Shown here piece by piece: positions 1 to 64,000 of a stretch of 64,000 bases of DNA. The first letter of the stretch is position 1, and each line of letters begins with the position of its first letter. This DNA comes from Candidatus Taylorbacteria bacterium RIFCSPLOWO2_01_FULL_48_100. GTDB taxonomy: Bacteria > Patescibacteriota > Minisyncoccia > Phycocordibacterales > UBA10002. The stretch covers positions 3,042 to 67,041 of the forward strand of contig MHSA01000011.1 in the NCBI GenBank assembly GCA_001821135.1. Reading direction: 5' to 3'. A model generated the notes under the pieces. The model made no database searches, was not told where the DNA came from, and saw nothing but the letters and a program-made list of their open reading frames with translations. Both the position numbers and the translations under genes were made by a program.

Positions 1-581
1 ATTTCTTGCGGCGCGTAAAATTCAAGACGAAACACGCCGCCCCCAAAGCGCGAGCGAAGAGGCGAGGAAAGGAGCGCGATGCGCGTCGTTGCGGCGAGGA
101 GCGTAAATGGCGGAAGCTCCAGTTGAATTGTGCGCGCCGACGGCCCCTTGCCGATAATGATGTGCAGTTCTCCCGACTCCATTGCCGGATACAACACTTC
201 CTCAATGGAGCGGTTGAGGCGGTGTATTTCGTCAATAAACAAAATATCGCCCGCAGAAAGGTTCGTGAGTATGGAAGCGAGGTCGCCAACTTTCTCAATC
301 GCAGGTCCGGAAGTGGATTTCATCTGCGCGCCCATCTCTTTTGCAATTAGGTGGGCGAGTGTCGTCTTGCCGAGCCCCGGCGGTCCGTAAAAAAGAATAT
401 GCTCGGGCGGGTGACTCCGTTCGCGCGCCGCGCCGAGGAGGATTTTTAGATTTTCCGTAACTTGTTTTTGCCCAGTGTACTCATCAAACGATGCGGGGCG
501 GAGTGCCGCGTCAAGAAAGGCGTCCCGCCGCGCGCCGACATCGGCTTCCGTCTTAATCTTTTCTTTCGCAAGTTTTTGCAT
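1..581 (-). CDS. ruvB: Holliday junction helicase RuvB, truncated by the window start (N-terminal ~193 aa present)
   Basis: Minus-strand translation from the ATG at 581-579 gives [10 protein letters not shown]...GQKQV...[22 protein letters not shown]...LFIDEIHRL, which has the RuvB Walker A, Walker B and sensor motifs. The ORF runs off the window edge, so it is absent from the ORF track. Confidence 0.85.
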
Positions 582-685
582 TTAATGGACTTGTCCCGTT
601 AGAAGCAGGGAATTGTTGCAATTACCGAGGCTTCTAATGGGATTGACAATAAAATTAAACTATGCTAACCTAATTTTGGTAGAAG

Positions 686-781
686 CGTCGCAAAACACAT
701 TTTCAAAATGTCTGGAGCGAGTGGTCGCATTGCAGCGACCCGAGCGTTACCGAGGACTTTTGTAAAATGTGTTTTGCGACG
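686..781. repeat. Nested inverted-repeat element. 23-bp arms (CGTCGCAAAACACATTTTCAAAA / TTTTGTAAAATGTGTTTTGCGACG) flank a central palindrome GGTCGCATTGCAGCGACC.
   Basis: Inverted repeats read directly in the intergenic region between the pilB stop and the ruvB start. Confidence 0.6.
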
Positions 782-1035
782 CGCTGTTATTTTCAAGCGC
801 GCGAATCTCTAAGCAATAGACCTTCGGGTTTTTGACGCCCCATCGGGGATGTTCCGGTTTGATGCTTCACGGCCCCTGACGGGAACACACCCAAGAGCTG
901 CGTTTTGCTTTTCGTGTTTATATGAAAAGTATTGCTTAGAGATTCGCGTTCTGGAAACCTTTTTTCTTTTGTTACTGTACCCGCTTTCTCGGTGCGCGCA
1001 ATTGCTTGACGCGCCTTTTTTGTTTCCTAATGCAT

Positions 1036-2709
1036 TTATTCATTAAACCCGACCACGCGCTCCACTTCTTCAAGTGAAGTGATTCCCAACAACGCTTTCA
1101 GAACACCATCTTGCGGCATTGTGAGAAGTCCTTGCGGTTTTCCTGTCGCTCGGATTTCGCGCTCGCTCGGATTTTCGCGGATTATTTTCTCTATCGCAGA
1201 ATCCATCACAATTCCCTCAAACACGCCGATTCTGCCTTTGTAGCCCGTTTGCGAACACTTGTCGCACCCGACCGCCTTCCACGCGCGCGCCGTCTGCGGC
1301 ACGGATTCTTCTTTGGGAAGCCCTGCAAGCACCTGTTCAACCAACTTCTTTTCATACGCAGACAACGCGGTTTCTTTTTTGCATATAGAACAGAGCTTTC
1401 GGACGAGGCGCTGAGCGAGCGCGAGCGTAATCGCAGAGCTCATCACTTTAGAATCCGCGCCGAGGTCTATGAGGCGTGGGAAGGTGCCAGCGGCGTTGTT
1501 GGTGTGCAATGTTGAGAATACCATATGGCCAGTAAGCGAAGCGTTCAAGGCGACCCCGGCGGTCTCGCCATCGCGGATTTCACCGACCATAATCACATCA
1601 GGGTCTTGACGGAGCGCGGAACGCAAACCCTCCAAGAAAGTATACTTTTCCTCCGCGTTCACTTGCGTTTGCACGATGCCTTGCAGGTGGTATTCAATCG
1701 GGTCTTCAATTGTAATGACCTTCACGCCCGGCGTATAAATCTTCCGCAAAAAGGCGTAGAGCGTTGTCGTCTTACCACTTCCCGTCGGACCCGTTGTGAG
1801 AATCATACCGTTCGGCTTTTTAATTTCTTTTTCCACAAGTGCGTGTAACTTCGGATGCATACCTAGGTCTTCCATCGGCACCGCAATTGTCGCCGGATTC
1901 AAAACGCGTAGCACGACCGACTCGCCATACGAACCAGGAATTACCGAAGTTCGTATTTCTATTTCCGTTCCCCCTACTTTTACGCTAAATCTGCCGTCTT
2001 GCGCTTCGTCGCGCACATTGAGCTTAAGCCCCGATACGAGTTTTACGCGCGAGAGTATAAATTGGAATGAGTCCGTTGGTATGGCGATAAGGTCGTTCAG
2101 TATTCCATCTAAGCGCACGCGCACGCGCACCGAGGCGCTTTCCGGTTCAAAATGAATATCTGACGCGTCGGTTGCGAGCGCGCCGGCGAGTAATGTTTCA
2201 ACCATGCGCGAAACGCGTGAAGATTGTTTTGATGCCAGTTCTGAGCGCAAAACATTAGCAATATCCGCAACCGTCTTTAAGTTTTTCGCCTGCGCCGACA
2301 CCTCGTCGCTCTGAATGGTGATTGAACCCGCGCTTTCTTCATGTGCAAACGATAATTCTTTGTATCGCGCCCACGCTTTTTCAAGTCCCTTCCGTTCCGT
2401 CATAAAAAGCGTTGCTTCGTAGCCCGAACCCGCGAGCTTTTTCAGCGCGGCTTTCGCTTCTTTCTTTTCTGGAGAAAATGCGGCGATGCTCACTTTCTTG
2501 CCGTTCAACGCAAAGCCGGCAATATGCGCCGCGCGCGCTTCGGCTTCGGGGACAAGTCGGAGCGCGTCCAATTCAATCGGGGTGGGGATTAGGTCTATAT
2601 ATGGAATACCAGCTTTTTCCGCCTGTGTTTGCACAAGCGCACGCTCCTCGCGTTCGTGGAGTTCGGTCAGTTGCTCTTTTTGCTTTTCTTCGTCAAATGT
2701 AATGGGCAT
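1036..2709 (-). CDS. pilB: Type IV pilus assembly / type II secretion ATPase (GspE/PilB family)
   Basis: 557 aa. Has an N-terminal GSPII_E_N-like region, Walker A GPTGSGKTTT, and the conserved C-terminal tetracysteine motif (CxxC...CxxC) of the GspE family. Confidence 0.85.
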   Translation of the reverse strand: MPITFDEEKQKEQLTELHEREERALVQTQAEKAGIPYIDLIPTPIELDALRLVPEAEARAAHIAGFALNGKKVSIAAFSPEKKEAKAALKKLAGSGYEATLFMTERKGLEKAWARYKELSFAHEESAGSITIQSDEVSAQAKNLKTVADIANVLRSELASKQSSRVSRMVETLLAGALATDASDIHFEPESASVRVRVRLDGILNDLIAIPTDSFQFILSRVKLVSGLKLNVRDEAQDGRFSVKVGGTEIEIRTSVIPGSYGESVVLRVLNPATIAVPMEDLGMHPKLHALVEKEIKKPNGMILTTGPTGSGKTTTLYAFLRKIYTPGVKVITIEDPIEYHLQGIVQTQVNAEEKYTFLEGLRSALRQDPDVIMVGEIRDGETAGVALNASLTGHMVFSTLHTNNAAGTFPRLIDLGADSKVMSSAITLALAQRLVRKLCSICKKETALSAYEKKLVEQVLAGLPKEESVPQTARAWKAVGCDKCSQTGYKGRIGVFEGIVMDSAIEKIIRENPSEREIRATGKPQGLLTMPQDGVLKALLGITSLEEVERVVGFNE

Positions 2710-2726
2710 AAGAATGCCTTTATTAT

Positions 2727-2775
2727 ACCAATATACGAATGAATACCAATATACGAATGGCTACGAATGGGCTTG
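2727..2775. repeat. Tandem TACGAAT-containing element, copy 1 (ATACCAATATACGAATG x2, then GCTACGAATGG), immediately upstream of a -35 box
   Basis: Direct repeats visible in the sequence. Related copies are at 23534-23578 and 29143-29188. Confidence 0.6.
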
Positions 2776-2801
2776 ACAAGAAATACAGGAGATGCTATAC
2801 T
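2773..2801 (+). promoter_or_regulatory. Sigma70-like promoter: TTGACA, 17-nt spacer, TATACT
   Basis: Consensus -35 and -10 hexamers with a 17-nt spacer, upstream of the 2876 CDS. The same TGCTATACT -10 context recurs at 11521 and 16815. Confidence 0.6.
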
Positions 2802-2875
2802 ATATAGCAGAATCAGCACGATTCAAGATTCAATAAAAAACAAAAAACAATCAAAAAAAGAAAGTTGAGGAAAAA

Positions 2876-3661
2876 ATGAAAAAAGGACACGCAATCACTC
2901 TTGGTATCGTCGCAGGTGTAATTATTTTAATACTCACTGCGATAGTTGGATATCTTTCAGGGAAAAACACACATCGTCCGCAGGCGATTTCAGTTACTAA
3001 CACTCCACCGCCCACCATTGTGGTGCAGACGAACGCGCCAAGTCAGGTTGACATGCTTGCCGCCGAGGTGGAGGCACTGAAGGCCGCCAATGAAGAAAGG
3101 GAGGCGAGGGTGCAGAGATTGCTCGCACTCAACGAAGAAGTTCGTCGGGAGCGGGAGACCAATGTCATCACAATACCCGTCACGGTGAATGTAACCAACA
3201 CACCATCTTCGGTGACTATTAACGGCACTTTTAATGTTGGTGGTTCATCAGAGGCAAAGAAGGCGGCGACTTCGTTGATGGAGCGAAGGCGTGCACCGAA
3301 AACGCGGACCCCGATGTACACCATCACAAACTCCACCTCGTCTGTGACGGTTTCTGGAACCACTACGGTTTCGGAGACACACACCTCGGTGCAGAACTTT
3401 CTGCCACCTGGACGGCGAAGTTTGCTCGGTGTGATTCTTTGGGGTCGGGCAAACCCCATTCCGACCACGGTGCCGAGCGGGCAAAGTGTCCAACAAGGAC
3501 AACCGCCGACGCCTATCGTGGTTGTCCAGCAACCATATGGATATGGGTATCCGTCTGGGTATGGCGGTGGGTATGGATACGGATATCCATACAGCCGAGT
3601 GCCCGCATATTCGGGTTCGTGTGAACGCAAACTCTTCGGAGTTCGCTTTCATACGAGGTAG
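2876..3661 (+). CDS. Hypothetical membrane-anchored protein with a Pro/Thr-rich region and a C-terminal Gly/Tyr/Pro low-complexity tail
   Basis: 261-aa ORF downstream of a strong promoter. It has an N-terminal TM helix, a coiled-coil-like AEVEALKAANEEREARVQRLLALNEE segment and a GYGYP repeat tail. No recognisable domain. Confidence 0.5.
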   Translation: MKKGHAITLGIVAGVIILILTAIVGYLSGKNTHRPQAISVTNTPPPTIVVQTNAPSQVDMLAAEVEALKAANEEREARVQRLLALNEEVRRERETNVITIPVTVNVTNTPSSVTINGTFNVGGSSEAKKAATSLMERRRAPKTRTPMYTITNSTSSVTVSGTTTVSETHTSVQNFLPPGRRSLLGVILWGRANPIPTTVPSGQSVQQGQPPTPIVVVQQPYGYGYPSGYGGGYGYGYPYSRVPAYSGSCERKLFGVRFHTR

Positions 3662-3679
3662 CGAGAAAAAATCTCGCTG

Positions 3680-3716
3680 AGGCGCGCAAACGAAGTTTGC
3701 GCGCCTTTTTCTTTTT
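3680..3716 (+). terminator. Rho-independent terminator (GGCGCGCAAAC...GTTTGCGCGCC plus T-run)
   Basis: Perfect GC-rich hairpin followed by a TTTTTCTTTTT run. Confidence 0.7.
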
Positions 3717-3749
3717 GCGCATACTGTAAAATCACAGGTTGTTGTTTTT

Positions 3750-4217
3750 ATGAAAGAAATCCTTTCTCACAGCATCGCAGACACCGCGAAGTTTGCGCAA
3801 GAGTTTCTTGCTGGGCTGTTTCCATGTGCAGATTCGTCGACAGTTGTTGGGTTATACGGAGATCTCGGTTCGGGCAAGACCGCGTTTGTTCAGCAGATTG
3901 CGAAAGCACTCGGCGCGCGCGGCTCTGTCCAAAGCCCGACTTTTGTCATTATGAAAAAATATGCGCTAAAAAATCCCCCCTCACTCCCCCCTTTATTAAA
4001 GGGGGGATATAGAGGGGATTTACAACTTGTCCATATAGACGCCTACCGTTTAGACAGCGCCACGGATTTAAAAAAACTCGGCTGGGATGCGCTCTCAAGC
4101 GACCATAGTAATCTCATTTTCATAGAATGGGCAGACCGAGTCGCCGACATTTTACCGCTTGACCATATTAAACTCCGCTTTGAGTTTGTAGATGATACAA
4201 CTCGCAAGATATCGTAA
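3750..4217 (+). CDS. tsaE: tRNA threonylcarbamoyladenosine biosynthesis ATPase TsaE (YjeE), carrying a ~17-aa in-frame palindromic-repeat insertion
   Basis: P-loop GDLGSGKT, SPTF motif and HIDAYRL motif are present. The insertion KNPPSLPPLLKGGYRGD is encoded by the palindromic element at 3968-4021. Confidence 0.75.
   Translation: MKEILSHSIADTAKFAQEFLAGLFPCADSSTVVGLYGDLGSGKTAFVQQIAKALGARGSVQSPTFVIMKKYALKNPPSLPPLLKGGYRGDLQLVHIDAYRLDSATDLKKLGWDALSSDHSNLIFIEWADRVADILPLDHIKLRFEFVDDTTRKIS
3968..4021. repeat. G/C-rich palindromic repeat element, copy A (AAATCCCCCCTCACTCCCCCCTTTATTAAAGGGGGGATATAGAGGGGATTT), in-frame inside tsaE
   Basis: Nested inverted repeats. Shares the AAATCCCCTCC...GGAGGGGATTT module with copies at 35846, 55199 and 55722. 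Confidence 0.6.
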
Positions 4218-4285
4218 AACTTAGCGTAATCTTCCACCCGCCAACCCACCTTATTTTTATGTGCGTATAACTTATATAAAAACAC

Positions 4286-4325
4286 CACATCAATATAGTA
4301 CGCGACCGCGTACTATATTGATGTG
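4286..4325. repeat. Perfect 19-bp-arm palindrome CACATCAATATAGTACGCG-AC-CGCGTACTATATTGATGTG. Probably a terminator for the minus-strand gene 4386-4958, and related to the palindrome at 5006-5043.
   Basis: Read directly from the sequence. On the minus strand it is followed by GTGTTTTTA. Confidence 0.6.
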
Positions 4326-4385
4326 GGTAAATTGTTAGACAATCAATAATGAAATAACTAGAAGATTTACGAGAGAAGTTAGAAG

Positions 4386-4958
4386 TTACGGAGGATATAC
4401 TTCAAAATAATCACGAAGCACGCGGTCGTTTTCTATTGCTTCTGCAATCACATACAACAAATCTTTTCCTATTTTGAAATCCGCTTTGAGGAGCGCAATG
4501 AAATCCTCGCAGTCGTGTGGATACACCCACACACTATCTTGTAGCCACTTAAAACCGATTGCTTGGAGCGTGTTCCGTACTTTGTCCCGCAACTCTTTTT
4601 GTTTTTCTGGAATATCAAAAATAAGCACGCGCCATTTGCCGTCCCATTTTTCAGGTTGAGGAAGTTTATACTCGCATTTTTTCCACTCGCACAATTTCTC
4701 TTTTCCTTTCAGCGTTAATTCAAGAAATTTTTTATTCCGGCGGAGCAGTCCATTTTTTACGAGTCGTTCTCGCGCCGCAAGAACCGAGCGGTACTTTTTC
4801 TTTTGTTCGGCACTGTCCATCATTTTATACATTTTATACACACTCCCCGCGAGCATCTGTGTAGTCATTTCAACTAACGATTCTGCCGCGGCAAGCATCG
4901 TACGCTGTAGCCGTGTATTTCGTACTCGCTCCATTACTTTTTTCTCAAGCATTCCCAT
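4386..4958 (-). CDS. PaaX-like transcriptional regulator (N-terminal winged helix plus C-terminal Cas2/VapD-fold domain)
   Basis: 190 aa. The segment VLIFDIPEKQKELRDKVRNTLQAIGFKWLQDSVWVY follows the hydrophobic-FD[IV]-basic...Q.SV[FW] pattern of Cas2/PaaX C-terminal domains. Confidence 0.45.
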   Translation of the reverse strand: MGMLEKKVMERVRNTRLQRTMLAAAESLVEMTTQMLAGSVYKMYKMMDSAEQKKKYRSVLAARERLVKNGLLRRNKKFLELTLKGKEKLCEWKKCEYKLPQPEKWDGKWRVLIFDIPEKQKELRDKVRNTLQAIGFKWLQDSVWVYPHDCEDFIALLKADFKIGKDLLYVIAEAIENDRVLRDYFEVYPP

Positions 4959-5005
4959 ATTATTTGTTTTTCTTTTTGATAGATGTAGTGCAAGTTACAA
5001 GGGGT

Positions 5006-5043
5006 GTGTTTTTAAGTATATCAATATAGTGCGCGGTCGCAAG
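5006..5043. promoter_or_regulatory. Degenerate copy of the 4286-4325 palindrome (ATCAATATAGTGCGCGGTCGCAAGTTATATTGAT), about 50 bp upstream of the PaaX-like gene start. Candidate operator.
   Basis: It shares the ATCAATATA outer arms and the GCGCG-CGC centre with the downstream palindrome. Confidence 0.4.
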
Positions 5044-5270
5044 TTATATTGATATTGACTGATAGAATGAGGTTGTGGTAGGATTTTGGGCAGAGAGACA
5101 CAGAAGTTCCTCTTAGATTTCTGCGCCTCGCAGAGCGGGGGCGGGAAGCGTACGGCGTGTTGCCTGAAAGGGCGGCGCAACGGAGCGCTGAAAGGCGAAT
5201 GAACTTTGAAAACACAAGTTCCGTTTGCCCTGAAAGGGGCGAAAGAACAAAAACCTGAAAGGGTTATAGT

Positions 5271-6083
5271 ATGGACTACTGGAAAAGAGATGAACAAAAC
5301 GATGTTACGCTCCTGTTATTCAAACCAGGCGAGCAGGCATCAGAAGATTGTCATAGAGCTTTTGCGATTCTCAGGGAGGTTGAACTCACTGAAACAGAAA
5401 AGGTTCTCTCAATACTGGGAAAGAAAAATAAGCGACCACATCATGGCGGAGATTTGTACCAGTCCCCCAACTTGGGAGATGCTCCCTTGGAGACGGTGCG
5501 CCGAATCATTGCGGCAACACTCATTGTGTGCCGTGTCGAATGGTTCACTTTTGTGAATAGTATTGTTGAAATCACAAATCACAATAGTAGCAGGTCTCCT
5601 CATTTTCGTTACGGCGCGGTTCTCGGTCTTCTTGATGGGTTTTTGTATCCAGATCTGTTTTTGGGAGACGAAGATGATGAAGAAAAAACCTTGCCGTTTT
5701 ACGAGGACATTGGCCCGTGTTGCATATACACAGCAATACTGCTTTGTATATTGAAACTCACTTGGTGGTGTCCAGACGAAAACGAGGAAGACGGCCATCA
5801 ACTCTCAAAACAGCAATCTGGAGAGCTGTCTAACCTAATTAGCAAGTGTCTAGACGAACCTAAGTTAGGTGTCGTTGGAACTCACCCACGGATGCTTGCA
5901 ATATCGCGGTTCCTCACCGAAGTGGCAGTCCGTTACGATGAGGAAGACAGCGAGGGAGGTTCGTTTCGTTCTGAATGGATAGAGGCAATTGCAAATGGAT
6001 TTCTTTATAAAATGTTCGGTAAACTATCCTTCCAGAATCAAGTGGAGTTGGTGAACGAGGCCATTGTGGACTTAAACGGTTGA
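5271..6083 (+). CDS. Hypothetical protein
   Basis: 270-aa ORF with no recognisable domain. It is preceded by four CTGAAAGG repeats and followed by a terminator hairpin. Confidence 0.45.
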   Translation: MDYWKRDEQNDVTLLLFKPGEQASEDCHRAFAILREVELTETEKVLSILGKKNKRPHHGGDLYQSPNLGDAPLETVRRIIAATLIVCRVEWFTFVNSIVEITNHNSSRSPHFRYGAVLGLLDGFLYPDLFLGDEDDEEKTLPFYEDIGPCCIYTAILLCILKLTWWCPDENEEDGHQLSKQQSGELSNLISKCLDEPKLGVVGTHPRMLAISRFLTEVAVRYDEEDSEGGSFRSEWIEAIANGFLYKMFGKLSFQNQVELVNEAIVDLNG

Positions 6084-6092
6084 ATTTGCACA

Positions 6093-6124
6093 GTCGGGTG
6101 ATTTTTGTCACCCGGCTTTTTTTA
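6093..6124 (+). terminator. Rho-independent terminator (CGGGTGA-TTTTTG-TCACCCG plus T7)
   Basis: Hairpin plus T-run. It lies inside the 5' extension of the tracked polA ORF, which argues that the polA start is downstream. Confidence 0.65.
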
Positions 6125-6142
6125 TGGCGGAGCGATGTTAGA

Positions 6143-8656
6143 ATGATCTCAACGATGGCTGAAAAACAGAACAAGCGGCTGGTGCTTATAGATGCGCACG
6201 CGATACTGCATCGCGCATATCATGCGTTGCCGGAGTTTAGTAATAGCAAAGGCGAACCGACGGGCGGGCTCTATGGGCTTGCGGCGATGCTTATTAAAAT
6301 TATTGCGGATTTAAAACCCGACTATCTTGCTGCAGCGTACGATTTGCCGAAGCCGACTTTTCGGCATACTGCGTACAAAGAGTACAAAGAAGGGCGGGCG
6401 AAGGCAGACGATGCGCTCATTTCACAAATGAAACGCTCGCGCGAGATTTTTGAAGCGTTTGGAATCCCGATTTACGACAAAGAAGGGTTTGAAGCGGATG
6501 ATATTCTCGGTACGATTGTAGAAAAGTTACAAGTTACACGCTACAAGTTACAAGTTGATATAGTTATCGCGTCTGGCGATATGGACACCCTACAATTAGT
6601 TGATGGAAAAAAAGTGCAAGTGTACACACTCAAAAAAGGGATTAATGACACGGTTTTGTATGACGAAGAAAAAGTAAGAGAACGCTATGGATTTGGTCCA
6701 AAACTTTTACCGGATTTTAAGGGGTTGAAAGGCGACCCGTCGGATAATATAAAAGGAATAAAAGGGATTGGCGATAAAACTGCGACCGAACTCATACAAA
6801 AATTCGGCTCGGTTGAGGAAATCTATAAGAAGTTGAAGAAAGATAGGGGTATATTTGAGAAAGAAGGAATAAGTGCGCGAATGATTGGACTATTGGATGC
6901 GGGAAAAGAAGATGCTGAGTTTTCTAAAATACTCGGAACTATTCGGCGCGATGCGCCGATTGAATTCGCACTTCCTGAAAAGCCGTGGCGTGAGTGTGCG
7001 AATGTGGGTAATGCAGAAAAGTTATTTCAAGAGTTGGAGTTTCGCAACCTTGGGCAGAGGTTGCGGGCGGCGATATCAAAAGTTTCTTCATCTCGCCCTT
7101 TTCAAGGGGGAGTACCCGAGCGAAGCGAGGGGGAGGGGGTGGTTTCTGCAGAAATTAAATCACCCCTCCGCCCAGCACTTTCTTCAGAAAGTGCTGGGCA
7201 CCTCCCCTTAATCAAGGGCAGGATGAAAGAAAAAGAATTTTCCGACCTCTCCATCGCCCTTTGGCTCATCAATTCCAACCTAACAAACCCGACCGCGGAC
7301 GATGTGTGTAATTTTGCAGGAACGAAAGATGTGAGCGTGGCGCGCGCGAAAATTCTTGCGGAACTGAAAACGCGCGGCCTCGCGCGCGTATTTGAAGAGA
7401 TTGAAAAACCACTCATTCCTGTTGTTGAAAAAATGAACGCCCGCGGCGTGAAAATGGATACAAAGTATCTTGCCGTGCTTTCTACAGAGTACCACCGCGA
7501 GCTTGCTGCGCTGAAAAAAGAAATCTGGAGTATGGCTGGAACCGAATTTAATGTAAATTCACCAAAACAGCTTGGCGAACTTTTGTTTGTAAAAATGGGG
7601 CTTAAGGCGGCGCGACAGAAGAAGACGGCAGGAGGCGCGCTTTCAACACGCGAAAGCGAGCTTGAAAAGATGCGCGATTTGCACCCAATTATTGCGAAGA
7701 TTCTTGAGTACCGCGAGTTTCAGAAACTACTCTCAACCTATATTGACGCGCTTCCAGAATCGGTAGATACGCACGGTCGCTTGCACGCGTCGTTTTTGCA
7801 GGCGGGAACGACGACGGGGCGAATGTCGTCGCAAAATCCGAACTTGCAAAATATCCCCATTCAGACCGCGCGCGGCAGGCGGATTCGGAACGCATTCGTC
7901 GCGGATAATGGCTGTGCGCTCCTCGCGTTTGATTACTCGCAAGTAGAACTTCGCGTTGCGGCAATTCTTTCTGGAGACCAGAAACTTATTGAAATCTTCA
8001 AGAAAGGGGAAGATGTACATACTGCGGTGGCGGCGGAAGTTTTTGGTGTCGCGCCAGAAAAAGTGACTAAAGAAATGCGCCGACAGGCGAAAGTAATTAA
8101 CTTCGGAATTTTGTACGGTATGGGAGTGAATGCGTTGCGCGCTACACTCGGAGATGTAGAAACTCCAGTATCGCGCGCGGACGCGCAGAAATACTTGGAC
8201 GAATATTTCGCGCGCTTTCCAGTGCTCGCCGCGTATTTGGAAGAAACAAAAGCCGTCGCGCGCGAGCGCAGCTACACAGAGACCTTATTCGGGCGGCGCA
8301 GATATTTTGAGGCGCTCAATTCGCCGATTTCGTACATCCGCGCGGCAGCAGAGCGGCAAGTGATTAACGCGCCGATACAAGGCACTGCCGCAGATATCGT
8401 GAAAATTGCGATGGCTCGGGTGGCTGAATTTTTGCGAGACGAGAAATTAGACGAAAAAGCACGCTTGATTTTACAAGTGCATGATGAATTGGTATATGAA
8501 GTGAAAAAAGAGTCGGTTTCCGAGCTCGCGCCAAAAATACAAAAGATAATGGAGGGCGTGTTGTCTCCAGGGCAGTCGCGGGGTGTGCCGATTCTGGTAG
8601 AAGTGAGCGTCGGCGACAATTGGGGGGAGATGCGGAAGTTAGTGGAAAGTAGTTAG
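6143..8656 (+). CDS. polA: DNA polymerase I (5'-3' exonuclease domain plus family-A polymerase domain; no obvious 3'-5' proofreading domain)
   Basis: N-terminal LVLIDAHAILHRAYHA (5' nuclease). C-terminal family-A motifs DYSQVELR, the O-helix RRQAKVINFGILYG, and QVHDELV. Start placed at ATG 6143 (alternative 6155), after the upstream terminator. Confidence 0.9.
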   Translation: MISTMAEKQNKRLVLIDAHAILHRAYHALPEFSNSKGEPTGGLYGLAAMLIKIIADLKPDYLAAAYDLPKPTFRHTAYKEYKEGRAKADDALISQMKRSREIFEAFGIPIYDKEGFEADDILGTIVEKLQVTRYKLQVDIVIASGDMDTLQLVDGKKVQVYTLKKGINDTVLYDEEKVRERYGFGPKLLPDFKGLKGDPSDNIKGIKGIGDKTATELIQKFGSVEEIYKKLKKDRGIFEKEGISARMIGLLDAGKEDAEFSKILGTIRRDAPIEFALPEKPWRECANVGNAEKLFQELEFRNLGQRLRAAISKVSSSRPFQGGVPERSEGEGVVSAEIKSPLRPALSSESAGHLPLIKGRMKEKEFSDLSIALWLINSNLTNPTADDVCNFAGTKDVSVARAKILAELKTRGLARVFEEIEKPLIPVVEKMNARGVKMDTKYLAVLSTEYHRELAALKKEIWSMAGTEFNVNSPKQLGELLFVKMGLKAARQKKTAGGALSTRESELEKMRDLHPIIAKILEYREFQKLLSTYIDALPESVDTHGRLHASFLQAGTTTGRMSSQNPNLQNIPIQTARGRRIRNAFVADNGCALLAFDYSQVELRVAAILSGDQKLIEIFKKGEDVHTAVAAEVFGVAPEKVTKEMRRQAKVINFGILYGMGVNALRATLGDVETPVSRADAQKYLDEYFARFPVLAAYLEETKAVARERSYTETLFGRRRYFEALNSPISYIRAAAERQVINAPIQGTAADIVKIAMARVAEFLRDEKLDEKARLILQVHDELVYEVKKESVSELAPKIQKIMEGVLSPGQSRGVPILVEVSVGDNWGEMRKLVESS
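7095..7224. repeat. G/C-rich modular palindromic repeat element, copy B, inserted in-frame in the polA inter-domain linker (encodes ~43 aa: RPFQGGVPERSEGEGVVSAEIKSPLRPALSSESAGHLPLIKGR)
   Basis: Module GGGGGAGTACCCGAGCGAAGCGAGGGGGAGGGGGTG is identical to copy D at 39550-39642. Module CAGCACTTTCTTCAGAAAGTGCTGGGCACCTCCCC is shared with copy E. The ending CCTTAATCAAGGGCAGGAT is shared with copies C and D. Confidence 0.75.
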
Positions 8657-8696
8657 TAGTAAGTGATAAATGGGTTGAGAAACGATTAATCGGAGA

Positions 8697-9128
8697 TTGT
8701 CTGACCATGCTACAATGTCGGGCATGAAAAAGAATTATCGCGCGTGGCATAAGAAAAAGTCGGAAGTAAACGAGATAGTAACTCGGCCGTTTTTTCACGA
8801 GCGTGAGATTTGGTTTTGCTATATCGGCACTAATGTTGGTTTTGAGCAGGACGGTTCCGGCAATGATTTTTTGCGACCGGTAGTGGTGTTGAGGAAATTT
8901 AACAACGAAATCTTTTGGGCGATTCCGTTGACAAAAGCGCATAAGAAGAGAAAGAAAAAAGCAGAACAGTATTATTACGCTTTCTCTTTTATACAAGGAA
9001 TCACTAGCATCGCGCTTTTGTCTCAAATTCGTTTGATTGATGCTCGGCGTTTGAGTCGCAATATTGGCGTTATAGCAGATAAAGATTTTAAGGAACTAAA
9101 GAAAAAACTCAAAGCACTTTTGCCTTGA
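8697..9128 (+). CDS. PemK/MazF-family type II toxin (mRNA interferase-like). No adjacent antitoxin recognised.
   Basis: IWFCYIGTNVGFEQDGSGNDFLRPVVVL...AIPLTK...SIALLSQIRLIDARRL matches the PemK/MazF fold pattern. The true start may be the internal M at 8715 or 8724. Confidence 0.5.
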   Translation: MSDHATMSGMKKNYRAWHKKKSEVNEIVTRPFFHEREIWFCYIGTNVGFEQDGSGNDFLRPVVVLRKFNNEIFWAIPLTKAHKKRKKKAEQYYYAFSFIQGITSIALLSQIRLIDARRLSRNIGVIADKDFKELKKKLKALLP

Positions 9129-9227
9129 GTTTTTTCTTTTTCCTCCGCCTTGCGGCGGAGTCGGGCCGAAGCCATTTGTGGTATAAAGGTAGCAAAACGA
9201 GGTTATTAAGTCAAGCAAGTTATCAAC

Positions 9228-9884
9228 ATGTTCTATTTTTTTTACGGTACAGATGGTGTTAAGGCGCGCGAGCGGGCAAGCGCGCTTGTGGAGAGTTTGC
9301 GGAAGAGGAAGCCGCAGGCGGAAGTATTTCGCATTGAAGCGGAAAATTGGAACCCGCTCCAGTTTGATGAACTGATAGTAGGGCAGGGGTTGTTTAATAA
9401 AACATATATCGTCCATATTGTTTCTTTGTTTGAGAATGAAGAAGCGAAGGAGATTTTCTTGCAAAGGATTTCAGATGTCGCGGCCTCGCCGAATATCTTT
9501 GTCGCAGTTGAAGGCGAAATAAATAAAGAGGAATTGCGCGCTATTGCAAAGCACGCGGAAAAAGTTCAGGAATATAAGAAAGACAAATCAGGAAAAAAGA
9601 AGTTTGAGGTGTTTTCGCTCGCGGATGCGCTCGGCGCGCGCGATAAAAAGAGTTTATGGGTCGGATATCAAAAAGCGGTGATTGAAGGCATCGCGCCGGA
9701 AAACATTAACGGCATTTTGTCATGGAAAGCGCGGAGTATGCTTTCAGCGCGGTACCCCAACCGTTATTGGAGTACGGACGAATTAAAAAATCTTTCCGCG
9801 CAATTTGTCGCGCTGTATCACGATTCCCACCGCGGCAGGCATGAGTTTTCGATTGCGCTTGAACGGCTGATTTTGAGGATTTAA
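9228..9884 (+). CDS. holA: Putative DNA polymerase III delta (HolA-like) subunit, short form
   Basis: N-terminus MFYFFYGTDGVKARERAS resembles the HolA N-terminal motif. Weak overall, length 218 aa. Confidence 0.35.
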   Translation: MFYFFYGTDGVKARERASALVESLRKRKPQAEVFRIEAENWNPLQFDELIVGQGLFNKTYIVHIVSLFENEEAKEIFLQRISDVAASPNIFVAVEGEINKEELRAIAKHAEKVQEYKKDKSGKKKFEVFSLADALGARDKKSLWVGYQKAVIEGIAPENINGILSWKARSMLSARYPNRYWSTDELKNLSAQFVALYHDSHRGRHEFSIALERLILRI

Positions 9885-9917
9885 TTTTTTTCTCGGGCGT
9901 GTTATAACTTACTCGTA

Positions 9918-9990
9918 CCGCCCATAGCTCAATTGGTAGAGCAATTCCCTTTTAAGGAAGAGGTTCCTGGTTCGATTCCAGGTGGGCGGA
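9918..9990 (+). tRNA. tRNA-Lys (anticodon TTT)
   Basis: Manual cloverleaf. Acceptor CCGCCCA/TGGGCGG; D-arm GCTC-AATTGGTA-GAGC; anticodon loop CTTTTAA; T-arm CCTGG-TTCGATT-CCAGG. No encoded CCA. Confidence 0.75.
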
Positions 9991-9994
9991 TTAT

Positions 9995-10399
9995 TTACAG
10001 AGGCAAGTCAAACGCAAAGAGGCCGGCGCCTAAGACAAGGAGCGAAAGCGCGATAATAAAAAGAAGCGCTAGAAAACCGCGAGAACTCTCAATGCCATGC
10101 GGCACTTTTTTCTTGAGTATGAGCGCACAGAGTAAAATTAGCGCGACAACGAGCGCGGCGATTTGCGTGTACAAACCAACGATAAGCAAAAGCCCTGCGA
10201 TAAGCTCAATCGCCCCAAAGCCGAACGCGAAATACTCGCCTGGCTTCCAGCCGAGTGACTCAAAAAACGCTGTTTTATCCGCGCGTCCGCGCCCCAATTT
10301 ATGTAAGCCAAAATTAACAAATACCAATCCGAGCGCAACGCGCAAGAGGAATGGGGCGAGGAGCCAGAACGCAAGCAGGTCTGGGAATACGCTTAACAT
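9995..10399 (-). CDS. DoxX-family membrane protein
   Basis: 134 aa with four TM helices and a DoxX-like pattern (GLVFVNFGLHKL...AGLLLIVGL). Confidence 0.6.
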   Translation of the reverse strand: MLSVFPDLLAFWLLAPFLLRVALGLVFVNFGLHKLGRGRADKTAFFESLGWKPGEYFAFGFGAIELIAGLLLIVGLYTQIAALVVALILLCALILKKKVPHGIESSRGFLALLFIIALSLLVLGAGLFAFDLPL

Positions 10400-10434
10400 A
10401 GTGTAAGTATAGCATATACTGATATACTTACAGT

Positions 10435-11349
10435 ATGGCAGAGTTCAAAAAACCATCAAATGGTATGGAAGAAATTAAGTGGTTCATTGGATTCCTGATT
10501 TTCTTTGTCGTTGCGTGGTTTATTGGCGGCGGTATTTTGCGCGAAGTGACAAGCCCTTTCATAGAACCGCCAGTTCCGGTAACGGGAACTGCGGCAGGCA
10601 ATAAAACGGCTCCGTCAAAAACTGTTCCTCAAACTGGTTCATTTTCGGGCGACTTAAAAGCAATTGAACAAAAGAGCGGCGCGTCTTCCCTAAAAGGTTT
10701 GCTTGAATTGTCGGTCAATAATTACGGCTCCGCCGTATCGGCAAACGAAGAGTATGTGATGCTTCAGCTCTCCGACTCCGCGCCATCGCGCGTATTGCTT
10801 ACCGGAATGATTATAAAAAGTGAGGCATCTGGACGAAGCGCGACCATCGGGAAAGGCGCGTACTTACCACAACAAGGGACCATCAACGCAGAAGAACTCG
10901 TGTATCTTGAGCCGGGCGGAATTGCGTATGTCGTTACAGGCCGAGCACCCGTCGGCTATTCTCTGCGCGTGAACAAATGCACGGGCTACTTTGAGCAATT
11001 CCAAAACTTCGTGCCGCAACTCCCGATTGAATGTCCTCTTCCTAAAACAGAACCGCTCCCACCGCCGCCCAACAGCCCTTCGGATGCGTGCCTGCAATAC
11101 ATAGACAATATGCGTAGGTGCCGGATTGAGCCGAATTCGCCTGTTGAACTCGGCGAAGAGTGCCGCCGCTTTATCCGCGACTCATTCACCTATCCGCGGT
11201 GCGTTTCGGCGCACAAGAGCGATGCCGATTTTTACAAAAACGAGTGGCATCTCTACCTCTCGCGCGACCTTCCGCTCTGGAAGAGCACTCGCGAAGTGAT
11301 TACGCTTTTGGACGCAACCGGCAAGGTGGTGGATACGGTTACATACTGA
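10435..11349 (+). CDS. Hypothetical membrane-anchored secreted protein with a Cys-rich C-terminal region
   Basis: 304-aa ORF with an N-terminal TM helix. No known domain. Confidence 0.45.
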   Translation: MAEFKKPSNGMEEIKWFIGFLIFFVVAWFIGGGILREVTSPFIEPPVPVTGTAAGNKTAPSKTVPQTGSFSGDLKAIEQKSGASSLKGLLELSVNNYGSAVSANEEYVMLQLSDSAPSRVLLTGMIIKSEASGRSATIGKGAYLPQQGTINAEELVYLEPGGIAYVVTGRAPVGYSLRVNKCTGYFEQFQNFVPQLPIECPLPKTEPLPPPPNSPSDACLQYIDNMRRCRIEPNSPVELGEECRRFIRDSFTYPRCVSAHKSDADFYKNEWHLYLSRDLPLWKSTREVITLLDATGKVVDTVTY

Positions 11350-11356
11350 TCTATTT

Positions 11357-11380
11357 AATTGTGTCAAAAATGACACAATT
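11357..11380. terminator. Palindromic hairpin AATTGTGTCA-AAAA-TGACACAATT after the 10435-11349 gene
   Basis: Perfect 10-bp inverted repeat just past the stop codon. Confidence 0.45.
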
Positions 11381-11390
11381 CCGACCCTAA

Positions 11391-11448
11391 AACCACCCCT
11401 CCGCCTCGCGGACTCGGCACCTCCCCTTATGTTAAGGGCAGGATGGAA
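11391..11448. repeat. G/C-rich palindromic repeat element, copy C (intergenic)
   Basis: CACCCCTCCGCC and CCTTATGTTAAGGGCAGGATGG modules are shared with copies B and D. Confidence 0.6.
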
Positions 11449-11497
11449 GAGAATATGGCTCAAGACAAGGGTTTTCTGACAATCGCGCCAATAACTA

Positions 11498-11526
11498 TTG
11501 ACTTCTAGAATGGGGTATGCTATACT
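11498..11526 (+). promoter_or_regulatory. Sigma70-like promoter: TTGACT, 17-nt spacer, TATACT
   Basis: Consensus hexamers with 17-nt spacing upstream of the 11650 CDS. Confidence 0.55.
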
Positions 11527-11649
11527 GTATGTAGCGAACTTTGACATACGGATGTGTGTTAGGTGTAGCGGACAGTTTAACTCGTCTTCTGTTTTCAACA
11601 ACAAAAAGACGAGCGGTAACGCGCGACCGCAACAGCGCAACTCCATTGC

Positions 11650-12282
11650 ATGAAAACAAAAAATGTCATCTTCACGGTCGGTCTTCCGAAGCCTGGGACA
11701 GAGATCGAGACGGACTCACTCTGCAACTCCTACCTTACCACCCCAGACGGAAAGTCGGTGGGCGGTTCGGAAACCATTTTTTCCATGCCGGAGTGGAAGG
11801 TGGGTGATGAATTCGTCCTCGATATCCCGAGCGGGACAATCCGCGGGAAGGTGGAGACGGTGCGGGCCTACGGCGCCGCCGAAAGTGCCGAAGCACGGAG
11901 CGTCGCCTCTGTGTTCGGTGGTCCTCAACCCTCGGAAGAGGGTGTCCAACTCTTCGTCTACGGAGAGTGGAGCGGGAAAGAGGGTGGATTGCTCGGGGGG
12001 CTTTTCGGTTATGGGCGGTTCGGGGCAAATCTCGAGCAGGCGGTGGTCGTGGAAAGTTCTCTGGTGCCAAAGGGGAAACAGGTGTCCTACGGGGGATATT
12101 CCTGGGCAAAGTCCGCCCGCCACTTTCTCGGTATCGGAGATACCGAAGCCGCCAAGTTGTTGGCGGTGGTGGTGGAGCGAGAGGAGCGGACATCATCAGG
12201 GGTTGAGAACACCACCAATCAGGTGTTCTTGACTTTCGCCGTAGCGGAAGTCCACCTGAATCCGGTTTTGGCAATCGCCTAG
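11650..12282 (+). CDS. Hypothetical protein (Gly-rich) in a locally GC-rich segment
   Basis: 210-aa ORF downstream of a consensus promoter. The overlapping antisense ORFs in this segment are judged to be artefacts of the local GC richness. Confidence 0.4.
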   Translation: MKTKNVIFTVGLPKPGTEIETDSLCNSYLTTPDGKSVGGSETIFSMPEWKVGDEFVLDIPSGTIRGKVETVRAYGAAESAEARSVASVFGGPQPSEEGVQLFVYGEWSGKEGGLLGGLFGYGRFGANLEQAVVVESSLVPKGKQVSYGGYSWAKSARHFLGIGDTEAAKLLAVVVEREERTSSGVENTTNQVFLTFAVAEVHLNPVLAIA

Positions 12283-12334
12283 TGGCGGTCGCCTCGCCGA
12301 AAGGCAATGGAGACAGACGCCCTCGTGTGAGGGA

Positions 12335-12460
12335 GGGTCGGCGGGACGAAGCGTCCGCGCTTCGTCCCGCAATCATCCGTTGTTTTTTCAGTTCTTTGGT
12401 TCGGGAATTCGCGAAAGCGAATTCCCAAAAACCTCGCGCAGTCGCGAGGTTTTTTGTTTG
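12335..12460. terminator. Cluster of three consecutive hairpins (GGGACGAAGCG-TCCGC-GCTTCGTCCC; GGGAATTCGCG-AAA-GCGAATTCCC; AACCTCGCG-CAGT-CGCGAGGTTTTTT), between convergent genes
   Basis: Three perfect stem-loops, the last followed by a T-run. Likely a bidirectional terminator. A structured sRNA cannot be excluded. Confidence 0.55.
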
Positions 12461-12513
12461 CGGATTTTGTCATTAAGCTACGATCGTATCTTAATGGCAA
12501 TGAAGAATATTTT

Positions 12514-12963
12514 TTATCGGTACAGCACAATTCCCGCCGCGACCGCGACATTGAGGGATTCTTTTGTTCCACGCATAGGGATTTCGGCGACACAGTTGCA
12601 TTGCGCGAGGATTTTTTCCGGAATCCCCGTTACTTCGTTGCCGAACACGAATGCGATATTTTTTCGGCGCGGGATTTTTTTGTAATTGATGGCATGCGGA
12701 TGTTGTTCAACGGCAACCAGAAACACTTTTTCTTTTTTCAAGCGGGCGAGAAGTTTCTGAACTTTTTTAGCGCACTCCCACACCACTACTTTTTCCGCCC
12801 CCAGCGCGGTCTTGGCGATTTCTTTGTTTGTTCTCCCGAAGCGGTCAACTGGCGCAGGCGTGTAGCCCGCTAGAAATATTTTTGCAACTCCCGCCGCGTC
12901 AGCCGTTCTAAAAATTGAGCCGACATTGTGGTTGCTACGGATATTATGAAGTATGATGTACAT
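12514..12963 (-). CDS. SpoU/TrmH-family RNA 2'-O-methyltransferase
   Basis: MYIILHNIRSNHNVGSIFRTADAAG...FVFGNEVTGI...NVAVAAGIVLY are SpoU motifs. The start is taken at the internal M, which gives the canonical N-terminus. Confidence 0.7.
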   Translation of the reverse strand: MYIILHNIRSNHNVGSIFRTADAAGVAKIFLAGYTPAPVDRFGRTNKEIAKTALGAEKVVVWECAKKVQKLLARLKKEKVFLVAVEQHPHAINYKKIPRRKNIAFVFGNEVTGIPEKILAQCNCVAEIPMRGTKESLNVAVAAGIVLYR

Positions 12964-13893
12964 GTGAAAATTATTCTCTTTGTTCTTACCGCGGTACTTT
13001 TCATTTTTGCCGGCGCATGGGCGTCTGATAATTTCCAATATATGTCATTTGACGATATGCGCCGCGCGGTTGCAGGCGTATTTTTTACCGACAGTATCAC
13101 AGAAGGCGAGTTAAAAGAAGCATATGCAAAAGCCGCTCGCGGGGAGGGGAAGGTGAAGATTCTCATTGTGCCCGGGCATGATGATGACAGTTGGGGTACG
13201 GAATACAACGGCATTCGCGAGGCGGATTTGACGATGCGAGTTGGGGAGGCACTCGCTGCGCAATTTGCGAAGAATTCTGCCTATGAAGCGACGCTTTTAC
13301 GCGGCAGAGATGGATATCTGTCGGCGTTTGAGACATATTTCGCTGAGCATAGAGAAGTTGTGCGCGCCGAAGTGGTGGCGAAAAAGAAAATTATGAAGGA
13401 CTTGCTTGCCGCCGGCTCGGTAGAGCGTGTGGAAGGCGTGGGGCACAACAAAGCGGCGCTGGATGTTGCTCTGCGCCTTTATGCGATTAATAAATGGGCG
13501 AATGAAAACGCTTTTCATCTTGTCCTCCACCTTCACTTCAACGATTTCGGTGGGCGCACGGCGAGGAATATGAATCAGTATGGAGGATTTGCGCTCTATG
13601 TTCCCGATGGGCAGTATTCAAACGCGAGAGCAAGTTATGCGGTCGCCGAGTCGCTCTTTTCGGAGTTATCATCTCTCTTTACGAAAAGCAATTTACCAAA
13701 AGAAGATGCGGGCATCGTACCCGACCAGAGTTTGATTGCGATAGGCGCGTACAATACGCTGGATGCGGTATCCGTTCTTATTGAATACGCATACATTTAC
13801 GAAGCGCCACTCCGTACACCATCGGGTCGGAAAGAAGCAATTCAGCGTTTTGCCGATGCGACTTATCGCGGAGTGGAACGATTTTTCCGGTAG
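12946..13893 (+). CDS. N-acetylmuramoyl-L-alanine amidase (Amidase_3 family) with an N-terminal membrane anchor
   Basis: ILIVPGHDDDSWGTEYNGIREADLTMRVG matches the Amidase_3 zinc-site region. Confidence 0.55.
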   Translation: MKYDVHVKIILFVLTAVLFIFAGAWASDNFQYMSFDDMRRAVAGVFFTDSITEGELKEAYAKAARGEGKVKILIVPGHDDDSWGTEYNGIREADLTMRVGEALAAQFAKNSAYEATLLRGRDGYLSAFETYFAEHREVVRAEVVAKKKIMKDLLAAGSVERVEGVGHNKAALDVALRLYAINKWANENAFHLVLHLHFNDFGGRTARNMNQYGGFALYVPDGQYSNARASYAVAESLFSELSSLFTKSNLPKEDAGIVPDQSLIAIGAYNTLDAVSVLIEYAYIYEAPLRTPSGRKEAIQRFADATYRGVERFFR

Positions 13894-14457
13894 TTACTTA
13901 CCAAGTAATTTCAGCGCCGCTTTGATGCGCGCGTTCGTGCCGACAATTCCTCCGTCAACTTTTTTTAGCGCTTCACGCGCTTCTTCATGTGAATAGCCGA
14001 GGGCTTTGAGAGCTTCTAGCGCATCCACTTCTTCTTTAAGTGTAGTGCCTTCTTCGCTTGCGCCTAACTTCTCGCGCAACTCCAAAATTATTTTGTCAGC
14101 GGTCTTCTTGCCGATACCCGATATTTTCGTAAGGTACGCAGTTTCGCCGGAGGTGATGGAGCGGCGGAGGGTTTCTGGTGTGGCGACATTGAGGATATTC
14201 AGTGCGGTTTTCGGCCCAATGCCGGAAATCTTTATCAGTAATTCAAAAAGCCGCAAATCATTTTCGTCCAAAAAGCCGAACAGTTCTTGCGCGTCTTCGC
14301 GCACGGTGTGGTGTGTGCGAAGCTTCGTCTTTGCGCCAACAGCGAGATTATTGAGCGTATCGTCGGTTGCCCACACATTGTATCCGATGCCTCCGGCGTC
14401 AATGATCGCGCTCCGCACTCTTTTTTCCGCGACGGTTCCGGAAATGAAAGAAATCAT
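13894..14457 (-). CDS. ruvA: Holliday junction DNA helicase RuvA
   Basis: N-terminal OB domain MISFISGTV...GIGYNV, two HhH motifs (ISGIGPKTA, ISGIGKKTA), and a C-terminal domain. Confidence 0.85.
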   Translation of the reverse strand: MISFISGTVAEKRVRSAIIDAGGIGYNVWATDDTLNNLAVGAKTKLRTHHTVREDAQELFGFLDENDLRLFELLIKISGIGPKTALNILNVATPETLRRSITSGETAYLTKISGIGKKTADKIILELREKLGASEEGTTLKEEVDALEALKALGYSHEEAREALKKVDGGIVGTNARIKAALKLLGK

Positions 14458-14517
14458 AGGTTTAGTATATAGAAAAGTTGCGCTTTTGTGTAATTTTTGT
14501 TATGTTGCTTTAACACT

Positions 14518-14781
14518 ATGGCTATAACGAATTCAGCAAAGAAGGCGCATCGGGTCTCACTTCGCAGGCGTGTTTTCAACTTGCGCCGCAAGCATGCAGT
14601 TAGCGAGGCGGTAAAAAATATAAAAAAGCTTGTCGCTGAAAAGAAAATTGCGGAGGCGGCGAAGCTCCTTCCGCTTGCGTACAAGGCGTACGATAAGGCG
14701 GCAAAAGAGCACACCATCCACAAAGGCGCGGCTGATAGAAAGAAATCACGGCTTGCGCGACTTGTCTGCAGTGTCTCTTAA
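14518..14781 (+). CDS. rpsT: 30S ribosomal protein S20
   Basis: MAITNSAKKAHRVSLRRRVFNLRRK... matches the S20 N-terminus. Confidence 0.8.
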   Translation: MAITNSAKKAHRVSLRRRVFNLRRKHAVSEAVKNIKKLVAEKKIAEAAKLLPLAYKAYDKAAKEHTIHKGAADRKKSRLARLVCSVS

Positions 14782-14783
14782 AT

Positions 14784-14810
14784 GTCTCGCAGAAGCGAGG
14801 CGTTTTTGTT
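14784..14810 (+). terminator. Terminator hairpin CTCGC-AGAA-GCGAG plus T-run after rpsT
   Basis: Stem-loop followed by GCGTTTTTGTT. Confidence 0.5.
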
Positions 14811-14823
14811 ATAGTTCGGAGAA

Positions 14824-14895
14824 CCTCTCGTCGTTCAATGGAAAGGATACCGGCCTGCGAAGCTGGAAATACAGGTTCGATTCCTGTCGAGAGGA
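14824..14895 (+). tRNA. tRNA-Arg (anticodon reads GCG, which is unusual for bacteria; the D-stem has wobble pairs)
   Basis: Manual fold. Acceptor CCTCTCG/CGAGAGG; anticodon stem CCGGC/GCTGG with loop CTGCGAA; T-arm ACAGG-TTCGATT-CCTGT. Confidence 0.5.
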
Positions 14896-14897
14896 TC

Positions 14898-15353
14898 CTA
14901 GAAGCCGAGATACTCCATTATTTTCTGCGGGAGCGGTTCATGGAGTTCTTCTTCTTGTAAACGCTCGGCAAGCGCGGCGCGAATAATATTCGGATGTATT
15001 TCTTCAATCGGAATTGAGACGAGCAGAGATAGTTTCTTTTTTTGTTTAAGAATTAGGCGAGGAAATCCGTCGCGTGCTTCAACCCAAAAGGAAGTAAGTA
15101 TGTCGTACGGATAATGCGAATCGCCAAAAACAATTTCTGTATCAGTAATGAACACGCGAACCGCGCGTGGCGCGCGGTTCGCAAAAAAGAAGAAACTGAG
15201 CGCCGCGAGCGCGATAACGATTGCAAACAAGATATTACCTAGAAGCGCGGATGCGGCAATGAGCGCAAGCGCAATAATACCGCTCGCCAGAAACCACTCC
15301 GCGGTCTTTTCCGTATGCCTATATTCCGGAGTTGTCCATGAGATGTGGGGCAT
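14898..15353 (-). CDS. Hypothetical small membrane protein (two TM helices)
   Basis: 151-aa ORF; hydrophobic helices at residues 20-70. Confidence 0.45.
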   Translation of the reverse strand: MPHISWTTPEYRHTEKTAEWFLASGIIALALIAASALLGNILFAIVIALAALSFFFFANRAPRAVRVFITDTEIVFGDSHYPYDILTSFWVEARDGFPRLILKQKKKLSLLVSIPIEEIHPNIIRAALAERLQEEELHEPLPQKIMEYLGF

Positions 15354-15367
15354 GATATGAAAAGTTT

Positions 15368-15793
15368 TTAACTTTTTGTCTTTGGTGAAGGCGACAACTC
15401 AAAGACATCGTGGTCTTTTTCAAATTTTACGCGGAAATACTCAAAGAAGTCCTCCTGTCCGAGGAGTATATCGACCGATGGACTGTCAATAAAAGCAACC
15501 AAAGCCGCTACCGGTTTATCAAAGTGTTTGACTTTGAGCGTTATTGACGAAAGGTAGCAAGGTATGCGCGCGCCGCTGATGCCGATAAATTCTTTTTTCC
15601 TTTCTGTATCCAACACAGCATCCAACGCTTTGGCGTACTCAAGATTTATGAGAGTCGTGTCAGCACCCGAATCTAAAAGACCAAGTGCTTTGATATTTTT
15701 ATTTTTACCGATTAACTCGAGTTCAACAAGCGGCCGTTTGAGCAAACGACCTTTCGCATTCGTTCCGAACACGGAAGTATATTCAAATTTCAT
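15368..15793 (-). CDS. Clan AA (retropepsin-like) aspartic protease, module 1
   Basis: Catalytic LLDSGAD (D-S-G-A) motif and a later I-G-x-D-type flap/dimerisation region, at retropepsin length (141 aa). Paralogous to 25373-25921. Confidence 0.7.
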   Translation of the reverse strand: MKFEYTSVFGTNAKGRLLKRPLVELELIGKNKNIKALGLLDSGADTTLINLEYAKALDAVLDTERKKEFIGISGARIPCYLSSITLKVKHFDKPVAALVAFIDSPSVDILLGQEDFFEYFRVKFEKDHDVFELSPSPKTKS

Positions 15794-15993
15794 GCACGAC
15801 AGCCAGGAGCGTACCCGACATCTGAAGGCAACACTCGCATAATGATTGATTCTTTCTCACCGACCTTTTGCTGTAATGACCGCAATGTGTCGTCTACAGC
15901 AACTACTTTTTTATAATCAGAAGAAACCGCCACCCACTTATTTTCGTGGGTTTTATTGAGGACTTTGAGGTTTGGAGCTTTTACTGTTTCCAT
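15790..15993 (-). CDS. DUF5678-like small protein, partner of the retropepsin-like protease (module 1)
   Basis: 67 aa; NKWVAVSSDYKKVVAVDD...IIMRVLPSDVGY. Overlaps the protease start by 4 nt (ATGA). Homologous to 25121-25369. Confidence 0.6.
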   Translation of the reverse strand: METVKAPNLKVLNKTHENKWVAVSSDYKKVVAVDDTLRSLQQKVGEKESIIMRVLPSDVGYAPGCRA

Positions 15994-16227
15994 AATAACT
16001 TTAGTATATCTAATCCATTATTCGTTTGCAATTAAAGATTTTCAGTCAGAAATTCAATGTCTTAAACTGCTCATCGTTTGCGCCAGTCAAAATAATCTTC
16101 TTATTAGGAAATGTCTCAAGTAAATCGTACATTTCTTTAAAAATTCCCTCGCCTTTAATAATAAATACTTGTACCGCATCAACAAGAATTGTTTTCATGG
16201 TTTTTTCATTTTTAATTTCAATAAAAA

Positions 16228-16314
16228 CGGAGGGGGTGAGATTCGAACTCACGAACGGTGTAAACCGTTAGAAGTTTTCAAGACTTCCGCACTAGACCTC
16301 TATGCGACCCCTCC
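16228..16314 (-). tRNA. tRNA-Ser (anticodon TGA), class II with a long variable arm
   Basis: The reverse complement folds as GGAGGGG...GAAGT-CTTGAAA-ACTTC...long variable arm...GTGAG-TTCGAAT-CTCAC-CCCCTCC-G. Confidence 0.75.
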
Positions 16315-16345
16315 CTCGCTACGATACTATCAAAATGAGCCGATA

Positions 16346-16741
16346 ATGTATAATGGCGCAATGCGCTTTATAGGCATTGATTACGGAACAAAGCGGGTGG
16401 GGGTGGCGGTGTCGGACGAGGAGGGGAAAATTGCGTTTCCGCATGTGGTCTTGGCGAATGACGAGAATCTGGTAACCGCGCTCGCGGCGCTGTGCCGCGA
16501 GCGCGGCGTGTCGGAAATTGTTGTCGGCGACTCGCGCGATTTTGCAGGCGAGCCGAATAAAATAACTGCGCACGTTAAAAAGTTTACAAAAGAAATTGTA
16601 GATGCAACGGGGCTTCCGGTACACAGCGAACCCGAGTTTTGGTCTTCGGCGCAAGCCGAGCGGTGGCAAGGCAAGACCGAAAAATTAGACGCTTCCGCCG
16701 CCGCTATTATTTTGCAAAGTTTTTTGGATAGAAATTGTTAA
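16346..16741 (+). CDS. ruvX: Holliday junction resolvase-like protein RuvX/YqgF
   Basis: MRFIGIDYGTKRVGVAVSD...IVVGDSRDF is the YqgF signature. The 5' extension of the tracked ORF overlaps the tRNA-Ser, so the start is set at the internal ATG 16346 (alternative 16361). Confidence 0.8.
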   Translation: MYNGAMRFIGIDYGTKRVGVAVSDEEGKIAFPHVVLANDENLVTALAALCRERGVSEIVVGDSRDFAGEPNKITAHVKKFTKEIVDATGLPVHSEPEFWSSAQAERWQGKTEKLDASAAAIILQSFLDRNC

Positions 16742-16790
16742 CCAAAACATACTTCTACAAAGCCGTATTCTCGCTGTTCCTCCACGGCAC

Positions 16791-16820
16791 TTGACAAAAA
16801 AGCATCAGTTATGCTATACT
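16791..16820 (+). promoter_or_regulatory. Sigma70-like promoter: TTGACA, 18-nt spacer, TATACT, upstream of the DGR target gene
   Basis: Consensus hexamers, with the same TGCTATACT -10 context as the promoters at 2796 and 11521. Confidence 0.55.
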
Positions 16821-16888
16821 GTTAGGTAGTTCAATGTACCTTGTAAGGTTACGGAGGACTGTTAAATCAACAACTCAAAAAAGAAAGG

Positions 16889-17674
16889 ATGGCTATGAAT
16901 AAAGTAGTCGTCGGTCAATCGGTTACGGCTGGCCAAATGAAGGACTTCTGGCGTCAGGTTGACGATGGAAGTATTGGTGGAGATTATTTTCAAGATTTTC
17001 TCGCACACAAACTGGAAAGGAAAGATGGGAACACGGTATCAGAAGTGACAACACCAAAAATCGTCATCCCAAACCTCCTCTCCACCCCTCCCACCCTCGC
17101 CGACTGGCTCAAAGCCCGAGAGGAACTGCACAAGTTCCTTACAGGTGAGCAGGTGATTCTGCGCGATATCTTCGCCCTCACGGACGAAGAACTCGCCAGC
17201 ACCACGCTGATGCCCGCCTTTCGTCCTGCAGGTGCCACCAACCGTAATGCGATTTATTGGAAAATCAAAATTGGGGAGAACAAACCCTATGAAGAAATAG
17301 ATGTAATGAAGTACACAAACAGTCAAGGTCCAAAACAACCCGAGCTGTACATCATCAACCGCTCCGTTACACCAGATGACGACACGGTCGGCGACAAAGC
17401 CAAGAGTCCCAACCAACTCATCGCTCACAACAAGCTATGGCTCGGACTCTTCTGCTGGTGCGATGCAGATACTCTGCATCATGTCATTACCGGAGAGACC
17501 CTTGACCAAAAAACTTGGACATGGTTCCCAAACGACCGTCTCCGCTACGCCAAGGTTGCGCTCGGCTACTGGAACCCGCTCAACCGCCGGGTCTACCTCT
17601 ACTGGCGCTATGCCGTCTATTGCAATCCGAACAACGGCGCTCGCTCAGCAAAAAAAGTTCCCATTAAATCTTGA
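16889..17674 (+). CDS. DGR target (variable) protein; the C-terminal ~35 aa are encoded by the VR
   Basis: 261 aa. The C-terminus ...RYAKVALGYWNPLNRRVYLYWRYAVYCNPNNGARS aligns with the TR-encoded NGKVANGNWNPNNRQVYLNWNYADNCNPNNGARS. Confidence 0.8.
   Translation: MAMNKVVVGQSVTAGQMKDFWRQVDDGSIGGDYFQDFLAHKLERKDGNTVSEVTTPKIVIPNLLSTPPTLADWLKAREELHKFLTGEQVILRDIFALTDEELASTTLMPAFRPAGATNRNAIYWKIKIGENKPYEEIDVMKYTNSQGPKQPELYIINRSVTPDDDTVGDKAKSPNQLIAHNKLWLGLFCWCDADTLHHVITGETLDQKTWTWFPNDRLRYAKVALGYWNPLNRRVYLYWRYAVYCNPNNGARSAKKVPIKS
17542..17648 (+). repeat. DGR variable repeat (VR)
   Basis: About 84% identical to the TR at 17938-18044. It differs from the TR only where the TR has A (apart from one edge position). 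It ends in the shared GC-rich CGGCGCTCGCTCAG (IMH-like). Confidence 0.85.
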
Positions 17675-17937
17675 ACCTTTCCCCCTTAAATCTTACTCGC
17701 TTCTTCGGTGGGTAGGTCATCGCCACTGTGGATACCCATGGTGGCGATTTTGTTACACTAACAACGGCTGTGAAATTGGTCCAGCACTTACCGTAAGTGC
17801 TGGATAACAATTTGCCAAAAAAGAAATTGCTTGCTGCATTTTTATACAATGCTCGCTCTACCCCGAGATAACACAGAAAACTGTGTAAACGATTTTCGGT
17901 GATACGGATGAAGACGCGGCACAATGAGGCACCGTCT

Positions 17938-18044
17938 CCACAACGGCAAGGTTGCGAACGGCAACTGGAACCCGAACAACCGCCAGGTCTACCTCAACTG
18001 GAACTATGCCGACAATTGCAATCCGAACAACGGCGCTCGCTCAG
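17938..18044 (+). repeat. DGR template repeat (TR)
   Basis: Non-coding copy of the VR with many AAC codons. All informative mismatches are TR-A to VR-N. Confidence 0.85.
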
Positions 18045-18066
18045 AAATTTCTCGTACCAAGGAGCC

Positions 18067-18386
18067 GTTACGGCTCCTTGGTCGTTTCGTAAGTTATCCA
18101 ACCGTTTAACATCTTTGCGATTTCAACGAGTTGCGATGACAAGCGGAGATATATTTTTTCCGTGAAAATACCAAGTTCATATTCTGTTCGAATGAGGTGA
18201 ATTACTCGGTGAACTTGAATGCGCGCCCCCTTTAAGAATAGGAATCTTTTCTTTTCTTGAAGTCAAAGATGCCGCAATCGTTGTGGCGAGTAATTCTAGA
18301 GTATATTTCTCAACCGTCGCATGAATTCCTAATTTGTCTCCCTTCGGCAATTTCTTCCCAATCTCGTAAATCTCTTTATGCAACAA
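18067..18386 (-). pseudogene. avd: DGR accessory variability determinant (avd, four-helix bundle), interrupted by a frameshift at a C5/G5 homopolymer near 18226-18230
   Basis: The N-terminal 69-aa ORF (EIYEIGKKLPKGDKLGIHATVEKYTLELLATTIAAS) matches the Avd/23S-IVS family. The +1 frame continues as ...YELGIFTEKIYLRLSSQLVEIAKMLNGWI, which resembles the Avd C-terminal helix. Confidence 0.55.
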
Positions 18387-18393
18387 TCGAATC

Positions 18394-19281
18394 TTGAGAA
18401 TAACTGATGGTGTCTTGTCGGGGGGGCGTCATAGTAGTGATTTTTATGATGTAATCTCGCTCGAACATCTACTCTGTGCATGGCGGAAGTTCTCCAAGGG
18501 AAAGCGAACCGACAGTGAAGTTGCAAAGTTTGAATTATGTTTGGAAGAAAATCTTTTCTCTCTCCACGAACGATTGGCGCAAGGAGTATGGACAAACGAC
18601 CCCTACCGACGCCAACCAGTTGCTGACCTCAAACCTCGCGTCATTCATATTCCGAGCGTTCGCGACCGAGTTCTTTTTCAAGCCGTATATCAAGCATTGT
18701 ATCAGATATTTGATAAGACATTTATCCACGACTCGTACGCTTCCGGGAAATGCAAAGGAACGCATACAGGCGTGAACCGATTTGAGACATTTGCACAAAA
18801 AGTATCTGCAAATCATACCAAACCCGCTTTTGTCTTGAAATGCGATATCAAAAAGTTTTTTGCAAATATCTACCTGAATGAACTAGACCAATTCGTAAAA
18901 CACAAACTTAAGGTGCGGTACTATATTCGTTACTGCGATGATTTCGTGATTTTAGACAATTCACACAAACAACTTCTGTCGCACATTTCTGCACTCCGCG
19001 CATTTCTCAATGAAAAACTCTTGCTAGAACTGCATCCGAGCAAGGTAACCATACGAAAATTGCATCAGGGAACCGATTTTCTTGGTTATGTCTCTCTCCC
19101 ACACTATCGCGTATTGCGGACAAAGACAAAACAGAGGATGCTCGCGCGAGTGAGTGAGAAGAATGTTGCGTCATATCTCGGAATGTTATCTCATTGCTGT
19201 TCCCACAATTTAACGAAAAAAATTTTGGCGGGTTATACTAAGGCGGTACAACATCATGCAATTCATACAATCTATTATTGA
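18394..19281 (+). CDS. DGR reverse transcriptase
   Basis: RT motifs present: PRVIHIPSVRDRVLFQAV (motif 1/2), LKCDIKKFF, the YCDDFVIL (YxDD) motif, and LELHPSKVTIRKLHQGTDFLGY. The tracked ORF starts at a TTG. Confidence 0.8.
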   Translation: MRITDGVLSGGRHSSDFYDVISLEHLLCAWRKFSKGKRTDSEVAKFELCLEENLFSLHERLAQGVWTNDPYRRQPVADLKPRVIHIPSVRDRVLFQAVYQALYQIFDKTFIHDSYASGKCKGTHTGVNRFETFAQKVSANHTKPAFVLKCDIKKFFANIYLNELDQFVKHKLKVRYYIRYCDDFVILDNSHKQLLSHISALRAFLNEKLLLELHPSKVTIRKLHQGTDFLGYVSLPHYRVLRTKTKQRMLARVSEKNVASYLGMLSHCCSHNLTKKILAGYTKAVQHHAIHTIYY

Positions 19282-19894
19282 TTTTCTAAATCCTACTTTT
19301 CTCATTACCGCGGTCGGTATTTTCGGGGTTTTTGCGATTGTGTTTGCCGAGTCGGGACTCTTTTTCGGTTTTTTCTTGCCGGGGGATTCGCTCCTTTTTA
19401 CTGCGGGGCTTCTCGCGTCGCTCGGGCACTTCAATATAGTGTGGCTATGGCTTGGCTGTATGGCGTGCGCAATTTTAGGCGATAGCGTTGGATATGCGTT
19501 TGGAAAGAAGATTGGACAGAAAATCTTCACGCGCGAGGATTCGCTCTTTTTTCACAAAAAACATATAGAGCGTACGCAGAAGTTTTATGCACGCTACGGC
19601 AAGAAGACCGTCGTGCTTGCGCGCTTCGTGCCGATTGTCCGCACTTTCGCGCCAATTCTAGCGGGGGTAGGGAAGATGGAGTATCGTACTTTTCTTGCGT
19701 ACAATATTATCGGAGGTATGTTATGGGCGACTCTTCTAATTTTTCTCGGTTTTTTTCTCGGTATGTTCATTCCAGACCCCGACCGTTACTTGATGCCGCT
19801 AATATTCGTTATTATTTTCATCTCCTTCCTTCCGATTTTTCGCGAATGGTGGAAAAGTAGAAAAAAGAGAGGTGATATACTGGAAGTATGGTGA
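19256..19894 (+). CDS. DedA-family (SNARE-associated) membrane protein
   Basis: FFLPGDSLLFTAGLLA and ARFVPIVRTFAPILAGVGKM are DedA motifs. Confidence 0.75.
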   Translation: MQFIQSIIDFLNPTFLITAVGIFGVFAIVFAESGLFFGFFLPGDSLLFTAGLLASLGHFNIVWLWLGCMACAILGDSVGYAFGKKIGQKIFTREDSLFFHKKHIERTQKFYARYGKKTVVLARFVPIVRTFAPILAGVGKMEYRTFLAYNIIGGMLWATLLIFLGFFLGMFIPDPDRYLMPLIFVIIFISFLPIFREWWKSRKKRGDILEVW

Positions 19895-20868
19895 ATGCGC
19901 TCATGAAGTTGTTTACTCCTCCGCGATTTCTTGCGATGCCCGCGCCGGGCATTGAAATTTCGGACGCATTTGTGCGCGCGCTTTCTTTTTCTGGGGCACC
20001 TGGAAATCTGCGCGTTGCGTGGTGGGAAGAAACAGCACTCCCTACTGGCGCGGTAGTCGGCGGAGTCATAAGCGATAAAAAAGCGGTTATTGAGATATTG
20101 AAAAAGATGCGGAGCGCACACCGCTTTAGTTTTGCGCATATCGCACTTCCAGAACAGCAGGTGTATTTATTTGAGATGTCCGCGCCAGTAGTTTCTAATG
20201 AGGAAACACACGCCGCGATTGAACTTCGTCTTGAAGAACATGTGCCGGTGCGCTCTACAGAAGCAGTGTTTGATTTTGATATGCAACGCGCCAATGCGGG
20301 TGCGCCAGGAGTAGAACGATTATTCCGCGTCGCAGTCGCTTCGCGAAGGACTTCTGAGATGTATGCGAGCGTATGCGAGGAAGCGGGTATTGCGCCGCTT
20401 TCGTTTGACAGCGAGGCGAACGCTGTCGCGCGCGCCGTGGTTGGAATACATGACCCTCGCGCGATTTTAGTCGCGCACCTCTCTGAAGATGATACTGGTT
20501 TGTATATTGTGAGTGACGGGGCGGTTCGTTTCGCGTCTACTGTGCCTCTCTCAGCAGAAAAGCTGGCATCTGACCCTGCGGCGCAAGAGGCGCTCGCGAG
20601 CGAAGCGGCGCGCGTATGCTCATTTTGGGAAGCGCATCGCGATAAAAAGAGCCGCGCGATTGAGAGTGTAGTTGCGTGCGGGCGCGGCGCGGCATTTCCG
20701 CGCATCCTTTCTGCGCTTTCGTCCACGCTTCATATTACGGCGGAGCCCGCGCTTGTGTGGGGCAATGCATTTTCTTTGGAGCGCACGGTACCTTCTTTGC
20801 CGCGCGACGAGTCGCTCCGTTTCTCTGTTCCTGCGGGTCTTGCGCTCCGCTCATTCATTTATGTTTAA
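19888..20868 (+). CDS. pilM: Type IV pilus assembly protein PilM-like (actin-fold ATPase)
   Basis: 326 aa. The call rests mainly on context, directly upstream of the PilN-like and PilO-like genes. Confidence 0.5.
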   Translation: MVNALMKLFTPPRFLAMPAPGIEISDAFVRALSFSGAPGNLRVAWWEETALPTGAVVGGVISDKKAVIEILKKMRSAHRFSFAHIALPEQQVYLFEMSAPVVSNEETHAAIELRLEEHVPVRSTEAVFDFDMQRANAGAPGVERLFRVAVASRRTSEMYASVCEEAGIAPLSFDSEANAVARAVVGIHDPRAILVAHLSEDDTGLYIVSDGAVRFASTVPLSAEKLASDPAAQEALASEAARVCSFWEAHRDKKSRAIESVVACGRGAAFPRILSALSSTLHITAEPALVWGNAFSLERTVPSLPRDESLRFSVPAGLALRSFIYV

Positions 20869-21406
20869 CTTACTTACCGAACATGCGAAAAGAGGTGCGA
20901 TGCGCGAATATCGCGCGCGACTTATAACAGTTCTATGTGTTTTTGTTGGCGCAGAGTTATTGCTTGCTGCGAGCGGCGGCGTATTTTCTTTTGTCGCATT
21001 GCGCGAAGAAGGGAAGCGTCTCGCGAGCGAGTTGGAAGTGCTCCACAGCACGCGCGCTTTGACTGAAGAAACTGTGATGATTGAAGAAGTGAAAAAAACA
21101 AAAGCTCGTCTTGGTTTTCTAGTGTCGCCGCATCCAATTCAGGTAGCAGAAGCGGTGTCTGCGTTTGCGTCATTACGCACCGCCGGGATTCATCTTGTTG
21201 CAATCAATGTGATACTGAACGCAGAAATAGAGTGGACGATTTCTGTAAGCGGGGTTGCGGCAACGCGAGATGCGCTTGCCGAGTTTGAGAGTGCCGTGAA
21301 GGCGGACCGCCGATTTGCGGATTCCGATTTTCCACTCGGAAGTCTCGCAAAAGAGAAAGATATAGCTTTTAATATTTCCGCGATGTATCTCGGAGATTCT
21401 ATATAA
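20861..21406 (+). CDS. pilN: Type IV pilus assembly protein PilN-like
   Basis: N-terminal MFNLLTE resembles the conserved PilN INLLP motif; a single TM helix follows, then a periplasmic domain. The 5' extension of the tracked ORF (from 20672) is rejected. Confidence 0.5.
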   Translation: MFNLLTEHAKRGAMREYRARLITVLCVFVGAELLLAASGGVFSFVALREEGKRLASELEVLHSTRALTEETVMIEEVKKTKARLGFLVSPHPIQVAEAVSAFASLRTAGIHLVAINVILNAEIEWTISVSGVAATRDALAEFESAVKADRRFADSDFPLGSLAKEKDIAFNISAMYLGDSI

Positions 21407-21408
21407 CT

Positions 21409-21951
21409 ATGACGCCCTTTCGTTCAACGAAGTTCCTTTTGTGGGTTAGCGCAGGACTTGCGCTCGCGGCAGTAACACTGTATGCCGCGCTTTGGTTTGT
21501 GTTTACACTGGAACAGTCGCGAGTGTCTGCCGCTGCTGGCGCGCTTGCGGATGCGGCACAAGCGCGCATTTCCGACACTGCGCTCCGCGCGCTTTTGTCT
21601 GAAACCGAGGAAAAGCGCGCGCAGGCGAACGAATTGTTTGTTGGGAGGGGCGATACTGTCGCATTTCTGAAAGATCTTGAAGTGGTTGGCGCGGATGCGG
21701 GAGTTAAGACGAAAGTTGTCAGTGTTGCAAAAGCCGAAAGCGTTGAAGACGCTGATACACTTGCGGAGGCGGGTCTTGAAACGCTTGCAATCGCAGTTGA
21801 GGCAAGCGGCAGCTTTTCTGGTACGCACCGCTTCCTTGTGTTATTGGAACGAATGCCGCGCACAATTTCCATTCGGCGCGCGTCGTTTGCTATGGACGAT
21901 AACGGTATTTGGAACGGCGTATTTGAGATTCAAGTTCTCAAGATTAAATAG
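21409..21951 (+). CDS. pilO: Type IV pilus assembly protein PilO-like
   Basis: N-terminal TM helix, a coiled-coil region and a C-terminal domain; sits after pilM and pilN in the same orientation. Confidence 0.45.
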   Translation: MTPFRSTKFLLWVSAGLALAAVTLYAALWFVFTLEQSRVSAAAGALADAAQARISDTALRALLSETEEKRAQANELFVGRGDTVAFLKDLEVVGADAGVKTKVVSVAKAESVEDADTLAEAGLETLAIAVEASGSFSGTHRFLVLLERMPRTISIRRASFAMDDNGIWNGVFEIQVLKIK

Positions 21952-21970
21952 ATTATTCTTGTAAAATATT

Positions 21971-22228
21971 ATGAAGTCCTTTTTTCAAAAATGCCGCGAC
22001 TGGATGCTCATCTTGGCGGGAGCGGTGCTGTTTGCGCTTGTCCTCGCATTACTCAATTGGTTTCTGTTTATAAGAAATATAAAACCGGAACCGGTTCAGA
22101 GTACGGCGCGCGCCGTGTCGTTTTCGCGAGAGAAGTTGGACGAAGTACTTGGCGCGTTTGAACAGCGGGAAGCGCAATACGACAGCGCGCGCCGAACGCT
22201 TCCTTCAATTGCCGACCCGTGGAAATAG
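21971..22228 (+). CDS. Hypothetical small membrane protein (possible pilus-assembly accessory)
   Basis: 85-aa ORF with one TM helix, immediately after the pilO-like gene. Confidence 0.35.
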   Translation: MKSFFQKCRDWMLILAGAVLFALVLALLNWFLFIRNIKPEPVQSTARAVSFSREKLDEVLGAFEQREAQYDSARRTLPSIADPWK

Positions 22229-22245
22229 GGGTATTGTTTTTATAC

Positions 22246-22317
22246 CCCCTTGTAGTTCAATGGATAGAACAACGCTCTTCTAAGGCGTTGATGTAGGTTC
22301 GATTCCTACCAAGGGGA
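22246..22317 (+). tRNA. tRNA-Arg (anticodon TCT)
   Basis: Acceptor CCCCTTG/CAAGGGG; D-arm GTTC-AATGGATA-GAAC; anticodon stem ACGCT/GGCGT with loop CTTCTAA; T-arm GTAGG-TTCGATT-CCTAC. Confidence 0.75.
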
Positions 22318-22426
22318 TTAAAATGTATCTGTGCATATCTCGCGCTTGCGGTGAAATTGGCGTGTTATAATAAATGGCGCAAAGGTCTTTGTATTTATTA
22401 TGCAGTTTTTTTAGTATTTAATTTTT

Positions 22427-22645
22427 ATGAAAGGAATTCATGTTATTTCTTGGATTTTGCTCGTGGTCGGCGGTCTAAACTGGGGACTCCTAGCGCTTAC
22501 CGGTTGGGAAGTTGGGTCGCTCTTCGGCGGTATGGATGCGGGAATTTCTAAGACAATCTATGTCTTGGTAGGCCTCGCGGCACTCTATGAGCTCTTCACG
22601 CACAAGAAGGGGTGCAAGGTATGCGCGGGCAGTTCGTCAATGTAA
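22427..22645 (+). CDS. DUF378-family small membrane protein
   Basis: ISWILLVVGGLNWGLLAL and YVLVGLAALYELF; two TM helices typical of DUF378. Confidence 0.6.
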   Translation: MKGIHVISWILLVVGGLNWGLLALTGWEVGSLFGGMDAGISKTIYVLVGLAALYELFTHKKGCKVCAGSSSM

Positions 22646-22663
22646 TGGTGAAATGTGCGGCAG

Positions 22664-22703
22664 AAAAACAGATCATCTCCCGTCGGGAGATGATCTGTTT
22701 TTT
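22664..22703. terminator. Bidirectional rho-independent terminator (AACAGATCATCTCCCG-TCGGGAGATGATCTGTT flanked by A-run and T-run)
   Basis: Perfect 15-bp stem with poly-A/T on both sides, between the DUF378 gene (+) and tRNA-Val (-). Confidence 0.8.
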
Positions 22704-22705
22704 GA

Positions 22706-22778
22706 TGGACGGTGCAGGGCTCGAACCCGCGACCCCCTCAGTGTAAATGAGGTGCTCTACCAACTGAGCTAACCGTCC
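22706..22778 (-). tRNA. tRNA-Val (anticodon TAC)
   Basis: The reverse complement folds as GGACGGT-TA-GCTC-AGTTGGTA-GAGC...CCTCA-TTTACAC-TGAGG...GCGGG-TTCGAGC-CCTGC-ACCGTCC-A. Confidence 0.8.
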
Positions 22779-22855
22779 GTATCTGTAAGGATACGCAACG
22801 CGGAGCATTTTGCAAAGGTTGTACAAAGGCGTATAACCCTATAAGATACACTCTT

Positions 22856-23533
22856 ATGTCCTCACCCCAATGCATAGGCATCATTATGGACGGCAATCGG
22901 CGCTTCGCGCGCGAGCGCGGGCTCTCGCTCCTTGAAGGGCACAATGCTGGTTCGGAGAAGTTGAAAGAGGTGATGCGCTGGGCGCGCGAGGCGGGCATCA
23001 AACATGTCATTGTGTACGCATTTTCCACAGAAAATTGGAATCGCTCAAAAAGCGAAGTTCTTTACCTCCTCCGTTTGTTCAAAAGAATTTTGACTCGCGA
23101 ACTTACGGCGATTAAGCGCGATGGTTTTCGCGTGCGCTGTGTCGGGCTCCTCTCGCGCTTCTCGCGCGAATTGCAAAAAATTATGCAGAATGCGGAAGCG
23201 GAAACCGCCAATCTTCCAGGACCAACGCTCGCGCTAGCGCTCTCGTATGGCGGCAGAGCCGAGATTCTTGACGCCGCAAATCGCGCGCTCAAAAACGGAG
23301 AGAAGAATTTGGACGAAAAGACATTTCGCAAATACTTGTGGACGCAAGACCTTCCGGACCCCGACTTAATTATACGAACTTCAGGGGAGAAGCGGCTTTC
23401 TGGGTTTCTGCCGTGGCAGGGCGTGTATAGTGAGCTATTCTTTACAAAAACCTACTGGCCCGCGCTCTCGCGCAATGAATTTTTCGGCATTCTGAAAGAG
23501 TTTGGCGACCGCGAGCGTAGAATGGGTAGATAA
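22856..23533 (+). CDS. uppS: Undecaprenyl diphosphate synthase (isoprenyl transferase)
   Basis: GIIMDGNRRFARERG...GH.AG...VYAFSTENWNR... is the UPPS signature. Confidence 0.85.
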   Translation: MSSPQCIGIIMDGNRRFARERGLSLLEGHNAGSEKLKEVMRWAREAGIKHVIVYAFSTENWNRSKSEVLYLLRLFKRILTRELTAIKRDGFRVRCVGLLSRFSRELQKIMQNAEAETANLPGPTLALALSYGGRAEILDAANRALKNGEKNLDEKTFRKYLWTQDLPDPDLIIRTSGEKRLSGFLPWQGVYSELFFTKTYWPALSRNEFFGILKEFGDRERRMGR

Positions 23534-23578
23534 ACATACGAATATACGAACAATACGAATCTACGAATGGCTACGAAT
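23534..23578. repeat. Tandem TACGAAT element, copy 2 (CATACGAATATACGAACAATACGAATCTACGAATGGCTACGAAT); its 3' end forms the rluA-like start codon (ATGGCTACGAAT = MATN)
   Basis: Near-identical to the inverted copy at 29143-29188; related to 2727-2775. Confidence 0.6.
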
Positions 23579-24271
23579 AAAATCCAAATTCTTTATGAAG
23601 ATAATGATGTGTTGGTTATCAACAAACCAGCTGGCTTAATTGTGCATGCAGACGGACGCACGAACGAACCAACGCTCGTTGATTGGGTTTTGGGAAAATA
23701 TCCGGAAATTAAGATGGTCGGCGATGCGGCTAGACCTGGAATTGTGCATCGTCTAGACCGCGACACTTCAGGTGCGCTAGTTATTGCGAAAAATCAAAAG
23801 GCGTACGATTTTTTGAGAGAGCAATTTCAATCGCGGAAAGTAGAAAAAATCTATCATGCGTTTGTATATGGGCGCGTGAAAAATGACGAGGGGGTTATTG
23901 ACCGCCCTATTGCGCGGAGCAAGCGCGGAGGCGCGCTTTGGAGCGCGACGCGCGGGAAAAAAGGTAAAGAGCGCGATGCTGTAACGGAATACAAGGTCTT
24001 GAAGAGAGGAGATGGCTATTCGCTGATTGAATTGCGGCCGCTGACAGGTAGGACACACCAACTTCGCGTGCACCTGAAAGCGATTAATTATCCGGTGGTG
24101 TGCGATAAGTTGTATGCGCCTAAAAAAGAATGTTTGCTGGGCTTTAACCGTCTCGCGCTCCACGCGCGCTCGCTCACGCTCGCGCTAATATCTGGAAAAA
24201 AGATAAAAATAGAAGCGCCGTACCCGAATGACTTTGAGGAAGCGTTAAAAATTGCAAATCTTGAATCTTGA
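23567..24271 (+). CDS. RluA-family pseudouridine synthase
   Basis: VLVINKPAGLIVH and the catalytic HRLDRDTSGALVIAKN motif. Confidence 0.8.
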   Translation: MATNKIQILYEDNDVLVINKPAGLIVHADGRTNEPTLVDWVLGKYPEIKMVGDAARPGIVHRLDRDTSGALVIAKNQKAYDFLREQFQSRKVEKIYHAFVYGRVKNDEGVIDRPIARSKRGGALWSATRGKKGKERDAVTEYKVLKRGDGYSLIELRPLTGRTHQLRVHLKAINYPVVCDKLYAPKKECLLGFNRLALHARSLTLALISGKKIKIEAPYPNDFEEALKIANLES

Positions 24272-24298
24272 AGTAAGTCATGCTAGATTGATTCTGTT

Positions 24299-24739
24299 AT
24301 GCCGATTACTATTTCATCCGTAAATATGGAGGAGCGCAGAAAGCTTGACTTGCGCGCGGGCGACACTGTGCGCGTTACGCAGAAAATTACCGAGCGCGTT
24401 ATGGAAAAGGACAAAGTGAAGGAAAAGAAACGCTTGCAGGCGTTTGAGGGGCTCGTGCTCGCGCGCAAGCACGGGCGCGAGGCAGGCAGCTCGTTTACAG
24501 TGCGGCGCATTATCGGCGGTATTGGCGTGGAGCGAATTTTCCCTTTGTATGCGCCAACTATTGAAAAAATTGAAGTATTGAAGCGCGCGAAAGTGCGCCG
24601 CGCGAAGCTCTACCACATTCGCCGTAAAGCGGCGAAGGAAATCCGCAAGGCGATGCGCCACGAGCGGATGGAACAAAAAGAAATAAAAACAGAAACGACG
24701 CCCGTTGCCTCTGTTGCAGAAACGCCCCACACAGCATAG
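24299..24739 (+). CDS. rplS: 50S ribosomal protein L19 with a C-terminal Lys/Glu-rich extension
   Basis: AGDTVRV...[15 protein letters not shown]...[27 protein letters not shown]...[10 protein letters not shown] is the L19 signature. Confidence 0.8.
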
Positions 24740-24752
24740 GATAATTGAAGTC

Positions 24753-24833
24753 GCGCGGGTGTTGTAATGGTAGCCAAGCACGCTTGAGGTGCGTGTGCCG
24801 AAAGGCGTGGAGGTTCAAATCCTCTCCCGCGCA
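24753..24833 (+). tRNA. tRNA-Leu (anticodon GAG), class II
   Basis: Acceptor GCGCGGG/CCCGCGC; anticodon stem CACGC/GCGTG with loop TTGAGGT; long variable arm TGCCGAAAGGCGTG; T-arm GGAGG-TTCAAAT-CCTCT. Confidence 0.7.
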
Positions 24834-25120
24834 TTTAGATCTTAAAAAAATACTTATTAACATGACTTTTTGGGCAAAGATTTCTTGGGCTTCCGTATTT
24901 ATTTTTGGAACTACATGGTTTGTTGAAGGAGTATGCGACAATCCACCGCCAAGTTTGTGGCTCCAAGGAATACTGGCATTTCCTTGTTGGGATATTATAT
25001 GGTTTTGGGGGTACATGGCCGGAATAGCATTTTTGTATGGTGCTGTGACGGGTGAATAATGGGAAACTATAAAATTATAAAATATTGTAAAATTACCCAA
25101 GATATATTAATATATAGAAT

Positions 25121-25369
25121 ATGAAAGATAATTATCTTCAAATACAACTTGACTATTTTAAAGCACATCAAAATGAACTCGTAAAAAAATACGATGGAAA
25201 GTTTCTTGTCATCAAAGATCAAGAAGTTCATGGCGTTTATGATACAGAAATGGAGGCATACACAGATGCTAAGAAGAAATTTGAGATGGGTACTTTTTTA
25301 ATTCAACTATGCCTCCCTGGTCAAGAAAGTTATACCCAGACATTTCATTCTCGGGTTGCATTTTCTTAA
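25121..25369 (+). CDS. DUF5678-like small protein, partner of the retropepsin-like protease (module 2)
   Basis: 82 aa; GKFLVIKDQEVHGVYDTE...FLIQLCLPGQESY aligns with the module-1 protein (NKWVAVSSDYKKVVAVDD...IIMRVLPSDVGY). Confidence 0.6.
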   Translation: MKDNYLQIQLDYFKAHQNELVKKYDGKFLVIKDQEVHGVYDTEMEAYTDAKKKFEMGTFLIQLCLPGQESYTQTFHSRVAFS

Positions 25370-25372
25370 CCG

Positions 25373-25921
25373 ATGAAACATCACGCATTCACCACTAGAT
25401 ATAGCGGACGAGCACGGATGTTGTTTAATGAAGTTGGTGTGTGTTTACCAATTATTCCAACTGAAACACAAACGCCAAAAGTTGATTTCAGGAAGTATGT
25501 TGCGATATGGGATACAGGAGCAACACATTCTGCTATAACAAAAAAAGTTGCAGACGATTTGGGCTTGAAAGCAACAGGCATTGTAGAAGTCAGATATGGC
25601 GATGGAAAGTCTTCAACTAATACTTATCTCGTGAATATTTCATTGCCAAACAAAGTGATGGTTCCCCATGTGCGAGTAACAGAAGTAAAGCTTATTCCTG
25701 ACGACAACATTTCAGATGATAAACAACTTCAACTTTTAATCGGAATGGACATAATCGGTCTTGGCGATTTTGCTGTTACCAATGTCAACGGAAAAACGGT
25801 TTTTTCGTTTCGCATCCCATCAGTTGAGGAAATAGATTTTATACCTAGTGCTCAAGAAAATAATGTAATGGACAGTGGAAATAGACATGCACGGCGCGTT
25901 ATTCAAGCGAGAAAGAAATAG
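25373..25921 (+). CDS. Clan AA (retropepsin-like) aspartic protease, module 2
   Basis: Catalytic IWDTGAT motif and a later LLIGMDIIG region; 182 aa. It lies in an AT-rich islet immediately 3' of tRNA-Leu. Confidence 0.7.
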   Translation: MKHHAFTTRYSGRARMLFNEVGVCLPIIPTETQTPKVDFRKYVAIWDTGATHSAITKKVADDLGLKATGIVEVRYGDGKSSTNTYLVNISLPNKVMVPHVRVTEVKLIPDDNISDDKQLQLLIGMDIIGLGDFAVTNVNGKTVFSFRIPSVEEIDFIPSAQENNVMDSGNRHARRVIQARKK

Positions 25922-25976
25922 TGCTATACTACCCTCGCGTCGAGAACTATTATAAACCTCTTAATTTTTTCATTTT

Positions 25977-26234
25977 ATGGCGGAAAAAAAGGAAAAAGAA
26001 ATAGGAAAGGTGATTCATTGGTACGGCAAAATCAATGTCGCCGTGGTTAAGCTCGCGGGTGCATTAAAAGTGGGTGATGCAATAAAAGTGCGGCATGGCG
26101 AGAGCGAGTTTAAGGATGCGGTGTCGTCTATGCAACTGGACCATAAGCCGGTTGAAGCGGGGAAGAAAGGGCAGGAAATCGCCATCCAACTCTCGCAAGA
26201 AGCAAAAGACGGCTCGCTCGTGTATAAAGCGTAA
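25977..26234 (+). CDS. Hypothetical small protein (possible EF-Tu domain-2-like beta-barrel)
   Basis: 85-aa ORF; VGDAIKVRHGESEFKDAVSSMQLDHKPVEAGKKGQEIAI weakly resembles translation-factor beta-barrel domains. Confidence 0.35.
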   Translation: MAEKKEKEIGKVIHWYGKINVAVVKLAGALKVGDAIKVRHGESEFKDAVSSMQLDHKPVEAGKKGQEIAIQLSQEAKDGSLVYKA

Positions 26235-26236
26235 GT

Positions 26237-26821
26237 ATGTGGTACACACGCAAGGGCGACAAAGGAGATACGAAAACGCTACGCGAGAAAACGGGCGCGC
26301 GCATTTCTAAATCCTCGTGCGCCACTGAAGCACTCGGCGCGGTGGACGAACTCAATTCTTTTTTGGGGTTGCTCAAAGTGCAGTCGCTTAACCTTCCATT
26401 TGAGGTGCGCGGCGTTTCGCTTCCCGCGCTCTTTCATGCGATGCAGGAAAACCTTTTTATCGTTCAAGCAGAACTGGCGGGTGCTGACAAACGGGTCGCT
26501 CCGGAAAAGGTGAAAGAAATTGAAGACATCATACACTCAATTGAAAAGAAACTTCCGCCCGTGAAGTCGTTTTTTATAGGCGGTGGCGCTCCGCGCGGAA
26601 AGTTTTCTGCCGGCAGAGAGCTTGCCGCCCATATTGATGTCGCGCGCGCGATTGCGCGCCGCGCAGAGCGGCGCGTTATTGCAGGAGTTGAAAAGAAGGA
26701 ATTAAAAATATCAGCAGGGACGCTCGCGTATCTCAACCGTCTCTCTTCTCTTTTGTACGCGCTTGTGCGGTTTTTAAACCATAATGCTGGAGTGCCCGAA
26801 GCGGCGCCGAGTTACAAGTAG
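26237..26821 (+). CDS. ATP:cob(I)alamin adenosyltransferase, PduO/MMAB type
   Basis: MWYTRKGDKGDTKTL...ISKSSCATEALGAVDELNSFLG matches the PduO-type ATR N-terminus. Confidence 0.65.
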   Translation: MWYTRKGDKGDTKTLREKTGARISKSSCATEALGAVDELNSFLGLLKVQSLNLPFEVRGVSLPALFHAMQENLFIVQAELAGADKRVAPEKVKEIEDIIHSIEKKLPPVKSFFIGGGAPRGKFSAGRELAAHIDVARAIARRAERRVIAGVEKKELKISAGTLAYLNRLSSLLYALVRFLNHNAGVPEAAPSYK

Positions 26822-26848
26822 TTTATTTTGTGTTATTTTGATGCTTAT

Positions 26849-26922
26849 GGTGCCTATAGTGTAGCGGCTCTGCACGAGGGTTTGTGGAACCCTAAGTTCC
26901 GGATCGACACCGGATAGGCACC
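26849..26922 (+). tRNA. tRNA-His (anticodon GTG) with a 5' G-1 and a genomically encoded CCA (26923-26925)
   Basis: G-1 then GTGCCTA/TAGGCAC acceptor; anticodon stem AGGGT/ACCCT with loop TTGTGGA; T-arm TCCGG-ATCGACA-CCGGA; then CCCA. Confidence 0.65.
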
Positions 26923-26936
26923 CCAAATTATTGCGC

Positions 26937-26964
26937 TTGTTGTTGCGTGTCGGAGTGGTACAAT
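26937..26964 (+). promoter_or_regulatory. Sigma70-like promoter: TTGTTG, 16-nt spacer, TACAAT
   Basis: Hexamers upstream of a ~200-nt unit that ends at the 27146-27172 terminator. Confidence 0.4.
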
Positions 26965-26992
26965 TGATGCGGAATTGAACATGGAGGTTTAA

Positions 26993-27184
26993 ATGAAAAA
27001 GAAAAGACTGCATTGCAGAAGAAATGGCCGTTTCGTCAAAATTACCGAGGCGATGATTCATCGCGCTTTCCACGCACTCGCACTCGCAGAATGCAGAAAG
27101 TGGGAGCGCGAAGTTGGCACTAATACGCACATTCGCGGTTTGGTCGGGGGCAGATTTTTCTGCCCCCTTTTTGCGCTTTCTTAG
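26993..27184 (+). other. Candidate small transcript (63-aa basic ORF, or an sRNA/leader) with its own promoter and an intrinsic terminator embedded in its 3' end, immediately upstream of folD
   Basis: ORF MKKKRLHCRRNGRFVKITEAMIHRAFHALALAECRKW... has no family match. The terminator hairpin GGGGGCAGATTTTTCTGCCCCC-TTTTT lies inside the ORF's 3' end. Confidence 0.3.
27146..27172 (+). terminator. Rho-independent terminator
   Basis: GGGGGCAGA-TTTTT-CTGCCCCC followed by TTTTT. Confidence 0.75.
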
Positions 27185-27190
27185 CAAACG

Positions 27191-28105
27191 ATGCAGAATA
27201 AAGAAATGAAAGCACAGACGCTCATATTGGACGGACGCACTGCGCGCGATGAAATACGCGCGCGGCTTAAAAAAGAATTCAACGCGCTTACACAGCCGCG
27301 CGCGCTCGCCATTGTGCAAGTAGGCGACGACCACGCGTCATCTGCGTACATTCGGCAAAAAATCTTGTTTGGAAAAAGTGTCGGTGTAGAGGTGATTCAT
27401 GAAAAATTGCCCTCGGACTCGCGCGAGCAAGCGGTTGCGGATTGCATTTTCGCGCTGTCTGCGAATCCGTCTGTTGCAGGAATTATCGTGCAGTTGCCTT
27501 TGCCAGCGCATTTGGAGCGCGAGCGCATTTTGGATTTAGTTCCTCACGAAAAAGATGTTGACGGACTTTCTTCCGCGAGCCGCACTCGGCTCGCGGCTGT
27601 GGATGCATCAGGTTTTGTACCTGCGACAGCGCGCGGAGTCGGCGAACTTCTTTCGCGTTACGGTATCTCGGTTGTAGGAAAGAAAGTTGCCGTGTTCGGG
27701 CGCTCGCTTATTGCGGGCAGGCCGATTGCGCAACTACTATCTGCAAAGGGCGCGCGCGTTACTGTTCTACACAGCAAAACCCCTAAAGCAGAAGCGCAAA
27801 GGATTTCGCGCGCGAGCGATATTGTCATTGTCGCAATCGGAAAACCGTGTTTTATAGGAAGCGAATATTTCAGGAGCGACAAAACACAAGTTGTTGTTGA
27901 TGTAGGAATCAATCGCACTGCAACAGGCGTAGCGCTTTTTGAAGAAGTTCCACGAGTAAATCTGATTGGAGATGTTGATTTTGATATTGTGAAAAATATG
28001 GTCGTGGCCATCTCGCCCGTCCCTGGTGGGGTCGGTCCCATGACCGTCGCATGCTTGTTTGAGAATCTCCGCGATGCTGTGTATAATCAAAGCAATGTTA
28101 AATAA
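27191..28105 (+). CDS. folD: Bifunctional 5,10-methylene-THF dehydrogenase/cyclohydrolase
   Basis: ILDGRTARDEIRARLKKE..., the conserved YIRQK lysine motif, the GKK.AV.GRSLIAGRP Rossmann loop, and PVPGGVGPMTVA. Confidence 0.9.
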   Translation: MQNKEMKAQTLILDGRTARDEIRARLKKEFNALTQPRALAIVQVGDDHASSAYIRQKILFGKSVGVEVIHEKLPSDSREQAVADCIFALSANPSVAGIIVQLPLPAHLERERILDLVPHEKDVDGLSSASRTRLAAVDASGFVPATARGVGELLSRYGISVVGKKVAVFGRSLIAGRPIAQLLSAKGARVTVLHSKTPKAEAQRISRASDIVIVAIGKPCFIGSEYFRSDKTQVVVDVGINRTATGVALFEEVPRVNLIGDVDFDIVKNMVVAISPVPGGVGPMTVACLFENLRDAVYNQSNVK

Positions 28106-28883
28106 CATCAAAATACAAAAGGCGGTTTTTGCGGTTTTAATAATTTTGGCGGTATTGTTACTCGGCAAGGTGTTTGCGGAGTTTGGCTCGCTCCGCTATA
28201 TCGGCACGAATCCACAGGCGCAAAGCATCATTTCCGTTTCGGGGAAGGGTGAGGTTGTCGCCGTGCCAGACATAGCAACTTTTTCATTTTCCGTAGAAAA
28301 GGAGTCGCTTTTGGTCGCGGACGCGCAAGCGGATGTCGCGAAGCGCACTAACGACATTATCGCGTTTCTGAAGAAAAATAAAGTTGAGGAAAAAGACATC
28401 AAAACCGCCGGCTACAACATTTACCCGCGTTACGAATACCAGACGATAGGTGATAGCGTGTCGGTGCTTTACCAAGGCGGCGGCAAGCGGTACCTCGCGG
28501 CGTATGTGGTGAGCCAAAGCATTTCAGTAAAGGTGCGTACGGTTGGTGATGCGGGAAAATTGCTGTCGGGCATCGGCGAACTGGGAGCGGAAAATGTGTC
28601 GGGTCTTTCATTTGATTTTGACAAGCGCGACGAGATGATTAAAGAGGCGCGCGGCAAAGCAATTGCGGAGGCGCGCGCAGAAGCGGAAAATCTCGCTAAG
28701 GCGCTCGGCGTGCGGCTCGTGCGCATCGTGTCGTACAACGACAATGGCAGATACCCGATTTACTACGCGAAAGCAGAAGCCGCATCGTACAGCATTGGAG
28801 GCGGTGGGCGCGTTACGCCCGAGATTCCCGTTGGAGAAGATAAAATAATTTCTCAAGTAAATATCACATACGAAATCAAGTAG
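28095..28883 (+). CDS. SIMPL-domain (DUF541) periplasmic protein
   Basis: Signal anchor followed by SIMPL-like repeats (ISVSGKGEVVAVPDIATFSFSVE...). Start taken at the internal M 28095. Confidence 0.55.
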   Translation: MLNNIKIQKAVFAVLIILAVLLLGKVFAEFGSLRYIGTNPQAQSIISVSGKGEVVAVPDIATFSFSVEKESLLVADAQADVAKRTNDIIAFLKKNKVEEKDIKTAGYNIYPRYEYQTIGDSVSVLYQGGGKRYLAAYVVSQSISVKVRTVGDAGKLLSGIGELGAENVSGLSFDFDKRDEMIKEARGKAIAEARAEAENLAKALGVRLVRIVSYNDNGRYPIYYAKAEAASYSIGGGGRVTPEIPVGEDKIISQVNITYEIK

Positions 28884-28957
28884 AGTTTGACAGCCGTTTT
28901 GTTTGGCGTATGATATAAAAAACGGCCGAAAGGCCTTTTTTATTAGGAAACGCGTTT

Positions 28958-29137
28958 ATGTCTAGAATTACCGAATATCTCAAGGAAACGCGCGGGGAAC
29001 TGCGCCATGTGAACTGGCCGACGCGCAAGCAAGCGTCAGTGTTTACCGCGCTCGTAGTTGCCGTGTCGCTTATTACCGCGGCGTATCTCGGTGTGTTTGA
29101 TTATCTTTTTTCCCTAATTCTTCGGCAAATTTTTTAA
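28958..29137 (+). CDS. secE: Preprotein translocase subunit SecE (59 aa)
   Basis: MSRITEYLKETRGELRHVNWPTRKQASVFTALVVAVSLITAAYLGVFDYLFSLILRQIF. This is the SecE pattern, directly upstream of nusG. It is below the ORF-track length cutoff. Confidence 0.8.
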   Translation: MSRITEYLKETRGELRHVNWPTRKQASVFTALVVAVSLITAAYLGVFDYLFSLILRQIF

Positions 29138-29142
29138 TCCAT

Positions 29143-29188
29143 TTTCGTAGCCATTCGTAGATTCGTATTGTTCGTATATTCGTATATG
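29143..29188. repeat. Tandem TACGAAT element, copy 3, in inverted orientation (reverse complement CATATACGAATATACGAACAATACGAATCTACGAATGGCTACGAAA), directly before the nusG start
   Basis: About 95% identical to copy 2 on the opposite strand. Confidence 0.6.
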
Positions 29189-29728
29189 TCTAAACAGCAA
29201 ACAGCAGAGCGGAATTGGTACGCGATTCATACCTACGCAGGGTATGAAAACGCCGTTGCGCGCAACTTAAAACAGCGCATTGAGTCCCTCGGTATGGAAG
29301 GTAAGATTTTTAATGTAGTTGTGCCGGTAGAAAAGAAGATAAAAATAAAAGGCGGCAAGCGCGCGGAGGAGGAAGAAAAGATTTACCCTGGGTATGTGCT
29401 GGTGGATATGATTGTAACCGACGACTCGTGGTATGTGGTGCGCAACACGCCGCGCGTGACGGGCTTCGTCGGTTCGGGCGTTTTTCCAGTTCCGCTTGAT
29501 AAAAAAGAGGTGGAAGGTCTGTTTACGCGGATGAGCGCGGAACAGGTGGAACACAACATTGACTTATCTGCGGATGATGCGGTAATCATTACCGACGGAC
29601 CGTTTAAGGAGCTTGAAGGGAAGGTTGCCGAAGTGGATAAGAGCCGCGGCAAGGTGAAGGTACTCGTGTCTATGTTTGGAAGAGAGACCCCGGTAGAATT
29701 GGACTTTTTACAAGTGAAGAAAATATAA
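29186..29728 (+). CDS. nusG: Transcription termination/antitermination factor NusG
   Basis: WYAIHTYAGYENAV (NGN domain) ... C-terminal KOW motif FKELEGKVAEVDKSRGKVKVLVSMFGRETPVELDFLQV. Confidence 0.9.
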   Translation: MSKQQTAERNWYAIHTYAGYENAVARNLKQRIESLGMEGKIFNVVVPVEKKIKIKGGKRAEEEEKIYPGYVLVDMIVTDDSWYVVRNTPRVTGFVGSGVFPVPLDKKEVEGLFTRMSAEQVEHNIDLSADDAVIITDGPFKELEGKVAEVDKSRGKVKVLVSMFGRETPVELDFLQVKKI

Positions 29729-29732
29729 TTTT

Positions 29733-30155
29733 ATGGCAAAGAAATTACTGCGAAAGTTGAAGTTGATTGTTCCAGGTGCGGCGGCAACGCCCGCGCCGCC
29801 TTTGGGTCCCGCTTTGGGGCAGGCGAAGGTAAACATCGGTGAGTTCGTGACTCGCTTCAATGCGGCGACGCAAAAGATGAAGGGCGAGACGCTTCCTGTG
29901 GAAGTGCATATTTTTGACGACAAGTCGTTTGACCTAAAAATAAAAGCGCCGACTGTTTCCAGTATGCTTCTCAAGGCAATCGGCAAAGAGAAAGGTGCGG
30001 GCAAGCCGCCGGTAGAAAAAGCGGGAACAATTACTAAGGCGAAATTGCGCGAAATTGCAGAAAAGAAAATGCAGGACTTGAATACAACCACAATTGAAGC
30101 CGCCGAAAAAATAGTCGCCGGTAGCGCGCTGTCTATGGGGATAGAAATTAAATAG
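29733..30155 (+). CDS. rplK: 50S ribosomal protein L11
   Basis: KLIVPGAAATPAPPLGPALGQAKVNIGEFV...FDLKIKAPTVSSMLLKA is the L11 signature. Confidence 0.9.
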   Translation: MAKKLLRKLKLIVPGAAATPAPPLGPALGQAKVNIGEFVTRFNAATQKMKGETLPVEVHIFDDKSFDLKIKAPTVSSMLLKAIGKEKGAGKPPVEKAGTITKAKLREIAEKKMQDLNTTTIEAAEKIVAGSALSMGIEIK

Positions 30156-30708
30156 CGCGTTCCAAATCAACCCACACATATCTTAATCCAGTTTTCGTGT
30201 CAGTTCTTTCTTCGCGGAATACTTCGTGCGTGAAGTCCTTGTTCCAGTCGTGGAAGAAAACATCACCCTCCGCATCGCTTTCAACGAGCGTGAGGTAGAG
30301 TTTGTCGGTGAGCGGGAGCGCTTGTTTATAAATCTCTCCGCCACCGATGATGAAGATTTCCTTTTTGTTTTCCTCCTGCCCTTTTCCAAAGGGGAGGTGT
30401 CTCCCATAGGGAGACGGAGGGGTGTCTTCTGTTTTCTGCGCAATTTGTATCGCTTCTTCAAGCGACCCCGCAACCACCACTCCTTCCTTCTTAAAATACG
30501 GATTGCGCGTTATAACGATATTTGTGCGGTTTGGAAGTGCTTTGCCGATAGAGTCAAATGTCTTTCTGCCCATAATAACCGTATGTCCAGTCGTGAGCAC
30601 CTTAAACCGCTTAAGGTCGTCCGAAATGCGCCAAAGGAGCGCGCCCGCCTTTCCAATCGCGCGATTGTTCCTCCCCACCGCGGCAATGATGCTGATGCAC
30701 GCTTCCAT
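30148..30708 (-). CDS. folA: Dihydrofolate reductase carrying a ~24-aa in-frame palindromic-repeat insertion
   Basis: ISIIAAVGRNNRAIGKAGALLW...DLKRFKVLTTGHTVIMGRKTF ... IGGGEIY are DHFR motifs. The insertion EDTPPSPYGRHLPFGKGQEENKKE is encoded by the palindromic element at 30379-30426. Confidence 0.85.
   Translation of the reverse strand: MEACISIIAAVGRNNRAIGKAGALLWRISDDLKRFKVLTTGHTVIMGRKTFDSIGKALPNRTNIVITRNPYFKKEGVVVAGSLEEAIQIAQKTEDTPPSPYGRHLPFGKGQEENKKEIFIIGGGEIYKQALPLTDKLYLTLVESDAEGDVFFHDWNKDFTHEVFREERTDTKTGLRYVWVDLERAI
30379..30426. repeat. G/C-rich palindromic repeat element, copy H (CCCTTTTCCAAAGGGG ... GTCTCCCATAGGGAGAC), in-frame inside folA
   Basis: Two inverted-repeat modules in the style of the CCCTTATCATAAGGGGG modules of copies B, C and D. 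Confidence 0.55.
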
Positions 30709-30709
30709 T

Positions 30710-31342
30710 TTATTTTACCGCATGCTCTGCTTTAAGTTTTCTTATATCACCCTTAAAGATAAGCCGTGACTCCAGTGCTCTTTCTTTTTTAATGCCTTCT
30801 ATAATGTCGCGCTTGTGGTATTTGCTCTTTCGAGGGGCGACTGGTTCGGTGAGTTCTTCAAAAACAATTTGGCATAGCCGTTCTCCCGGGTAAAGGCGGA
30901 CAATTTGCGAACTGGTGTTGTTGCGGATGGGGAGCGTCAATTGTCCTTCATATCCAGAATCAATAATCCCAGTGAGGTCAAGCGAGAGCCCTTTGCGGTT
31001 GGTAGACGAACGAGGATACAAAATCGCCATAATATCGTTCGGCACTTTTATTGATTCAAGGGTTGAGACAAGCACATATTCGTTTGGCAATAGGTCAAAA
31101 TACTGGCCTTGTTCAAGTTCTATAATCTCAAAATAGTCGGCGTTCACTTTGTCAAAATTGAGTATGTCTAGCGATTCGCGACCGCGCGCCGTGATGTGCC
31201 AGATTTTGGGAATTAGAAAGGTGAAGCCGAGCCGCAAGTCCACTGCGTGGTCTTGCAGTTGGAACGAATCCAGATTCGGCGAGAAGCCGATTTCTTTTTT
31301 TGCAACCCGCTCAAGAATTCCTTTTTTGGTCAGTATAGCCAT
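30710..31342 (-). CDS. dcd: dCTP deaminase (Dcd/dUTPase superfamily)
   Basis: MAILTKKGILERV...DLRLG...DSGYEGQLTLPIRN... gives Dcd-like length and motifs. Confidence 0.7.
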   Translation of the reverse strand: MAILTKKGILERVAKKEIGFSPNLDSFQLQDHAVDLRLGFTFLIPKIWHITARGRESLDILNFDKVNADYFEIIELEQGQYFDLLPNEYVLVSTLESIKVPNDIMAILYPRSSTNRKGLSLDLTGIIDSGYEGQLTLPIRNNTSSQIVRLYPGERLCQIVFEELTEPVAPRKSKYHKRDIIEGIKKERALESRLIFKGDIRKLKAEHAVK

Positions 31343-31354
31343 AAGTATTGTATG

Positions 31355-32191
31355 TTATAGCACAATTTTGATTCCCTTAATGTGTTCAAGCGGTTCATAT
31401 TGACTTTGCAGATTTCCAACAATTTCTTTTACAAGCTTTTTATCTTTCTTTTCAGCGCGCTCAAATGTTTTTGGCGGAAGATTCAAAATGACTTTTTTAT
31501 GCTCGTTACTCCTTCGTAAGATTTCTTCAGCTGCAAAGTAATGCGTGTCATAAATATGTGCGTTAGAGATTGAATGGCTGTATATTCCGGGTTTTACGCA
31601 GAGTCGCTCGGCAAGAATACATTGCAGAAGCGCAAAACCCGCGACATCGGAAGGAGTACCAAGTATTACATCATTTGAACGAATGATATTATGCAGATTA
31701 AGCCGCCCCCCGATTATATTAACCGTAAAGGTATATGGGCACGGCACATTTTTTTTCACCGCTCCGCCAAGTCCGTCGCCACTTGGGTCCCATGCAATAA
31801 CAACTCCATGCCGCGAACTCGGGTCCTTTTCCAAAAGTTTTACCAAAAGCCCGAGTTGGTCGCGGCCAAAATGTTTTCGCCATCGGTAGCCGTAGGCGAC
31901 TGTAACTACATCGCCGGGATTGGTGAAGTCATCCCAGATTTTGGTGAACTCGCGTAGAAAATCTTCGGGTTTGCGCCCGCCGGAGATAAACCATAGTTGT
32001 TCCGCGACAAACATCTGAATTGGAATCTTTCTGAGCGTCAGAAGCGGGAAGCCGTCTTTTTCAATATCCACGGAGAAATGCATGCCAGGAATTGCTCGCG
32101 TTTCGTGCCCAGTGCGCTTGTTCACATCGGCAATACCCTCGGTCATAATACGCCGAACCAACCCCTGATAAATCTCATCAAATTTTGTCAT
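31355..32191 (-). CDS. thyA: Thymidylate synthase ThyA (divergent: PCP instead of PCH, RSND instead of RSCD, and a C-terminal extension)
   Basis: NKRTGHETRAIPGMHFSV...FPLLTLRKIPIQMFVAEQLWFISG ... VPCPYTFTVNIIGGRLNLHNIIRSNDVILGTPSDVAGFALL are ThyA/dCMP-hydroxymethylase family motifs. It sits with folA, dcd, tmk and glyA. Confidence 0.75.
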   Translation of the reverse strand: MTKFDEIYQGLVRRIMTEGIADVNKRTGHETRAIPGMHFSVDIEKDGFPLLTLRKIPIQMFVAEQLWFISGGRKPEDFLREFTKIWDDFTNPGDVVTVAYGYRWRKHFGRDQLGLLVKLLEKDPSSRHGVVIAWDPSGDGLGGAVKKNVPCPYTFTVNIIGGRLNLHNIIRSNDVILGTPSDVAGFALLQCILAERLCVKPGIYSHSISNAHIYDTHYFAAEEILRRSNEHKKVILNLPPKTFERAEKKDKKLVKEIVGNLQSQYEPLEHIKGIKIVL

Positions 32192-32207
32192 AGCAGTTTT
32201 ATACTAT

Positions 32208-32675
32208 ATGCTGTTTCGTATGGTCATTCAATACCCATACTTACCTAGTGGAAGGGAAATAAAATATGTCTCAGAAGATAATGTGTTTATGCGCGCGGCG
32301 CGCGAATATATACACACACACAAAAAAGATATCGTTCACCCAACAGGAAGTGTGATTGTAAAAGACGAGCTTATTATTGGACGAGGCGCGAACGGAAGCG
32401 ATTATCACGAACGACACGGCTGTGAGCGGAAACGAAAGAATATCCCGACGGGCGAACGGTATGATTTATGCGAGGGATGTCATCCGAAAAATCACAGTGA
32501 ACCAAAGGCGATTGCGGACGCTATTTCTCATGGCGAAGATACGCACGGTGCGGATTTATATTTATACGGCCATTGGTGGTGCTGTAAGCCGTGTTGGGAC
32601 GCAATGATTGACGCAGGTATTCGCGATGTGTATCTTATGGAAGGAAGCGAACGGATATTCAACAGTAAAAGGTGA
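32208..32675 (+). CDS. dCMP (cytidine/deoxycytidylate) deaminase, zinc-dependent
   Basis: HSEPKAIADAI (HxE) and CKPCWDAM (PCxxC) zinc-binding motifs. The start is uncertain (32208 or 32220). Confidence 0.7.
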   Translation: MLFRMVIQYPYLPSGREIKYVSEDNVFMRAAREYIHTHKKDIVHPTGSVIVKDELIIGRGANGSDYHERHGCERKRKNIPTGERYDLCEGCHPKNHSEPKAIADAISHGEDTHGADLYLYGHWWCCKPCWDAMIDAGIRDVYLMEGSERIFNSKR

Positions 32676-33307
32676 TTATGAAAAATAAAAAAGGAAAGTT
32701 CTTTGTACTTGAAGGCGGCGAGGGTTCGGGGAAAAGTAGCCAGCTTAAGAAATTAAGCGAGTATTTTGGCGAGCGTGTTTTGATAACACGCGAACCCGGC
32801 GGCTCTCCTTATGCCGAAGAAATTCGTTCACTTATCCTCAATTCAGAAAACGCGAAACAAGCTGACGCGAAAACCCATTTTGCTCTGTTCTGGGCAGCAC
32901 GGGCAGACCATTTGAAAAACACCATTCTTCCGGCTTTAGCGCGAAGACAAAATGTTCTTGTGGACCGATTTGATTCGTCTACTTATGCGTATCAAGTTTT
33001 TGCGCAAGAAGCATCTGAACTAAAAGATTTTTTCTGGAAGATGCGGCAGTTTTATCTAGGTAAAAATATCCCAAGTAGATATTTTTTTCTTGATGTAGAA
33101 CCAAGTATCGGCTTGGCGCGCAAACAAAAACAAAAAAGAGAAGTATTAAATCATTTTGACGAACGCGATGTGCAATTTCATACACGAATGCGCAAAGGAT
33201 TTCTTGATTTTTTTAAACAAGTCCCATACTCCACGATTGACGCCAATCAACCATTTGATACCGTAACCATGACGCTTGTAACCGAACTGAAAAAATATAT
33301 TATATAA
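32672..33307 (+). CDS. tmk: Thymidylate kinase
   Basis: FFVLEGGEGSGKSSQ P-loop, ITREPGGS, and DRFDSSTYAYQ (DRY-like) motif. Confidence 0.9.
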   Translation: MIMKNKKGKFFVLEGGEGSGKSSQLKKLSEYFGERVLITREPGGSPYAEEIRSLILNSENAKQADAKTHFALFWAARADHLKNTILPALARRQNVLVDRFDSSTYAYQVFAQEASELKDFFWKMRQFYLGKNIPSRYFFLDVEPSIGLARKQKQKREVLNHFDERDVQFHTRMRKGFLDFFKQVPYSTIDANQPFDTVTMTLVTELKKYII

Positions 33308-33310
33308 ACA

Positions 33311-34498
33311 ATGAAAGACCTACAAATCAAAAAATTGATGGATGCCGAGAAAAAGCGGCAGAAAAGCGTGATTAACCTAATTGCCTCGGAAAATTATGTT
33401 TCCAAAGATGTGCTTGAGGCACTTGGAAGCGAGCTCACCAATAAATACGGCGAAGGGTATCCTGGTAAACGCTACTATCGCGGGTGCGCGGTTGTTGACG
33501 AGGTAGAGCGCGCAGCGCGGAAGCGCGCGCTTGATTTGTTTGGGCTTACCGAAAAAGAATGGGGAGTTAATGTGCAACCATTATCGGGTTCGCCCGCCAA
33601 CTTCGCAGTGTATGCTGCACTTGTTCCAATTGGTGGAAAGGTGATGGGTATGTCGCTTGACCACGGCGGACACCTCACTCACGGCCAGCCCGTTTCTATG
33701 ACTGGAAAGGTGTGGAAGCAAGTGCCGTACGGATTGGATAAGGAAACCGAAAGATTGGATTACGAACACATTAAAAAGATTGCGACAGAAAACAAGCCCG
33801 CTCTTATCGTTGCGGGTTTTACTGCATACGCGCACATCATTGATTTTAAGAAGTTTCGCGAAATCGCGGATTTATGCAACGCGATTTTAATGGTAGATAT
33901 GTCGCATTTTGCTGGGCTAGTTGCAGGTGGAGAGTATCCATCGCCGTTTGCATATGCGGACATTGTAACGACGACAACTCACAAAACTCTACGAGGACCG
34001 CGCTCGGCGCTCATTTTCTCAAAAGAAGACGAACGAAAGTTGCCTAGAAAAATTGATAAAGCAATTCTACCAGGATTGCAGGGCGGTCCGCACTTCAACC
34101 AAATTGCGGCGGTGGCGGTGGCGCTCAAAGAGGCGAGTACGCCTTCGTTTAAGAAATACGCGGCGCAAGTGGTAAAGAACGCGCGCGCGCTCGCGGATGA
34201 ATTGCAAAAGCTCGGACACAGGATTGTAGAAGGCGGAACGGAAACGCACCTCTTGCGCATTGACACTTGGCTCGGCGGCCGCGGAATCGGGGGGCGGGAA
34301 GCCGCCGACAAACTTGAGGCGGCGGGGATTATCGTGAGTGAAAGCACTCTTCCATTTGATACGCGCGGTCCGGTAGACCCATCGGGCATACGGCTCGGCA
34401 GTGCGGCAGAGACCACGCGTGGCAAAAAAGAGAAGGACTTTATAGCAATCGCGCGGAAAGTTGATAGAATACTCCGTAATGGTAACAGAGAGCATTAA
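33311..34498 (+). CDS. glyA: Serine hydroxymethyltransferase
   Basis: LIASENYVSKDVLEALGSELTNKYGEGYPGKRYY ... VTTTTHKTLRGPR (PLP lysine region). Confidence 0.95.
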   Translation: MKDLQIKKLMDAEKKRQKSVINLIASENYVSKDVLEALGSELTNKYGEGYPGKRYYRGCAVVDEVERAARKRALDLFGLTEKEWGVNVQPLSGSPANFAVYAALVPIGGKVMGMSLDHGGHLTHGQPVSMTGKVWKQVPYGLDKETERLDYEHIKKIATENKPALIVAGFTAYAHIIDFKKFREIADLCNAILMVDMSHFAGLVAGGEYPSPFAYADIVTTTTHKTLRGPRSALIFSKEDERKLPRKIDKAILPGLQGGPHFNQIAAVAVALKEASTPSFKKYAAQVVKNARALADELQKLGHRIVEGGTETHLLRIDTWLGGRGIGGREAADKLEAAGIIVSESTLPFDTRGPVDPSGIRLGSAAETTRGKKEKDFIAIARKVDRILRNGNREH

Positions 34499-36152
34499 AC
34501 AGGCGGTTGCGGAAGCACTCACAAAACTTGGGATTAAAAATCCCGATGTGTCGTTGGAACACCCAGAGGAATTGTCGCACGGCGATTATTCCACGAATGT
34601 TGCGCTTCGGTATGCGAAAGAACTTAAAAAAAGCCCGCAGACAATCGCAGAAGATATAATACGATATATCGTACTACAGAAGATTCCAGCACTTGCGCGC
34701 GCGGAAGCGGCGGCAGGTTTTGTGAACTTTTTTCTCGCCGGAGAATTCTTTGCGGAACGAATACAAGAGATTTTGGAAAAGAAAGATGGTTTTGGAAAGC
34801 AGGATGTTGGAAAGGGAAGGAAAGTGGTTGTAGAATTTTCGTCTCCGAACATTGCAAAGCCGTTTACGATTGGGCATTTGCGCTCAACAATTATCGGAGA
34901 CGCAGTTGCGAAAACGCTCTCTTTTCTAGGATATTCTGTTATCCGCGACAATCACCTCGGTGATTGGGGTACGCAATTCGGAAAAATGATTGTTGCGATT
35001 AAGAAGTGGGGAGATATTCAGAAAATTGCAGAAAACGCGGCTCCTGTTAGAGCGTTGGTGGATTTGTATGTCTGTTTTCACGCTGAAGCAAAAACGAACA
35101 TCGCGCTTGAAGATGAGGCGCGTGAGTGGTTTGTGAAATTGGAGAAAGGAGATGAAGAAGCGCGCGGTTTGTGGAAGCAGTGCGTAGCGTGGTCAATGAA
35201 GGAGTTTGAGTCGCTGTACAAACGGCTTGGCGTTTCTTTTGATACGATGCATGGAGAGAGTTTTTTTGAAGATAAAATGCGCGCTGTGGTGGAGGATCTT
35301 GAACGGAAAAATCTCTTAAAAGAAAGCGAAGGCGCGCGGCTTGTATTTTTTCCTAGCGATTCCTTGCCGCCGCTTATGATAATAAAAAAAGACGGCGGGA
35401 CATTGTACGCGACTCGCGACCTGGCGACTGATGCATGGAGGAAAAGAGAGTATGGCGACGGGGTAATTATCGTCAATGAGACGGGCGGAGAGCAATCGCT
35501 GTATTTCAAGCAGGTTTTTATGCTGGAAGAAATGCTCGGCTGGTTTGCGCGCGGCGAGCGGGTGCACATCGGGCACGGGCTCACGCGTGGGAAAGAAGGG
35601 AAGATGAGCACGCGGGAGGGCAACACGATTTGGCTTGAAGATGTGCTTGACGAGGCAGTGAAGCGCGCGGAAGCAATAAATAAAGAGACGGCAGAAATAG
35701 TTGGAATCGGCGCGCTTAAGTTTAACGACTTGAAGCGGGAGGCGAAACAAGACACCATTTTTGATTGGAATGATGTGCTGAATATGAAAGGCGACTCTGG
35801 ACCGTACTTGCAGTATTCTTATGCGCGGGCAATGTCGGTAATCAGAAAATCCCCTCCTCAGTTGAGGAGGGGTGCCGAGTTCGCGAGGCGGGGTGGTGGT
35901 GTTACTACATTAGAACGCCTCCTTTACCGATTTCCTGAAGTCGTACTGCGCGCGGGCAAGGACTACGCGCCGCATTTTATTGCGACTTATCTTATTGAAT
36001 TAGCGGGCGCGTTTAACAATTGGTATGCGAAGGAGCGCATTCTTAATGCTGGGGAGGAAACGGAATACCGCCTCGCGCTCACCGCCGCATTCGCGCAGGT
36101 TATGAAAAATGGACTTTGGCTACTTGGCATCGCCGCGCCGGAGAAGATGTAA
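34479..36152 (+). CDS. argS: Arginine--tRNA ligase carrying a ~19-aa in-frame palindromic-repeat insertion near residue 455
   Basis: SSPNIAKPFTIGHLRSTIIGDA (HIGH-like), GDWGTQFGKMI, and a C-terminal DALR domain. The insertion SPPQLRRGAEFARRGGGVT is encoded by repeat copy G. Confidence 0.9.
   Translation: MVTESIKQAVAEALTKLGIKNPDVSLEHPEELSHGDYSTNVALRYAKELKKSPQTIAEDIIRYIVLQKIPALARAEAAAGFVNFFLAGEFFAERIQEILEKKDGFGKQDVGKGRKVVVEFSSPNIAKPFTIGHLRSTIIGDAVAKTLSFLGYSVIRDNHLGDWGTQFGKMIVAIKKWGDIQKIAENAAPVRALVDLYVCFHAEAKTNIALEDEAREWFVKLEKGDEEARGLWKQCVAWSMKEFESLYKRLGVSFDTMHGESFFEDKMRAVVEDLERKNLLKESEGARLVFFPSDSLPPLMIIKKDGGTLYATRDLATDAWRKREYGDGVIIVNETGGEQSLYFKQVFMLEEMLGWFARGERVHIGHGLTRGKEGKMSTREGNTIWLEDVLDEAVKRAEAINKETAEIVGIGALKFNDLKREAKQDTIFDWNDVLNMKGDSGPYLQYSYARAMSVIRKSPPQLRRGAEFARRGGGVTTLERLLYRFPEVVLRAGKDYAPHFIATYLIELAGAFNNWYAKERILNAGEETEYRLALTAAFAQVMKNGLWLLGIAAPEKM
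35846..35903. repeat. G/C-rich palindromic repeat element, copy G (AAATCCCCTCCTCAGTTGAGGAGGGGTGCCGAGTTCGCGAGGCGGGGTGGTGGTGTT), in-frame inside argS
   Basis: Shares the AAATCCCCTCCTCA(A/G)(C/T)TGAGGAGG module with copies E and F. Confidence 0.65.
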
Positions 36153-36159
36153 AATATAT

Positions 36160-39100
36160 ATGAACACAGACAATCAACAACAAAAAAAGACGATTGCCGA
36201 GAAAGAGAAAGAAATCTTGAAGTTTTGGAAAGAAAACAGGGTTTTTGAAAAAACATTGGAGAAAAAAGCTCCAAAAGGCGATTTCGTTTTTTACGACGGG
36301 CCGCCGTTTGCGACGGGGCTCCCGCACCACGGCTCGCTCCTCTCGTCTGTCATTAAAGATGTAGTACCGCGCTACAAGACAATGCGCGGGTTCCGCGTCG
36401 AGAGGCGGTGGGGGTGGGACTGCCACGGGCTTCCGATTGAGAGCTTGGTAGAAAAACGGCTTGGACTTAAAACGAAAAAAGACATTGAAAAAATCGGCGT
36501 TGCGGCGTTCAACGAAGCGGCGCGCGAGAGCGTGCTTGAATTTGAGAAAGAGTGGGAGAAATATATTGAACGGGTTGGGCGGTTTGTTGATTTCAAGAAC
36601 TCCTACAAGACGATGGACAACTCTTATATGGAGAGCGTGTGGGGCGCGCTGAAAAAGCTTCACGAAAAGAAATTGCTATACGAAGGAAAGAAAGTGCTTA
36701 TGTATTGCCCGCACTGTGAGACCCCGCTCGCAAAAGCGGAAATCGCGATGGATAATACCTATAAGAAAATTACTGAGGAGGCAGTTACTGTGAAGTTTAA
36801 GGTCAAAAATGAACCAAATACACATCTTTTGGCGTGGACGACGACGCCGTGGACATTGCCGGGGAATGTCGCTCTTGCTGTCGGTAAAAAGATTGTCTAT
36901 GTAAAAGCAAAAGTTGGTAGCGAGATTTTTATTATTGCAAAAGACCGTTTGGAAATATTGGATGGAAAACAATATGAAATTATTGAAGAGGTTGTCGGTA
37001 AAGATTTGGTGGGCTTGGAATACGAACCAGTTTACGGAGTACCTAAAATACTTAAACAATTTAAAATAAATGCAATTGAGCCGCATCGTATTCTTGAGGC
37101 AGGGTTTGTAAATACCAATGAGGGTACAGGAATTGTACACATTGCGCCAGCATACGGAGAAGAAGATTATCAGTTAGCGGGTCGCAATGATTTACCAATA
37201 GTGCAACTACTTGATGCTGGCGCGAAGTACAACGATAGCGCGCCTGAATTTTTGCGCTGTAAGTATGTAAAGAGCGCGGAAAAAGAAATAAAAGAGGATT
37301 TGGAAAAGCGCGCGTTTTTGTTTGCGCGCGCGATGAATACGCACGAGTACCCGCACTGTTACCGATGCGGCACCCCACTGATTTACAATGCGGTCCCGTC
37401 ATGGTTTATCGCTATACAAGATGCGAAAAAGAAGATGCTTTCGGAGAACGAAAAGATACAATGGGTGCCTGAGCACCTGAAGCATGGGCGCTTCAAGAAC
37501 ATCGTTGAAGGCGCGCCCGATTGGAACATTTCGCGAAGCCGCTTTTGGGCAACGCCATTGCCGATTTGGAAAGAAAAAGGTGGCGAGCGCGTAATGGTTG
37601 TTGGCTCGCTTGAAGAACTAAAAAAGCGCGTGAAAAAGTCGGGCAATCAATATTTTGTAATGCGGCATGGCGAGGCGGTAGATAATGCTGAACATAAAGA
37701 AGACATTTATGGCGACCCGCAGAATCATCTAACTGATAAAGGAAAGAAAGGTGCTGTGCATACAGCCGCTAATCTTAAAAAGGAGCGTATTGACCTCATT
37801 ATCACCTCGCCATTTGTGCGCACGCGCGAAACCGCTCTGCTTATCCAAAAAGAGCTCGGATTGTCGGACGATACGGTGGTAGTTGATGAACGCTTACACG
37901 AGCGCAACGAGCCGACCTTAGTAGAAGTGCGTCGGCGCGTGGGCGAATTCTTGTTTGAAATAGAGCGCCGCGAGCAAAACAAAAACATACTTATTGTCGG
38001 ACACGGCAGTCCGCTTTGGGTTTTGTCCCAAGTTGCGGAAGGCAAACCGTCGGACGATTTTCAAGACAGAGTGATGTTGGAACTTGCCAAAGCGCGCGCG
38101 CTTCCGTTTATTCCGTTTCCACATAACAAGGACTATGAGATTGATTTACACCGTCCGTGGATTGATGCACTGACGCTTGTTGATGAAGGTGGGAGAGAAT
38201 ACGAGCGCATTCCGGAAGTGGTTGATTGTTGGGTGGAATCGGCAGCGATGCCGTTTGCGTCCGGCACTGCGAAATACCCTGCGGACTTTATTGCAGAGTA
38301 TATTGCGCAAACGCGCACTTGGTTTTACTACCTCCACGCGCTCGGCATTTTGCTTGTGGGCAAGCGAGCGTTTAACGCAGTCGTGTCTACAGGAACGCTT
38401 CTCGCAGAAGATGGCGCAAAGATTTCTAAATCAAAAGGCAACTACACCGACCCGTTTCTTCTTATGGACAAGTATGGCGCAGATGCGTACCGCTTTTACC
38501 TTATGGGAAGCGTGGTGATGCAAGGCGAGGACCTTTCTTTTCGCGATAGCGATGTGCGCGAAGCGCACAATCGCGTTGTCGGAATACTCCGCAACTGCCT
38601 CGCTTTTTTTGAGTTGTATAAAAATAAATATGACGGAAATACGAAGGCGGAAGAAAGCGCGCACATTTTGGATAAATGGATTCGCGCGCACCTTAGGCGG
38701 AGTACGGCAGTAATTACGGATGCGATGGAGGCGTACGACACGCCTTCCGCATGCCGCGAGATTCGTGCGTTCACAGAAGATTATTCTACATGGTACATTC
38801 GCCGCTCGCGCGAACGGGTGAAGTCCGCCTCTTCTGCGGACGAGGCAGGTAGCGCTGACGCGCAACACTGCCTCGCAACCCAACGCGAAGTTCTTCTCGC
38901 GCTCTCAAAACTCATTGCGCCGATAATGCCGTTCTTGGCGGAGGAGATATATAAATCGGTTGACGGAGAAAAAGAGAGCGTGCATCTAGACGGATGGCCG
39001 GAAGTCGGAAGTCGAAAGTCGGAAGAAAAATTGTTTGAAGAAATGGAAAAAGTGAGGAAGATTGTGTCGCTCGCGCTGGAAGCGCGTGCGAAGGCGAATA

Positions 39101-39522
39101 TCAAAATACGGCAACCACTCGCTTTGCTCAAAATCCGAAATCCGAAATCCGAAATCCGAAATAAACCAGAATTACTTAATTTAATAAACGAAGAAATAAA
39201 TGTTAAGAAAATAATTTTTGATGAAGAAGTTGCAGGAGAAGTGGAATTAGATACAGCGATAACGCCAGAACTAAAAGAAGAAGGCGAGTTTCGCGGGCTT
39301 TTGCGCGCGGTACAGAATTTGCGCAAGAAAAAAGGTCTCACCATTTCCGATGTTGCAACGCTTCTTGTGGACACGAGCGCGGATGGCAAAAGGTTTGTTG
39401 AAAAGTTTTCAAGTGAACTCAAAAAATCCGCATTACTCAAAGATATTGAGTTTGTTTCGGTTGCGTATGGGGAAGCGGTTGCTGTTGGCGAACATACAGC
39501 CAAACTTGACATTCGGAAGTGA
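36160..39522 (+). CDS. ileS: Isoleucine--tRNA ligase with a ~165-aa histidine-phosphatase (PGM/SixA-like) domain inserted inside the catalytic core
   Basis: HIGH (PHHG), WNISRSRFWATPLPIW, DCWVESAAMPF and KMSKS (KISKSKG) are all present in order. Between PIW and DLHRPW lies YFVMRHGEAVDN ... ITSPFVRTRETALLI ... ILIVGHGSPLWVL, the RHG / SP.RA.ET / GHG motifs of the histidine phosphatase superfamily. Confidence 0.9.
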   Translation: MNTDNQQQKKTIAEKEKEILKFWKENRVFEKTLEKKAPKGDFVFYDGPPFATGLPHHGSLLSSVIKDVVPRYKTMRGFRVERRWGWDCHGLPIESLVEKRLGLKTKKDIEKIGVAAFNEAARESVLEFEKEWEKYIERVGRFVDFKNSYKTMDNSYMESVWGALKKLHEKKLLYEGKKVLMYCPHCETPLAKAEIAMDNTYKKITEEAVTVKFKVKNEPNTHLLAWTTTPWTLPGNVALAVGKKIVYVKAKVGSEIFIIAKDRLEILDGKQYEIIEEVVGKDLVGLEYEPVYGVPKILKQFKINAIEPHRILEAGFVNTNEGTGIVHIAPAYGEEDYQLAGRNDLPIVQLLDAGAKYNDSAPEFLRCKYVKSAEKEIKEDLEKRAFLFARAMNTHEYPHCYRCGTPLIYNAVPSWFIAIQDAKKKMLSENEKIQWVPEHLKHGRFKNIVEGAPDWNISRSRFWATPLPIWKEKGGERVMVVGSLEELKKRVKKSGNQYFVMRHGEAVDNAEHKEDIYGDPQNHLTDKGKKGAVHTAANLKKERIDLIITSPFVRTRETALLIQKELGLSDDTVVVDERLHERNEPTLVEVRRRVGEFLFEIERREQNKNILIVGHGSPLWVLSQVAEGKPSDDFQDRVMLELAKARALPFIPFPHNKDYEIDLHRPWIDALTLVDEGGREYERIPEVVDCWVESAAMPFASGTAKYPADFIAEYIAQTRTWFYYLHALGILLVGKRAFNAVVSTGTLLAEDGAKISKSKGNYTDPFLLMDKYGADAYRFYLMGSVVMQGEDLSFRDSDVREAHNRVVGILRNCLAFFELYKNKYDGNTKAEESAHILDKWIRAHLRRSTAVITDAMEAYDTPSACREIRAFTEDYSTWYIRRSRERVKSASSADEAGSADAQHCLATQREVLLALSKLIAPIMPFLAEEIYKSVDGEKESVHLDGWPEVGSRKSEEKLFEEMEKVRKIVSLALEARAKANIKIRQPLALLKIRNPKSEIRNKPELLNLINEEINVKKIIFDEEVAGEVELDTAITPELKEEGEFRGLLRAVQNLRKKKGLTISDVATLLVDTSADGKRFVEKFSSELKKSALLKDIEFVSVAYGEAVAVGEHTAKLDIRK

Positions 39523-39549
39523 TTCGTGATTTTTTGTATTCTTTCCTCT

Positions 39550-39642
39550 CGCCCTTATCATAAGGGGGAGTACCCGAGCGAAGCGAGGGGGAGGGGGTGT
39601 CAGAAAAAAAACACCCCTCCCTTTCCCTCCCCTTAGGTAAAG
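39550..39642. repeat. G/C-rich modular palindromic repeat element, copy D (intergenic, between ileS and recO)
   Basis: CCCTTATCATAAGGGGGAGTACCCGAGCGAAGCGAGGGGGAGGGGGTG ... ACACCCCTCCC ... CCCCTTAGGTAAAGGGCAGGGTAT. The GGGGGAGTACCCGAGCGAAGCGAGGGGGAGGGGGTG module is identical to copy B. Confidence 0.75.
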
Positions 39643-39661
39643 GGCAGGGTATAAAGAAAAT

Positions 39662-40252
39662 ATGTATCACCTCTATCACACCCCCGCGTTGGTTCTCGGA
39701 AGCTCGCCGACTGGCGAAGGAAGCCGCACTGTGGAACTTTTTACGCGGGAACTCGGATTAGTTTCAGCGCGCGCGCAAGGCGTGCGCCTTGCGCGTTCTA
39801 AACTCCGCTATCACTTGACCGATTTTTCCTACACCGATGCGTGGCTTGTGCGCGGGCGCGAAGTGTGGCGGCTTGCAAACGCCGTGTCGCGCGCGAATTT
39901 CTTCTCGGAACTTGTGGGGGATTCCGCCGCGCGCGCGGTTCTCGCGCGCGCGGCGCTGCTTCTGCGGCGACTCCTTCCGCCCGAAGAAAAGCATGAAAAG
40001 CTTTTTGACGCCGTTGTGTCGTGCGCTGCGTTTTTTCAGAGCCGCACCTGTTCGGCGGGTGAATTTCGCGATATTGAGATTTTGCTCGCGCTTCGCATTT
40101 TGTTCCACTTGGGTTACTTAGGTGAGCCGAAAGAATTTTTGGAAGTCGCGGCTGGCGAGAGTTTCGGTGCGTTTGAGATTTCGTCAATTGCGCCGCTTCG
40201 GCGTCAGTTGGTTTCAATAATAAATTCGTCTCTGCGAATAACTGGTTTGTGA
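39662..40252 (+). CDS. recO: DNA repair protein RecO
   Basis: Has the N-terminal OB-fold pattern ALVLGSSPTGEGSRTVELFTRELGLVSARAQGVR.ARSKL typical of RecO. Confidence 0.7.
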   Translation: MYHLYHTPALVLGSSPTGEGSRTVELFTRELGLVSARAQGVRLARSKLRYHLTDFSYTDAWLVRGREVWRLANAVSRANFFSELVGDSAARAVLARAALLLRRLLPPEEKHEKLFDAVVSCAAFFQSRTCSAGEFRDIEILLALRILFHLGYLGEPKEFLEVAAGESFGAFEISSIAPLRRQLVSIINSSLRITGL

Positions 40253-40264
40253 TATACTTTTCGT

Positions 40265-42187
40265 ATGGACGGATTGGAAAAAATACGCAAAGGTCTTTAC
40301 GCGCGCGAGCAGGAGCCGAACGAAAATGAAAATACTCAGCACTCGCCTCTATTTCATTCCGAAAAAATAGAATCAAAATCCTCGTGGGAACGCGAGCCGC
40401 TTTCTCCCGAGACGCCGACAGTTGAGCTGCGCAACGCTATGTCTCTAGCAAAAAAACTTTTTATCGGGTCCGCTATTTTTTTTGCGTGCGCAGTCGCGTT
40501 CGCCGGGTTCGTGATGTTTCGCGGCGGCAATGTGGTGAGTTCGGAAAAGGTGTTCGTGCAATTTGCTGGTCCGCTTTCAGTTGCCGGTGGCGAGCCGTTT
40601 AATTTTGAGGTGTCGGTACGGAACGACAACAGTTCGCAGATTGAGGCAGCCGATTTGTTGTTGGAATTTCCTGAAGGTACGCGCCGCGCTAACAACCCGC
40701 TCGCAGAGATGCGCCGCTTCCGCGAAGCACTCGGCGAGATTGCGCCGGGCGAGAGCTTGTCTAAAAAACATGAAGCAATTCTATTTGGCGAAGAAGGCGA
40801 ACATCTGGTTATTTCTGCAACTCTTGAATATCGCGTGCGCGGTTCCAACGCGCTTCTCAAAAAGACATCGCGGTACGAAGTGGCGCTCGGCACCGCGCCG
40901 CTTTCCATTTCAATTACCGGTATGCGCGAGACAGCGAACAAAAGCGAGTTTTCGCTGGAGCTTGAAGTGAAATCAAACAGTACGACCGCGCTTCGCGACA
41001 TTATTGTTGAAGCGGACTATCCGTTCGGGTTCGCATTTAAAAACTCGTCACCACGCCCAACATCGGGCGAGCGCGCGTGGGCACTAGGTGATCTGTCCGC
41101 GGGAGGAACGCGCCGCATTACGCTCTCCGGAATCGTGTCTGGTGCGGAGGGCGACGAACGGGTTTTTAGATTTCGCGCAGGTCCAGCACAAAGCGGTAGC
41201 GGTTCCAATATTGGTACAGCGCTAGTATCAGCATCTCATGCAGTTCTTCTTCGCAGGCCGTTTTTAGCCATCTCGCTTATTGTTAATGGGGAAGAAGGAA
41301 CTGAATTTATTACCGAAAAAGGAAAAACGGTGCGCGTAGGTGTCGCGTGGGAAAACAATTTACCAACGCGCGCGACTGACGCGCAAATTACCGTGCGACT
41401 AGACGGCGCACTTTACGACCCGGCTTCGGTTGTTCCAGATGGCGGCAGCTATTACCGCGCGCAGGACGGAACGATTGTGTGGGACAGGAGCGCAGACGGC
41501 TCGCTCGCCACAATGGAGCCGGGCGCTCGCGGGCAGAAGCAATTCTCCGTAAATGTGCGCGGTCCTGGTACTGGCGTGTATGCGCTAAAAAATCCGTCGT
41601 TTGGAATAAGCGCGTCAATTTCCGCGCGTGGCCCCGCGGGCGCAAGCGAGGCGGGTGGCGCGATTGAAACGAAAACGCGCGCGGAAGTAAAACTTCTCGC
41701 AGACCTTTCGCTCTCTGCGCGGCTCGCGCGTTGGAGCGGGACGTTCACCAACCGCGGACCGATTCCACCGAAAGTCGGCGAAGAAACAACATACACAGTT
41801 GTGTGGTCGCTTTCTAATGCCTTTAACGAGCTTTCGGATGCGCGTGTTTCCGCAACGCTTCCGTCTTATGTAAGGTTTGTCGGCGCGGTGTCGCCGGCGG
41901 GTGAGCGCGTCAGCTACGATGCAATAAGCGGCGTAGTTATGTGGGAAGCGGGGGAAGTTAAAGCGGGAGTCGGTATCGGCGGTATCCCACGCGAAGTTGC
42001 GTTCCAAGTCGCGCTCGTTCCGGCGAGCAGTCAAGCCGGCTCCATACCGACTCTTGTCGGCGAGGCGTCAGCAGAAGGCAACGACCGCTTTACAGGCCGC
42101 TCGGTCTCCAGCGCAACCCGCCCCGCACTCTCCACCGCCTTTTCCGATGCATCATTCGTAAGTGGGCAGGATGTGGTAGGAAAATGA
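40265..42187 (+). CDS. Hypothetical large membrane-anchored, surface-exposed protein
   Basis: 640 aa with an N-terminal TM helix (residues 65-85), then a Ser/Gly/Ala-rich extracellular region resembling DUF11-like repeats. Confidence 0.5.
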   Translation: MDGLEKIRKGLYAREQEPNENENTQHSPLFHSEKIESKSSWEREPLSPETPTVELRNAMSLAKKLFIGSAIFFACAVAFAGFVMFRGGNVVSSEKVFVQFAGPLSVAGGEPFNFEVSVRNDNSSQIEAADLLLEFPEGTRRANNPLAEMRRFREALGEIAPGESLSKKHEAILFGEEGEHLVISATLEYRVRGSNALLKKTSRYEVALGTAPLSISITGMRETANKSEFSLELEVKSNSTTALRDIIVEADYPFGFAFKNSSPRPTSGERAWALGDLSAGGTRRITLSGIVSGAEGDERVFRFRAGPAQSGSGSNIGTALVSASHAVLLRRPFLAISLIVNGEEGTEFITEKGKTVRVGVAWENNLPTRATDAQITVRLDGALYDPASVVPDGGSYYRAQDGTIVWDRSADGSLATMEPGARGQKQFSVNVRGPGTGVYALKNPSFGISASISARGPAGASEAGGAIETKTRAEVKLLADLSLSARLARWSGTFTNRGPIPPKVGEETTYTVVWSLSNAFNELSDARVSATLPSYVRFVGAVSPAGERVSYDAISGVVMWEAGEVKAGVGIGGIPREVAFQVALVPASSQAGSIPTLVGEASAEGNDRFTGRSVSSATRPALSTAFSDASFVSGQDVVGK

Positions 42188-42207
42188 TTTTATGGTAAAG
42201 TGTTGTT

Positions 42208-43599
42208 ATGAAAAATGAAGACAATCTATTAGATAAAATCGTATCGCTCTGCAAACGACGCGGGTTTATTTATCCTGGTTCGTCTATTTACGGTGGATTT
42301 GCCGGGACTTACGACCTTGGACCTTACGGTGTAATGCTTCGTCGCAATCTTGTTGATGAGTGGAAACGAGCGATAGAAGAAGAGGATTCTATCGCTTTTA
42401 TTGAATCCAGTATATTTACTTCGCGTAAGGTATGGGAGGCAAGCGGGCATGTGAGCGGCTTTTCTGATCCGCTTGTGGTGTGCAATTCCTGTCATACGAA
42501 ACAACGGGCTGACCATTTACTTGAATCTATAGGTGCCTTTGCTGACGAGAAGATGACAGAAAAAAAGATTAATGAAGTCTTTGATGCGCACCGAAAAGAA
42601 CTCACTTGTACAATATGTGGTAAAAAGGATTTTGGAAAAGTCAGGGCCAAAAATCTCCTAGCAACATCTACACTCGGTGTTTTTGAAGAAGATGACCAAG
42701 AAGTGTATCTGCGCGCGGAGACGGCACAAGGGATTTATATAAATTTTAAGAATGTTTTTGATGTTGGTTCTTATGAGATACCATTTGGTATCGCGCAAAT
42801 CGGTAAGGTTTTCCGCAATGAAATTAGTCCGCGGCAGTTTCTTTTTCGGATGCGTGAATTTGAGCAGATGGAAATGCAATATTTCGTCAGACCGAAAGAC
42901 GCTCCTGCGGCGTATGCGCGCTGGAAACAAAAACGCTTTGAGTATTATCCAACGCTTGGCATTAAAAAAGAAAAGTTGCGTCTTAAACAGCATGACAATC
43001 TGGTATTTTATGCTAAGGATGCATGGGATATTCAGTACGAATTTCCTTTCGGGTGGAATGAACTTGAAGGACTCCATTACCGAGGCGATTATGACCTTTC
43101 TCAACATCAGAAATTTTCTGGCGCAGATGCCGGTGTATATGACGAAGAAACAAAAGAGCGTTACATTCCACATGTTGTGGAGACATCAGTTGGCGTAGAA
43201 AGGACTATGCTTATGGTTCTATGTGATGCGTATAGTGAGGATGAAATGAATGGAGAAAAAAGAGTAGTACTTCGCTTCCATCCCCGAATAGCCCCAATTA
43301 AGACCGCTGTTTTCCCTTTATTGAGGAACAAACCACAATTAGTAGAAAAAGCGCAGGAAGTTTACCGGATGTTAAGACAAAATCCAGCTTTTGGCGGAGC
43401 AGTGAGATTTGACGACAACGGCAATATCGGCAAACGCTATCGGAGACAAGACGAAATCGGCACCCCGTTTTGCGTTACGGTGGATTTTGATTCTCTGGAA
43501 AAAGACGATGTTACTGTACGTGACCGCGATACGGGGAAGCAGGAACGTATAGATGTAAAAAGCCTTACCCTGCATATCAAGGAAGAATTGACAAAGTAG
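42208..43599 (+). CDS. glyQS: Glycine--tRNA ligase (alpha2 dimeric type)
   Basis: IVSLCKRRGFIYPGSSIYGGFAGTYDLGPYGVMLRRNL ... class II motifs, including the FRNEISPRQF-containing motif 2 region. Confidence 0.9.
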   Translation: MKNEDNLLDKIVSLCKRRGFIYPGSSIYGGFAGTYDLGPYGVMLRRNLVDEWKRAIEEEDSIAFIESSIFTSRKVWEASGHVSGFSDPLVVCNSCHTKQRADHLLESIGAFADEKMTEKKINEVFDAHRKELTCTICGKKDFGKVRAKNLLATSTLGVFEEDDQEVYLRAETAQGIYINFKNVFDVGSYEIPFGIAQIGKVFRNEISPRQFLFRMREFEQMEMQYFVRPKDAPAAYARWKQKRFEYYPTLGIKKEKLRLKQHDNLVFYAKDAWDIQYEFPFGWNELEGLHYRGDYDLSQHQKFSGADAGVYDEETKERYIPHVVETSVGVERTMLMVLCDAYSEDEMNGEKRVVLRFHPRIAPIKTAVFPLLRNKPQLVEKAQEVYRMLRQNPAFGGAVRFDDNGNIGKRYRRQDEIGTPFCVTVDFDSLEKDDVTVRDRDTGKQERIDVKSLTLHIKEELTK

Positions 43600-43624
43600 C
43601 CACTATGGCTATAATGGCTACTAT

Positions 43625-43909
43625 ATGATTACGACAACCTTCTCAGCGAAAGAGGCAAAGAATAATTTTGGGCGGCTTTTGGACGAAGCCCGCCGGTTTC
43701 CTGTGTTTGTTAAAAAGAACGGTCGTCAGGTTGCGGTGGTAATGTCTTCTGAAGAATATGAGTTTTTGGAGGCACTTTCGGACGCTTATTGGGGAAAGCG
43801 CGCACAGCAAGCCGCTAAAGGAGGGTTTATTGGGGTTAATGCGTCTATGAAATATCTGATGTCTATTCTTAAGAGAAATGCCAATAAAACTATCAAAACA
43901 CGCGATTAA
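43625..43909 (+). CDS. Phd/YefM-family type II antitoxin
   Basis: 94 aa; the SAKEAKNNFGRLLDEARRFPVFVKKNGRQVAVVMSSEEYEFL pattern of Phd/YefM. Confidence 0.7.
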   Translation: MITTTFSAKEAKNNFGRLLDEARRFPVFVKKNGRQVAVVMSSEEYEFLEALSDAYWGKRAQQAAKGGFIGVNASMKYLMSILKRNANKTIKTRD

Positions 43910-44147
43910 ATTTCTAAAACACCTGCCTCCCAAGCAGGAATATCAGTTAGTGAGGAGAATTACAGAACTGGCTCAAAATCCGATTGCACCCGATGTGAGA
44001 AAGATGTCCGGTTTCGATTGCCTGCGTGTTGATAGTGGAGAATACCGAATTGTCTATTCTATGCGGGACGACAGCATTTTTGTGTGGTTGGTCGGCAAGC
44101 GAAACGACGATGAGGTGTACAGAAAACTAAAACGCATGTTAAAGTAG
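43878..44147 (+). CDS. RelE/ParE-family type II toxin (YoeB/RelE-like mRNA interferase)
   Basis: 89 aa; EYRIVYSMRDDSIFVWLVGKRNDDEVYRKL matches the RelE C-terminal core. It overlaps the antitoxin's 3' end. Confidence 0.65.
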   Translation: MPIKLSKHAIKFLKHLPPKQEYQLVRRITELAQNPIAPDVRKMSGFDCLRVDSGEYRIVYSMRDDSIFVWLVGKRNDDEVYRKLKRMLK

Positions 44148-45424
44148 TGTTCACGATGAAATTTTCTAAAACAATTCTTCCGAACAGGTTGCGGCTCATT
44201 ATCGTGCCAATGAAGGATAGCCAAACGGTTACCGTTATGGCGCTGGTGGAAGCGGGGAGCAAGTACGAAACTAAAAACATAAACGGCATCTCGCACTTTT
44301 TGGAACATATGTGCTTCAAGGGGACGGCAAAGCGGCCGCGCGCCATAGACATCTCACGCGAACTGGACGCCATAGGCGCGCAGTATAACGCTTTCACTTC
44401 GCAGGAGTTTACAGGATATTTTGCGAAATCCGCTAAACAACATTTCGGGAAGATTCTTTCCGTAGTGTCGGATATATATCTCAACCCCACATTTCCCGAG
44501 GCAGAAATTGAAAAAGAAAAAGGCGTGATTGTTGAAGAAATAAATATGTACAGAGACCTGCCGCAAAGGCATGTGCAGGATTTGTTTTTGGAACTCTTGT
44601 ATGGAGCTCAGCCCGCTGGGTGGAACATTGCAGGAACGCCCGATACGGTGCGCTCAATGACGCGCACTGACTTCGTAACATACCGCGCTCAGCATTATGT
44701 ATCAAGCGCAACCTCTATGATTATTGCGGGCGCGGTTTCCGAACCGGAAGCGGAAGAAGCTGTTCTGCACGCGTTTGAAGGAATGTCCGCAGAAAAAAAG
44801 CATACGAAAATCGCTGTTGTTGAAAAACAAAATGCACCCGCTGTGCGTGTTGAAACACGCAAAACTGACCAAACGCACTTCGTTTTAGGTGTACGCACAT
44901 TTAACGCTTACGACAAGAAACTGCCAGCACTCAAAGTGCTTGCGGGTGTGCTCGGCGTGGGAATGAGCTCGCGTTTGTTTCAGAAAATGCGCGAGGAACT
45001 CGGTATTTGCTACTATGTGAAGACAGATATGGACGCGCTGACCGACCACGGACTGCTCACGGTATCTGTTGGCGTTGCGCCGAGCCGCGCAGAAGAGGCG
45101 GTGCGCGCGATTCTCGCCGAGTTCGCGCGCCTTGCGCGCGAACCGCTCGCGGACGCAGAATTGAACAAAGTGAAAGATTGTCTTATTGGAAATATGTATT
45201 TGTCGCTGGAATCAACAGACGAACTCGCTGAGTTTTACGGTATGCAAGAGATTTTACGGAAGGACTTAAAACAGCCGGACGAGCTCGCGGCAGAAGTTAC
45301 AAAGGTAACGAGTGGGGAAGTTCAAGCGACCGCGCGCGAGATATTTACGCTGGAAAGGCTCAACCTTGCCGTTGTCGGGCAAGCACCCGCCGAATCGCGC
45401 TTGCGGGAGATTTTGACCTTGTAA
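44147..45424 (+). CDS. M16-family (pitrilysin/insulinase-like) zinc peptidase
   Basis: Inverted zinc-binding motif HFLEHMCFKGT (HxxEH), and the NAFTS..T.Y pattern. Confidence 0.8.
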   Translation: MFTMKFSKTILPNRLRLIIVPMKDSQTVTVMALVEAGSKYETKNINGISHFLEHMCFKGTAKRPRAIDISRELDAIGAQYNAFTSQEFTGYFAKSAKQHFGKILSVVSDIYLNPTFPEAEIEKEKGVIVEEINMYRDLPQRHVQDLFLELLYGAQPAGWNIAGTPDTVRSMTRTDFVTYRAQHYVSSATSMIIAGAVSEPEAEEAVLHAFEGMSAEKKHTKIAVVEKQNAPAVRVETRKTDQTHFVLGVRTFNAYDKKLPALKVLAGVLGVGMSSRLFQKMREELGICYYVKTDMDALTDHGLLTVSVGVAPSRAEEAVRAILAEFARLAREPLADAELNKVKDCLIGNMYLSLESTDELAEFYGMQEILRKDLKQPDELAAEVTKVTSGEVQATAREIFTLERLNLAVVGQAPAESRLREILTL

Positions 45425-45547
45425 TGTAGTGTGGTACACTTTTATTATATGCAATCCCGTTAGAAATCCAAGCGTTATATTTGGTGTATATGTAAGAAAT
45501 TGATAAAATGATATACTATATAGCAACTTATCAAATAACAAACAGAA

Positions 45548-46672
45548 ATGCTTTTAGCGTTTCCTATTTCTAACGGGATGCAACCAAACACTCCTACTCA
45601 ATTTTCGGTTTCCGCAGGCACTGTTGCCAAAGCGATTTTGGTGGGTCTCTTGGCGTGGGGGCTTTTTCACCTTCGCGATGTTTTACTTGTTGTGCTGACC
45701 GCCGTCGTGCTCGCGTCCGCCATTGAGCCATTCGCGCGCGCTCTCGGAAAATGGCACATCGCGCGCTTACCTTCGGTTATTTTAATCTACCTCGTGTTCG
45801 CGCTCGTTGCCGTTTCTATTTTCTATTTCTTCATACCAACACTCGTATCAGATGTAGTGGGTCTATTCAGCAATGTACCGATGCTTATTGACACAGTGTC
45901 AGGATGGAGCCCATTTGGCGCATTAAGCGCCGGTGCTGTTCTTGGTGTGGAAGGCGACAGCGTTGCTTCTACAGGAAGTTTCGCATTCGGCGATATGCTT
46001 CAAGCGTTTCGCATTGTTGCCGAGAATGTGTCTGAAGGATTTCTCCCAACATTGTCAGTATTTTTCGGTGGCGCGGTGTCGTTTGTTCTTATTATCGTGC
46101 TCTCATTTTATCTTGCGGTGCAGGACGATGGCATTGCGAAATTTCTACGCATCGTAACGCCCATTAAACACGAAACATATGTCATTGGGCTTTGGCGGCG
46201 CGCGCAAGAAAAAATAGGGCTTTGGATGCAAGGCCAACTTTTGCTGGCGGCGCTTGTCGGTCTCCTTGTGTACCTCGGGCTTACCGTGCTCGGCGTTGAA
46301 AACGCGCTTGCGCTGGCGTTCCTTGCGGCGCTTATGGAAACCATTCCGCTCTTCGGTCCGATTATCGCCGCAATTCCAGCCGTATTTGCGGCGTATCTTT
46401 CGGGCGGCTTTTCAACAGGGCTTATGGTGGTAGGCCTCTACATCATTATTCAACAATTTGAGAATCATCTCTTTTATCCTCTTGTTGTGAAAAAGATTAT
46501 CGGCGTGCCGCCCATCCTTGTTATTCTCTCGCTCATTATCGGCGCAAAGCTCGCAGGATTTCTCGGATTGCTTCTCTCTGTGCCGGTCGCGACGACGGTT
46601 ATGGAGTACTTGAACGACCTCCAGCGTAGCAAGATTACTCCGCCTTCCTCCCCCGTTTCTGCAAATGTATAA
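45548..46672 (+). CDS. AI-2E-family (UPF0118/PerM-like) transporter
   Basis: 374 aa, about 8 TM helices, with the conserved C-terminal LSVPVATTVMEY-type segment. Confidence 0.65.
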   Translation: MLLAFPISNGMQPNTPTQFSVSAGTVAKAILVGLLAWGLFHLRDVLLVVLTAVVLASAIEPFARALGKWHIARLPSVILIYLVFALVAVSIFYFFIPTLVSDVVGLFSNVPMLIDTVSGWSPFGALSAGAVLGVEGDSVASTGSFAFGDMLQAFRIVAENVSEGFLPTLSVFFGGAVSFVLIIVLSFYLAVQDDGIAKFLRIVTPIKHETYVIGLWRRAQEKIGLWMQGQLLLAALVGLLVYLGLTVLGVENALALAFLAALMETIPLFGPIIAAIPAVFAAYLSGGFSTGLMVVGLYIIIQQFENHLFYPLVVKKIIGVPPILVILSLIIGAKLAGFLGLLLSVPVATTVMEYLNDLQRSKITPPSSPVSANV

Positions 46673-48092
46673 GCGCTCCTACATTACGACGCCGATTTTT
46701 TACCCCAATGCGCGGCCTCATCTTGGGCACGCCTATACCGCGACGATTGCGGATATTCTCGCGCGCTATCGTAGGGCAGTGGGAGACGAAGTGTATTTCC
46801 TAACAGGCGTTGATGAGAATACCGAAAAAGTCGCGCGCGCGGCGCGCGCGGCGGGGCAGGAGACGGGAGCATACCTCAATACTGTCGTGTCTTCGTTTAA
46901 GGACTTGTTTTCGGAGAAGAAACTCAATATCTCGTACGATCAATTTATCCGGACTTCCGATGAAAAAGTTCATTGGCCTGGAGCACAGGCGCTCTGGCGC
47001 AAACTTGTGGAAGCGGGGGATATTTATCCGTCCTCGTATGAAGGTTTGTACTGCGTCGGACACGAGGCGTTTGTGACGGAAAAGAATTTAGTGGGTGGGA
47101 AATGCCCCGACCACAACGAAGCGCCGCAACATCTCAAAGAAACGAATTATTTTTTTCGCCTCTCAAAATACACCAAAGAGATAAAAAAGAGAATTGAATG
47201 CGCCGAACTTCAGATAATTCCCGAGGAGCGAAAAAATGAAATCATCGCTTTACTTGAGCGTGGGCTTGAAGATGTGAGTTTCTCTCGTCCTTCCGACAAG
47301 GTGTCGGTTGGGATTCCAGTGCCGGACGACTCAACGCAAAAAATGTATGTGTGGTGCGACGCGCTCACGAATTATATAAGTGCTTTAGGGTATGGACGCG
47401 ATGATGAATTGTTCCGTAAGTTTTGGCCAGCGGATTTGCACATTATCGGCAAAGATATTTTGCGTTTTCATGCTGGTATTTGGCCAGGAATGCTTCTCTC
47501 GGCAGGCCTGCCTCTCCCGAAAAAGATTTTGGTTCATGGTTTTATAACAAGCGGCGGGAAGAAAATGTCCAAGACCCTAGGCAATGTGATAGACCCCGAC
47601 ACACTCATTGAGGAATACGGTGGGGAGGCGGTGCGGTATTTCCTCGCGCGACATATTTCTCCGTTTGAAGATGGCGATATCACACTTACAAGATTCAAAG
47701 AGACCTACAACGCAGACCTTGCGAACGGGTTGGGGAATTTGGTTGCGCGAATATTGCAAATGTCGAGCCAATGTTTTGAACATCCTGTAGATTTGTCGGA
47801 AAAAAGAAAACCATTTTCTGTAAGTCAGTATATAGAGAAATTCGAACTTAATAATGCTCTTATTGCAATATGGAGCGATATGTCGGTACTCAATGATTTT
47901 ATTCAAGAAAACAAGCCATTTGATGTTATAAAAACCGATAAGAAAAAAGCTCAATTGCAGATCTCGTATTTGGTAAAAGAGCTATTTAGAATCGCAGAGA
48001 TCCTTGAACTTTTTATGCCCGAGACAAGCAAGAAAATAAAAGAAGCAATTCAGCAAAACAAAAAACCGGAGAATCTATTTCCGCGAAAATGA
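46665..48092 (+). CDS. metG: Methionine--tRNA ligase (short form lacking the C-terminal tRNA-binding appendix)
   Basis: ITTPIFYPNARPHLGHAYTATIADILARY (HLGH) and KMSKTLGN. Confidence 0.9.
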   Translation: MYKRSYITTPIFYPNARPHLGHAYTATIADILARYRRAVGDEVYFLTGVDENTEKVARAARAAGQETGAYLNTVVSSFKDLFSEKKLNISYDQFIRTSDEKVHWPGAQALWRKLVEAGDIYPSSYEGLYCVGHEAFVTEKNLVGGKCPDHNEAPQHLKETNYFFRLSKYTKEIKKRIECAELQIIPEERKNEIIALLERGLEDVSFSRPSDKVSVGIPVPDDSTQKMYVWCDALTNYISALGYGRDDELFRKFWPADLHIIGKDILRFHAGIWPGMLLSAGLPLPKKILVHGFITSGGKKMSKTLGNVIDPDTLIEEYGGEAVRYFLARHISPFEDGDITLTRFKETYNADLANGLGNLVARILQMSSQCFEHPVDLSEKRKPFSVSQYIEKFELNNALIAIWSDMSVLNDFIQENKPFDVIKTDKKKAQLQISYLVKELFRIAEILELFMPETSKKIKEAIQQNKKPENLFPRK

Positions 48093-48925
48093 ATTATCGC
48101 TACATAGACATCCACACGCACACGAACTTCGCGGCGTTTGAAGGCGACCGCGCGGAGGCGATACGGCGCGCACAGGAGGCGGGCGTTGCGCTAATAAATG
48201 TCGGGACGCAGAAAGATACTTCGCAGAAAGCGGTTGAGATTGCGGAAAAATACGAAAACGGAGTGTACGCGACAGTAGGGCTTCACCCGATCCATACGGC
48301 AAAATCCTTTCATAATGAAGAAGAAATTGGCGAAGGCGGAAAAGAATTCACATCACACGAAGAACAGTTTGATTATGAATATTACAAAAAACTTGCAATA
48401 CACACGAGAGTGGTGGCGATCGGGGAGTGCGGGCTTGATTTTTATAGACAAGACGCGGGTGCCGCGAATGTAAGAAAACAAGAAGAAGTGTTTAGAAAAC
48501 AGATTGAGTTAGCGATAGAAATAAAAAAACCGCTTATGTTACACATTCGGAAGGCATACAAAGAAGCATACGATATTCTAAAATCGTACACAGGCATTGC
48601 TGGCAATCTGCATTTCTTCTCTGGAACTCCCGAAGAAGCAAGACCGTTTTTGGATAAAGGATTTTCTTTTTCATTTACTGGTGTGATTACATTCGCGCGC
48701 AGTTACGACAGCGTCATATGCTACATTCCGCTCAATCGCATTATGTCGGAAACAGACGCGCCGTTTGTCGCGCCCGCGCCGTACCGAGGGAAACGGAATG
48801 AGCCGGCGTATGTTATAGAAGTGGTAAAGAAAATAGCAGAAATTCGCAATGAGGACCATGAGACGGTTCGCGCGCAACTCCTAAAAAACGCCGAGCAGTT
48901 TTTCGGTATTTCGCTTGCCCGATAG
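48089..48925 (+). CDS. tatD: TatD-family metal-dependent hydrolase/DNase
   Basis: YIDIHTHTN, GECGLD and SETDAPF motifs. Confidence 0.85.
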   Translation: MNYRYIDIHTHTNFAAFEGDRAEAIRRAQEAGVALINVGTQKDTSQKAVEIAEKYENGVYATVGLHPIHTAKSFHNEEEIGEGGKEFTSHEEQFDYEYYKKLAIHTRVVAIGECGLDFYRQDAGAANVRKQEEVFRKQIELAIEIKKPLMLHIRKAYKEAYDILKSYTGIAGNLHFFSGTPEEARPFLDKGFSFSFTGVITFARSYDSVICYIPLNRIMSETDAPFVAPAPYRGKRNEPAYVIEVVKKIAEIRNEDHETVRAQLLKNAEQFFGISLAR

Positions 48926-48950
48926 GGCGTGCCGTGCTATTCTTTTTTGC

Positions 48951-49454
48951 ATGTCCGAAAATAAAATAATTGACCCAGAGATCGTTCGGCTTTATGAGAT
49001 TTCATACCTCGTGAGTCCTGCGCTTGCTGAAGACAAAGCGCCTGCGGCGCTACTTCCGCTTAAAGACCTGCTCGCGGGGAAGAATGTTGTTGTGTCTGCA
49101 GAGGAATCTCCGAAGTTTCGACGGTTGGCGTACCCGATACGGGTCGCGGCTCACGGGGAGAAAAAGCAGGTTTTTGATTCAGCGTCATTCGGTTGGATTC
49201 GTTTTGAATCGGATGCCGATACGATTTTTGAGGCGAATAAACTCCTTGCATCTTCCGCGGATATTATTCGTTTTCTTATAGTGAAGGCGGAAAAAGCGGT
49301 ACCTGTAAAGCCATTTCAGAGCTACCGCACGCGACCTGAACGGGAAGTTCCTATTTCGGTTTCTGAAAAAGGCACGATTGGCGAAGAGGACAAGAAGCCG
49401 CATGTGTCGCAAGAAGAATTAGACCGCAAGATTGATGAATTAGTCGGCGCATAA
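48951..49454 (+). CDS. rpsF: 30S ribosomal protein S6 with a C-terminal extension
   Basis: YEISYLVSP ... RRLAYPI are S6 motifs. It sits in the conserved rpsF-ssb-rpsR arrangement. Start taken at the internal M 48951. Confidence 0.7.
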   Translation: MSENKIIDPEIVRLYEISYLVSPALAEDKAPAALLPLKDLLAGKNVVVSAEESPKFRRLAYPIRVAAHGEKKQVFDSASFGWIRFESDADTIFEANKLLASSADIIRFLIVKAEKAVPVKPFQSYRTRPEREVPISVSEKGTIGEEDKKPHVSQEELDRKIDELVGA

Positions 49455-49466
49455 TATCATAATGGT

Positions 49467-49931
49467 ATGTACTTAAACAAAGCATTAATTTACGGCAATT
49501 TAACTCGCGATCCGGAGCTTAAGGCGCTTCCGAACGGCGGGAAGGTTGCAGAGTTCGGAGTGGCGACAAATCGCGTTTTTAAAGACCGCGACGGCAACAA
49601 TCAAGAGGAAGTAGAGTTCCACAATGTCGTTTGTTTCGGCAAGCAAGCAGAAGTCGTCGGGCAATATTTAAAAAAAGGGCGCGGCGTCTTTATTGAAGGC
49701 AGAATCCGCACGCGCAACTGGGAGGCAAAGGACGGAAGCGGTAAGCGCTACCGAACCGAGATTGTCGTAGACCGCTTTCAATTTGGTCCGCGACCACCTG
49801 GAGAGGGAAGTGGTGGCGCGTGGCAGGGGAGGAAAAAGACAACTTCTCCCGAATCGCAAGAGCCGAAGGACTCCGGTGAGGCGATACAGTACCCCGAAGA
49901 AGACATTAAGCCAGAAGATATTCCATTTTAA
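49467..49931 (+). CDS. ssb: Single-stranded DNA-binding protein
   Basis: [19 protein letters not shown]...[14 protein letters not shown]...GRIRTRNWE is the OB-fold pattern; the acidic C-terminal tip is [11 protein letters not shown]. Confidence 0.9.
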
Positions 49932-49936
49932 TTATT

Positions 49937-50131
49937 ATGAATCCAAACTCATCCCACACCCATAAGTCGTTTGATTACAAAAATACCGAACTTCTTAAGA
50001 AGTTCCTCAATCCGCACGGCAGGATTCTTTCGTGCAAGCGAACAGGGCTTACAGCAAAAGCCCAGCGCAGTTTAGCACTTGCCGTCAAGCGCGCGCGCTT
50101 TATGGCGCTCCTACCTTTTGTGGCTCGTTAG
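49937..50131 (+). CDS. rpsR: 30S ribosomal protein S18
   Basis: [50 protein letters not shown]. Confidence 0.9.
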
Positions 50132-50688
50132 ACCCTTTCTACATACTCTCCAGTATCGGTATTGATGCGTAGCACATCTCCTTCGTTTATAAAAAGGGGA
50201 GCGTTGATAGTCGCGCCGTTTTCCAATGTTACTGTCTTTGAGCCACCTTTCGCGGTGTCGCCTTTGACAGCAGGCGGTGCCTCGGTGACTTTCAGCTCAA
50301 CTTTAATCGGTAGCTTAACGCCGATGGTCTGCTCGTTAAACACAAGAAGTTCAATAAGCGAGTTTTGCTTTAGGAACTTACTTGCGCTTCCTATCATTTC
50401 TTCCGCAATCTTAAAGCGGTTTGACGGAACGGTTGGGTCACAAAACCACCAATCACCGCGGTTGGTGTAAAGATATTTCGCTTCTTTTTTTTGCAGGTCG
50501 GCTTCAACAACCTTGTCCGCTTGATGAAAAGTTGTCTCGGCGATTTTGCCTGTAATGAGGTTCTTCAACTTCGTCTGGTTCACGGGCTTGCGCTGTTGCA
50601 TACGGAAAATATGCGCGTCCAATACCTCATACGGCGCGCCGTCCATCACAATAAACTTCTTCGGCAAAATTTCGTTGTAATTCAGCAT
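50128..50688 (-). CDS. efp: Elongation factor P
   Basis: From the internal start [48 protein letters not shown]. This is the KOW-like domain I, which carries the conserved Lys loop. Confidence 0.8.
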
Positions 50689-50731
50689 ACAAGAAAAACA
50701 GTGTAGCAGAACAGATGAAAAAGTCCAGATA

Positions 50732-51583
50732 TCATACACGAACAAACCGGTAATCATATGTACGAGATGTACCTTTTTGACTCTTTTCGATCATTTTTAG
50801 ACCCGCGTTTTCAATCAAGTCTACAATCTGAATACACCCCTCGTCTTTCTCGTCTATTTCTACCTGAATTGTCTTTAAGTACGGACTTTTAATAACATCA
50901 TGTGCACCCCTTATGACTTGCAATTCGTGCCCGTCCACATCAATTTTCATTATTGTTGGATATGGAAGATTTGCTAGCCGCACTAAGTCATCCAAAGAAT
51001 ACGCTTGTACAAGATGTGAAAAACAGCAGTTTAAGGTCGGATTCATATTAACTCCTGGATGTACAGCAGATCCAGCTCTTAAAGTTCCATACGAAAAGTA
51101 AGTAAGACGGGTTGCATCTGATAGTGGAAACGGTATTGGAAATATTGTTTTCATCTTGTTTAAAAAAATATTTTCACATAAGACCGCAAAAGTACACTGA
51201 CCCGGTTCAAAAGAATAAATAGGAATGGCGATTTCGGATAACATTAAAGCGATAAACGAATACGCCCCGATGTTTGCACCTATGTCATAAAAAACTGAAT
51301 TGGCCGAGATATTTTTCTCTAGCCACCGTATCGTTGCAGGCTCTTTTTTATACGCTCGTAAATATTTATACGCAATAGTTGACGATACATTCATTTTTAT
51401 TACCCTGTTTTTATAATGAAGATTGCCTATGGGGGGGGTATGAGTCGTTATATACGATTGAGTATAAAGAGGTAACACACTCCATAATCTACCAACGAAT
51501 GCAGATAGGATATTTTTAATACCACCATATATTTTCCACAACGCCACCTGTATTTTTTTGATTTTCTTCATTTTCATACACAC
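50732..51583 (-). CDS. FkbM-family SAM-dependent methyltransferase, in a locally AT-rich segment
   Basis: SVFYDIGANIGAYS motif I. The region is visibly AT-rich relative to its flanks. The start could be the internal M at 51394. Confidence 0.6.
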   Translation of the reverse strand: MCMKMKKIKKIQVALWKIYGGIKNILSAFVGRLWSVLPLYTQSYITTHTPPIGNLHYKNRVIKMNVSSTIAYKYLRAYKKEPATIRWLEKNISANSVFYDIGANIGAYSFIALMLSEIAIPIYSFEPGQCTFAVLCENIFLNKMKTIFPIPFPLSDATRLTYFSYGTLRAGSAVHPGVNMNPTLNCCFSHLVQAYSLDDLVRLANLPYPTIMKIDVDGHELQVIRGAHDVIKSPYLKTIQVEIDEKDEGCIQIVDLIENAGLKMIEKSQKGTSRTYDYRFVRV

Positions 51584-51620
51584 AATATAAAGATTATAAA
51601 GAGTTCATGGTGTGTCCTTA

Positions 51621-52661
51621 TTACACCACCCCTTCTTTTAGTTTCTCGCGGATTTGTTTGAGGATTTCGGCTTTGAGTTTTGGATTTTCAAGAAGAAAGG
51701 TGCGGGTTGCGTCGTAGCCCCTGCCGAGTTTCGTCTCGCCGTAGGCGTACGAGCCCGCGCCGGCTTTTTGGACAATCCCGTACTTTTCGCCAAGCGCGAT
51801 TATTTCTCCTTCTTCTGAAATACCCTCGTTGTAGAGCAAGTCAAACTCTGTCTGCTTAAATGGAGCGGCGACTTTGTTTTTCACTATTTTCGCTCTTATT
51901 CTTCCGCCGACAATTTCCTCACCTTTTTTAATTTGCGCAATGCGGCGCACATCAATTCGGACGGAGGTGTAAAACTTGAGCGCCTTGCCGCCAGGCGTTG
52001 TCTCTGGGTTGCCCCACATCACGCCTATCTGCATTCGTATTTGGTTGATGAAAATGACAATGGTCTTTGAGCGCGCGACAATCGCCGTGAGCTTGCGGAG
52101 TGCCTGCGACATCAGCCGCGCCTGCTTGCCGACATGCTGTTGCCCCATATCGCCCTCAATTTCGTCTTTGGGGGTGAGCGCGGCGACCGAATCCACGACA
52201 ATCACATCAATCTTTCCGCTTCGCACGAGCGATTCCACGATTTCCAACGCCTGCTCGCCCGTGTCCGGCTGAGAAATGAGGAGCTCGTCTATGTTCACGC
52301 CGATTTTCTTTGAGTACTCCGGGTCCATTGCTTGCTCTGCGTCAATGTACGCGCAAATGCCGCCCAGCTTTTGCGCTTCGCGCACCACATGGAGGGAGAT
52401 GGTGGTCTTACCTGACGATTCAGGTCCGAAGATTTCAATAATGCGACCGCGCGGGAGCCCGCCGATACCTAGTGCGGCATCCAGCCCTATAGAGCCCGTT
52501 GGTACGGCGTTTACATCCACGCGCGGCTTCTCGCCGAGCTTCATAATCGCGTCATCCCCGAATTTCGTCTTAATCGCCGCGATGGCATCTTCAATTTTCT
52601 TATCCGCGCCGGCAATCGTCTTCGGCTCTTTCACTACTTTTTTCTTTGATCCAAATGCCAT
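51621..52661 (-). CDS. recA: Recombinase RecA
   Basis: [34 protein letters not shown], and both L1 and L2 loops. Confidence 0.95.
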
Positions 52662-52681
52662 AAGTTCTTGTAAATAGATTA

Positions 52682-53026
52682 TTAAATATTATCTGCTGTG
52701 CGATACGCATCAAGATATTTTTCGTTCGTTCTTCCGAAGCGGTCGCTCGCCGCGACTGTAATACTATTATATCCCGGTAAGAGTAGTGCCGTCTCTTGCC
52801 AGAGCCCGTTTTCATCGGTGAAAATCTGTTTGCCATTCAGCGATAAAAACGCAATCCGTTTCGCCTCGCCCCCGATATGTACAAGTGCTCCGTCCTGCGC
52901 GGTGCTTTCAATATAGAGGGAAGGGCCGCGTAAATATTCACGCGCCTGATATGTGCCGTACGACGCAAGTCCGGCAAGAGTGATAACCGCAAGCGCGAAC
53001 GCAAGCCGTGTGCGGAGATTTCTCAT
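52682..53026 (-). CDS. Hypothetical signal-anchored small protein
   Basis: 114-aa ORF between recA and ftsK on the same strand, with an N-terminal TM helix. Confidence 0.4.
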
Positions 53027-55164
53027 ACCGTTTCGGCCGGTTCTGTTGGCGCGATCGGCACTTCGGATTCCACCGCGCCACGTACCATTCGCGGCTTCGC
53101 GCCGTCTGCGGGCCCGATGACGCCGCGCTCCTCAAGAATATCCATTAAGCGCGCGGCGCGGGCGTATCCAACGCGTAATTTCCTTTGCAAGTATGAAGTA
53201 GATGCTTTACCAGCTCGTTCCACTTCTTCTTTTGCCGCTGCGTACAGGTCGTCATCAACATCTCTGTCGTCCGTAAACGCACTCTCCAATTGGTGTGGCG
53301 CGGAGATGTCTTGCACTGGTAGCTCCGCGCCGCCGCCGTCCGGATAGCGCTTTGTCAGAAAGCCCGCCACTTTTTTGACCTCATGTTCTGAAATGTATGA
53401 CGATTGAATACGCTCAGGTTTTGAGCGTTCTCCTGAAAGGAATAGCATATCGCCGCTTCCGAGCAGTTTTTCCGCGCCTCCTGTGTCTAAAATGGTTCGC
53501 GAGTCAATTTGCGAAACGACCTGCAGGGCAATACGGGAAGGAATGTTTGCTTTTATGAGACCTGTGATTACATTGACCGACGGACGCTGAGTGGATAGCA
53601 CGAGATGTATACCGACCGCGCGGCTCATTTGCGCGAGGCGCACCACGGCGGCTTCCAGCTCGCGCGGGTACGAAGACATAATGTCTGCAAGTTCATCAAT
53701 CACAACAACGAGGAAGGGAAGCGGGTCCTGCTTTTCGGGCGCGGGTAGAAATATGTTTTTATGATACGAATCAATGTCGCGGACCGATTCTTGTTCCAAA
53801 ATGTCGTAGCGTCTATCCATTTCTTTCGCGGTCCAGCGCAGGGCTTGTATAGCTTTCTTTGCATCCGTAATAACTGGAGTTAGGAGATGGGGTATGCCGT
53901 TGTAAAGCGTTAATTCAACGCGCTTCGGGTCAATAAAAATAAAGCGGAGTTGTTCGGGAGAATTGCGATAGAGTAGCGACGCGATAAGAGTATGTATGGC
54001 GACGGATTTTCCCGAGCCAGTCGCTCCGGCGATAAGAAGGTGAGGCATTTTTGCAAGGTTGGCGAAGTGGAGTTTACCTGCGACGCTTTTCCCAAGCGCG
54101 AAGAAAAGTTGTTTTTCCGCACTCGCAAACTCTTCGCTCCCAAGAAGGTTTCCGAGCCGCACGGTCGCGCGCGCGGTGTTCGGAATCTCAATGCCGACGA
54201 GCGAGCGGCCCGGAATCGGCGCTTCAATGCGAATGGAGTGTGCGGCAAGCGCGAGCGCAAGGTCGTTTTGCCGCGCGACTATTCCAGTCAACTTTACTCC
54301 CTCGGCTGGTTTTAGTGCGTAACGAGTTACCGATGGTCCAATAGACACCTCATCCATTTCAACATCAATGCCAAAGTTGCGGAGCGTACGCTTAATAATA
54401 TTGGAATTTGCTTTGATGTCTCCAACATCTGGTTTGCCGTGATCACGCTCAAGCATTGAAAGCGGCGGTGGCTCGTACGCTCCGAAGCGCACACGCATTT
54501 TTTTCTTAGGTTCCCATGCGGCTTCTTCCGCTTCTGCAACAAGATTAGGTGTTTGCTCGCTAGTCGTCTCATTTTCGGTTTCAGGATTTTCTTTTTCAGT
54601 TTCATTTATATTATCTTCTTCTACAACATCAGTATCTTCTTCACCGTGTATTTTTATTGGAGGACGCGCGAAGCGCGCGATAAAATTCCATACGCGCGTA
54701 AGCGGGGAGAGCGAAATGCGCACATTAAAGGCGAGCGAGAGCGTTACGAGCGCGATTGCGCCAAGAAGCACAATACTCGCGTAGCGGTCAAACAAAGATA
54801 CGAACGCGTCTGCGATTCCAGCTCCGGCGAGCCCGCCGCGCGACGGGAGTACGAGCTCGGTGAGCCCAAGTGTTGCCGCGATAAAAAGCAGTACGCCCAC
54901 TGTTTTAACAAAAGAAATCTTTTTACTGTCTTCGCTTGAGCGGAATATCGTGATTGCGCCATATAGAAGCGCGAGCGGGAATAGGAAATACGCCCTTCCT
55001 AAAAACGCCTCAAAAGTGCCGAGCAGGAGAGTGCCTACAAATCCCGCTTTTCCGATTCCCGCGAGCACTGCAAAAAGAGCGAGTGCAAAAAGAATTATCG
55101 CGCCAACCCTGCGACCTATTGCCGGTTTAATCCACGGATCAGTTTCTTTTTTTCGTTTAGCCAT
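53023..55164 (-). CDS. ftsK: DNA translocase FtsK/SpoIIIE
   Basis: N-terminal TM helices, a linker, the motor domain with PHLLIAGATGSGKSV Walker A, and a C-terminal gamma (wHTH) domain. Confidence 0.9.
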   Translation of the reverse strand: MAKRKKETDPWIKPAIGRRVGAIILFALALFAVLAGIGKAGFVGTLLLGTFEAFLGRAYFLFPLALLYGAITIFRSSEDSKKISFVKTVGVLLFIAATLGLTELVLPSRGGLAGAGIADAFVSLFDRYASIVLLGAIALVTLSLAFNVRISLSPLTRVWNFIARFARPPIKIHGEEDTDVVEEDNINETEKENPETENETTSEQTPNLVAEAEEAAWEPKKKMRVRFGAYEPPPLSMLERDHGKPDVGDIKANSNIIKRTLRNFGIDVEMDEVSIGPSVTRYALKPAEGVKLTGIVARQNDLALALAAHSIRIEAPIPGRSLVGIEIPNTARATVRLGNLLGSEEFASAEKQLFFALGKSVAGKLHFANLAKMPHLLIAGATGSGKSVAIHTLIASLLYRNSPEQLRFIFIDPKRVELTLYNGIPHLLTPVITDAKKAIQALRWTAKEMDRRYDILEQESVRDIDSYHKNIFLPAPEKQDPLPFLVVVIDELADIMSSYPRELEAAVVRLAQMSRAVGIHLVLSTQRPSVNVITGLIKANIPSRIALQVVSQIDSRTILDTGGAEKLLGSGDMLFLSGERSKPERIQSSYISEHEVKKVAGFLTKRYPDGGGAELPVQDISAPHQLESAFTDDRDVDDDLYAAAKEEVERAGKASTSYLQRKLRVGYARAARLMDILEERGVIGPADGAKPRMVRGAVESEVPIAPTEPAETV

Positions 55165-55198
55165 GATGTAAATAATAGTAGCATATTTAATTTGTTTC

Positions 55199-55346
55199 CA
55201 AATCTCCCACTCAGTTGAGGGGGAGTACTTGAGTCCGTCTAATGCGGACGAATAGGAAGGGTGGGTTCGGGAAAAACACCACCACCTCCCCCAGCACTTT
55301 CTAAAGAAAGTGCTGGGTACTCCTCCTCAATTAATGAGGAGATTTA
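55199..55346. repeat. G/C-rich modular palindromic repeat element, copy E (largest, ~148 bp)
   Basis: AAATCTCCCACTCAGTTGAGGGGGAG ... CAGCACTTTCTAAAGAAAGTGCTGGGTACTCCTCCTCAATTAATGAGGAGATTT. Shares modules with copies B, F and G. Confidence 0.7.
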
Positions 55347-55409
55347 AATATAACACAAAAGAAAAACCGCCGTTCGCAAAAGATGTATGGCGGTTTCTGT
55401 AACATCAGT

Positions 55410-55652
55410 TTATTTGTAGCATTTTTTTTCGTTTGATTTACAAACCTCCTCGTAACTTATCCAGAACACTAAAACAAAGAGTATTGCCGCAAACGCAGGT
55501 AGTGTCCACAGTGTTCCCTCAAAAGAGAGGAATAAAAGACAACCCAATAAAAGCAGCAAAAACATTTTCGGTTTCCTTATCACCGCAATTGCTATGCTAA
55601 AGGCATCTTTTATGTTTTTTCGATTATTCTTCATAGCGTCCACTTTCTTCAT
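55410..55652 (-). CDS. Hypothetical small membrane protein flanked by repeat copies E and F
   Basis: 80-aa ORF with one or two TM helices. Confidence 0.35.
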   Translation of the reverse strand: MKKVDAMKNNRKNIKDAFSIAIAVIRKPKMFLLLLLGCLLFLSFEGTLWTLPAFAAILFVLVFWISYEEVCKSNEKKCYK

Positions 55653-55721
55653 TACACAAAACTGTCCAGTAAAGAATATACACTACACCGTTTATCGCGT
55701 CAACATTTTGTATATGTTCCA

Positions 55722-55751
55722 AAATCCCCTCCTCAACTGAGGAGGAGATTA
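55722..55751. repeat. Palindromic repeat element, copy F (AAATCCCCTCCTCAACTGAGGAGGAGATT)
   Basis: Minimal module also present in copies E and G. Confidence 0.6.
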
Positions 55752-55813
55752 AAGAGAAGCACCTTGCCTTGCTCACCCTTCTGTTTCCCATCGCAAAAAA
55801 CGCTTGAAAGAAC

Positions 55814-56650
55814 AAATGTCTTTTATGTATAATACAAATGTCCTTTATAAATGTCCGTTAGATTTTATAAACGACATTCATATATGTATAAAAAGAGCAT
55901 AAAGGACATTAGAAGAAATACAAATGTCCTTTATAAAAAGACAGAATATCCCGATATGTCCTTTATAGGCGGAGAGTACTTGATTTTCCTTGTTAAAAAG
56001 GTAGAAAACTTTGTTCGCGCTATATACCTAATAACAAATTTTCTATCGGACAGTGAGCCGTTAAAATGGAGATTACGGACAATCTCAACTGAATTAATTG
56101 ATAAGTTAATGTCCTTTATAAAAAGTGAAGTAAATCAAGTGAATATTCGTTTGTACCGCGCGGACTTTTTAGGGTGTCTCTCCGGTATTGTATCTCTGTT
56201 GAATGTAGGAGAAGAGGGCGGCGTTATTTCTGAAGCGAATGTTGCGCTTCTAAAGAGGGAAATACAAAGCTTTTTCCCCATTTTTAATGAGAGAATCTTT
56301 GTGATGCGCAAGGACGATATTGAAAATCTTCCGCTTGCAAAAAATAAAGAGGCGTCTTTTCGGCACAAACCTGCGCGCGGAAGACCCCGTCTTATGCGGA
56401 GGTTGTCCGTTAGAAACACTGAAGATGTTTTAATAAGTCCTATACAGGATTCTGATAACATACAAAATGTCTTTTATAAACATAAAGGACAAGACAATGT
56501 AAGCGTTCGTAAAAGAAATAAAAGAACAAGAAACATAGAAGACATAAGGTCAAAACTGCGCATCACTCGCCAGAAATCAATTATGGATATTCTAAAGGAC
56601 AAAAAGAAGTTAACAATTCGTGAGTTAATGTCCTTTATAAAGGACTGCGG
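55814..56650. repeat. Iteron-like array: at least 8 copies of ATGTCCTTTATAAA (and its inverse ATAAAGGACAT) in the promoter region and within the coding sequence of the 55851-56774 gene
   Basis: Copies at approximately 55819, 55838, 55898 (inverted), 55924, 55957, 56109, 56468 with adjacent inverted copy 56481, 56593 (inverted, partial: TAAAGGACAAAAAG) and the perfect palindrome GTCCTTTATAAAGGAC at 56631. Confidence 0.7.
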
Positions 56651-56774
56651 TGAGAAAACACTTCAGCGGGATTTATACGAATTGTCCGATAAGGGCGTGT
56701 TAAAAAAAGAGGGAGAAAAAAGGTGGAGTGCTTATTCTTTTGTTCAGCCGCTTCTATTATTTGATGGAAAATGA
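55851..56774 (+). CDS. Hypothetical DNA-binding protein with a C-terminal winged helix-turn-helix; the coding sequence itself contains the iteron motif (MSFIK peptide repeats)
   Basis: The C-terminal SIMDILKDKKKLTIRELMSFIKDCGEKTLQRDLYELSDKGVLKKEG is a DeoR/MarR-like wHTH. AT-rich gene. Confidence 0.5.
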   Translation: MSVRFYKRHSYMYKKSIKDIRRNTNVLYKKTEYPDMSFIGGEYLIFLVKKVENFVRAIYLITNFLSDSEPLKWRLRTISTELIDKLMSFIKSEVNQVNIRLYRADFLGCLSGIVSLLNVGEEGGVISEANVALLKREIQSFFPIFNERIFVMRKDDIENLPLAKNKEASFRHKPARGRPRLMRRLSVRNTEDVLISPIQDSDNIQNVFYKHKGQDNVSVRKRNKRTRNIEDIRSKLRITRQKSIMDILKDKKKLTIRELMSFIKDCGEKTLQRDLYELSDKGVLKKEGEKRWSAYSFVQPLLLFDGK

Positions 56775-57275
56775 GTTAAATAATTGACCATTTTTTGTGT
56801 ATATGCGATACTTATCGATGTGGATTCACGCGGGTTTCTACAAGAAACCTTTAGTTATCCACACATATATTTTGCGCATAAAAACTATGCGTCTTATAAT
56901 GTTTTATCAGCCCTTTGACAATTTAATAGTACACAGGTAAGATAGACAAAGTTGCATTGCGCCATATACCATTAAAACGACATTGCGCACATGCTTGTTA
57001 CGAAAGTAGTAATTATTCACCTTACCAACAATCCCTTTTTGTTTCTGTTGGCGATGACAGAAACCAAAGAAAAAGGGCGTTGGACCCGCATCATTTTTTT
57101 TATAAAAAAGTGATACTGGGTGCCAAACCGCTTTGAGCGTGTGCGCGTCGAACGCGCGCGCTCCGCAGTTGCGGTTTATAGAAAAAATCGTAGTTTGTTT
57201 TTCGGCATTATTGTTTTTTTATTAATAAATACCGAAAAGCAAATTATCCCTTAGTATTAATTTTTAGCTTTATTT

Positions 57276-60200
57276 ATGGATACCATTATTACATCCAAGA
57301 CAAAATGGCTTGCAGTAGGACTTGTGGGTGTGGGAGTGGCGGCGGTTCTCTTTGCGGGTGCGTTCGCTCAAACAGCGAGCGCGCAAAGCTTGACGCTCAA
57401 AGACCTGGTGGAACTTTTCATCAGCTTGGGCATCATTGCTCCTGACAAAGCGGCACAGGCGCGCACAGCGGTCTCATCACCTTCTACTACCGTAAGCACG
57501 ACATTTACCAAAAACCTCACTGTCGGTTCTACCGGTAGTGATGTGAAGGCGCTTCAGCAATTCCTTAACGGTAAGGGATACACTGTGGCTTCTTCGGGTC
57601 CGGGTTCAGCTGGGAACGAATCAATGTATTTCGGTCCGGCAACTCGGGCGGCTCTCGCAAAATATCAGGCGGCACAGGGTATTTCCCCGGCAGTCGGATA
57701 TTTCGGTCCTGCCACTCGTGCCAGTGTTAATTCAATGACGGGCGGCACGCCAATAACTACGCCAGGCACGACACCAGGGACATCTCCGGTTGTCACGGTT
57801 CCTGCGGGAACGGGGCTTGTTGTATCTTCAACGGAACAGCCGGCGGCAGGTCTTGCGCCTGAAAACGCAGCGCGCGTTCCGTTTACCAAATTCACCCTCA
57901 CCGCTGGCTCAAGCGATGTTGTGGTGAGCAACTTGACGATTGAGCACTCAACTTTGGCGGGAGATGCGATATTCTCCGGCGTTATTCTCCTTGATGAGAA
58001 CGGCACGCAAGTTGGTGTTTCCAAAACCTTCAATTCCAATCACCAAGCAACGCTCGGCGAAGCATTCACGGTGAAAGCGGGCACTTCCAAAATGATGACG
58101 ATTGCCGGCAACATGGCGGCAAACAACGATGCGCGCGCCGGCGAAATCTCAAGCATTAAACTGCTTGCGGTGAACACCTCGGCGACAGTATCGGGCTCGC
58201 TACCGATTTCAGGCGCATCGCATACGGTCAACTCAACGCTTGCGCTTGGTTCTGTAACGAACGAGCGCGGTCCGCTTGACCCGAATGCGGCAGTTAACAA
58301 GAATGTCGGCGTAACAGGGTACACTTTCTCGTCTATCCGAGTTACTGCCGGTTCGCAGGAAGACATCCGCATTCATTCCATTCGTTGGAATCAGGCGTCT
58401 TCCGTTGGCGCATCCGACCTTGCAAATGTGAAGACAATTGTTGACGGTACTGAATACGCAGCCACGATTTCTTCAGACGGCAAGTATTACACATCAACAT
58501 TCGGAACCGGCATTGTTGTTGCAAAAGGTCTCAACAAGGAGCTTTCCGTGAAAGCAGATATTGTCGGTGGCTCTGGACGCACTATTGCGTTCAATGTTGA
58601 AAAAACAACCGACATCTACATTACCGGCGAACGGTATAAGTACGGCATTACGCCCGCCACATCAGGCACGGGCTTTACGGCAGGCGTAATCTGGTACCCG
58701 GGAAAAACGGTAACGGTTGATACAGGTTCTCTGACGGTTGAAAATGCCACTTCGGTTTCAGCAACCAACATTGCTGTTACACTTGCAAACCAAGCACTAG
58801 GCGGCTTTACGGTTGACATAAAAGGTGAGCCGATTACAGTTGCATCCAGCGCTTTCACCTTTACGACGACCGGCACCGCAACTGCGGGCGGAGATGCACA
58901 AATCACCAATGTAACGCTTGTTGACGAAAACGGCACCGTCGTTGCTGGTCCTTCAGATGTAGGACACACAGGAACTCTAACCTTAGCTGACACTATTCTT
59001 TATAGTGTTGGTAAGAAGGCCTACACACTTAAAGGTAAGGTTGGCTCGGGCTTCGGTTCAAATGGAACGGTTGCCGTAACATTTGTACCTTCAACAGCTT
59101 GGACGACCGTAACAGGACAAGTAACGGGTAAGACGATTTCAACATCGTCAATGACCACATCATCCGTTGCGCTCAGCACAATGACCGTGAAGACCGCATC
59201 GCTTGCGATCAGCGTTTCTTCACAGCCGGCGGCGCAGACGATTGTTGCGGGTGCACAGCAGTTCACCTTTGCGAACATTCAATTGTCCGCAATTGATTCA
59301 GGCGAAGATGTGTCTATGAACGCTCTTCCGCTTGACTATGAATTGGTGTCCGGTACTACCAATGTAACGAGTTGCAACCTGTACAACGGTTCAGTTCAAC
59401 TCACTTCGGGTACGAACACGGTTGACCCGTCAGGCGACGACAATTCCAAGAGCTTTACCTTTGATTCCCAGATAACAGTTCCGAAGGGAACAGTGTTAAC
59501 GCTTGCGGTAAAGTGCAACATCCCGTCTTCAATTACCTCGGGCTCATTCTCGTTCGGCTACAACGACGCTTCGTCTCCGACGGCGACTGGAAAGGTTTCC
59601 GGTTCATCGGTAACGGTAACGGAGAACACTTCAGCTGGACAGACGATTACCATAACGAGCAGCGGTTCGCTCACAGTTGAGCTTTCCGGCCAAAGCCCGT
59701 CATACACGCTCGCGTCAGCAGGAACGACCGACTATGTCGCAAGCATCTTGCGCGTTCGGGCGACCAACGAAGCGGTGCGCATTGACGACCTTGCGCTCTC
59801 GCTCGCGGCAGCAGATGTGAACGCCGCTTCCAGCTCCCTTTCTGATTTGGCGGGCGGTAAAGTAACTCTCTGGGACGGCGTAGACAAAGTCGGCGAGGCA
59901 ACCTTCGTAACAAGCGCGTACTTCAATACAGCTTCTACGACAGTTTCTACCTGCGCTGGCTGCAAAGAGTTCATTGTTCCGAAAGATGAGTACAAGGACA
60001 TCACGGTAAAAGTTGACCTCTCGGCGCAAGGAACCAGCCAAGCAGGCACTCCAGGCGCGTTCGTTAGAGTTGATTACGAGAATGCGCGCGGCACCTTCGG
60101 CGGTATAAAGGGCACCGGTTCGCAGAGCGGCACGAAAGTTACAGGAACGAGTGCTGATACTGCGGCTTCGGGCTTCCGCGTTGTGAAATCGGTACCGACG

Positions 60201-60911
60201 GTGAAGTTTATCTCGCTCCCGACAGGCACTTCGCTTACGGGTGCATCAGACAAACCTCTGTATCGCTTCAGCGTTACAGCATCTCCGAAGGGTCCTGTCG
60301 GCGTGAGCCAATTGACCTTCCGGTTCTCAACTTCATCAGCCACAACGATTATTGACCTTCTGGACAACATCAATGTGAAGGTCTACACCGATTCCGCCTA
60401 TTCAGTGCTAGCAAGCGGCATTCAGACCGACGGCACGATGCAGGCGAACGACCAACCACTTGACAGTGTATGGGCAAGCTCAGATACGGAATTCAAAATC
60501 GGCGCGGCAACTGCGGCAAACGCATCCACGACGATTGAAATTCCATCAGGCGGCTCAAGGTACTTTGAGGTTATCGGAGATGTATCGCTCTCTGGCGCGG
60601 GTACGACCTACTCGGTTACGACCCAACTCCAAGGCGATGCCAGGTTCTACTCAAACATTCTGCCTTATGCAATCGCAACTTCAGCGCCAGCAGGAGGTAG
60701 TGGAGTAACTTCTAATTCCTTCCTTGCGACCTCAACCTTCTTCACGGAGCCGACCTTCCCAGCAACTGACTCCAATAACTTCATCTGGAGTCCGTTCTCA
60801 ACAACAACGATTACGAGCTGGAATGCGAACGACTACTTGAACGGCTACGGCGTATCAGGACTCCCGGCGAGCAACCTTACTCCGCAGACCATAAGCGACA
60901 AAGCGCTCTAA
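57276..60911 (+). CDS. Giant cell-surface protein (1211 aa): signal anchor, a peptidoglycan-binding (PG_binding_1-like) domain, then a long Thr/Ser/Gly/Ala/Val-rich repetitive beta region
   Basis: TFTKNLTVGSTGSDVKALQQFLNGKGY...YFGPATRAALAKYQAAQGI matches PG-binding domain repeats. The remainder is low-complexity beta-rich and S-layer-like. Confidence 0.75.
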   Translation: MDTIITSKTKWLAVGLVGVGVAAVLFAGAFAQTASAQSLTLKDLVELFISLGIIAPDKAAQARTAVSSPSTTVSTTFTKNLTVGSTGSDVKALQQFLNGKGYTVASSGPGSAGNESMYFGPATRAALAKYQAAQGISPAVGYFGPATRASVNSMTGGTPITTPGTTPGTSPVVTVPAGTGLVVSSTEQPAAGLAPENAARVPFTKFTLTAGSSDVVVSNLTIEHSTLAGDAIFSGVILLDENGTQVGVSKTFNSNHQATLGEAFTVKAGTSKMMTIAGNMAANNDARAGEISSIKLLAVNTSATVSGSLPISGASHTVNSTLALGSVTNERGPLDPNAAVNKNVGVTGYTFSSIRVTAGSQEDIRIHSIRWNQASSVGASDLANVKTIVDGTEYAATISSDGKYYTSTFGTGIVVAKGLNKELSVKADIVGGSGRTIAFNVEKTTDIYITGERYKYGITPATSGTGFTAGVIWYPGKTVTVDTGSLTVENATSVSATNIAVTLANQALGGFTVDIKGEPITVASSAFTFTTTGTATAGGDAQITNVTLVDENGTVVAGPSDVGHTGTLTLADTILYSVGKKAYTLKGKVGSGFGSNGTVAVTFVPSTAWTTVTGQVTGKTISTSSMTTSSVALSTMTVKTASLAISVSSQPAAQTIVAGAQQFTFANIQLSAIDSGEDVSMNALPLDYELVSGTTNVTSCNLYNGSVQLTSGTNTVDPSGDDNSKSFTFDSQITVPKGTVLTLAVKCNIPSSITSGSFSFGYNDASSPTATGKVSGSSVTVTENTSAGQTITITSSGSLTVELSGQSPSYTLASAGTTDYVASILRVRATNEAVRIDDLALSLAAADVNAASSSLSDLAGGKVTLWDGVDKVGEATFVTSAYFNTASTTVSTCAGCKEFIVPKDEYKDITVKVDLSAQGTSQAGTPGAFVRVDYENARGTFGGIKGTGSQSGTKVTGTSADTAASGFRVVKSVPTVKFISLPTGTSLTGASDKPLYRFSVTASPKGPVGVSQLTFRFSTSSATTIIDLLDNINVKVYTDSAYSVLASGIQTDGTMQANDQPLDSVWASSDTEFKIGAATAANASTTIEIPSGGSRYFEVIGDVSLSGAGTTYSVTTQLQGDARFYSNILPYAIATSAPAGGSGVTSNSFLATSTFFTEPTFPATDSNNFIWSPFSTTTITSWNANDYLNGYGVSGLPASNLTPQTISDKAL

Positions 60912-60932
60912 ACGAAATAGGCCAACTTGTGT

Positions 60933-61000
60933 CCAGCCCCTTTCTCAAGGGGCTGGAGGCCACCCCCACACTTGATGCTATCAAGTGTGGGGGTTTTCGT
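60933..61000 (+). terminator. Tandem terminator hairpins after the surface-protein gene
   Basis: CCAGCCCCTTTCTCAAGGGGCTGG and CCCCCACACTTGATGCTATCAAGTGTGGGGG, followed by TTTT. Confidence 0.75.
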
Positions 61001-61049
61001 TTTGGTGAAATTGTTTTTTTCTAGAAAAACAGATATACTGATACACATT

Positions 61050-61862
61050 ATGTATTGGAAAATAATGAGTATAGTCGCTATATTAGGTATCTCGGCTCTT
61101 GTGCAGTATGTGCTGTTGCAAAAAGAAACCGACGAACCTGCTGGAACTTCTAGCACTACGCCATTTGCGTCTTCTACTATCCCAGATGTACACATTACAG
61201 ATTCATCTGGTGGCGGATATATCGTTACACCTGAGCCGCTTCCGAATGACTCCGCTCGCCCGAAGGCGCCGGATGTTAATGCGCTTATTGCCGATATTGT
61301 TCCAAAAAACGATTATGAAAAACTTGTGTTTTCTAATCTTACAAAAGCGCGCGACGCGCTCCGCGACGACCCTAAGAGTTACAATGATTGGCTCACGGTC
61401 GGCACATCGCTCAAGCAGTTGGAAGAATACAAAGGCGCGAGCGATGCCTGGTTCTATGTCGCCGCGCTGTGGCCTGACCAGCCGGTGCCGCACGGCAATC
61501 TCGGCTCTCTTTACCATTTGTATCTGAAAGATTTTCCAAAATCGGAGGCCGAATACAATAAAGCGATTGCATTGGACCCGACGCAGAGCGCGTGGCACCG
61601 AGGACTTTATGAGTTGTATGTCTATTCTTACAAAACAAAAACAAATCTATGGGAAGAAGCACTCAAAGCGGGTATTTCACAAAGCGGCTCTATTGACCTG
61701 CGCGTAGTACTTGCCGAACGATATGAAAAAGCGGGGCGTTTTACGGATGCGGTTGCTCTGTATGATGACGCGCTTGCCGTTGCAGAGGCGTACCCCAATA
61801 CAGAAGCGATTATTAACCAGATTATCGGGCTTCGCGCCGCCGCGCGTGCGAACATAAAATAG
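61050..61862 (+). CDS. Membrane-anchored TPR-repeat protein
   Basis: N-terminal TM helix (IVAILGISALVQYVLL), then TPR-like helical repeats. Start set downstream of the terminator, since the 5' extension of the tracked ORF overlaps it. Confidence 0.55.
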   Translation: MYWKIMSIVAILGISALVQYVLLQKETDEPAGTSSTTPFASSTIPDVHITDSSGGGYIVTPEPLPNDSARPKAPDVNALIADIVPKNDYEKLVFSNLTKARDALRDDPKSYNDWLTVGTSLKQLEEYKGASDAWFYVAALWPDQPVPHGNLGSLYHLYLKDFPKSEAEYNKAIALDPTQSAWHRGLYELYVYSYKTKTNLWEEALKAGISQSGSIDLRVVLAERYEKAGRFTDAVALYDDALAVAEAYPNTEAIINQIIGLRAAARANIK

Positions 61863-61863
61863 T

Positions 61864-63951
61864 ATGGCTATTTCTTTTGAAAAAGTCCTTCGCTTCACCT
61901 CGCTCGGCGCGCTGTTTGCGGCTCTTCTCGTTCCGCTTTATGTTTCGGGAGAACTCTTCTTCCCGTTTATCAGCGGAAAGAATTTTGCATTTCGGATTCT
62001 TATTGAGATTGCATTTGCAGCGTGGCTTGTATTGGCGTTTCGTAATCCATCATACCGCCCCAGGAAATCATGGCTTATGTGGAGTATTTTGTTTTTTGTC
62101 GCGGCACTTGGCGTTTCTGTTATTCTTGCGGAAGACCCATATAAAAGCTTCTGGTCAAACTTTGAACGGATGGAAGGATTTATCGGCATAGCGCATTTTG
62201 CGCTTGCGTTTCTGGTAGCAGGAAGCGTCTTTCGCGCCGCCGATTGGCGGAGGTTTGTCCTCGGGTCGCTTGGCGTCAATGTTTTTATTCTCGGTTACGC
62301 ATTGCTTCAATTCTCGGGTATTCTTTCTATTAACCAGGGCGGGGTGCGCGTAGACGCAACTCTCGGTAATGCTATTTATCTAGGTGTCTATGCTCTTTTT
62401 CATATATTTTTCTCCATTCTTGCCGCGTATAATGCACGCAAAGAAGGCAGAAGCGTATGGCTGATTGGCTGTTTCGCGGCACTTGCGTTCGGTAATGTTG
62501 TACTTGTATTTCTTTCCGCGACTCGCAGTATCGTTCTTGGGCTTTTCGCGGCGTTTGTCGTTTCTTCCCTTTTTCTTGTATTTTCGCGCGCCGCGCCGCG
62601 GCGCACGCGGATGGTTGGAGCAGTCGGTCTCGTTCTCGCAGCGCTCGCTGTTGGCGGGTTTTTTGCGGCGCGCGAAATAACCGTACTCCGCAATCACCCT
62701 ATGTTCGGTCGCATTCTTTCAATCTCTTTCGTAAATGATGATGCCGCTGCGCGGTTCACGATATGGAACATTGCCCTAAAAGGATTCGCGGAACGGCCGC
62801 TTTTTGGCTGGGGGCAGGAGGGTTTCAGTTTCCCATTCAGCAAACACTATGACCCGAGCTTGTATGGCAGGGAACAATGGTTTGACCGCGCGCATAACAC
62901 TTATTTGGATTGGCTGGTGGCGGCGGGCATATTCGGGTTTCTTGCATATCTTGCTCTTTGGATTTCCGCAGGCCGCGCCGTTTTTCGCAGAGATAGATTT
63001 TCTCCTGCGGAGCGCGCGCTCTTCGCCGGTTTTGGCGCGGCGTACGCAGTCAACAGCATATTTGTGTTTGACAACGGTGTGAGTTATTTCTTGTTGTGTA
63101 TGCTTCTTGCCTACATACATTTTCGCGAAACAGAAGGGGCGGCTCCTCTCTTTTCAACAACCGCTATTCTTCAGAATGGCGCGCTGGCGCGCGCATTCGC
63201 GCCGACCGTTTTGATAATACTTTCGGTGTCGCTCTATTGGTTTAATGCGCGGCCTGCGTATGCAGGAGCCATGCTTCTTAATGCGCTTCATCCTCATCCC
63301 GACGGACCTCTGGAAAATCTAGCAATTTTCCGCAGGGCGCTCGCGCTCAACTCGTTTGCAACTGCGGAAATACGGGAACAACTTGCGCAAGTAACGACTG
63401 CGGTCGCCCAAATTGCCGATGTTCCGGTCGCCGTCAAGCAGGAATTTTTAGCTCTCGCCGCAAGCGAGTTGGACAAAGAAATCAAAAAACGCCCCGCTGA
63501 CGCTCGTTACTATACTTTTATGGGAGCGTTGCTTGACGCTTTCCACTTATATGAACAAGGATTTCCCTATTGGAAAGAGGGTCTCGCGCGCTCGCCTAAA
63601 AAGCAAATGCTTCTCTTTCAGATAGGCACTAATCGGTTTAATGCTGGGAAACTTGAAGATGCCGCGGCATATTTCAGAGATGCATATCTGTTGAATCCCA
63701 ACAATCACGAAGCAGTTATTGTGTATGCATCCGTCCTTATATATGCCGGCGATAAAGAAACCGAACAAAAAGTATTAGCGACGCCGTCGTATGCGCAAAA
63801 TTCTTCCGATGATGTGCGGCTCGTTACTGCGTACGAAACCGTTGGCCGTATCAGTGATGCGATTACGCTGATTATGAGGCGTCTTGAGCGTGAACCGAAC
63901 AATAAAACATTTCAGCAAAAATTAGAGCAATTGGAAAAACTTAAGCGATGA
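61864..63951 (+). CDS. O-antigen ligase/Wzy_C-family polytopic membrane protein fused to C-terminal TPR repeats (candidate O-oligosaccharyltransferase, e.g. for pilin or surface-protein glycosylation)
   Basis: About 12 TM helices with the Wzy_C loop motif RAHNTYLDWLVAAGIFG. C-terminal TPR region (NAGKLEDAAAYFRDAYLLNPNNHEA...). Confidence 0.65.
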   Translation: MAISFEKVLRFTSLGALFAALLVPLYVSGELFFPFISGKNFAFRILIEIAFAAWLVLAFRNPSYRPRKSWLMWSILFFVAALGVSVILAEDPYKSFWSNFERMEGFIGIAHFALAFLVAGSVFRAADWRRFVLGSLGVNVFILGYALLQFSGILSINQGGVRVDATLGNAIYLGVYALFHIFFSILAAYNARKEGRSVWLIGCFAALAFGNVVLVFLSATRSIVLGLFAAFVVSSLFLVFSRAAPRRTRMVGAVGLVLAALAVGGFFAAREITVLRNHPMFGRILSISFVNDDAAARFTIWNIALKGFAERPLFGWGQEGFSFPFSKHYDPSLYGREQWFDRAHNTYLDWLVAAGIFGFLAYLALWISAGRAVFRRDRFSPAERALFAGFGAAYAVNSIFVFDNGVSYFLLCMLLAYIHFRETEGAAPLFSTTAILQNGALARAFAPTVLIILSVSLYWFNARPAYAGAMLLNALHPHPDGPLENLAIFRRALALNSFATAEIREQLAQVTTAVAQIADVPVAVKQEFLALAASELDKEIKKRPADARYYTFMGALLDAFHLYEQGFPYWKEGLARSPKKQMLLFQIGTNRFNAGKLEDAAAYFRDAYLLNPNNHEAVIVYASVLIYAGDKETEQKVLATPSYAQNSSDDVRLVTAYETVGRISDAITLIMRRLEREPNNKTFQQKLEQLEKLKR

Positions 63952-64000
63952 ATACTCACCTCTTATCTCGCGCAGGTGCCGGCGCACTTTTTCTAGTTCC

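Follow-up and report, generated by a model that had tools for sequence, protein, structure and literature searches.

A probably mobile two-gene cassette encoding a DUF5678-like protein and a retropepsin-like aspartic protease in an AT-rich islet beside tRNA-Leu(GAG) of a Candidatus Taylorbacteria genome

Results

Gene content and boundaries of the islet

The window analysed here is a stretch of 64,000 nt from the genome of Candidatus Taylorbacteria bacterium RIFCSPLOWO2_01_FULL_48_100 (contig MHSA01000011.1, positions 3,042 to 67,041). On its plus strand, ARAGORN placed a tRNA-Leu(GAG) gene at positions 24753..24833, orthologues of which were also called in the comparison loci L009/L020, L071-L074 and L078. 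An AT-rich islet of 1085 nt (24837..25921, plus strand) fills the space between the 3′ end of this tRNA gene and the promoter of p85, a host gene of the ORF list encoding 85 amino acids (25977..26234, plus strand). p85 marks the right-hand side of the hot spot described below and also served as the query for the retrieval of orthologous loci. The nearest neighbours of the islet are the L19, p85 and Cob_adeno_trans genes. To set the edges of the islet, its junctions were aligned with the empty sites of L073 and L078 (tRNA...GCGCA|TTA|TGCTATACTT), which put the insertion site's left edge 3 nt past the end of tRNA-Leu(GAG) and the right edge of the islet at the stop codon of its last gene. The segment that follows (25922..25976, plus strand) comprises the host promoter and 5′ UTR of p85, with an extended -10-like element, TGCTATACT, at 25922-25930; in the empty sites, according to the same junction alignment, this segment directly adjoins the tRNA.

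A first-pass annotation of the window, made from the sequence alone, had put the islet at 24840-25930, within a few bases of the edges derived here from empty-site orthologues. It had also reported a sharp fall in GC content right after tRNA-Leu(GAG), which the ARAGORN call and the GC content of 300-nt windows bore out: values dropped from 0.53-0.56 (24350-24800) to 0.32-0.39 (24950-26000) before returning to 0.51-0.54. The islet as a whole (24837-25921) has a GC content of 0.366 (~0.37), compared to ~0.48 for the host, and ranks in the bottom 0.9% when every stretch of 1085 nt in the 64-kb window is considered (mean GC 0.480, sd 0.039). GC3 was 0.24 and 0.30 for the two genes of the pair described below (module 2) versus 0.47-0.62 for flanking genes. 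The islet recurs on at least 24 independent contigs, drawn from several samples, which rules out an assembly artefact.

The islet holds three ORFs, encoding a putative membrane protein of 65 residues, a DUF5678-like protein of 82 residues and a retropepsin-fold protease of 182 residues; none of the three encodes a recombinase or integrase. No promoter or terminator consensus was found inside the islet on its plus (coding) strand, and no Rfam match indicative of a non-coding RNA. The att site that the earlier annotation had proposed to look for, a copy of the tRNA-Leu 3′ end near the far end of the islet, was absent from 25880-26060: a repeat search found no att repeat, and Smith-Waterman alignment of the 3′ half of tRNA-Leu to this region yielded a score of 7, against a mean of 7.4 for shuffled sequences.

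The first ORF (24862..25059, plus strand; ORF list) is hydrophobic and, as predicted from its sequence, probably encodes a small two-helix membrane protein. It had no match in Pfam, NCBIfam, PADLOC or PHROG, no homologue in any of the loci retrieved for comparison, and one related cluster (P0348; 48% identity, E 1.2e-10) among the 1.84 billion representatives searched. The contig carrying this sole homologue is 1.2 kb long, and its context is uninformative. When the islet was compared by blastn to L009, L010, L013, L014 and L017, homology began at 25084-25118, revealing a conserved leader of ~36 nt upstream of the pair (25085..25120, plus strand); in these five hosts, whose GC contents are 0.36-0.56, the limits of homology of the pair extended from 25084/25118 to 25897/25917. 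The islet does contain a hydrophobic ORF followed by the pair, as annotated at first pass, but the hydrophobic ORF lies outside the conserved unit, with homology starting only from ~25085, and by this comparison is separate cargo.

The two genes of module 2

The remaining two genes make up module 2, in which the partner gene precedes the protease gene with a 3-nt spacer. The partner gene (25121..25369, plus strand; ORF list) encodes an acidic protein of 82 residues that matches DUF5678 (PF18929) with 27.3 bits against a cut-off of 23.2. A profile search gathered 1889 clusters into the partner family, many members of which are missed by the Pfam DUF5678 model. The C-terminal tail of the protein, YTQTFHSRVAFS (nt 25331-25366), is highly conserved in alignments, and TQTFHSRV, its C-terminal strand, is invariant. 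AlphaFold2 modelled the partner with a pLDDT of 80; no structural neighbour of the model was found, nor was any RHH, HTH, AbrB or Phd-type domain found in the protein. Median pI values were 5.4 for the partner (acidic) and 9.2 for the protease (basic), with dN/dS ratios of 0.04-0.15 and 0.07-0.15, respectively.

The protease gene (25373..25921, plus strand; ORF list) encodes 182 residues and matches Asp_protease_2 (PF13650) with 34.8 bits, above the cut-off of 24.3; its family comprises 2600 homologue clusters. The catalytic WDTGAT motif (W46-D-T-G-A-T51) is encoded at nt 25508-25525, and the stretch LIGMDIIGLGD at nt 25736-25768 includes the hydrophobic-hydrophobic-Gly motif L122-I-G-M-D126. 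Both the D-T-G and the psi-psi-G motifs are intact, and 23 diverse protease homologues all share residues D47, T48, G49, G124 and D126. The N-terminus of the protein (the 'AFT' strand) is also invariant in the alignment, and its C-terminal tail is basic; non-Patescibacterial homologues carry a SEC-C motif (38.8-43.5 bits). The protease has no sequence match in the PDB, similarity being too low. The core of its AlphaFold2 model (residues 40-147) has a pLDDT of mostly 80-92, and Foldseek matched the model with a probability of 1.00 to APRc (5c9b), which was the top match in the PDB, as well as to the HIV-1 and EIAV proteases and to the RVP domain of Ddi1, with a target-normalised TM of up to 0.69. 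The NCBIfam model for clan AA DTGA proteases, TIGR02281, gave 19.9 bits, which is far below its cut-off of 57.95. By profile score, motifs and modelled fold, the product of this gene groups with the clan AA retropepsin-like aspartic proteases.

A second module in the window

The window contains another pair, module 1 (15368..15993, minus strand; ORFs and Pfam), made of a small gene and a protease gene overlapping by 4 nt. The small gene (15790-15993, minus strand) encodes a DUF5678-like protein of 67 residues scoring 21.2 bits, just under the DUF5678 cut-off; a counterpart of it in L010, 36% identical, scores 25.3 bits. The retropepsin-like gene (15368-15793, minus strand) encodes 141 residues with an LLDSGAD motif, scores 24.4 bits with Asp_protease_2 against the cut-off of 24.3, and is matched over its full length by the PADLOC model PDC-M52B (E 1.3e-9). 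Module 1 begins 234 nt 3′ of a tRNA-Ser(TGA) gene (16228..16314, minus strand; ARAGORN), past an AT-rich stretch. The same gene order in both modules, noted at first pass, was thus recovered, the small gene preceding the protease gene in each.

Occupancy of the site in related genomes

Orthologous loci were compared along the syntenic order UppS-RluD-L19-tRNA-Leu(GAG)-[X]-p85-cobA-tRNA-His-FolD. Position X is empty in L073 and L078, where gaps of 55 and 61 nt, respectively, separate tRNA-Leu from the next gene. Different cargo is found there in L071/L072 (749 nt) and in L074 (2.5 kb), and L009/L020 have the same pair at this position, with an identical right junction. These loci uphold the earlier claim of an insertion beside the tRNA gene, and the presence/absence comparison then suggested as a check found the relatives to differ in occupancy; the islet is not universal at the site. 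L071/L072 are the loci closest to the window (flank dS 0.16-0.93) and yet are devoid of the pair. Between the window and L020, dS is 0.79-0.94 for the pair and 0.72-1.94 for the flanks, and this similarity indicates co-descent. In L020, the promoter/5′ UTR segment together with the first 12 codons of p85 is duplicated and flanks the pair on both sides. No empty site was found at the population level: 24/24 contigs encoding the identical neighbouring protein have the pair. The AT-richness of the pair is no evidence of its recent arrival, since it is just as marked in L020 as in the window despite a dS of 0.8-0.9.

We consider it highly probable that the islet results from insertion at a recurrent hot spot bounded by the tRNA-Leu(GAG) 3′ end and the p85 promoter. 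The pair would already have occupied this junction before the window genome and the L009/L020 genome diverged. Later arrivals would have inserted on the tRNA-proximal side, the 65-aa ORF in the window's lineage and, in L020, a gene of the PEMT family; the pair would afterwards have been lost or replaced in the closest relative, L071/72. Because the islet encodes no recombinase, entry probably depended either on an enzyme acting in trans at the tRNA, as suggested by an att-like tRNA-Gly repeat in L029 (see below), or on recombination through the conserved flanks.

Linkage, distribution and flanking repeats of the pair

The partner gene lies directly upstream of the protease gene, at a spacing of 0-5 nt, in ~36/41 genome loci spanning >12 phyla and in 79/80 viral loci. 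The pair occurs on 173 IMG/VR contigs and on Leptospira LE1-like phages, and its viral copies adjoin DNA methyltransferase, integrase, ParB and VRR-NUC genes. In L021, it is part of an island that also carries MazEF and a Bro-N gene. No match was found on the 72,556 plasmids of PLSDB. In other Patescibacteria the pair sits in unrelated contexts. Among Patescibacterial loci it shows a strong association with the 3′ flanks of tRNA-Leu genes: such a gene lies ≤3 kb upstream on the same strand at 7 of the 12 loci, and four anticodons are represented among them. Module proteins are 73-84% identical between Patescibacterial hosts whose RecA, SSB and TatD proteins share 65%, 41% and 38% identity, respectively. 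With dS between hosts near saturation (~1-2), the transfers must be old, and the high identity of the module proteins could partly reflect strong constraint instead of recent transfer.

Flanking direct repeats were found at 9/33 pair loci compared to 2/176 control segments (p ~1e-6). In L029, an att-like 19-nt repeat of a tRNA-Gly 3′ end encloses the pair alone; the bracketing repeats found elsewhere have no tRNA origin and are up to 74-96 nt long. Across loci, the repeats differ in kind: some comprise a promoter and the start of a coding sequence, others internal coding sequence, terminator hairpins or a tRNA end. They may accordingly owe their origin to more than a single process. An integron cassette was considered as well and rejected on the strength of these repeats, which are locus-specific and without a common core. 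The horizontal mobility that the first-pass annotation had ascribed to the two-gene system agrees with the variable occupancy of the site, the unrelated contexts, carriage by phages and protein identities above those of RecA, SSB and TatD. Thus, the pair is in our judgement probably an autonomous mobile accessory cassette.

Discussion

The probable mobile cassette and its possible function

Taken as a whole, an explanation that combines insertion at a hot spot, a mobile cassette and a conflict-type role for its products is the one towards which we incline, with modest confidence. Its functional component, a role of the pair in conflict as a toxin-antitoxin (TA) or defence module predicted from sequence features, appears to us evenly balanced between right and wrong. 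In such a scheme, the pair would act as a toxin-antitoxin or abortive-infection module in which the small protein keeps the protease inactive by binding to it, its TQTFHSRV strand plausibly lying in the substrate cleft of the protease or against the 'AFT' strand. Upon loss or destruction of the small protein, the protease would cut a cellular target. Its basic tail, in place of which non-Patescibacterial homologues have a SEC-C zinc motif, may guide it to ribosomes or membranes. In favour of a conflict-type role are the retropepsin fold and catalytic motifs of the protease, the low dN/dS of both genes (0.04-0.15), the SEC-C motif of homologues, the combination of an acidic partner with a basic protease, the invariant tail of the partner and N-terminus of the protease, and the matches of the proteases to the PADLOC defence-candidate models PDC-M52B and PDC-M08B; against it, the corresponding A-gene models of PADLOC match neither small protein. 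A full-text literature search returned no functional description of the pair, a mention of DUF5678 in one unrelated paper only, and nothing relevant linking a retropepsin to an antitoxin or to SEC-C.

More specific versions of the conflict-type role are correspondingly more tentative. Pseudo-substrate inhibition of the protease by the C-terminal strand of its partner, suggested by conservation of that strand, is conceivable but rather doubtful. We would be similarly hesitant to see in the pair an undescribed class of conflict system, of TA or abortive-infection type, in which an aspartic protease effector would be kept inactive by the C-terminal strand of its partner and targeted to the ribosome or membrane by a SEC-C motif or basic tail, and which would spread among bacteria and phages, without a recombinase, as a 0.8-kb unit generating unusually long target duplications of 19-96 nt.

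Alternative explanations

Among the alternatives, the likeliest is one in which the small protein is a dedicated substrate of the protease, processed for instance near TQTF|HSRV, such that the pair would constitute a maturation system and no restrained toxin. The invariant, extended C-terminal segment of the partner would suit a retropepsin cleft, and such a relationship would also fit the obligatory pairing (79/80 viral and ~36/41 genome loci) and apparent translational coupling of the two genes. No export, modification or receptor genes accompany the pair, however, its contexts are unrelated between genomes, the folded body of the partner is as strongly conserved as its tail, and neither carriage by phages nor presence in TA-type islands is obviously explained by a processed peptide. 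We view this possibility as unlikely.

Somewhat less probable still is that the pair is derived from phages and serves them, in anti-defence, superinfection exclusion or the processing of phage or host proteins, and that the Patescibacterial copies are leftovers of decayed prophages at tRNA sites. Compatible with this proposal are the occurrence of the pair among early or accessory genes of the Leptospira LE1-like phages and of 173 IMG/VR contigs, the position of Patescibacterial copies 3′ of tRNA genes and the tRNA-derived, att-like repeat in L029. Yet the window islet and most Patescibacterial islets hold no other phage genes, and the 'viral' contigs of IMG/VR include prophage flanks. Moreover, both genes are under purifying selection in chromosomes after a dS of ~0.9, and the pair must therefore be kept for the cell or for itself.

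That the pair is an ancestral, vertically inherited host operon of odd composition, and not mobile, is very improbable. The junction shared by the window and L009/L020, the flank-like dS of the pair, its fixation on all 24 contigs with an identical neighbouring gene and the strong purifying selection acting on it would all be expected of such an operon, but the empty sites of L073 and L078, the lack of the pair in the closest relative (L071/72), its unrelated sites in other Patescibacteria, its far better conservation between hosts than RecA, SSB and TatD, and its occurrence in >12 phyla and on phages argue to the contrary. Finally, the duplication of the module proposed in the first-pass annotation, with module 2 as a recent copy of module 1 made in the window genome, may be dismissed: although the modules share Pfam families and gene order and both lie 234-288 nt 3′ of a same-strand class II tRNA gene, they have no detectable pairwise similarity at the BLASTP or profile level (tblastn of module 2 over the whole window returned itself alone; BLASTP of protease against protease gave E = 34, and the small proteins no alignment; hhalign probabilities were <1%), and the two subfamilies coexist side by side in L010, whose module-1-type proteins are 36% (small protein) and 41% identical to those of module 1 of the window. 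As far as their sequences tell, modules 1 and 2 are two old subfamilies with a shared architecture.

We return to a probably mobile cassette that enters at a hot spot and may act in conflict. A small islet beside a tRNA gene is in itself ordinary, and the point of interest is its cargo, a compact and strongly conserved cassette present in >12 phyla, including the genome-reduced Patescibacteria, and on phages. Should the pair prove to be a TA or defence module, aspartic proteases would join the known effectors of bacterial conflict, and the pair would offer a simple model of a retropepsin under the control of a protein partner. In the long direct repeats, which differ from locus to locus, there is further a hint of a mode of insertion without an obvious counterpart among standard mechanisms, and the empty, filled and differently filled orthologous sites provide a good case of accessory-gene turnover in Patescibacterial genomes, in which few mobile elements are recognisable.

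Comparison with known systems

The pair resembles type II TA modules such as MazEF in several respects: it is a small, co-oriented gene pair, overlapping or a few nucleotides apart and kept together; its upstream product is acidic and its downstream product basic; it occurs in several divergent copies per genome, with a patchy distribution and horizontal transfer; and it is found in variable islets and on phages, persisting as the lone cargo of tiny islets. It differs from them in that its downstream product is an aspartic protease, and in that its upstream protein lacks an RHH, HTH, AbrB or Phd-type DNA-binding domain. To our knowledge, aspartic proteases are not an established toxin class.

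PDC-M52 and PDC-M08 are candidate two-gene phage-defence cassettes of PADLOC nominated through 'guilt by embedding' (bioRxiv 10.1101/2024.01.29.577857). In the literature they appear in a supplementary table only, without a domain description. Like the window pairs, they are two-gene cassettes in the order A then B, and their B-gene models match the window proteases (module 1, E 1.3e-9; module 2, E 1.3e-4). Neither small protein of the window was matched by the A-gene models at E ≤ 1, and PADLOC would for this reason not call the window pairs.

Characterised bacterial retropepsin-like proteases include SpoIIGA and PerP. Others are APRc of Rickettsia (PMC4140852), RimB of RimABK (PMC11957791) and the Rlo enzymes of Pseudomonas aeruginosa (PMC12239564). 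The proteases of the pair have the same retropepsin fold as these enzymes, together with a D-T/S-G-A catalytic loop and a psi-psi-Gly motif. Going by published summaries, the characterised enzymes differ in being anchored in the membrane, secreted or a component of a ribosome-modification complex, and none of them is known to have a DUF5678 partner.

With regard to its site, the islet may be set beside tRNA-linked genomic islands, which have integrase-less, att-bounded derivatives that are cis-mobilisable elements. The islet differs from such islands in being merely 1.1 kb long, without an integrase and without an att repeat in the window, and the bracketing repeats of the pair at other loci are non-tRNA sequences of up to 74-96 nt. 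It shares with them a site at the 3′ end of a tRNA gene, an atypical composition, and empty sites and alternative cargo in relatives, along with the stacking of cargo beside the tRNA and, in L029, a 19-nt repeat of the tRNA-Gly 3′ end beyond the pair.

The islet downstream of tRNA-Leu(GAG) was inserted at a hot spot next to the tRNA

Downstream of tRNA-Leu(GAG) (24753-24833, plus strand; called by ARAGORN), the GC content per 300 nt dropped from 0.53-0.56 directly upstream to 0.32-0.39 at ~24950-26000, and rose to 0.51-0.54 beyond. The islet itself (24837-25921) has a GC content of 0.366 and, among all 1085-nt windows within the 64 kb (mean 0.480), ranks in the lowest 0.9%. Its three ORFs, none of which is a recombinase gene, are a 65-aa hydrophobic ORF (24862-25059), an 82-aa ORF, hereafter the partner (25121-25369; Pfam DUF5678, 27.3 bits against a cut-off of 23.2), and a 182-aa ORF harboring the WDTGAT motif, hereafter the protease (25373-25921; Asp_protease_2, 34.8 bits against a cut-off of 24.3). 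The first-pass annotation, which had described an AT-rich islet after tRNA-Leu carrying a small hydrophobic ORF and a DUF5678-like/protease pair, was thus right in every part as judged from GC content, ORFs and Pfam matches. No promoter or terminator consensus was found on the coding strand of the islet. Since the islet was found on at least 24 independent contigs, an assembly artefact can be dismissed. The window derives from a Candidatus Taylorbacteria genome of the Rifle aquifer. tRNA-Leu(GAG) and tRNA-His(GTG) (26850-26925) were both called by ARAGORN in the window and at matching positions in most orthologous loci; an Rfam scan at the gathering threshold reported five tRNAs, these two not among them. 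Only one further stretch of the window is equally AT-rich (55200-56800; GC 0.37-0.39). Flanked by an FtsK-like gene and the gene for a very large surface protein, it contains an 80-aa membrane ORF on the minus strand (55410-55652) and a 307-aa ORF on the plus strand (55851-56774), and may be a further acquired islet.

Orthologous loci were retrieved using as query p85, the 85-aa host gene that anchors the insertion site on the right (25977-26234), and shared the synteny UppS-RluD-L19-tRNA-Leu(GAG)-X-p85-cobA-tRNA-His-FolD, where X is a variable slot. This slot was empty in L073 and L078, leaving 55 and 61 nt between the tRNA and p85; it was filled in L071/L072 by a different AT-rich sequence of 749 nt, which has two unrelated ORFs, in L074 by 2.5 kb encoding an MFS transporter and an RNA-polymerase-alpha-CTD-like protein, and in L009/L020 by a PEMT-family gene and, after it, the pair seen in the window. 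In the aligned junctions of the empty sites, 3 nt separate the tRNA end (…GCGCA) from TGCTATACT…, the p85 promoter region with its extended -10-like sequence. In the window, the two are split by exactly 24837-25921, the protease stop codon immediately adjoining TGCTATACT. The islet is a real insertion at a turnover hot spot adjacent to the tRNA, and is in itself ordinary.

The pair was absent from the closest relative, L071/L072 (flank dS 0.16-0.93), and present in the more distant L020 (flank dS 0.72-1.94), with an identical right junction and a module dS of 0.79-0.94. The simplest history has the pair present in the common ancestor and then lost or replaced in the L071/L072 lineage, with the window and L020 acquiring further sequence later, on the side nearest the tRNA. 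The dS of p85 between the window and L072 (4001-4255) is 0.16, against 0.42-0.93 for neighboring genes, which suggests recent recombination at this right-hand anchor of the hot spot. A second presence/absence polymorphism lies on the opposite side of tRNA-Leu(GAG), where a LAGLIDADG-like ORF of 220-222 aa separates L19 from the tRNA in L009 (4344-5012), L071 (2483-3145) and L074 (765-1433); it is absent from the window, the equivalent place being a 13-nt gap (24740-24752).

The conserved unit is a two-gene cassette carried by diverse phyla and phages

Compared at the nucleotide level with five other hosts (74.5-76.6% identity; GC of the homologous loci 0.36-0.56), the window showed homology from 25084-25118 to 25897-25917, so that the conserved unit consists only of the two genes and a leader of ~36 nt. 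Outside this unit lies the 65-aa ORF, as cargo in its own right. No homologue of it was found in any fetched locus and a search of 1.84 billion representatives returned a single related cluster (48% identity); it probably represents a genuine small membrane protein of rare occurrence. In other Patescibacteria, the pair sits in unrelated contexts, and its proteins are 73-84% identical between hosts where these contexts differ; in the same hosts, RecA is 65%, SSB 41%, S18 43%, TatD 38% and an aminoacyl-tRNA synthetase 41% identical.

A scan of species-representative genomes yielded 45 loci, with identities of 68-86% in Patescibacteria and of 33-51% in Cloacimonadota, Verrucomicrobiota, Acidobacteriota, Planctomycetota, Dehalococcoidia, Bacteroidota, Gemmatimonadota, Synergistota, Pseudomonadota and Bacillota. 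A gene of ~80 aa with the partner pattern (consensus EFxYYLxHQxELVKKYxGKxLVIKxxxVxGxYDxExEA…LGTFLIQxCxPGxxxYTQTFHSRVxF) lay directly upstream of the protease in ~36 of the 41 loci where the protease ORF was callable. The partner family comprised 1889 clusters by profile search, and the protease family 2600 by single-sequence search. The pair was also present on 173 IMG/VR contigs, the partner being upstream in 79 of the 80 fetched; none was found on plasmids in PLSDB. Pfam analysis of flanking ORFs at four viral loci identified genes for a DNA methyltransferase, ParB, integrase, VRR-NUC and DUF5131, with a portal gene nearby in one. Leptospira LE1-like phages carry the pair as well; in phage vB_LbrZ_5399-LE1 (KF114879.1; L093, 2738-3531) it adjoins the portal gene with the two frames abutting, and the protease ORF is unannotated in the record. 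Empty or differently filled sites, unrelated contexts and phage carriage together support the horizontal mobility proposed earlier for this two-gene system. The cargo of the islet is a widespread, uncharacterised and apparently autonomous protease cassette that merits experimental follow-up.

tRNA genes and direct repeats flank the pair at a number of loci

A same-strand tRNA-Leu gene was located 50-2812 nt upstream of the pair in 7 of 12 Patescibacterial loci, with four kinds of anticodon (GAG, CAA, TAG and CAG), and an eighth had tRNA-Gly 110 nt upstream. The chance probability of this pattern is <1e-4, even with distinct sites only and a generous chance expectation of 1-3%; no such link was found among non-Patescibacterial loci. 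The predicted att repeat of the tRNA-Leu 3' end was missing from the distal boundary of the islet in the window, and the prediction held in one relative, L029, where a perfect 19-nt repeat, CAATTCCCCTCGCCCGCTC (5621-5639 and 6591-6609), is identical with the 3' terminus of the tRNA-Gly(TCC) gene next to it. The 0.95-kb element between these repeats carries the pair as its only cargo and no integrase; judged on sequence, the repeats are att-like, in a textbook attL/attR arrangement.

More generally, direct repeats bracketed the pair at 9 of 33 loci, compared to 2 of 176 random, size-matched segments analyzed by the same procedure (~25-fold enrichment; Fisher p ~1e-6), and were locus-specific and found in unrelated phyla. 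That of L009/L020 (5618-5713 and 6550-6639; ~96 nt, ~89% identical) comprises the p85 promoter region and first 12 codons. Its copies bracket the pair exactly and, as the left one closes with a short, truncated ORF directly ahead of the leader, the duplicated host promoter may drive transcription of the pair at this locus. Elsewhere, the repeated material consisted of coding sequence, terminator hairpins or intergenic sequence, as in L031 (79 nt of coding sequence, 5119-5197/6598-6676), L028 (74 nt, 3415-3488/4500-4573), L038 (78 nt, 280-357/1721-1798), and the 29-30-nt terminator hairpins of L054 (5256-5285/6444-6473) and L055 (3887-3915/4746-4774). Entry probably takes place in trans, driven by a recombinase that acts on tRNA ends or by recombination via conserved flanks.

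Modules 1 and 2 are old subfamilies

A motif scan of the window located a second two-gene unit, module 1, on the minus strand, consisting of a 67-aa gene (15790-15993; DUF5678, 21.2 bits, slightly under the cut-off) and a 141-aa protease-like gene (15368-15793; Asp_protease_2, 24.4 bits; LLDSGAD) that overlap by 4 nt. Module 1 begins 234 nt 3' of tRNA-Ser(TGA) (16228-16314, minus strand); tRNA-Ser and tRNA-Leu are both class II tRNAs with a long variable arm. An AT-rich stretch (15900-16350; GC 0.32-0.37) precedes it. The idea that the islet pair (module 2) arose by duplication is unsupported as a recent event: when the entire window was searched with module 2 by tblastn, only the self-match was returned, BLASTP between the modules matched neither the proteases nor the small proteins, and profile-sequence comparison gave probabilities <1%. 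Only Pfam families and architecture are common to both. In another genome (L010), both module types lie side by side downstream of tRNA-Leu(CAG), the module-1-type proteins being 36% and 41% identical to those of the window. Modules 1 and 2 are two subfamilies, both old, of the same type of two-gene system.

Protein features and proposed function of the pair

The predicted model of the protease has a core pLDDT of mostly 80-92, the first 15 residues and residues 155-166 being poorly defined, and matched APRc of Rickettsia, the HIV-1 and EIAV proteases and Ddi1 RVP domains in Foldseek, all with probability 1.00. Across phyla, D47, T48, G49 and the LIGMDIIGLGD block show little or no variation. 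By score, motifs and predicted fold, the protein is a member of clan AA/Asp_protease_2; it did not fall within TIGR02281. Many, if not most, distant non-Patescibacterial homologues have a SEC-C zinc motif at their C-terminus (38.8-43.5 bits against a cut-off of 20.4). The motif, GRNDPCPCGSGKKYKKC…, ends, for instance, the homologues in L034 (5241-5804) and L035 (5980-6525); in Patescibacterial proteases, a cysteine-free basic tail (basic helix) with the same initial G-x-N replaces it. The partner was modeled (pLDDT 80) as alpha-alpha-beta-beta-alpha-beta plus a C-terminal strand of lower confidence, and has no convincing structural or sequence neighbor in the PDB. Some of the strongest conservation falls in the last dozen residues of the partner and in the AFT motif at the protease N-terminus. 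dN/dS was 0.04-0.15 for both genes, akin to flanking housekeeping genes, and median pI was 5.4 (acidic) for the partner and 9.2 (basic) for the protease.

In one locus (L021), MazEF and Bro-N adjoin the pair in a toxin-antitoxin-type island. Obligatory pairing, coupled frames, mobility, carriage by phages, presence in such islands, more than one divergent copy per genome and being the sole cargo of tiny islets are hallmarks of toxin-antitoxin-like or abortive-infection modules, from which we infer that the small protein would restrain the protease and that the protease, once freed, would harm the cell. We consider the chances of such a conflict-type role to be about even. Its main rival is a maturation pair, in which the partner would be a substrate of the protease; the pair might also serve the phage. 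Retropepsins bind extended peptides and, on this basis and that of its conservation, the invariant partner tail might tentatively be viewed as a pseudo-substrate or as completing a beta-sheet with the protease N-terminus, although we hold this to be rather unlikely. By analogy with the SecA C-terminal domain, we suggest that the SEC-C motif or basic tail could target the protease to ribosomes or membranes.

Comparison with known systems

The PADLOC models PDC-M52B and PDC-M08B match the window proteases; no PADLOC A-gene model matched the small protein of either module. PDC-M52 and PDC-M08 are presented as candidate cassettes embedded in BREX, DISARM or RM loci (bioRxiv 10.1101/2024.01.29.577857). 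A full-text literature search returned no paper treating DUF5678 together with a retropepsin. SpoIIGA and PerP are characterised bacterial retropepsins. So are APRc (PMC4140852), RimB (PMC11957791) and the Rlo enzymes (PMC12239564). All of these have the same fold as the window protease but, as far as their descriptions go, apparently differ from it in having neither its partner nor its mobility.

What the first reader, a model, noticed from the sequence alone, without database searches (positions are those of the whole stretch)
30379..30426. Palindromic repeat inserted in-frame in dihydrofolate reductase (family copy H)
DHFR here is 186 aa. The extra EDTPPSPYGRHLPFGKGQEENKKE segment is encoded by two abutting inverted repeats (CCCTTTTCC-AAAGGGG and GTCTCCC-ATAG-GGAGAC) of the same G/C-rich style as the other family members. 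This is another essential enzyme tolerating a repeat-derived loop.
Basis: partly seen in the sequence, partly recalled or inferred. Interest (0 to 1): 0.5.

Follow-up and report, generated by a model that had tools for sequence, protein, structure and literature searches.

The report
Palindromic repeat inside a DHFR gene
A 55-base hairpin-forming repeat that is scattered through the genome of this small groundwater bacterium (a Taylorbacteria/CPR lineage) sits in frame inside its dihydrofolate reductase gene and adds about 20 floppy amino acids to a surface loop of an apparently working enzyme: a known kind of 'selfish DNA inside genes', here in a new bacterial group.

Summary
Window 30148..30708 (-) is a bona fide folA (Pfam 9.5e-50; AF2 model TM 0.92-0.93 to solved DHFRs). 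Bases 30370..30427 encode about 20 extra residues in the alphaE-betaE loop, which is disordered in the model.

The insert is one arm of a dispersed palindromic repeat: CACCCCTCC - variable hairpin - CCTCCCCTT - loop - AAGGGCAGG. A profile built only from copies in other genomes hits it at E=3.5e-12. Three more copies lie in the window: in polA in other reading frames, and two intergenic. At least 44 loci in four CPR genomes carry it.

Syntenic orthologs lack the insert (P0007, P0022). Half of 120 Parcubacteria DHFRs carry other inserts at this loop; the three checked at DNA level are hairpin-forming.

First, against the nearest full-length ortholog the element core has pS 0.076, versus 0.65 for the rest of the gene. 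Second, the same units bracket DUF559 (Vsr-like) nuclease genes in several phyla (p=1e-28), which suggests a nuclease-linked copying or correcting mechanism.

The kind is known (Rickettsia RPEs, intragenic REPs). The family and the DUF559 link appear undescribed in the searchable literature.

The parts
30148..30708 (-). folA (dihydrofolate reductase), 186 aa, host gene of the insertion
   Evidence: Pfam DHFR_1 E=9.5e-50; PDB sequence hits 6e-30; AF2 pLDDT 88.7; Foldseek TMt 0.92-0.93, rmsd 1.7 A to DHFR structures; dN/dS about 0.07 against L060
30370..30427 (-). Inserted repeat unit: one 'right arm' of the family, in sense orientation. Encodes about residues 95-113 of the alphaE-betaE loop.
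   Evidence: nhmmer E=3.5e-12 with a profile that excludes window copies; absent from orthologs P0007 and P0022; AF2 residues 99-111 have pLDDT<50, between helix 83-92 and strand 117-120
30415..30424 (-). Box 1, CACCCCTCCG (read as T-P-P here)
   Evidence: Identical in the polA, 11.4-kb and 39.6-kb copies and in most units from other genomes
30399..30415 (-). Variable cassette hairpin GTCTCCC-TAT-GGGAGAC
   Evidence: Perfect 7-bp inverted repeat. Variant GTCTCCCTTCGGGAGACA occurs at three loci of genome CAYORD01, including its folA. Other copies carry unrelated hairpins or short linkers of 3-44 nt at this position.
30375..30399 (-). Box 2 CACCTCCCCTT, loop TGGAA, box 3 AAGGGCAGG: a hairpin with a conserved C.C mismatch
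   Evidence: Inverted repeat I2. This pattern defines the family scan. The folA variants in P0004 and P0005 read CCCCCCCTT/AAGGGCGGG, with one compensatory pair change and the mismatch kept.
7095..7227 (+). Full-length element (inverted left arm 7095-7141, spacer, right arm 7158-7227) in frame in the polA linker
   Evidence: nhmmer E=6e-10 (right arm) and 3e-4 (left arm); folds at -80.7 kcal/mol, z=-8.2; polA ortholog in L038 lacks it; Pfam places it between the 5'-3' exonuclease and polymerase domains
11390..11447 (+). Intergenic solo unit
   Evidence: nhmmer E=1e-13; the same site is occupied in L066 and L039
39551..39653 (+). Intergenic full-length element between ileS and recO (left arm 39551-39598, right arm 39609-39653)
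   Evidence: nhmmer E=6e-12 and 1.5e-4; 38 nt identical to the polA left arm; flanking genes identified

Best explanation
SHOWN. Window 30370-30427 is a solo arm of a dispersed, hairpin-forming repeat family. Each arm is three conserved boxes around a swappable hairpin cassette. Complete elements are two inverted arms of about 135 nt in total, REPIN- or MITE-like. The arm lies inside folA, in frame and free of stop codons, exactly where the codons for the alphaE-betaE surface loop are. It is absent from syntenic orthologs. It is shared, at identical junctions, with the nearest full-length ortholog (84% aa identity). Related but diverged or partly deleted versions occupy the same site in P0004, P0005 and P0019.

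INFERRED. The element entered an ancestor of these lineages. It is transcribed and translated as part of DHFR, giving a Pro/Gly-rich disordered loop of about 20 residues. That loop is far from the active site and the Met20/F-G/G-H loops, so the enzyme keeps working, and only such harmless in-frame insertions survive selection. That survival filter would explain why this loop is a hot spot across Parcubacteria.

INFERRED, less certain. The element's sequence is kept nearly unchanged by a DNA-level process acting on the family, not by protein-level selection. The likely process is copy-to-copy correction or re-copying, plausibly started by the DUF559 (Vsr-like PD-(D/E)xK) nucleases whose genes are bracketed by the same units. 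My estimates: about 0.9 that it is a repeat-derived, translated, tolerated insertion; about 0.35 that a DUF559-linked mechanism spreads or homogenises the units.
For: Hairpins and split Pfam match. Insert placed between E. coli P89 and E90. AF2 gives helix 83-92, strand 117-120 and residues 99-111 at pLDDT<50, with the core fold intact.

Family membership: E=3.5e-12 with an independent profile. polA and folA copies share boxes in different reading frames, and there are intergenic copies, so the similarity is at DNA level. At least 44 loci in four CPR MAGs carry the pattern, and most copies are intergenic.

Empty orthologous sites in P0007 and P0022, with conserved synteny to rplK/nusG/secE or dcd. 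The polA ortholog lacks its element. The HMM also recognises the folA inserts of P0004 and P0005.

Functionality: pN 0.099 against pS 0.653 outside the insert, invariant catalytic residues, thymidylate-cycle gene neighbours.

DNA-level constraint: the core differs at 3 of 55 nt, all in hairpin loops. Third positions differ at 1 of 19, against 76 of 167 elsewhere (Fisher p=0.0004). pS is 0.076 against 0.653 (binomial 2.7e-5). The lowest-divergence 19-codon windows of the whole gene are exactly those over the element. pN is about equal to pS inside it.

Not an artefact: identical DNA in six independent assemblies and four NCBI protein records.

DUF559 link: units flank DUF559 genes in five CPR loci and in a delta- and a gammaproteobacterium. 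In 80 DUF559 loci found by protein similarity alone, 46 of 49 unit-profile hits lie within 171 nt of the gene, and the hairpin motif is 1.57/kb near against 0.06/kb far, p=1e-28. A 78-nt module is present or absent between otherwise identical contigs next to a DUF559 gene.
Against: No expression or proteomic evidence shows that the loop is translated. No target-site duplication or clean insertion boundary could be defined; the A-rich flanks may be part of the element. No transposase, RAYT or DUF559 gene lies in the 64-kb window, and the rest of this genome could not be searched.

The synonymous-site contrast rests on one unbiased ortholog pair. Against only the 26 adjacent codons it is not significant (7/26 vs 1/19, p=0.11). 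The other orthologous-site comparisons are ascertainment-biased, because both loci were fetched with the exact pattern.

The DUF559 association is purely positional. Only 14-21 of 80 DUF559 loci show this hairpin type, and some DUF559 genes are bracketed by direct rather than inverted units.
Confidence: 0.8

Rival explanations
1. The unit is itself a functional nucleic-acid module, kept in place by selection at each site including inside folA. It could be a structured RNA segment whose CCUCC and GGAGG tracts mimic anti-Shine-Dalgarno and Shine-Dalgarno sequences and tune translation or mRNA stability, or a DNA site bound by a host protein.
For: Very low synonymous divergence of the core in situ. 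Substitutions are confined to hairpin loops. One compensatory pair change occurs with a retained mismatch in the P0004/P0005 variants. The three-way fold of the solo unit is closed by CCUCC/GGAGG. Intergenic copies sit in UTR-like positions, one just 5' of recO.
Against: No Rfam family covers it. Copies occur in both orientations relative to genes, and the middle cassette is replaced wholesale between orthologous sites. Orthologs do well without it. The fold of the 11.4-kb solo copy is no better than shuffles (z=-0.5). A role inside a DHFR coding region is hard to motivate.
Confidence: 0.15
2. The window lineage and the L060 lineage acquired the same element variant independently and recently at a targeted hot spot. 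Under this reading the low divergence reflects the young age of the copies, not constraint or correction.
For: This loop carries many unrelated inserts, scattered over the DHFR tree; the three checked at DNA level are hairpin-forming. The cassette variant GTCTCCC-TTC-GGGAGAC is present at other loci of the L060 genome. Presence/absence polymorphism of a module shows recent turnover.
Against: Both junctions are at exactly the same codons in the two genes, with no length difference. Diverged or partly deleted relatives of the element occupy the same site in P0004, P0005 and P0019, which fits one old insertion better.
Confidence: 0.1
3. The extra loop is a lineage-specific protein feature selected for what it does as a peptide, such as a docking or regulatory loop. 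Its resemblance to repeats would then be incidental.
For: It is retained, always in frame, in P0001, P0002, P0003 and strain variants.
Against: Inside the insert pN is about equal to pS, so there is no protein-level purifying signal. The model is disordered there. The same DNA occurs intergenically and in other reading frames. Other orthologs carry unrelated sequences or nothing at this loop.
Confidence: 0.04
4. Assembly or binning artefact: a repeat was mis-joined into folA.
For: Short repeats can cause chimeric joins in metagenome assemblies. P0002 looks like a mosaic.
Against: Identical folA DNA occurs in six independent assemblies, on contigs up to 180 kb, and in four NCBI records. An 84%-identical ortholog from another project has the same insert. 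The reading frame is intact.
Confidence: 0.01

Closest known systems
Rickettsia palindromic elements (RPEs; Ogata et al. 2000, as summarised in PMC10969869)
   Same: Dispersed palindromic repeats in a reduced-genome bacterium that are found in frame inside unrelated housekeeping genes. They add peptide segments compatible with the protein fold, and non-coding copies also exist.
   Different: RPEs are about 100-150 bp, A/T-rich like their hosts, and each family encodes a conserved peptide. Here the in-gene unit is 55-60 nt and G/C-rich, built of three short boxes around a replaceable hairpin, and is read in different frames in different genes. No sequence comparison with RPE consensuses was possible. 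The host is a CPR/Parcubacteria lineage.
REP / REPIN elements with RAYT transposases, including GTAG- and CGTC-tagged REPs (PMC3733652; PMC8049555)
   Same: Short imperfect palindromes, mostly intergenic, often as inverted dimers that fold into long hairpins. The family persists across species. Occasional intragenic copies are reported for REPs. A small nuclease-type gene is bracketed by the repeats, the analogue of a REPtron.
   Different: There is no unpaired GTAG or CGTC tag. The GTC of some cassettes is base-paired, and stems of 5-16 bp are G/C-rich rather than starting with A/T pairs. No RAYT (Y1 HUH) gene was seen; the bracketed gene is DUF559, a PD-(D/E)xK Vsr-like nuclease.
Bacterial MITEs that form in-frame fusions (ERIC, BOX, Correia, cyanobacterial MITEs; review PMC10969869)
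   Same: Non-autonomous small elements with terminal inverted repeats; occasional in-frame intragenic copies; stable predicted secondary structure.
   Different: No target-site duplication and no related DDE transposase or parent IS were identified. The modular box/cassette organisation and solo half-elements are not typical of MITEs.
G+C-rich palindromic clusters of yeast mitochondrial DNA (own knowledge, not checked here)
   Same: Short G/C-rich hairpin elements flanked by A/T-rich DNA that spread within a small genome and can sit in frame inside a protein gene (var1).
   Different: Organellar and eukaryotic, with unrelated sequences. No link to a DUF559-type gene is known to me.

Membership tests
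Dihydrofolate reductase, type I FolA (host gene) | Sequence match to DHFR_1 across the whole domain | tested here: met
   Pfam E=9.5e-50, profile 2-159 covered in two stretches; PDB phmmer 6e-30
Dihydrofolate reductase, type I FolA (host gene) | DHFR fold and catalytic/cofactor residues (E. coli D27, F31, R57, G95-G97, Y100, T113) | tested here: met
   Foldseek TMt 0.92-0.93, rmsd 1.7 A. D31, F35, R61, G122-124, Y127 and T140 are present and invariant or nearly so in 120 orthologs.
Dispersed palindromic repeat family of Taylorbacteria-like CPR genomes (defined here) | Boxes CACCCCTCC ... CCTCCCCTT-N4-5-AAGGGCAGG in this order, with a significant match to a profile built from other genomes | tested here: met
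   nhmmer E=3.5e-12, model positions 2-55; exact pattern match
Rickettsia palindromic elements (RPE) | Palindromic repeat found in frame in protein-coding genes as well as in non-coding DNA | tested here: met
   folA and polA copies in frame; 11.4-kb and 39.6-kb copies intergenic
Rickettsia palindromic elements (RPE) | Sequence similarity to one of the RPE-1..10 consensuses; occurrence in Rickettsiales | not tested
   No RPE consensus sequences were available in the tools. The host is a CPR bacterium, so homology is unlikely. This is an analogy only.
REP/REPIN | Conserved unpaired GTAG or CGTC tetranucleotide at one end of the palindrome (PMC3733652) | tested here: not met
   No GTAG. CGTC occurs only in some cassettes (CCGTCTCCC), and there its GTC is base-paired.
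REP/REPIN | Inverted dimers that form one long hairpin | tested here: met
   polA and 39.6-kb elements are left arm, spacer, right arm; -80.7 kcal/mol, z=-8.2
REP/REPIN | Cognate RAYT (IS200/IS605-like Y1 transposase) gene flanked by the repeats | tested here: inconclusive
   No Y1_Tnp or other transposase among about 60 window ORFs. The whole genome is not searchable. The repeat-flanked gene found in related genomes is DUF559, not a RAYT.
MITE | Terminal inverted repeats | tested here: met
   Ends of the polA element are TTTCTTCATCTCGCCCTT against the reverse complement TTTCTTTCATCCTGCCCTT (read)
MITE | Target-site duplication and a related autonomous IS | tested here: inconclusive
   A 7-nt GAAAACA flanks the folA copy but is not in register with the reading frame and is absent in L060. 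No IS was found.
DUF559 / Vsr-like nuclease-associated element (hypothesis) | Units lie immediately next to DUF559 genes more often than chance | tested here: met
   46 of 49 profile hits within 171 nt of the gene in 80 protein-anchored loci; motif density 1.57/kb against 0.06/kb, p=1e-28;
DUF559 / Vsr-like nuclease-associated element (hypothesis) | A DUF559 gene in the same genome as the folA insert, and nuclease activity on the units | not testable with these tools
   None in the 64-kb window. The closest named relatives are from other MAGs. Biochemistry is needed.

The most novel reading that the evidence does not exclude
The boxes-plus-hairpin units are the substrates of a previously unrecognised kind of mobile or self-correcting palindromic element that depends on DUF559 (Vsr-like, homing-endonuclease-related) nucleases instead of RAYT or DDE transposases. 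The nuclease would nick the mismatched hairpin or cruciform, and repair would copy units from one site to another. This single mechanism would explain three things at once: the spread of units into genes such as folA and polA; the swapping of hairpin cassettes at fixed sites; and the near-identity of an in-gene copy between species whose synonymous sites are saturated. It would also explain the cross-phylum habit of DUF559 genes of sitting between such hairpins.
Probability: 0.2. Interest if true: 0.8.

Novelty: new member of a known kind. Interest (0 to 1): 0.5.

Why it matters
It extends the 'selfish palindromes inside essential genes' phenomenon, classically known from Rickettsia, to the Candidate Phyla Radiation, another group of reduced-genome, host-dependent bacteria. 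This suggests that the phenomenon follows genome reduction and small population size more than any one lineage.

There is a practical side. Such inserts inflate and fragment CPR protein families and create spurious Pro/Gly-rich 'hypothetical' peptides, so recognising the family improves annotation.

Two by-products could matter more than the finding itself. One is a single DHFR loop that has accepted inserts in half of the sampled Parcubacteria; the three checked at DNA level are hairpin-forming. That is a natural map of insertion tolerance, useful for DHFR engineering. The other is the statistical link between these hairpin units and DUF559 nuclease genes, together with a DNA-level conservation of the in-gene copy that protein selection cannot explain. 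That link gives a testable handle on how small palindromic repeats without a known transposase are propagated.

Tried and rejected
- Target-site duplication. A GAAAACA direct repeat flanks the folA copy, but removing the element plus one repeat copy breaks the frame, and the repeat is absent in L060. I treated it as chance in A-rich DNA.
- Known RNA families. Rfam gathering scan of the window found only five tRNAs.
- Transposase or RAYT in the window. Pfam on about 60 ORFs found none; the only mobile-element enzyme is a DGR reverse transcriptase. tblastn for DUF559 in the window was negative.
- REP tags. The element has no GTAG or CGTC tag in the published sense.
- In-situ conservation at intergenic orthologous sites. 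The boxes are invariant while the flanks are 70-83% identical. I rejected this as evidence because both members of each pair were fetched with the exact pattern.
- Local comparison. Element against only the adjacent 26 codons is not significant (p=0.11). The claim rests on the gene-wide contrast.
- NJ tree of DHFR without the loop. It is too poorly resolved to count gains and losses.
- Other copies of the inserts of P0030, P0069 and P0033 within +/-10 kb of their folA genes: none found.
- Literature. Searches for palindromic, REP or MITE elements in CPR/Parcubacteria, and for DUF559 linked to repeats, found nothing relevant.
- Same-genome DUF559. I could not establish whether this genome has a DUF559 gene. 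The nearest homolog, P0126, comes from other assemblies.
Full report
WHAT IS THERE

The ORF at 30148..30708 on the minus strand encodes a 186-aa protein. It matches Pfam DHFR_1 at E=9.5e-50, but in two stretches, with residues 5-94 matching profile positions 2-90. Its neighbours are a dCTP deaminase (30710..31342) and thymidylate synthase ThyA (31355..32191) on the same strand. Nearby lie dCMP deaminase, thymidylate kinase, SHMT and FolD. The gene therefore sits in a thymidylate/folate-cycle cluster, where DHFR is needed to recycle the dihydrofolate made by ThyA (established pathway knowledge).

An identical protein is recorded for several 'Candidatus Taylorbacteria bacterium RIFCSPHIGHO2...' MAGs. 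Identical folA DNA occurs in six independent assemblies, on contigs up to 180 kb. The sequence is therefore not an assembly accident.

THE OBSERVATION

On the + strand there are two abutting inverted repeats:
- CCTGCCCTTT/AAAGGGGAGG at 30375-30384/30388-30397 (10 nt, one mismatch, 3-nt loop).
- GTCTCCC/GGGAGAC at 30399-30405/30409-30415 (7 nt, perfect, 3-nt loop).

The second palindrome, allowing two mismatches, is expected 0.08 times in shuffled windows. The 71-nt sense strand folds at -24.5 kcal/mol, z=-2.6.

WHERE THE INSERT SITS IN THE PROTEIN

- Solved DHFRs align to residues 6-94 and 113-179.
From my knowledge of ecDHFR, that is the turn between helix alphaE and strand betaE in the adenosine-binding subdomain, away from the Met20, F-G and G-H loops.
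- An AlphaFold2 model built on 120 orthologs has mean pLDDT 88.7. It places a helix at 83-92 and a strand at 117-120, and residues 99-111 fall below pLDDT 50.
- The model superposes on DHFR crystal structures with target-normalised TM 0.92-0.93 and rmsd 1.7 A.
- The catalytic and cofactor residues (D31, F35, R61, G122-G124, Y127, T140) are present and invariant or nearly so among orthologs.

ORTHOLOG COMPARISON

Among 120 homologs, I measured the stretch between the conserved A86 and E117.
- In 60 proteins it is 9-13 residues, typically AIKKAGEIDSE.
- In the other 60, including the window, it is 15-79 residues.
- The extra sequences fall into many unrelated types, for example RSDLKSGKRSDLK, LDGHHPASTFQDGAHQ, LLPPSLEGGANGK and SPLIKGVPSRRGGG.

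Only P0002 and P0003 carry the window's own insert.

I fetched DNA for eight orthologs, seven by protein look-up plus L060 (= P0003), which had come in with the pattern scan. Synteny with rplK/nusG/secE or dcd is conserved in most, so these are true orthologs. The codon alignment shows the following.
- P0007 and P0022 have an empty site.
- P0003 (locus L060) has the same element at exactly the same junctions.
- P0004 and P0005 have a related variant (CACCCCCC..., CCCCCCCTT-N4-AAGGGCGGG). The family profile still recognises it (E=2e-3 and 9e-5).
- P0019 keeps only GACACCCCTCCG, followed directly by the downstream codons. This looks like a partial deletion.

Three unrelated inserts from other orthologs are also hairpin-forming at the DNA level. 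One is a perfect 16-bp stem (-36.9 kcal/mol), one is a -69.5 kcal/mol G/C-rich structure, and the third (L118) folds more weakly at -22.3 kcal/mol.

On a poorly resolved NJ tree, empty and variously filled sites are interleaved. This loop-coding site is therefore a hot spot for palindromic insertions across Parcubacteria. I cannot say whether that reflects targeting or only survival of harmless insertions.

THE REPEAT FAMILY

On the sense strand the insert reads:

GA-CACCCCTCCG-TCTCCCTATGGGAGA-CACCTCCCCTT-TGGAA-AAGGGCAGG-AGGAA

The same three boxes, in the same order, occur at three more places in the window:
- In polA (7158-7227).
- Between an unknown ORF and a promoter-like site (11390-11447).
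- Between ileS and recO (39609-39653).

In polA, box 1 and box 3 are read in different frames from folA. The similarity is therefore at the DNA level, not the protein level.

The polA and 39.6-kb copies also have an inverted, more diverged left arm (7095-7141, 39551-39598). The complete element is thus two inverted arms of about 135 nt in total. It folds at -80.7 kcal/mol, z=-8.2. folA holds a single right arm. The polA ortholog in L038 lacks the element.

- 44 stretches come from four CPR MAGs: CAYIUC01 (20 loci), CAYORD01 (15), CAYTVT01 (5) and Parcubacteria Gr01-1014_17 (4).
- The rest are single hits in unrelated genomes.

Aligned units show invariant boxes around a middle segment of 3-44 nt. 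That segment is either a short linker or one of many unrelated, mostly perfect hairpins that begin GYC and end GRC-A. The folA-type cassette GTCTCCC-TTC-GGGAGAC recurs at three loci of CAYORD01.

A profile built from 61 units with the window's own copies excluded hits the folA insert at E=3.5e-12 over the full model. Most copies are intergenic.

No Rfam family matches. No GTAG or CGTC tag in the published sense is present. Among about 60 window ORFs there is no transposase.

EVOLUTIONARY SIGNAL INSIDE THE GENE

I compared the window with L060, an ortholog that the protein search also returned independently of the pattern (as P0003).

| Measure | Rest of folA | 55-nt element core |
|---|---|---|
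| Nucleotide differences | 22.4% | 3 of 55, all in the two hairpin loops |
| Third-position differences | 76 of 167 (45.5%) | 1 of 19 |
| pS | 0.653 | 0.076 |
| pN | 0.099 | 0.068 |

- Outside the insert, dN/dS is about 0.07, so the enzyme is under strong purifying selection.
- The third-position contrast gives Fisher p=0.0004.
- Seeing at most one synonymous change in the core has probability 2.7e-5 at the host rate.
- In a sliding scan, the six least-diverged 19-codon windows of the gene are exactly those over the element.
- Inside the core pN is about equal to pS, so the conservation is not protein-level.

Caveats. This is one pair. Against only the 26 adjacent codons, which encode conserved secondary structure, the contrast is not significant (7/26 vs 1/19, p=0.11). 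The similar-looking result for intergenic orthologous sites is ascertainment-biased, and I do not use it.

Three readings remain open: constraint on the DNA or RNA itself; correction of copies against one another; or parallel recent insertion. The identical junctions, and the diverged relatives at the same site, argue against the last.

A LEAD ON MECHANISM

In loci from three of the CPR genomes, two units in inverted orientation bracket a gene of about 113 aa that is DUF559 (PF04480, E=1.3e-34). DUF559 is a Vsr-like PD-(D/E)xK nuclease. Published classification groups it with Vsr and with a group I intron homing endonuclease (PMC3424549).

Two loci that the scan had fetched from a deltaproteobacterium (L037) and a Pseudaeromonas (L102) purely through the 18-nt hairpin pattern also have a DUF559 gene right next to the hit.

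As an unbiased test I fetched 80 DUF559 loci from metagenomes by protein similarity alone.
- 46 of 49 unit-profile hits lie within 171 nt of the gene ends.
- The motif C3+TT-N3-6-AAG3+ occurs at 1.57/kb within 200 nt, against 0.06/kb farther away (binomial p=1e-28; 14 of 80 loci).

A further CPR DUF559 gene (P0126) is again bracketed by a full element and an inverted unit. Otherwise identical contigs differ by a 78-nt module next to it, a presence/absence polymorphism.

The window itself has no DUF559 gene, and I could not search the rest of the genome. The link is positional only. It does offer one mechanism, nuclease-initiated copying or correction of units, that would account for dispersal, for cassette swapping at fixed sites, and for the low divergence of the in-gene copy.

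COMPARISON WITH WHAT IS KNOWN

Palindromic repeats inserted in frame into housekeeping genes are the hallmark of Rickettsia RPEs. In-frame fusions are also noted for several bacterial MITEs (PMC10969869), and intragenic REPs have been reported (PMC3733652).

This case works like those but is not a member of them.
- The host is a CPR bacterium.
- The unit is short, G/C-rich and modular.
- It lacks REP tags.
- No RAYT or IS partner is seen.

Searches of the held literature found no description of such elements in CPR/Parcubacteria, nor of a DUF559-repeat association. That library is incomplete, so 'undescribed' is provisional.

VERDICT

It is a new member of a known kind, an RPE/REP-like in-frame palindromic insertion.

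It is of moderate interest in itself. It gains interest from three additional results: the hot-spot loop, the DNA-level conservation of the in-gene copy, and the DUF559 association. The last two deserve follow-up.

Noticed in passing
window 16889-19281: A diversity-generating retroelement. A 117-nt repeat pair lies at 17535-17651 (VR, at the 3' end of ORF 16889..17674) and 17931-18047 (TR). 14 of the 15 mismatches fall at TR adenines. A reverse transcriptase (RVT_1) gene follows at 18394..19281. Perfect hairpins lie at 17780-17804 and 18056-18082; the first resembles the CCAGCACTT...AAGTGCTGG cassette of the polA element.
   Followed up: partly
window 7095-7227 (polA, ORF 6080..8656): A complete two-arm element of about 135 nt is inserted in frame in the linker between the 5'-3' exonuclease and polymerase domains of DNA polymerase I (peptide ...RPFQGGVPERSEGEGVVSAEIKSPLRPALSSESAGHLPLIKGR...). 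It is absent from the ortholog in L038.
   Followed up: partly
window 3971-4021 (tsaE, ORF 3750..4217) and 35846-35892 (argS, ORF 34461..36152): Two further G/C-rich palindromes lie inside genes, giving peptides NPPSLPPLLKGGYRGD and SPPQLRRGAEFARRGGGV. The tsaE one is a weak hit to the unit profile (E=0.016), and Pfam TsaE spans about 21 extra residues. The argS module is the same type as the 78-nt polymorphic module in L201/L203.
   Followed up: partly
L047 288-626, L048 5986-6303, L006 6874-7212, L056 4657-4995, L037 3239-3568, L102 2042-2362, L200-L203: DUF559 (Vsr-like nuclease) genes are bracketed by units of the same family in CPR genomes and in a delta- and a gammaproteobacterium. In 80 protein-anchored metagenomic loci the hairpin motif is about 28-fold enriched within 200 nt of the gene.
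   Followed up: yes
L200 vs L201/L203, about 3370-3450: Otherwise identical contigs differ by a 78-nt palindromic module between the DUF559 gene and secG. This is a presence/absence polymorphism and suggests recent gain or loss.
   Followed up: partly
L117 5973-7443, L118 6639-7688, L119 4427-5873: In related Parcubacteria a reverse transcriptase plus a bAvd-like gene (a DGR-type cassette) lies between dcd and folA. In the window these two genes abut instead.
   Followed up: no
window 36109-39522 (ileS): Isoleucyl-tRNA synthetase of 1137 aa has a histidine-phosphatase (His_Phos_1) domain hit at residues 516-600, interrupting the class I catalytic domain.
   Followed up: no
window 11448-11535: Downstream of the 11.4-kb unit, about 45 nt and a TTGACT-N17-TATACT promoter-like site are conserved with L066 although no ORF follows immediately. 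L066 and L039 have a full two-arm element here, whereas the window keeps only the right arm.
   Followed up: no
L116 980-1519 (P0002): This folA is a mosaic. Its 3' 474 nt are 94% identical to the window, and the aligned stretch around the insert is 100% identical, but the N-terminal part is diverged. This is recombination between strains or an assembly chimera.
   Followed up: no
window 55809-56641: Five or more copies of a 21-27-nt A/T-rich repeat (AATACAAATGTCCTTTATAAA) lie upstream of and inside the unannotated ORF 55851..56774. G/C-rich terminator-like hairpins of the CCCCTCCTCA-NN-TGAGGAGGGG type are nearby at 55199, 55290-55317 and 55723-55750.
   Followed up: no
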